Notes: generated by a model not told the origin, from the sequence alone. DNA of 15,242 nucleotides from Kiritimatiellota bacterium (GCA_030590505.1 JAUUYH010000043.1:1-15242), one strand, 5' to 3'; positions 1-15,242 are shown, counted from the stretch's first letter. Numbers and translations: made by a program.

Positions 1-197
1 GCATAACCGTCTCGGTTGTGAATTCGCTCGGAGGCGTCTCGCCTCCAACGAAGTATAAAAGTGAATAAGGAAATCCAAGAAAATGGCAATAAATCAAGCC
101 TTATAGGCGGTTCTTTTTCTTCTCTTTTAGGTTTTTTTAGCTTTTGCTATTTGCGTTGGGACAACGCAAGCTACTAAAGACTCGCAACCTTGGGGGT

Positions 198-1370
198 TTA
201 ATCTGATTTTTTGTGTCTGATTTGATCAAGTGTTACTGCTGCAACAATAATGGCACCAGTTACAATTTCCTGAACATAGTTTCTAAGGCCAAGAACAGTA
301 CATCCTTTGTAAACAATCATGATTATGAGCGTACCAATAATGGTACCGCCTATTCCTCCCACACCTCCACTGAGACTTGCGCCTCCTATAACAACGGAAG
401 CGATAACTAAAAGTTCTGTTCCTATATCAGTAGTCGGATCCCCCATGCCAAGCCATGAGAATCTCAGTACTCCTGCAATTCCGCCACATCCAATCGCAAC
501 TAGATATGTAAGTATTTTAGTTTTTTCTACATTTATCCCACACAATTTTGCCGTATTTTCGTTGGAACCAACAGCATAGATATGACGTCCAAAACGGGTA
601 AATTTCAGCATAAGTCCAATCAATATAGCGAGTATTATCCAGATCCATACACCAGGCATTGGTAGAGTAGTATCTCCTATTTTGATATCTCTCATCAAGT
701 TACTTATCCATATTGCCTCACCATTCACCTCATTAACATCTACATAGACTGACGACCCTCCAGCAATCCATTTTGCAGCGCCCCTAAGCGATGCCCATAG
801 CCCGAGCGTTACAATAAACGGTGGAAGTGGAGTCTTTTTGAGAGTAACATTGTTAAGAAACCACAAGCCTACACCTGCAACGATACCGATGGGAATACAT
901 AGGTAGAGAGATAATCCTGTTCCTGTTTTAAGCCAGTAAATAACAAGAAACCCCATGATGATAGCGACTACTCGTCCAATATAACCAACTACAGATGATC
1001 CTATAATTATACCAACTAGGATACCAAAAAGGACTCCTCCTGCAGCAGCACAAATAGGCCACAGCACGGGGTATTGCTCAATAAGATAGCCATCTGCTGT
1101 TTTAAAATTGAACATTTGCGCTATAACAATAGTCACTGCGGCAATAGTACACCCTACCGAGAGGTCAATTCCACCGGTAATAATAACCAGCGTAGCGCCA
1201 AGGGCTGCAATTCCCACAATAACAGAGAGCATGAGAATATCGTTCATTGTTCCCCATTGACAGAACTCCTTTCCTCCAAGTATAGCAAACAGTCCAAAGA
1301 CAAATATCAGTGCGATAAATGGCCCTGCCTTGCCAACTATTTTTCCTATTTTTTCGATTTGTGCTTTCAT
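198..1370 (-). CDS. Sugar ABC transporter permease (RbsC/AraH-like, BPD_transp_2 family)
   Basis: 390-aa ORF, hydrophobic and multi-spanning throughout, Gly/Ile/Ala-rich as in ribose/xylose-type ABC permeases. AAGGA Shine-Dalgarno (SD) sequence 5-8 nt upstream of ATG at 1370. Last gene of a minus-strand cluster: binding protein, ATPase, permease. Confidence 0.85.
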   Translation of the reverse strand: MKAQIEKIGKIVGKAGPFIALIFVFGLFAILGGKEFCQWGTMNDILMLSVIVGIAALGATLVIITGGIDLSVGCTIAAVTIVIAQMFNFKTADGYLIEQYPVLWPICAAAGGVLFGILVGIIIGSSVVGYIGRVVAIIMGFLVIYWLKTGTGLSLYLCIPIGIVAGVGLWFLNNVTLKKTPLPPFIVTLGLWASLRGAAKWIAGGSSVYVDVNEVNGEAIWISNLMRDIKIGDTTLPMPGVWIWIILAILIGLMLKFTRFGRHIYAVGSNENTAKLCGINVEKTKILTYLVAIGCGGIAGVLRFSWLGMGDPTTDIGTELLVIASVVIGGASLSGGVGGIGGTIIGTLIIMIVYKGCTVLGLRNYVQEIVTGAIIVAAVTLDQIRHKKSD

Positions 1371-1387
1371 TTGTTCCTTTTTTTACG

Positions 1388-1460
1388 ACTCTTAATCTTT
1401 ATATTAATTCTACTCTTAATCCTTATTCAGGAAAAATAGAGTAAAATTAAGAGTTTTTTA
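1388..1460 (-). promoter_or_regulatory. ATPase-permease intergenic region: direct 10-mer repeat ACTCTTAATC (1388-1397, 1412-1421) plus inverted copy ATTAAGAGT (1446-1454), followed by T6
   Basis: Read directly from the sequence. On the minus-strand mRNA the arm after the ATPase stop can pair with either of two downstream complementary arms; the second lies about 10 nt from the permease SD. Confidence 0.3.
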
Positions 1461-2972
1461 TATATCCTCTGTTCCTGTAGCTTCCAGCATGATACTGTGC
1501 TCATCTATTTTATCTATATCTTTAGCTTTCCCCAATTTCCCCTTGCACATAACAGCTATTCGATCACAAGTTCCCAATAATTCAGGAAGATAGCTTGAGA
1601 TCATAATAATTGCTTTAGGCTTGATCCCTTTTTCTGGATCTCCAGTGGCAAGCTCATCAATAAGTTTATAAATCTGTGCTTTACTACCTACATCTATCCC
1701 TCTTGTAGGCTCATCAAGAAGAAGAATATCAACATCAGAATGCAATAGTCTGGCAATTGCAACCTTCTGCTGGTTTCCGCCGGAAAGAGCATCAACTGGC
1801 TGAAAAGCTGATTCACATTTTATAGGTATTTTTGAAATCCATGGACGGGATGCTTCCTGTTGCCATGATGGAAAAATGAAAAAAGGCTGCTTTGCCATTG
1901 TTAGGTTATCTGCAATAGATAGATCTACAGCAAGACCTTCTCTTTTTCTATCTTCACTGACCATTCCAACTCCATTCTTCCACAATTTTTCAGGGGTAAG
2001 TCCTCCCTTAATACCTGCAATTGTCAGTTCTCCTGATTTTATAGCATCAAGCCCAAAAAAGCATCGGAAGAATTCAGTCCGGCCAGCACCAACAACTCCA
2101 GCGATTCCGATAACCTCGCCACGATGAAGCTTTAATGAGACATCAACAGGTTTCGTTTTCCCTGCGACATCTTTTACGTCACACACCAGATCTCCAACAA
2201 TTCTCTCTGATCTCGGGTAAAGATCTTTAACATCACGGCCAACCATCATTGCAATAATATCAGAAACCTCAGCATCATTGGTTACACCATAGCCAACACT
2301 CACTCCATCCCTCAAAACAGTAAAATTATCAGTAATCTCCTGTATCTCTTCTAAGAAATGAGAGATATATACAATAGCATAATCCTTCGCTTTCAATTCA
2401 CGAATAAGTTTAAACAGATTTTTAGTATCATGTTGTGAAAGGGAGCTTGTAGGTTCATCAAAGACCAAAATTTTTGCGCCAGTTGCAACATTTCTGGCAA
2501 TTTCTATCAACTGTTGCTGAGCATTTGAAAGATTACCAACAGGCGTATTAAGATCAATATTTTCCAATCCTACATAGGAAAGAGCTTTTTTAGCAATATC
2601 ACGAATAGCATTCCATTTAATAAAAGGGCCGAAACATGGTTCGGTACCCAGAACAATATTCTCCATTACGGATAGATGCTGCGCTAGGGATAACTCCTGA
2701 TAAATCATAGCTACGCCATTATCTCGTCCATCAAGAGGACTTTGCGGGTTGTATGCCTTACCATCTATCCACATCTCACCGGAATCAGCATGATAAGCTC
2801 CCGAAAGAGTCTTCATTAAGGTGCTTTTCCCAGCTCCATTTTCTCCAATGAGAGCATGAACTTCACCAGCATGAACTTCAAGGCTAACATTTCCAAGTGC
2901 CACAGTAGGCCCAAAATGTTTAGAGATCCCCGACATTTTCAACCGAGGCATTTGTTTGTTTGTTTCATCCAT
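1458..2972 (-). CDS. Sugar ABC transporter ATP-binding protein, two fused ABC domains (RbsA/MglA/XylG-like)
   Basis: 504 aa. N-terminal Walker A GENGAGKST, LSGG-like signature, Walker B ILVFDEPT. Second domain has a degenerate P-loop GVVGAGRTE, LSGGNQQK and LLLDEPTRGID. Start uncertain between ATG 2972 (MDETNKQ) and ATG 2951 (MPRLKMSG). Confidence 0.9.
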   Translation of the reverse strand: MDETNKQMPRLKMSGISKHFGPTVALGNVSLEVHAGEVHALIGENGAGKSTLMKTLSGAYHADSGEMWIDGKAYNPQSPLDGRDNGVAMIYQELSLAQHLSVMENIVLGTEPCFGPFIKWNAIRDIAKKALSYVGLENIDLNTPVGNLSNAQQQLIEIARNVATGAKILVFDEPTSSLSQHDTKNLFKLIRELKAKDYAIVYISHFLEEIQEITDNFTVLRDGVSVGYGVTNDAEVSDIIAMMVGRDVKDLYPRSERIVGDLVCDVKDVAGKTKPVDVSLKLHRGEVIGIAGVVGAGRTEFFRCFFGLDAIKSGELTIAGIKGGLTPEKLWKNGVGMVSEDRKREGLAVDLSIADNLTMAKQPFFIFPSWQQEASRPWISKIPIKCESAFQPVDALSGGNQQKVAIARLLHSDVDILLLDEPTRGIDVGSKAQIYKLIDELATGDPEKGIKPKAIIMISSYLPELLGTCDRIAVMCKGKLGKAKDIDKIDEHSIMLEATGTEDI

Positions 2973-2980
2973 AAAATTTC

Positions 2981-3019
2981 ATCCCACTAAATGGGTTTCA
3001 TTCCCCGTTACTTGGGGCC
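2981..3019 (+). repeat. Copy 1 of a 39-bp two-hairpin repeat (ATCCCACTAAATGGGTTTCATTCCCCGTTACTTGGGGCC)
   Basis: About 82% identical (32 of 39 by hand alignment) to the reverse complement of 7111-7149. Both copies keep hairpin 1 (CCCA(C)-loop-(G)TGGG, with a compensatory change) and hairpin 2 (CCCC-7 nt-GGGG). Lies 9 bp upstream of the ATPase start codon. Confidence 0.6.
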
Positions 3020-3159
3020 TTCCATATATAAATTATTTTGCTAAGTTCTTAATAATAAAAATGAACTACCTCGTAAATTCTGCTCCGTAGTAGTTCATTA
3101 TTAAAAATATATTAATAGAGACTAATTGCTATCAATGAGTCAAATGCATATTTTAAAAG

Positions 3160-3191
3160 ATCCCTCCCGCAAAGCGGGATTAGGGATTTTT
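3160..3191 (-). terminator. Intra-operon stem-loop / attenuator between the substrate-binding and ATPase genes
   Basis: ATCCCTCCCGC-AAA-GCGGGATTAGGGAT imperfect hairpin with a T5 run on the plus strand and CUUUUAAAAUAU on the minus-strand transcript, 10-40 nt after the binding-protein stop. Typical position for attenuators that raise binding-protein:ATPase stoichiometry. Confidence 0.45.
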
Positions 3192-3200
3192 GAAGATGTA

Positions 3201-4205
3201 CTATTCTGCCTGTTTTAGAAGTCTCTTACTTTCCTCTGTATCAAGGTTGTCAGGCGTTAATACACCAGCACCCGTATCAATTCTTACTGGGACCTTCTCT
3301 CCTTTCAGGTGTTTTCCTAATGCACTCACTGCCTGGTATCCCATATTAAACGGGTTTTGAGCAACTAACGCTTGTATTTTTTTACTTTTCAATGCCTGTA
3401 CAGTTGGACGTGATGCGTCGAATCCGACAAATTTAACAGTTCCAGTCAATCCTTTTGATTCAAGAGCTCCGAGCATTCCAACAGTTGTTGGATCGTTTGA
3501 CGCAAAAATACCATCAGCTTCTTTGAGTTTTGCAACCATACTTATTGCACGATTTTTTGCATCTGCAATTGTTCCGCTTCCGGCAGCAAAAGGATCTGCA
3601 ATAATTTCGATATCTTTAAATGCTTTCAATGCTTCAATGCACCCAGCTTCACGATTTTCAGTACTTGAAGAACCTTCCATGTAGCGAAGAATAACAACTT
3701 TACCTTTACCGCCCATAAGTCTTGCAAGTTCTTTTCCGCCTAGTACACCGGCTTCTTTGTTACTTGTTGCTGCAAATGTGATGAAATCTCCCGGTTTAGC
3801 ATCTAAAGCTGAGTCCATTATTACAACAGGAATTCCTGCAGCTTTGGCATCTTGTACCGCACGGATAATTCCAGGTGCTTTTGCATCAAGAGGAGCCAAT
3901 ACAATTCCATCAACCTTCTGAGTTATAAACTGCTTAATGATCTGTATCTGCTGAGCTCTGTCAGATTCTACAAGTCCACCTTTCCATATAATTTCCAGCC
4001 CGTTCTCTTCTCCGGCTTTTAACGCTCCAGCTTCAACACTCCGCCAGAATGGGTGAGTTGTCCCTTTTGGAATAACAGCAATGCGTTTAAGTGCTTTTTT
4101 TCCTTCAGACGCTTTTGGTGCCTGCTCTGAGCAACCTGTTATAAAAACACTACCAACCACTAAAGTTGCTCCAAGCAACATCCCCATTTTTTTGATTCTC
4201 TTCAT
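3201..4205 (-). CDS. Sugar ABC transporter periplasmic substrate-binding lipoprotein (RbsB/LacI-type periplasmic binding fold)
   Basis: The ORF track extends to 4250, but the internal ATG at 4205 (MKRIKKMGMLLGATLVVGSVFITGC...) has a GGAAGGA SD and gives a lipoprotein signal peptide with lipobox ITGC. Body matches type-I periplasmic sugar-binding proteins (RIAVIPKGTTHPFW..., VDGIVLAP). Confidence 0.85.
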   Translation of the reverse strand: MKRIKKMGMLLGATLVVGSVFITGCSEQAPKASEGKKALKRIAVIPKGTTHPFWRSVEAGALKAGEENGLEIIWKGGLVESDRAQQIQIIKQFITQKVDGIVLAPLDAKAPGIIRAVQDAKAAGIPVVIMDSALDAKPGDFITFAATSNKEAGVLGGKELARLMGGKGKVVILRYMEGSSSTENREAGCIEALKAFKDIEIIADPFAAGSGTIADAKNRAISMVAKLKEADGIFASNDPTTVGMLGALESKGLTGTVKFVGFDASRPTVQALKSKKIQALVAQNPFNMGYQAVSALGKHLKGEKVPVRIDTGAGVLTPDNLDTEESKRLLKQAE

Positions 4206-4228
4206 ATAATCCTTCCTTTTTAAAAATA

Positions 4229-4960
4229 CTACTTCAACCGTTTCCACCAATTCTTTCCTATACCAATTCCTGGGACCTTAACCTCTGTTTTTTTATATAT
4301 TGCATCACTATTCCCCCAAATTTCAAGATGCCATGCCAGAACTTTTCTGACCCCAAGATTTTTTAAACTTATTTTAACAGTTTTCCCCATTAAATTATTT
4401 CTTGCTTTTGCATTTTCAAGACTCACCTCTGGCCTACTGAAACCTAGCACTTTAACAAGAATAGATGCAACATCATAGCCTTTGTTTTTAGGTTTTGCTG
4501 CAGTTGGAGTATAATATGAATATATTTGCCGCTCGCCGTCACCTTTCTTCTTGGTGGTAAGTACATATAGATAAAAATATGGAACTTTAAACTTCTTCTC
4601 AGTGCCTGTTTTTTTTGATATTGTATACTCTATCTCAACGGACTCAGCTTTTTTTTTGGAATCAATACCCATATCAGGTACTTTTATATTAAGAATATTA
4701 ACACCATAATCTACATATTTATCTGGAGATGACTGATCTCCCGTATTGATGTCAGTATCATAATAAGCTTTAAACTGCTTTAAATGGTAAGTTTTGCGGG
4801 TTTTGCTTTTTTCAATAACAACTTCACCATCAGATATACTGATAATTTTTACCCCAGAAAGTTTAGTGCCGTCTTTAAAAAAAATTGTGCCTGCAAGCAA
4901 AGAAAAAGAGACAGTAAGTGCTACTGCAAAAACTGTAATAAAAAACAATTTTTTCATCAT
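4229..4960 (-). CDS. Hypothetical secreted Lys-rich protein (signal peptide, no recognisable domain)
   Basis: The ORF track extends to 5038, but ATG at 4960 (MMKKLFFITVFAVALTVSFSLLAG...) has an AAGGAG SD 5 nt upstream and a classic signal peptide. Ends 23 bp upstream of the binding-protein gene on the same strand. Contains A9, A8 and T8 homopolymer tracts. Confidence 0.6.
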   Translation of the reverse strand: MMKKLFFITVFAVALTVSFSLLAGTIFFKDGTKLSGVKIISISDGEVVIEKSKTRKTYHLKQFKAYYDTDINTGDQSSPDKYVDYGVNILNIKVPDMGIDSKKKAESVEIEYTISKKTGTEKKFKVPYFYLYVLTTKKKGDGERQIYSYYTPTAAKPKNKGYDVASILVKVLGFSRPEVSLENAKARNNLMGKTVKISLKNLGVRKVLAWHLEIWGNSDAIYKKTEVKVPGIGIGKNWWKRLK

Positions 4961-5159
4961 AGAACTCCTTTCTTTATAACAAAGCGTGATCAAAATAAAT
5001 TTCGCCTTAATGGGAATAATTTTCCCGATCAAGTTCAATCCATCTCCGCAAAAAACTACAGAACATTGCAGCAGAACTCCATTATGCTTGGTCTTTTACG
5101 AAAAGTAGTAGCCTACAAGCAACCACAGAAGAATAACCCCCACCTTGTAATATAAGGTA

Positions 5160-5315
5160 TTACTCTTCGTGTTTCGTTTTAGGCAAACCTAGTACATTCT
5201 CCCCTTCCTTCCAACGACCATCTTTAGTGAGGATATCAATACGTTCAAAACGCTTCAGTACATTTCTTTTTTTTCGGATCTTTCCGCTTACTTTTAAACT
5301 TGGATGTTGTGACAT
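5160..5315 (-). CDS. Small very basic hypothetical protein (51 aa, MSQHPSLKVSGKIRKKRNVLKRFERIDILTKDGRWKEG...); possibly nucleic-acid or ribosome associated
   Basis: The internal ATG at 5315 is preceded by AGGAAAT 8 nt upstream; the longer ORF start at 5405 has no SD. Net charge strongly positive and no Cys. I cannot assign a family with confidence. Confidence 0.35.
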   Translation of the reverse strand: MSQHPSLKVSGKIRKKRNVLKRFERIDILTKDGRWKEGENVLGLPKTKHEE

Positions 5316-5594
5316 TTTATATTTCCTATTATTTACTATTTTTACTAATTGACTATTATCTCTCTCTTCCAGAACAAACCTGCACCTATAAAAAGAGAGG
5401 AGCATTAATATTAAGCAATTATTCTATCTGTCAAACTCAATATGAAAGTTTTTACTATATTTTTTCACAATGAAAGAGCAAAAATCTAAAAATCTTCCAT
5501 TTTTTCCTTTGTTGCTTTGCTTTCAGCGGGCATTCTGTTATATTCAACAAGATTTTAATCTTGCAATTTTATAGAAAAGGATTTTTAATATATA

Positions 5595-6866
5595 ATGAAT
5601 TTACGTACAGATATGTTTTTAGCTTGGAGATACCTAAAACCACGCCGCAATGCGGTCTCGGTCATTACATGCATATCTGTGATAGGAGTAATCCTCGGGG
5701 TAGCTGTACTTATTGTTGTAATCTCTGTTATGGCAGGGTTTACTGACGAATTCAAAAAGAAATTACTCGATACAACATCACATTTTCAAGTAAAAAACTA
5801 CTACCAAGGCTTTATAGATGACCCTGAAAAGGTAATAGCAACCCTAAAAAAGTGTGATGCAACAGGTGCTCCTATTGTTGAGCGACATGTCCTCGTACAA
5901 CGCGGCGAACAATTTATGCCAAAAATGGTAATTGGAATTGAGCCAAACCTTAAACAAGAGGGAGTGGAACTGACCAAGGCGATGAAATATGGAAAATACT
6001 CTCTCAAACGCGGAGAAATTATAATCAGTACAATCATTGCTACTGAATTATCATTGCGCGTAGGTGAGAAGGTTCTTATGCACTCACCTGCGAAACTCGC
6101 AAAAATGGTTAAGGTAAACAAAGACGGAGAGATGGATCTTAACAAATCACAGATTTACCTGCCGTCTGAGTTTACGGTTTCTGGTATCTACTCATTCGGC
6201 AAGTATGATTTCGATAAGAATATACTCTTTATAAATCTTGATGATGCTGATGAACTATTCGAGCTACCATGGGGGGCGGCAACGGTCATTTACGGTAGAG
6301 TCAAGGATCCCTTTAACATGAGCACAGAGATTGATGCAATACGAAAAAAATTAGTGGAGCAAGGGTATCATGTGCTAACATGGGAACAGATGAATAAAAA
6401 ATTTCTTGGAGTGCTTGAGGTGGAGAAGAATATGCAGTTTTTTCTTCTTATTTTTATAGTTCTCGTTGCAGCATTCAGCATAACAAATACTCTGATAACT
6501 GTTGTTGTTCAGAAAACACGCGAAATCGGGCTTCTAAAAGCACTCGGCGCTCAAAATTTATCAATACTCAATATCTTTCTTTTTCAGGGATTTTTTGTCG
6601 GTGTAACCGGCACCCTATTCGGAACTATGTTTGGAGTAGGCATTATCTACTGGCGTAATTACATACTCTCAGCACTGAGATGGATAACTAGACAGGAACT
6701 CTTTCCTCCTGAATTTTATATATTTAGTCAACTTCCGGCAACAATAAATTCACAGGATCTGATTATTATCGCAATTATATCCATACTTCTCTGTACTCTT
6801 GGAGGTTTAATCCCTGCCTGGCGTGCGGCTAAACTTGATCCAGCAAAGGCCCTGAGATATGAATAA
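5595..6866 (+). CDS. lolE: Lipoprotein-releasing system permease LolC/LolE family (FtsX/MacB-like ABC permease)
   Basis: 423 aa. N-terminal MFLAWRYLKPRRNAVSVITCISVIGVILGVAVLIVVISVMAGF is the canonical LolC/E start. Large periplasmic domain, then three C-terminal TM helices, ending LDPAKALRYE (FtsX C-terminal signature). Confidence 0.85.
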   Translation: MNLRTDMFLAWRYLKPRRNAVSVITCISVIGVILGVAVLIVVISVMAGFTDEFKKKLLDTTSHFQVKNYYQGFIDDPEKVIATLKKCDATGAPIVERHVLVQRGEQFMPKMVIGIEPNLKQEGVELTKAMKYGKYSLKRGEIIISTIIATELSLRVGEKVLMHSPAKLAKMVKVNKDGEMDLNKSQIYLPSEFTVSGIYSFGKYDFDKNILFINLDDADELFELPWGAATVIYGRVKDPFNMSTEIDAIRKKLVEQGYHVLTWEQMNKKFLGVLEVEKNMQFFLLIFIVLVAAFSITNTLITVVVQKTREIGLLKALGAQNLSILNIFLFQGFFVGVTGTLFGTMFGVGIIYWRNYILSALRWITRQELFPPEFYIFSQLPATINSQDLIIIAIISILLCTLGGLIPAWRAAKLDPAKALRYE

Positions 6867-7110
6867 GGATCTGCTGGGTTATTAACCTACTCTCTCAAAT
6901 CGGGAAGGAAAAAAGCCTATTCACCTGTCCCCGAACGTAGTGACGGATTATTATCATTAGTGAATTGTGAGTGCTATAAAAAATTGCAAATGTCGCAAAA
7001 AGAGTTTTGTTATGAAATGACTTTTTTCGTTCAGTCACTACCTAGATGCAAGCATAGGAGGTATATACGCTTTTAATAAAAGCTTGGCAAAATATATTTT
7101 TATATGTTAC

Positions 7111-7149
7111 GCCCCAAGGGACGGGGACGAAAACCCACCTTAGTGGGAT
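7111..7149 (-). repeat. Copy 2 of the 39-bp two-hairpin repeat (inverted relative to copy 1)
   Basis: Plus strand reads GCCCCAAGGGACGGGGACGAAAACCCACCTTAGTGGGAT. Lies 4 bp after the stop of the 7154-7567 gene, in the convergent intergenic region with lolC/E. Confidence 0.6.
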
Positions 7150-7153
7150 TCAA

Positions 7154-7567
7154 CTATCTATTAACAAAGACCTTGCGTCCAAATCTAATATTAATAAAAC
7201 AGTCTGCTCCAGCACGAACCTTTACCGATTCGACAGTATAGGGCATATATTCTGGTGCCTTGAAAGTAACTTTATATGTTCCAGGTGGTAAAAATTTACT
7301 CATATAAACATAAAGCTGCCCTGGGGATTTATAATTATAAATAATTTTCCCTCGGGAAACACTATAAAATTCAATAGTCAGATTTTTAGGTGGATTTTTA
7401 AGATCTCCGACAATCCTACCAGCTTTATTCCATGAAGAATTTGAGTGTTCTATATATGTTATTTTGTCATGACTCATCTCTTTATGCTTTGTAACACCCC
7501 ACGTTGCTAGGGGAAGATACAATACAGCAATAATTATAGAGACAAAAATAACAGATTTTCTATTCAT
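7154..7567 (-). CDS. Hypothetical secreted protein with carboxypeptidase-regulatory-like / prealbumin-like beta domain
   Basis: 137 aa. Signal peptide MNRKSVIFVSIIIAVLYLPLATWG. C-terminal PPGTYKVTFKAPEYMPYTVESVKVRAG resembles CarboxypepD_reg domains. AAGAAGG SD upstream of ATG 7567. Confidence 0.55.
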   Translation of the reverse strand: MNRKSVIFVSIIIAVLYLPLATWGVTKHKEMSHDKITYIEHSNSSWNKAGRIVGDLKNPPKNLTIEFYSVSRGKIIYNYKSPGQLYVYMSKFLPPGTYKVTFKAPEYMPYTVESVKVRAGADCFINIRFGRKVFVNR

Positions 7568-7614
7568 AATAAAACCTTCTTTGTTTTTAAATAAATTAGT
7601 AGTACAGTAACAAC

Positions 7615-7643
7615 TTGAATTTATATCGCAATACGGGTATATA
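7615..7643 (+). promoter_or_regulatory. Putative sigma70-type promoter for the HhH-cbiET transcript (TTGAAT-17 nt-TATATA)
   Basis: -35 TTGAAT at 7615-7620, 17-nt spacer, -10 TATATA at 7638-7643, about 37 nt before ATG 7680. Lies in the divergent intergenic region and overlaps a plausible opposite-strand promoter for the 7154-7567 gene. Confidence 0.4.
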
Positions 7644-7679
7644 CAACATGAAAATAAGAAAAAAGTAGAAGATTAATAA

Positions 7680-7967
7680 ATGAATAATAAGACGATAATT
7701 GAAAAAATATACAAACTGCAGTTGGCAATACGCTTAAAAAATGCGATGATTGCGAATGCACTGGAGAAGGCTACAATCCCTCTTCTGGAATACGAAAAAC
7801 CACTAGAAGGAGCGACAAAAGCTGAGCTTATGGCGATTAAAGGTATCGGAACAAGCAGTGTGGAACAGATATTAAAGGTTATAGGTGGAGATAATATACA
7901 TAATATAGTTAAAGAGGCGCCTGCACCAAAAAAAGGGAGAATGGGTGAGATGAAATGGAAATGGTAA
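7680..7967 (+). CDS. Small helix-hairpin-helix (HhH) protein, hypothetical
   Basis: 95 aa. ELMAIKGIGTSSVEQIL is a canonical HhH (hydrophobic-x-GIG) motif as in ComEA and Pol X 8-kDa domains. Stop at 7965-7967 overlaps the cbiET start (7955) by 13 nt; GGGAGA SD for cbiET lies inside its 3' end. Confidence 0.5.
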   Translation: MNNKTIIEKIYKLQLAIRLKNAMIANALEKATIPLLEYEKPLEGATKAELMAIKGIGTSSVEQILKVIGGDNIHNIVKEAPAPKKGRMGEMKWKW

Positions 7968-9205
7968 ATAATAAAAAGAACATAATCATTTTAAGTTGCG
8001 GCACGGGAGTTGACTCACTGCCTGCGAACTTCGCAGATATTGTTAGTCGCTGCACAACCCTTGTCGGAGGCAAGCGCTTACTAGACCTTTTTCCTAACTA
8101 TACTGGCGAAAAAATTGTTATAGACAAGCATATAAAAGAGACACTTGCGAAACTCGCAGAAAACCCAAAAGACATCGTAATTCTAGCATCAGGTGATGCC
8201 CTGTTTCATGGTATTGCAAAAACTGTTTTACAGATTATACCAAAGGAACAAGTTAAAATAATCCCAAACATTACAGCGGCACAGGCACTTTGTGCGAAAA
8301 TCGCACTTCCCTGGGACAATGCCGCGCTGCTTTCTCTTCACGGAAAAAATCCCGACGATATAAACTGGCCGCAAATTTCACGAAAACTACCTGTAATAAT
8401 TTACGGAGATCATAGGTGTAATTCTGCGAATATCGCTAAAAAGCTGATACAAGCAAATCCAAAAAGTGCAGATGAGATTGGCGGCTACAATGCAGCCATA
8501 GGCATAAATCTTGGAATGGATGATGAAGAAATTCTAATAGGGACATTGAAAGAGATGTCAGAGAGGTCTTGCACGGGGCTCTCGGTACTTGCGATATTCG
8601 CAAACACTTCACGAGATCTGGAGTCTCTGCAGGAGGAGAGTTCTGCAATATTTGGACGTGTAGATTCAGAATTCTCACACCATAATAATATGATAACACA
8701 TAGTGAAATAAGAGCAGTTGTACTATCAAAACTCCGATTGAAGCCAGGTATCATGTGGGATCTGGGAGCTGGAAGTGGTTCGGTCGGAATTGAGGCCGCA
8801 CTACTTCAGCCTGCACTGGAGGTTTATTCAGTAGAGAAAGATATTGGAAGAGTTGATGATATAAAAAATAATATGAAAAAATTTGATAGCAATAATGTAA
8901 ATATAATTTGTGGAAATGCACTGACTCAAATCCAGAATCTACCTGATCCAGATACTGTTTTCATAGGTGGTGGCGGAGATGATGTAGCAGAGATCCTGAA
9001 AAACAGCTATGCTCATTTGAAACGAGGCGGGAGAATTATAGCAACTGCAGTACTACTGGAAACGCGCACGGCACTGGCAAACACAATGAAAGAACAGTGC
9101 TCCGAAGTTATTTCCATTTCTGTGAGCCGGTCAAAGAAACTCGGTAATTCCCGTATAATGAAAGCCGAGAACAATATAGAAATTTACGTATATATAAAAG
9201 AGTGA
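7955..9205 (+). CDS. cobL: Precorrin-6Y / cobalt-precorrin-6B C5,15-methyltransferase (decarboxylating), fused CbiE-CbiT (CobL)
   Basis: 416 aa. N-terminal tetrapyrrole-methylase fold (GTGVDSLP...LVGGKRLLDLF...ILASGDALFHGI). C-terminal class-I SAM methyltransferase with GIMWDLGAGSGSVGIEAA (the CbiT part). Confidence 0.8.
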   Translation: MEMVNNKKNIIILSCGTGVDSLPANFADIVSRCTTLVGGKRLLDLFPNYTGEKIVIDKHIKETLAKLAENPKDIVILASGDALFHGIAKTVLQIIPKEQVKIIPNITAAQALCAKIALPWDNAALLSLHGKNPDDINWPQISRKLPVIIYGDHRCNSANIAKKLIQANPKSADEIGGYNAAIGINLGMDDEEILIGTLKEMSERSCTGLSVLAIFANTSRDLESLQEESSAIFGRVDSEFSHHNNMITHSEIRAVVLSKLRLKPGIMWDLGAGSGSVGIEAALLQPALEVYSVEKDIGRVDDIKNNMKKFDSNNVNIICGNALTQIQNLPDPDTVFIGGGGDDVAEILKNSYAHLKRGGRIIATAVLLETRTALANTMKEQCSEVISISVSRSKKLGNSRIMKAENNIEIYVYIKE

Positions 9206-9341
9206 ATATAATACCTAGATTGTGCAAACATAAGTGTGTTAGTTGCGTAAGTGCTTTGTTTTCAGATGCGGACAAATGACTTATGCAAATGGCGTGCTTA
9301 GGACTGCACGATTTAGGTAATAACATAAAAAAGGTATTTTA

Positions 9342-10133
9342 ATGAAAAATAAAGTAATATTTGCGGGTGCTGGGCCCGGGGCACCAGATCTGATAACACT
9401 GCGATGCTGTGAAGCACTACAAAATGCTGATATGATTCTCTATGCAGGCTCCCTAGTCAATCCAGAGATACTGAAACATGCAAACAGTAAGTGCGAACTG
9501 ATAGATAGCGCTAATCTTAATCTTGAAGAGATAATCTCAACACTTCAACGCGGAATTGACGAAGAAAAAAATGTAGTGCGTCTTCATACTGGTGATCCGA
9601 CAATTTACGGAGCAATAACTGAACAGATGAATGAGCTAGATCAATGTAATATTGAATACGAAGTAATCCCCGGAGTAAGCTCTCTTTTTGCTGCAGCGGC
9701 TGCACTAAAAACCGAACTAACTCTTCCTGGAATATCCCAGTCAATAATCATCACGCGTCGTGCTGGACGGACCCCTGTACCAGATGGACAGAACATTGCG
9801 GACTTCGCAAAACATAATGCCACAATGGGAATATTTTTAAGTATATCTGACATTGAAGGACTGGTTGATGATTTGATATTCGGGGGATATGCCCCGACAA
9901 CTGCAGTCGGAATAGTCTATAGGGCATCATGGGAGAATGAAAAAATTCTACGGGGAACTCTTGAAGATATCGCAGAGAAAGTGCGAACTTCGCAAATAAC
10001 CCGTCAGGCGATGATAATTGTGGGCAACGCCATATCAAAAACTGGCGACAAATCTCTCCTCTATGATGCGAACTTCGCACATGGATACCGAGCAAGTGCA
10101 AAAAAAATAACTGAGGCGACAAGAAACCGGTGA
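9342..10133 (+). CDS. cbiF: Precorrin-4 / cobalt-precorrin-4 C11-methyltransferase
   Basis: 263 aa. VIFAGAGPGAPDLITLRC...ADMILYAGSLV, RLHTGDPTIYGA and VIPGVSSLFAAAAAL are hallmark CbiF/CobM motifs. Confidence 0.85.
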   Translation: MKNKVIFAGAGPGAPDLITLRCCEALQNADMILYAGSLVNPEILKHANSKCELIDSANLNLEEIISTLQRGIDEEKNVVRLHTGDPTIYGAITEQMNELDQCNIEYEVIPGVSSLFAAAAALKTELTLPGISQSIIITRRAGRTPVPDGQNIADFAKHNATMGIFLSISDIEGLVDDLIFGGYAPTTAVGIVYRASWENEKILRGTLEDIAEKVRTSQITRQAMIIVGNAISKTGDKSLLYDANFAHGYRASAKKITEATRNR

Positions 10134-10290
10134 TCCGTGAAGAAACCAGAGTGCTCTGCTTCGCCGAAGGCGGAATAATCATACTGCTTTCTTGTGCTGA
10201 CTTGCCCACCGAAGCTGAAAGAGTGTAGGTGGGAAGCACAACTTATGATAGGCCAGGGCAACACCTGGGTGATTGTTTGTTACATCACGA
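10134..10290 (+). other. GC-rich structured block immediately 3' of cbiF: three tandem stem-loops (CGCC-GAA-GGCG; CCCACC-18 nt-GGTGGG; CCAGG-7 nt-CCTGG) plus GTGAT-11 nt-ATCAC
   Basis: GC-rich hairpins read directly from the sequence in an otherwise AT-rich region. No U-tract follows any of them. Two overlapping minus-strand ORFs from the track are judged spurious. Confidence 0.3.
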
Positions 10291-10372
10291 AAAAGAGAAT
10301 GTAATATTGAAATAATTGTAAGATTAAGACAATGAGTAGGACGAAGAGTATGATTAGAGAGAAAATATAAAA

Positions 10373-11086
10373 ATGAGAGAACTTATACCTGAAGATTGGC
10401 GGAAGATATTAGAAGACGAGCTCAACTCACCGGAGTTTAAAAACCTTGAGCATTTTCTGGAGAATGAGTGGAGCAGTCAAACCATTTTTCCACCTAAGGA
10501 GAAGATATTTACTGCAATGCAACTGACTCCCTTCTCTAAGGTAAAAGTTCTTCTTTTGGGACAGGATCCATATCATGACGACAATCAGGCGCACGGACTT
10601 GCATTCTCTGTACAGAATGGTGTAAAAATACCACCATCTCTTCGCAATATCTACAAAGAGCTAGAGTCGGACTTAAAAATTTCTCCTGCCCGCAATGGCA
10701 ATCTAAAAACATGGGCCGAGCAGGGAGTGCTTCTTATAAATACCGTCCTGACTGTTCGTGCGCACAGTGCAAATTCCCACGCAGGACAAGGCTGGGAATG
10801 GTTTACAGATGCAGTACTAAAACATCTAAACCAAAAGGAAGATACAGTGATATTTCTTCTCTGGGGTGCTAATGCTGCAAAAAAAATCCCCCTGATTGAT
10901 AGTGAGAAGCATATAATCATTACATCACCACACCCCTCCCCGCTCTCCGCATATAGAGGTTTTTTTGGGTCAAAACCATTTTCTAAGATCAATAAGGTAC
11001 TGGAAGAGCATAAAATTAGACCTATAAACTGGAAACTTCCTGACTATGATAATTACGAAGATATGCCGCTTTTTGAAGAAGTGTAA
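10373..11086 (+). CDS. ung: Uracil-DNA glycosylase (family 1)
   Basis: 237 aa. GQDPYHDDNQAHGLAFSV (catalytic water-activating loop) and HPSPLSA (Leu-intercalation loop) are diagnostic UNG motifs. Confidence 0.92.
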   Translation: MRELIPEDWRKILEDELNSPEFKNLEHFLENEWSSQTIFPPKEKIFTAMQLTPFSKVKVLLLGQDPYHDDNQAHGLAFSVQNGVKIPPSLRNIYKELESDLKISPARNGNLKTWAEQGVLLINTVLTVRAHSANSHAGQGWEWFTDAVLKHLNQKEDTVIFLLWGANAAKKIPLIDSEKHIIITSPHPSPLSAYRGFFGSKPFSKINKVLEEHKIRPINWKLPDYDNYEDMPLFEEV

Positions 11087-11106
11087 TAATTTTAACAATT
11101 TACACT

Positions 11107-11135
11107 TTGCATATTATGCAATATGATGATAGATT
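11107..11135 (+). promoter_or_regulatory. Putative nfeD-flotillin promoter; its -35 is embedded in the perfect 15-bp palindrome TTGCATAtTATGCAA, and a second palindrome TGCGAATTTCGCA lies downstream at 11165-11177
   Basis: TTGCAT (11107-11112), 17-nt spacer, TAGATT (11130-11135). The 15-bp palindrome at 11107-11121 is perfect. The exact 13-bp palindrome at 11165-11177 sits between the putative transcription start and the GGGGAG SD, an operator-like position. Confidence 0.35.
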
Positions 11136-11214
11136 GCTTACTATTAAAAAATAACAAGAGAATTTGCGAATTTCGCATCTATCAAAATAAAGAAGAGATT
11201 AAGGGGAGATAACA

Positions 11215-11811
11215 ATGGCTGAATTTATTAATTCTATGAAAGACTTTCTTTTCGGAGATTACAAAGTATATTTTTTCTTTGCTGTCTTAGGTTCTGTTAT
11301 TGCACTAATTCAACTTGTTCTCTCATTCTTCATCGGTGGTGGCGATTTTGATGTTGATGTTGATGGAGACGGAGATATTGCATTCGGAGAACATACTGAT
11401 TCTGGATTTGGCGATTTCCATTTTATATCATTCAGGTCTATTGTTGCGTTCTTCGCATTTTTCGGTTGGGGTGGAGTAATTTCATACGAACATGGGATCG
11501 CGGCTCTCGGGGCATTCTTTATCGCTCTAGGCTGTGGATTGGCTATGATGCTCTTTACTGCTGCGGCACTCTATTTGATGATGAAAATGCAACATAGCGG
11601 AAATATCCTACCAGCAGATTACATTGGTTGCCGCGGCTCTGTCTATCTTACAATTCCAGGCGGACGCTCTGAGATAGGAAAAGTAACGGCAATAGTTAAA
11701 GGAACATCACAAGAAATTGTAGTTGTTGCAGATGAAAGGATTGAACGTGGTGCATCTGTAAAAATAATGGAGACCGTTGGTAGTAATCGCTTCCTCGTAG
11801 AAAAGAGTTAA
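11215..11811 (+). CDS. NfeD-like membrane protein (YuaF/YqiJ family, partner of SPFH/flotillin proteins)
   Basis: 198 aa. N-terminal TM helices, acidic DVDVDGDGD stretch, further TM helices, then a C-terminal OB-fold-like beta domain (GKVTAIVKGTSQEIVVVADERIERGASVKI) typical of short NfeD proteins. GGGGAG SD. Immediately upstream of a flotillin gene. Confidence 0.7.
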   Translation: MAEFINSMKDFLFGDYKVYFFFAVLGSVIALIQLVLSFFIGGGDFDVDVDGDGDIAFGEHTDSGFGDFHFISFRSIVAFFAFFGWGGVISYEHGIAALGAFFIALGCGLAMMLFTAAALYLMMKMQHSGNILPADYIGCRGSVYLTIPGGRSEIGKVTAIVKGTSQEIVVVADERIERGASVKIMETVGSNRFLVEKS

Positions 11812-11909
11812 TCACACGAGCAAATTTAAGTTTATGATCATTGTATTCGAGTAGTAAATTTGAGAATATATAACAGAGGCAATGCCTCACAAAAAAAAGG
11901 AGAATTGCT

Positions 11910-13391
11910 ATGCCAGTAATAGCAGGAATTGGAGGAATGAGTTCAACCATTGCAGGAGTAGTAACGCTAGTTATTATTATCTTCGGACTACTTGCATTTT
12001 TTGCAACAAGGTATAAAAAATGCCCGTCTGACCGTGTCATGGTTATCTACGGTAAAACTAAAGGAGCACAAGCATCAAGGTGTATCCATGGTGGAGCAGC
12101 ATTTATATGGCCTGTTATCCAGGATTACGGATTTCTATCACTGCGCCCGATGCAGATCGAAGTAGCACTTGATAATGCACTCTGTTTGCAGAATATCCGT
12201 ATCAGTGTACCATCTGTATTTACAGTGGGTGTTAGTACTGAAGAAGCAATTATGACAAATGCGGCGAATCGCTTGTTCGGCCAGCATCCTGATGCAGTTG
12301 CGGAACTCGCAAAAGATATTATTTTCGGACAGCTCCGTCTTATCATTGCATCTATGAGTATCGAACAGATCAATACTGACCGTGAGATTTTCCTACGTAA
12401 TGTAGAGAGCAATGTTGCAGAAGAGTTAAACAAAATCGGTCTTATGCTTCTTAACGTTAATATTACTGATATTACAGATGAGAGTGGATATATCGATGCG
12501 ATCGGACGTAAGGCAGCTGCAGAAGCGATAAACCAAGCGGCAATTGACGTTTCTGAAGAAGAGCGAAAAGGTAAATCAGGTGAAGCTGAAGCTAAAAAGA
12601 GTCAGCGTATTGCTGTGGCAAATGCTGATGCAATCGCCCAAAAAGGTGAAGCAGAAGCTGACAGTCAGCGCCGTATCGCCGTAAAACGAGCTGAATCTGC
12701 AGCGGTTGACGGAGAAAATATCTCAGGTATTGAGATTGCAAACTCCAATGCAAAACGTTCAGAAGCTGAAGCTGAAGCATACAGAAAAGCAGAAGCTGCA
12801 AAACGTATAGCGGAAGCATCAATCGAAAAAACACATTTCGATGCAGAAAAAGAAGCACAGATGGCCCGTGCATTAATGGAAAAAGAGCGCTTGAATGCCG
12901 AAACTATTGTTTCAGCTCAAATAACAAAAGAGCAGATTGAGATTGCGGCTGCAGCGGAAGCTGGAAAACGCCGTATAGAAGCACAAGGTCAGGCAGATGC
13001 GATATTCGCAACTCTCGATGCCGAAGCCCGTGGTAACTTTGAAATACTAAAAGCAAAAGGTACTGGTTTCAATGAAATCATCAAGGCGTGCGGCAATGAT
13101 GCTGATGCAGCGTCCAAAATGCTTATGATTGAGAAACTCGAAGAGATCGTTGCTCTTCAGACTGAAGCAATCAAAAATATCAAGATTGACAAAATCACAG
13201 TCTGGGATGGAAACGGCGGAACAGATGGTAAAACATCTACAGCCAATTTTCTCAGCGGTATGATGCAAAGTCTGCCACCACTACACGACGTAGCGCAGAT
13301 GGCTGGAGTAGAACTTCCTGAGTATCTCGGAAAGGTCAAAGCCAATGAGCCAGCAAAAGCAGCTATACCGGCTCCAAAAAAACAGGCGTAA
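11910..13391 (+). CDS. floT: Flotillin-like SPFH/band-7 protein (FloT/YqiK family) with C-terminal EA-repeat coiled coil
   Basis: 493 aa. N-terminal membrane hairpin, SPFH domain (RVMVIYGKTKG...FIWPVIQDYGFLSLRPMQIEV), then long Ala/Glu-rich heptad region (AEAEA repeats) typical of bacterial flotillins. AAGGAG SD. Confidence 0.85.
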   Translation: MPVIAGIGGMSSTIAGVVTLVIIIFGLLAFFATRYKKCPSDRVMVIYGKTKGAQASRCIHGGAAFIWPVIQDYGFLSLRPMQIEVALDNALCLQNIRISVPSVFTVGVSTEEAIMTNAANRLFGQHPDAVAELAKDIIFGQLRLIIASMSIEQINTDREIFLRNVESNVAEELNKIGLMLLNVNITDITDESGYIDAIGRKAAAEAINQAAIDVSEEERKGKSGEAEAKKSQRIAVANADAIAQKGEAEADSQRRIAVKRAESAAVDGENISGIEIANSNAKRSEAEAEAYRKAEAAKRIAEASIEKTHFDAEKEAQMARALMEKERLNAETIVSAQITKEQIEIAAAAEAGKRRIEAQGQADAIFATLDAEARGNFEILKAKGTGFNEIIKACGNDADAASKMLMIEKLEEIVALQTEAIKNIKIDKITVWDGNGGTDGKTSTANFLSGMMQSLPPLHDVAQMAGVELPEYLGKVKANEPAKAAIPAPKKQA

Positions 13392-13409
13392 AAGAGCCAT
13401 AAACATACA

Positions 13410-13446
13410 ATCCCTGTACGGAAAACTCCGTATGGGGATTTTTTGT
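13410..13446 (+). terminator. Rho-independent terminator after the flotillin gene
   Basis: ATCCCTGTACGGA-AAAC-TCCGTATGGGGAT stem-loop (about 12 bp with GU pairs), followed by TTTTTTGTGTGT, starting 19 nt after the stop codon. Confidence 0.7.
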
Positions 13447-13466
13447 GTGTATCGCACATATCTCTA

Positions 13467-13494
13467 TTGCGAAGTACGCAAATTGTAATATATT
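13467..13494 (+). promoter_or_regulatory. Putative argB promoter (TTGCGA-16 nt-TATATT) with the TGCGAAGTACGCA near-palindrome overlapping the -35
   Basis: -35 TTGCGA at 13467-13472, -10 TATATT at 13489-13494, about 55 nt upstream of the AGGAGA SD and ATG 13551. The palindrome-family site at 13468-13480 overlaps the -35, an operator-like placement. Confidence 0.4.
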
Positions 13495-13550
13495 TAGATA
13501 AAGAAGAAAAATTCAGAATTGTTCACTGAAAAATAGGAGAATTATTAAAA

Positions 13551-14429
13551 ATGCAAAAAGAGATAGATAAAGCAGCTGTACTTATTGAAGCACTGCCATA
13601 TATTCAAAAATTCAGAAATGAAATTGTTGTTATAAAATTCGGCGGCAGTGCAATGGAGGACAAGGATCTTATCAAAAAAACAATGAGAGATATTGTTTTT
13701 ATGGAGTGCGTAGGTATGAAACCTGTTGTCGTGCATGGTGGCGGCAAGGCTATTAGTGCAAAACTTCATCAACTGAATATTCCAACAAAATTCATTAATG
13801 GATTGCGCTATACCTGTAAAAAAACAATAAAAGTTGTCGATGAAGTTCTTCATAATGTTGTAAACACATATTTGCTCAATGCTGTTCAAGACGCTGGCGG
13901 TAAGGGTCGCCAACTGTCAGGGAAAAAGTTTCTAACTGCTAAAAAAGCAACAACACAATGCAGTGACTCAGGAAAAGAACTCGATCTCGGTTTTGTAGGA
14001 AGTATCGTTGACGTTAACACAAAACAGATTTTTGAGGCCCTAGAGGAAGATGTTCTTCCTATTATCCCTCCACTTGCTATCGATAATAAAGGAAACACTT
14101 ACAATATCAATGCCGACATTGCTGCATGTCAGATTGCAAAAGCTCTCAAGGCACGTAAACTTGTATTCCTTAGTGATGTTCCTGGGATTTTAAGAGATCG
14201 AGATGATGAAAATTCTGTAATATCAACCATAACGATTGATGAAGTCGACGAACTAATAAATCGAAAGATCATAAGCGGAGGCATGGCTCCTAAGATTAAA
14301 AGTGCAGAAGACGCACTACTTGCAGGAACCAACAAAGTGCATATTATTGATGGACGCATCAAACATTCACTGATGCTTGAGATCTTTACCGACAGAGGAA
14401 TTGGTACGGAAATAGTAAAACAAAGATGA
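13551..14429 (+). CDS. argB: Acetylglutamate kinase
   Basis: 292 aa. VVIKFGGSAM, KPVVVHGGG, NINADIAACQIAKALKARKLVFLSDVPGIL, GGMAPKI and HIIDGRIKHSLMLEIFTDRGIGTEI match ArgB (amino-acid kinase family) motifs. Confidence 0.88.
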   Translation: MQKEIDKAAVLIEALPYIQKFRNEIVVIKFGGSAMEDKDLIKKTMRDIVFMECVGMKPVVVHGGGKAISAKLHQLNIPTKFINGLRYTCKKTIKVVDEVLHNVVNTYLLNAVQDAGGKGRQLSGKKFLTAKKATTQCSDSGKELDLGFVGSIVDVNTKQIFEALEEDVLPIIPPLAIDNKGNTYNINADIAACQIAKALKARKLVFLSDVPGILRDRDDENSVISTITIDEVDELINRKIISGGMAPKIKSAEDALLAGTNKVHIIDGRIKHSLMLEIFTDRGIGTEIVKQR

Positions 14430-15142
14430 AAACACCCCTACAGAAGATAGAACATGGGTACGTTGTATCCGATCTGCACATGTGTACCAAGTGGACATCC
14501 GTTGAAGAATATATGTGCGATATTCGCAAAGCTGCCGCGAATGCGGATTTTTTTGTCTTCAATGGTGATATTTTCGACTTCAGATGGAGTACCTTAGGGT
14601 CAGCGGCAGCAACTGCGAAATTCGCAATAAAGTGGTTTAGTGATATATGTGATGACTTTCCGAACTGCACATTCATCTACATTCTCGGAAATCATGATGC
14701 ACATAAAAATATACTTAAACCTATTGCTCAATTCGCAAAGAAACAGGATAATTTCATCTGGCATAGTTCTTTTATCAAAATCGGATCATCACTATTTATG
14801 CACGGTGATCTGATATTCTCTATGCGTAACAAATCCCCCTTTGAAAGAAAAAAATATAAACATAGAAATCCAGTTCGCTCCATTATCCAAAAAACATATC
14901 ATCGTGTAATTAAAATGGGGGCACATCGCCTTATTTCTAAAGTACACGCAAAAGAGCGTTGCGCAAAATATGTAATGCAGGTTCTTGAAAAAGATCATAG
15001 CCACCAATTAAAAGATATTACCGACATCTACATCGGCCATACGCACGTCGGTTTTTCAGACTACAACTACAACAACTACACATTCCACAACAGCGGCTCC
15101 GCAATCCATGACCTACAATGCAATCTAATGAAAGTAAGGTAG
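14426..15142 (+). CDS. Calcineurin-like metallophosphoesterase, LpxH-like (possible UDP-2,3-diacylglucosamine pyrophosphatase)
   Basis: 238 aa. VVSDLHMC, FVFNGDIFDFRW, ILGNHD, MHGD and IGHTH are spaced as in LpxH (FIADLHL / GDLFEAWIG / GNRD / MHGD / HGHTH). Start ATGA overlaps the argB stop by 4 nt. The specific LpxH/LpxG function is inferred, not verified. Confidence 0.55.
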   Translation: MKTPLQKIEHGYVVSDLHMCTKWTSVEEYMCDIRKAAANADFFVFNGDIFDFRWSTLGSAAATAKFAIKWFSDICDDFPNCTFIYILGNHDAHKNILKPIAQFAKKQDNFIWHSSFIKIGSSLFMHGDLIFSMRNKSPFERKKYKHRNPVRSIIQKTYHRVIKMGAHRLISKVHAKERCAKYVMQVLEKDHSHQLKDITDIYIGHTHVGFSDYNYNNYTFHNSGSAIHDLQCNLMKVR

Positions 15143-15242
15143 GCCCTGCTCAGAAAAAGATAACTTACTCCTGCGTCTCAATCGTTATAGTAGCCATTCC
15201 TATTTTATTATCAATGACTAGATCGTTGACACCATGCACCCA

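Follow-up and report, generated by a model that had tools for sequence, protein, structure and literature searches.

A palindromic DNA word with a free central base is very probably under selection at the DNA level throughout the phylum Lentisphaerota, and it is kept even at the expense of protein sequence. In the contig examined here (the window, that is, the whole stretch of 15,242 nucleotides, from a genome of 39% GC), this word of 13-15 bases, (Y)TGCGAA-N-TTCGCA(R), is about 100-fold over-represented relative to chance. Specifically, an exact pattern count finds 15 sites of the form TGCG-N5-CGCA, against 0.09 expected in dinucleotide shuffles of the window (maximum 1, n=200) and 0.15 under an order-3 Markov background trained on the window itself (maximum 2, n=300), while shuffling synonymous codons gene by gene yields 0.61 sites against the 13 observed in coding sequence (maximum 4, n=2000). 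A sequence-only reading of this DNA had put the chance expectation at well under one and had proposed Markov and codon-aware backgrounds as a check; all three backgrounds agree with it and leave the excess unexplained, the effect being stronger than first claimed. The enrichment is confined to the complete dyad, as half-sites outside full sites occur in the window about as often as expected (TGCGAA 3 versus 3.3, TTCGCA 2 versus 3.1). The sites, together with one decayed copy and their counterparts in related loci (L002 to L005), are as follows, with no strand assigned to any of them:

6089-6101, exact site TGCGAAACTCGCA, MacB/FtsX-like permease gene (5595-6866), read P-A-K-L-A-K; L002 has an identical copy at the orthologous position
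8023-8035, perfect palindrome TGCGAACTTCGCA, cbiET, A-N-F-A; kept in L002, L003 and L004 with a different centre (AACTT or AGGTT)
8146-8158, exact site TGCGAAACTCGCA, cbiET, A-K-L-A; kept in L002, L003 and L004, and in L005 with one mismatch
8293-8305, exact site TGCGAAAATCGCA, cbiET, A-K-I-A; kept in L002, L003 and L004 with differing centres
8425-8437, TGCGAATATCGCT, a decayed copy whose single mismatch is A13 to T, cbiET, A-N-I-A; exact TGCGAATATCGCA at this position in L002, L003 and L004
8590-8602, exact site TGCGATATTCGCA, cbiET, A-I-F-A; exact only in L002, one mismatch in L003, missing from L004 and L005, therefore a lineage-specific gain or loss
9797-9809, exact site TGCGGACTTCGCA, cbiF, A-D-F-A; unchanged in L004 and one mismatch away in L005
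9982-9994, perfect palindrome TGCGAACTTCGCA, cbiF, in another frame (V-R-T-S-Q); exact in both L004 and L005
10067-10079, perfect palindrome TGCGAACTTCGCA, cbiF, A-N-F-A; exact counterpart in L004 with centre ACATT
11165-11177, perfect palindrome TGCGAATTTCGCA, in the intergenic spacer that separates ung (10373-11086) from the ORF at 11215-11811
11445-11457, exact site TGCGTTCTTCGCA, ORF 11215-11811, A-F-F-A
12299-12311, exact site TGCGGAACTCGCA, flotillin-like gene (11910-13391), A-E-L-A
12998-13010, exact site TGCGATATTCGCA, flotillin-like gene, A-I-F-A
13468-13480, exact site TGCGAAGTACGCA, in intergenic DNA upstream of argB (13551-14429), with the least palindromic centre
14516-14528, exact site TGCGATATTCGCA, metallophosphoesterase gene (14426-15142), in the third frame (C-D-I-R)
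14614-14626, perfect palindrome TGCGAAATTCGCA, metallophosphoesterase gene, A-K-F-A

The earlier count of 13 sites had overlooked those at 11445 and 12998 and had placed at 14526 a site that begins at 14516. Its five perfect copies of TGCGAA-N-TTCGCA (8023, 9982, 10067, 11165 and 14614) were correctly positioned, TGCGATATTCGCA occurs three times (8590, 12998 and 14516) rather than twice, and of the eight sites assigned to cbiET and cbiF seven are exact, the eighth (8425) being the one-mismatch copy.

That orthologous cbiET and cbiF genes in related genomes might carry the sites had been suggested as a further check, and they do so at matching positions in L002, L003 and L004, and partly in L005. 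The relatives of the window share 58-72% identity in CbiET, and their sites stand at orthologous positions with variable centres. Sites thus stay in place although the synonymous positions around them are saturated: identity at four-fold synonymous bases is 0.92-1.00 in motif codons versus 0.33-0.50 outside them in L002, L003 and L004, and 0.67 versus 0.30 in L005. This positional conservation is compatible with selection as well as with a repair or uptake drive that restores the same near-sites, and does not discriminate between the two.

The word has also shaped the proteins, having installed Ala-x-x-Ala where homologues outside the clade carry other residues. Among CbiET homologues with no more than 50% identity, Ala-x-x-Ala is found in 0 of 109 at the positions of the 8023 and 8590 sites and in about 5% at that of 8293; among close relatives it is present in 7-8 of 8 at the first four cbiET sites and in 3 of 8 at 8590. 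Coding sites mostly share a single frame, xxT GCG xxx xxx GCA (read Ala-x-x-Ala): 11 of 13 do so in the window, 35 of 39 in the window clade and 226 of 298 in other Lentisphaerota, the remainder lying in other frames. The sequence-only reading had stressed that the same word is read in several frames, which is true of the off-frame copies at 9982 and 14516 and of the intergenic ones at 11165 and 13468, but most coding copies share a single frame; its multi-frame argument against protein motifs leans on only two of the 13 coding sites. The idea that protein sequence and codon usage produce the word as a side effect, with Ala-[KN]-[FLI]-Ala helices that happen to be written in favoured codons, can draw on this common frame, but it is refuted by the synonymous shuffles, by the conservation of synonymous bases inside the word where others are saturated and by the missing Ala-x-x-Ala in distant homologues. 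In addition, GCG is, as had been noted, a minor alanine codon in the window, and spacers as well as two further frames hold copies, so that we give this idea practically no weight, and the earlier claim that protein motifs are an insufficient explanation is borne out.

Beyond the window, a scan of 185,579 species genomes with a two-site pattern returned 100 loci, of which 72, from 22 assemblies with a GC content of 25-63%, belong to Lentisphaerota. In these 72 loci, compared as fragments of 8 kb or less each, 174 non-ascertained sites occur in 506 kb versus 8.3 expected by composition (21x), while the 28 other loci hold 16 versus 5.6 expected. The consensus of 165 non-ascertained sites, Y-TGCG-AA-N-TT-CGCA-R, is symmetric with a fully degenerate centre, and a variant, TGCGG-N3-CCGCA, occurs in GC-rich genomes of some lineages. 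Site density differs more than 5-fold between related lineages (0.08 per kb in L107, about 1 per kb in the window), and by extrapolation about 0.1-1.5 copies per kb would give each genome some hundreds to thousands of them. The central base is free, whereas the outer eight are nearly all-or-none; the window clade has 38 exact sites and 12 one-mismatch copies, the latter distributed across 24 possible variants, and 7 of these 12 decayed copies are changes of CpG to TpG or CpA at positions 4 and 10. We found no prior report of this word in the literature.

The left part of the window is different. As had been observed, no site occurs in 1-6088, where about 8.5 would be expected by length at the right-hand density of 1.5 sites per kb. 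However, this gap is less extreme than it appears because the left-hand proteins offer few Ala-x-x-Ala positions (11 versus 44 on the right), and on that basis its probability is about 0.02, so that the non-uniformity stands in a milder form. As had been proposed, the two halves may differ in evolutionary origin, on which the evidence is mixed. CpG is lower on the left (0.66 versus about 0.9). The contig is not chimeric at the junction, given that the best matches of the left-hand ABC ATPase are Lentisphaeria and that the left/right junction is syntenic with a relative. In L114, the closest relative, the left-hand operon lies in a different neighbourhood and is also without sites; a whole 5.5-kb operon lacking the word is not obviously predicted by a uniform genome-wide process.

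The symmetry of the word fits a dimeric DNA-binding protein, as had been proposed, and resembles the dyads typical of helix-turn-helix operators; two sites lie upstream of genes, and that at 13468 overlaps a weak promoter-like match (TTGCGA-16-TATATT), on the -35-like hexamer. It is nonetheless improbable that a global transcriptional regulator or silencer uses the sites as operators, with functional promoter sites and secondary intragenic copies. Intergenic DNA, for which an enrichment had been suggested as a check, is not enriched (2 of 15 sites, 13%, in the window, where non-coding DNA makes up 13.7%; 20 of 318, 6%, in other Lentisphaerota, with about 12% non-coding DNA), promoter-like matches in 11050-13600, which spans both intergenic sites, show no excess (8 versus 6.3 in shuffles), densities reach about one site per kb, the window clade lacks a graded tail of weaker sites, and it is the intragenic copies that show between-species conservation. 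The earlier proposal of operators at 11165 and 13468 defining a regulon is thus already largely contradicted. We assign a similarly small chance to a hairpin in RNA or single-stranded DNA (a stem of 5-6 bp and a loop of 3 nt) that would serve as a signal for an RNase or RNA-binding protein, or as a structure in replication or DNA transfer. The 17-mers do fold at -4.5 to -8 kcal/mol, well under shuffles, and flanking positions 0 and 14 are complementary in 95 cases versus 76 under independence, but the latter excess may stem from GC differences between genomes. Moreover, the stem shows invariant bases instead of covariation, the consensus keeps A and T at positions 6 and 8 despite their would-be location in the loop, and sites are found equally outside transcribed contexts and in both gene orientations. 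Pairing covariation is absent at positions 5/9 and 6/8, which favours two independent half-sites on duplex DNA.

Two further explanations carry more weight, though both are unlikely. The stronger is that an abundant nucleoid-associated or chromosome-organising dimer binds the sites for folding or segregation, unrelated to uptake. The dyad symmetry with enrichment of the full dyad only, the genome-wide spread regardless of coding status and the purifying selection on individual sites would all suit it, and the same structural role has been proposed for HIP1 by Xu et al. (PMC5861425). Against it, the word carries, by a rough estimate, about 20 bits versus about 11 needed for a few thousand sites, an excess typical of drive-type words and not of binding-site populations. 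Known nucleoid proteins tolerate degenerate sites, whereas here exact copies far outnumber one-mismatch copies. Slightly less probable is a methylation-linked repair ratchet, in which an orphan methyltransferase recognises all or part of the dyad and adjacent mismatches are repaired towards the word, leaving functionless copies; Elhai's model for HIP1 reportedly invokes such methylation-linked, sequence-specific, VSP-like repair. Such a ratchet would account for copies that originate as substitutions in existing near-sites and for their restoration in the same places, and the all-or-none outer bases are more enzyme-like than regulator-like. The layout of 4+4 bases with an N5 spacer resembles, by analogy, the symmetric bipartite sites of Type I and Type IIB enzymes, although the AA/TT preference falls in what would be the non-specific spacer. 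The predominance of CpG changes among decayed copies is in line with it too, but decay from GC to AT is expected anyway at 39% GC. A phage replication module (L111) also bears the word four times, in three cases in the Ala-x-x-Ala frame; a ratchet should, however, affect all resident DNA, and the 5.5-kb operon is without sites in both the window and L114. We know of no methyltransferase or uptake-receptor site as long as 12-14 specified positions.

We therefore prefer, at somewhat better than even confidence, a genomic word of the HIP1 or uptake-sequence (USS) type that is read by a dimeric protein. An uptake-signal-like or recombination-associated word was among the candidates first put forward, and this class is favoured by the phylum-wide occurrence in genes and spacers, the conserved positions, the frame preference and the effects on proteins. 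Y-TGCG-A-A-N-T-T-CGCA-R would be maintained throughout Lentisphaerota genomes, in any frame and in spacers, and a homodimeric sequence-specific protein would read it on duplex DNA, one half-site (TTCGCAR) per subunit, acting across the genome and not gene by gene. Copies would accrue via point substitution where the cost to the protein is least, mostly in the frame xxT-GCG-xxx-xxx-GCA, and would then be retained through selection or copy-biased drive. By analogy, the most likely function is a tag of self-DNA for uptake, recombination or repair, a tentative assignment that falls short of even confidence. The asymmetry of USS and DUS, set beside a perfect dyad, counts against an uptake tag, and so do the length of the word, the variable density between related lineages and the site-free operon.

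Of the systems already described, HIP1 (Highly Iterated Palindrome 1, GCGATCGC) of cyanobacteria is 15-300-fold over-represented, shows conservation both within ORFs and between them, and enhances natural transformation (PMC5861425; bioRxiv 10.1101/2024.09.10.611283; 10.64898/2026.06.24.733823). HIP1 and the alternate HIPs share with our word the character of short GC-rich palindromes that are hyper-abundant phylum-wide in coding and non-coding DNA, as well as spread by substitution and not insertion and conservation between orthologues above the synonymous background (PMC5861425, PMC4390886, 10.64898/2026.06.24.733823); lineage variants, here TGCGG-N3-CCGCA, are a further likeness. However, HIP1 is an uninterrupted 8-mer containing the sites of two orphan methyltransferases (GATC and CGATCG), whereas the present word, from a phylum of the PVC group, is an interrupted dyad of 13-15 bp that specifies 12-14 positions and leaves the central base free.

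Uptake sequences show frame bias, peptide enrichment and a preference for poorly conserved residues, and are lacking in newly acquired genes (PMC2817400). The USS of Pasteurellaceae (including Haemophilus) and the DUS of Neisseriaceae (including Neisseria) are like our word in their density of about one per kb, the dominance of exact copies over near-copies, the strong frame preference with an enriched encoded peptide at poorly conserved residues, the retention among related species and, possibly, the absence from recently acquired genes (PMC2817400, PMC1939737). They differ in being asymmetric 9-12-mers with a pilin-type receptor and demonstrably competent hosts, while our word is a perfect dyad. 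Two inverted half-sites of 6-7 bp about one helical turn apart also recall the operators of helix-turn-helix or winged-helix dimers and iterons, such as those of phage O-like initiators. Indeed, the same dyad forms local arrays with an iteron-like architecture in contigs unrelated to Lentisphaerota (5 copies with a 41-bp period in L018, 4 copies within 100 bp in L098) and occurs within or adjoining O-like replication initiator genes in the viral loci L110 and L111. Such arrays are, however, tight clusters of few copies in non-Lentisphaerota or phage DNA, whereas in Lentisphaerota single copies are scattered through genes and show no association with promoters or origins. Finally, Chi and KOPS/AIMS are likewise over-represented short words with a genome-wide role in DNA transactions, but they are asymmetric, oriented relative to replication and read directionally, whereas a palindrome carries no orientation and its half-sites are not enriched.

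The interrupted palindrome TGCG-N5-CGCA (perfect form TGCGAA-N-TTCGCA, also written YTGCGAANTTCGCAR) is found by exact search in 15 copies in the window, all within 6089-14626. Thirteen of them lie within genes and two are intergenic (11165 and 13468). The sequence-only reading had counted 13 copies, overlooking those at 11445 and 12998 and placing at 14526 the one at 14516; the five perfect palindromes that it reported are the five found here. Dinucleotide-preserving shuffles of the window predict 0.09 sites, and a third-order Markov model fitted to the window predicts 0.15. The claimed over-representation also holds against a codon-aware null, since shuffling the synonymous codons of each gene yields 0.61 sites (at most 4 in 2000 shuffles) as compared to the 13 coding sites observed. 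Permitting one mismatch adds just eight further copies, and half-sites outside complete sites occur at chance level in the window (TGCGAA 3 vs 3.3 expected, TTCGCA 2 vs 3.1). Therefore, the enriched unit is the complete dyad, roughly 100-fold. With about one site per kb, within genes and spacers, the word behaves as a highly iterated palindrome that is over-represented against every composition-aware background tried. The window is an entire metagenome-assembled contig from NCBI (15,242 bp), and its genes are arranged as follows.

198-4250, minus strand: sugar ABC transporter operon
4229-5038: gene of no assigned function, between the ABC operon and the small basic protein gene
5160-5405, minus strand: PVC-type small basic protein TIGR04137 (Chlamydiae/Verrucomicrobia type)
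Plus strand, from left to right: MacB/FtsX permease, cbiET, cbiF, ung
10373-11086, plus strand: ung, family-1 uracil-DNA glycosylase
Right end, plus strand, in this order: ORF of no assigned function, flotillin-like gene, argB, metallophosphoesterase

The relative positions of the sites within these genes are evenly spread, and 11 of the 13 coding sites are read in a single frame, xxT GCG xxx xxx GCA, which encodes Ala-x-x-Ala. In the right-side proteins of the window this peptide pattern reaches 1.87 times its expectation. The other two frames are represented by site 9982 (V-R-T-S-Q) and site 14516 (C-D-I-R), and the argument that multiple reading frames speak against a protein motif is correct, yet carried by these two sites alone.

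Some of the reading frames and features in this region deserve a separate description. The true start of TIGR04137 is probably at residue 31 of the listed ORF 5160-5405, because 94% identity to its counterpart in L002 (one of the relatives' contigs reached via CbiET) holds over the last 51 residues. A 95-aa ORF (7680-7967, plus strand), which overlaps the start of cbiET by 13 bases, is found at the same position with 82-85% identity in L002 and in two more such contigs, L003 and L004, and is apparently a small protein coupled to cbiET; the window copy has no Pfam or NCBIfam match, and in the precomputed Pfam table the L004 copy has a weak HHH_8 hit only. Upstream of the cbiET cluster, on the opposite strand, there is a 137-aa ORF (7154-7567, minus strand), conserved as L003:147-560 and L004:5567-5980, whose sole match is a sub-threshold one to CarboxypepD_reg; the word is absent from all three orthologues. 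A strong terminator-like hairpin (13409-13440, plus strand; 14 pairs and then a T run) directly follows the flotillin-like gene and is immediately upstream of the intergenic site 13468. The neighbouring ung was considered as a gene possibly linked to the word, and proved to be an ordinary family-1 uracil-DNA glycosylase with nothing connecting the two.

The sites in cbiET, cbiF and macB are conserved between orthologues beyond neutral expectation. CbiET homologues at 71, 67, 58 and 49% identity led to the contigs L003, L002, L004 and L005, all four of which contain the word (5 sites in 2.3 kb, 6 in 6.1 kb, 12 in 9.0 kb and 4 in 19.5 kb, respectively). In codon alignments, sites of the three genes occupy matching positions in the window, L002, L003 and L004, and the five central bases vary among species at orthologous sites (AACTT vs AGGTT; AAAAT vs AGACT or AAGAT). 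More specifically, four-fold degenerate positions outside the word in conserved codon families are 33-50% identical in L002, L003 and L004, which is near saturation, whereas those in codons touched by the word are 92-100% identical; for L005 the figures are 30% and 67%. Site 8425, a one-mismatch copy in the window, is exact in L002, L003 and L004, and some sites of the alignments are lineage-specific, and there is therefore turnover of sites. The word aligns to the orthologues free of indels, and these have either the word or a substituted form at the same position.

The imprint on the encoded proteins was followed in an alignment of 117 further CbiET homologues, namely 8 close relatives and 109 from outside the window's immediate clade. 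Ala-x-x-Ala is present in 7-8 of the 8 close relatives at the first four sites and in 3 of 8 at 8590, while outside the immediate clade it is found in none of the 109 at 8023 and at 8590 and in about 5% at 8293. Therefore, the DNA word has been written into proteins at poorly conserved positions, and not the reverse.

Beyond these contigs, the word is a property of the phylum Lentisphaerota, which accounts for well under 1% of species. One genome per species (185,579 species) was scanned for a perfect site and any TGCG-N5-CGCA separated by 60-90 bases. Among the matches listed (at least 100 loci), 72 of 100 come from 22 Lentisphaerota assemblies with a GC content of 25-63%, which are named Victivallales, Victivallis, Victivallaceae, Lentisphaera, Lentisphaerales, Lentisphaeria or Lentisphaerae; across these 22 assemblies, the abundance of the word is common to Victivallales and Lentisphaerales and is not a feature of one genome only. 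The loci themselves were selected for two sites, and these two were subtracted before counting, after which the Lentisphaerota loci listed still contain 174 sites over 506 kb, as compared to 8.3 predicted by base composition, and the other 28 loci listed contain 16 over 211 kb (5.6 expected). Counted in this way on loci selected for two sites, the density of additional sites in other Lentisphaerota assemblies is 0.1-0.9 per kb; all pieces examined are 21.5 kb or shorter, and genome-wide totals of hundreds to thousands of copies are an extrapolation. The listed matches from outside the phylum are chance pairs in GC-rich genomes or tight local arrays. The best named CbiET homologues are from Victivallales or Lentisphaerae MAGs and those of the ABC ATPase from Lentisphaeria MAGs, which places the source organism in this phylum.

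The consensus of 165 non-ascertained Lentisphaerota sites is symmetric, Y-TGCG-A-A-N-T-T-CGCA-R, an interrupted word of 13-15 nt. A prevails at position 5 (75% of the sites, with G in another 20%) and at position 6 (72%), positions 9 and 8 are their mirror image, and the word is flanked by T/C to its left and A/G to its right. All four bases occur at the centre in almost equal numbers (44 A, 38 C, 42 G, 41 T). The window clade has 38 exact sites vs 12 one-mismatch copies, all 24 possible variants pooled, and 7 of these 12 are changes of CpG to TpG or CpA at positions 4 and 10. In other Lentisphaerota, the Ala-x-x-Ala frame is used by 226 of 298 coding sites and the other two frames by 72; across the Lentisphaerota sets its share of the coding sites is 76-90%. 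Two GC-rich Lentisphaeria loci (57-58% GC), L106 (sites 1143, 5645 and 7894) and L108 (1676, 3606 and 4017), mostly have TGCGG-N3-CCGCA and not TGCGA-N3-TCGCA, which suggests a lineage variant of the word, comparable to the alternate HIPs of cyanobacteria.

At the right-side density, about 8.5 sites would be expected in the 5.5 kb of the left side, where none is found. The left side also differs in having 11 Ala-x-x-Ala positions in its proteins vs 44 on the right, a CpG observed/expected ratio of 0.66 (1-5500) vs 0.88-0.93 (5501-15242), and no CGCG vs 11. A chimeric contig was rejected as the cause, the junction at 5.0-5.6 kb being syntenic with L002, where the 4229-5038 gene and the small basic protein gene both have orthologues adjoining macB. 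An origin of the left side outside the phylum likewise lacks support: the ABC ATPase shares 74-83% identity with proteins of Lentisphaeria, from which its best named homologues also come (74-78%). In the closest relative (L114, 83% identity, from the same sample as L002 and L003), the ABC operon has a different gene neighbourhood and is also site-free, and more distant orthologues bear sites in the ATPase gene (one in L107 and two in L115). A relatively recent move or transfer of the ABC operon within the class is plausible and, if real, would parallel the case of uptake sequences, which newly acquired genes lack (PMC2817400). The differences in CpG and in the neighbourhood in L114 speak for the suggestion that the two halves may differ in origin, but the contig is not chimeric at the junction and the ATPase is Lentisphaeria-like.

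The same dyad can also be found elsewhere as local arrays, which are a different phenomenon from the dispersed single copies of Lentisphaerota. In a Chitinophagaceae MAG (CANCPA010000044.1, L018:1343-1519), five (Y)TGCGAA-N-TTCGCAA copies with an exact 41-bp period lie directly upstream of a 322-aa ORF with no family match; this looks like an iteron or operator array with the same dyad in an unrelated phylum. In an Obscuribacterales MAG (DATNQY010000388.1, L098:6231-6326), four TTGCG-N5-CGCAA dyads are clustered in a 100-bp stretch that has genes for a recG-like helicase and a small GTPase on its two sides. The two-site pattern was found in 5 of 2.9 million viral contigs, which is about chance level, and phages were set aside as an explanation. 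One viral contig (L111, IMG/VR) is a phage replication module, encoding an O-like initiator as well as a DnaB helicase, and bears four identical TGCGAAATTCGCA copies (924, 6798, 6875 and 7623), three of them in the Ala-x-x-Ala frame; in another (L110:7135-7282, IMG/VR), an ORF with weak similarity to a replication initiator contains three dyads in a stretch of 150 bp. These multi-copy viral cases could be origin iterons near O-like initiators or, alternatively, the host word carried in a Lentisphaerota phage. As leads to a reader protein, the ORFs adjoining the arrays of L018, L098 and L110 could not be placed in any informative family.

Several explanations for the word can be weighed against this evidence. 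Gene-specific operators of a transcription-factor regulon are highly improbable, as the sites are not concentrated in promoter regions (2 of 15, or 13%, fall in the 13.7% of the window that is non-coding, and 20 of 318 in the approximately 12% that is non-coding in other Lentisphaerota) and the exact copies outnumber the one-mismatch copies instead of forming a graded population. Indeed, nothing sets apart the sites at 11165 and 13468, previously proposed to be real operators: promoter-like matches around the intergenic copies of the window are no commoner than in shuffles. The synonymous shuffles, the synonymous-site conservation and the absence of Ala-x-x-Ala from wider homologues rule out a protein or codon artefact, leaving a coding origin with next to no probability. 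The word does fold, forming a hairpin of 5-6 bp with a 3-nt loop (-4.5 to -8 kcal/mol), but an RNA or single-strand structure is hardly credible, given that there is no pairing covariation at positions 5/9 and 6/8 and that its features do not fit such a structure. Complementarity of the flanks (0/14) is somewhat above independence (95 vs 76), an excess that GC-content differences between genomes can produce. The symmetric consensus and the lack of covariation suggest that a putative symmetric dimer reads two independent half-sites in double-stranded DNA.

The word is thus dyad-symmetric, born by substitution, kept at single positions while neighbouring synonymous sites are saturated, and indifferent to coding status. 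A homodimeric protein would read it genome-wide, and the word would act as a self-DNA tag in uptake, recombination or repair, a reading that we favour tentatively and at less than an even chance. A nucleoid-structuring site and a methylation-linked repair ratchet rank behind it, and we consider either of them unlikely. By a rough estimate, the word carries about 20 bits, approximately double the requirement for a few thousand sites in a genome of a few megabases; an excess of this kind is typical of drive-type words instead of regulator or nucleoid-protein sites, and it is the reason for preferring the self-DNA tag. In its widest form, which is possible though somewhat doubtful, the proposal is a phylum-level DNA watermark: a 15-bp interrupted palindrome with a dedicated dimeric reader, which would mark self-DNA for uptake, recombination or chromosome handling and in whose favour proteins would have been rewritten (Ala-x-x-Ala). 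If true, a HIP/USS-type word would be known for the first time from beyond Cyanobacteria, Pasteurellaceae and Neisseriaceae, and isolation of the reader protein would be unusually easy owing to the long dyad. In the literature outside subscription journals we found no mention of the word, or of any hyper-abundant motif in Lentisphaerota, and nothing relevant on a Lentisphaerae palindrome, uptake sequence or methylome, or on a Victivallis methylome; an earlier report is possible.

To our knowledge, hyper-abundant genomic words exist in very few lineages (HIP1 in cyanobacteria; USS/DUS in two proteobacterial families). What HIP1 does has remained a matter of debate for 30 years, and we know of no successful identification of its reader by pull-down or DAP-seq. 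An independent case in the PVC group is a second system for asking what such words do, and a pull-down or DAP-seq with the 15-mer should reveal the reader directly, since the dyad is long and nearly invariant. In addition, the word can serve as a short marker by which Lentisphaerota contigs are recognised in metagenomes and foreign DNA is spotted in Lentisphaerota genomes. Should it promote uptake or recombination, it might also be of use in rendering these poorly tractable bacteria transformable.

Other classes of repeated DNA words differ from it in several respects. Chi and KOPS are asymmetric, oriented words with strand skew, whereas this one is a palindrome whose half-sites alone are at chance; REP and MITE elements are intergenic insertions of 20-40+ nt, whereas this one is 13-15 nt long and mostly intragenic; and restriction-modification targets are usually avoided by the host genome, whereas this one is over-represented about 100-fold. 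An Aca2 operator, which has the half-sites of the word in the opposite order, is unrelated.

HIP1 exceeds its expected frequency 15-300-fold and shows conservation in ORFs as well as between them (PMC5861425). Orphan methyltransferases have been connected with it (PMC4390886), it enhances natural transformation (bioRxiv 10.1101/2024.09.10.611283), and one proposal regards it as an uptake watermark at the level of the phylum (bioRxiv 10.64898/2026.06.24.733823). The word is similar in being a many-fold over-represented palindrome of a phylum-level lineage with conservation of orthologous sites. However, it is not HIP1 in the strict sense, as sequence, architecture and phylum differ: HIP1 is GCGATCGC or a related uninterrupted octamer of Cyanobacteria, and the word is an interrupted 13-15-mer of the PVC-group Lentisphaerota. 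In Pasteurellaceae and Neisseriaceae, uptake sequences are biased in reading frame, go along with a doubled frequency of the encoded peptides and are located at poorly conserved residues (PMC2817400). With these the word shares near-identical copies at about one per kb in coding and non-coding DNA, a preferred frame and an enriched encoded peptide at poorly conserved residues, and the earlier suggestion of an uptake-signal-like word has gained in that the signatures of the class (phylum spread, positional conservation, frame preference and protein imprint) are all present. Nevertheless, it is not a USS or DUS, which are asymmetric and non-palindromic whereas its consensus is symmetric. Judged by these signatures, the word behaves like both HIP1 and USS/DUS, with another sequence, length and architecture.
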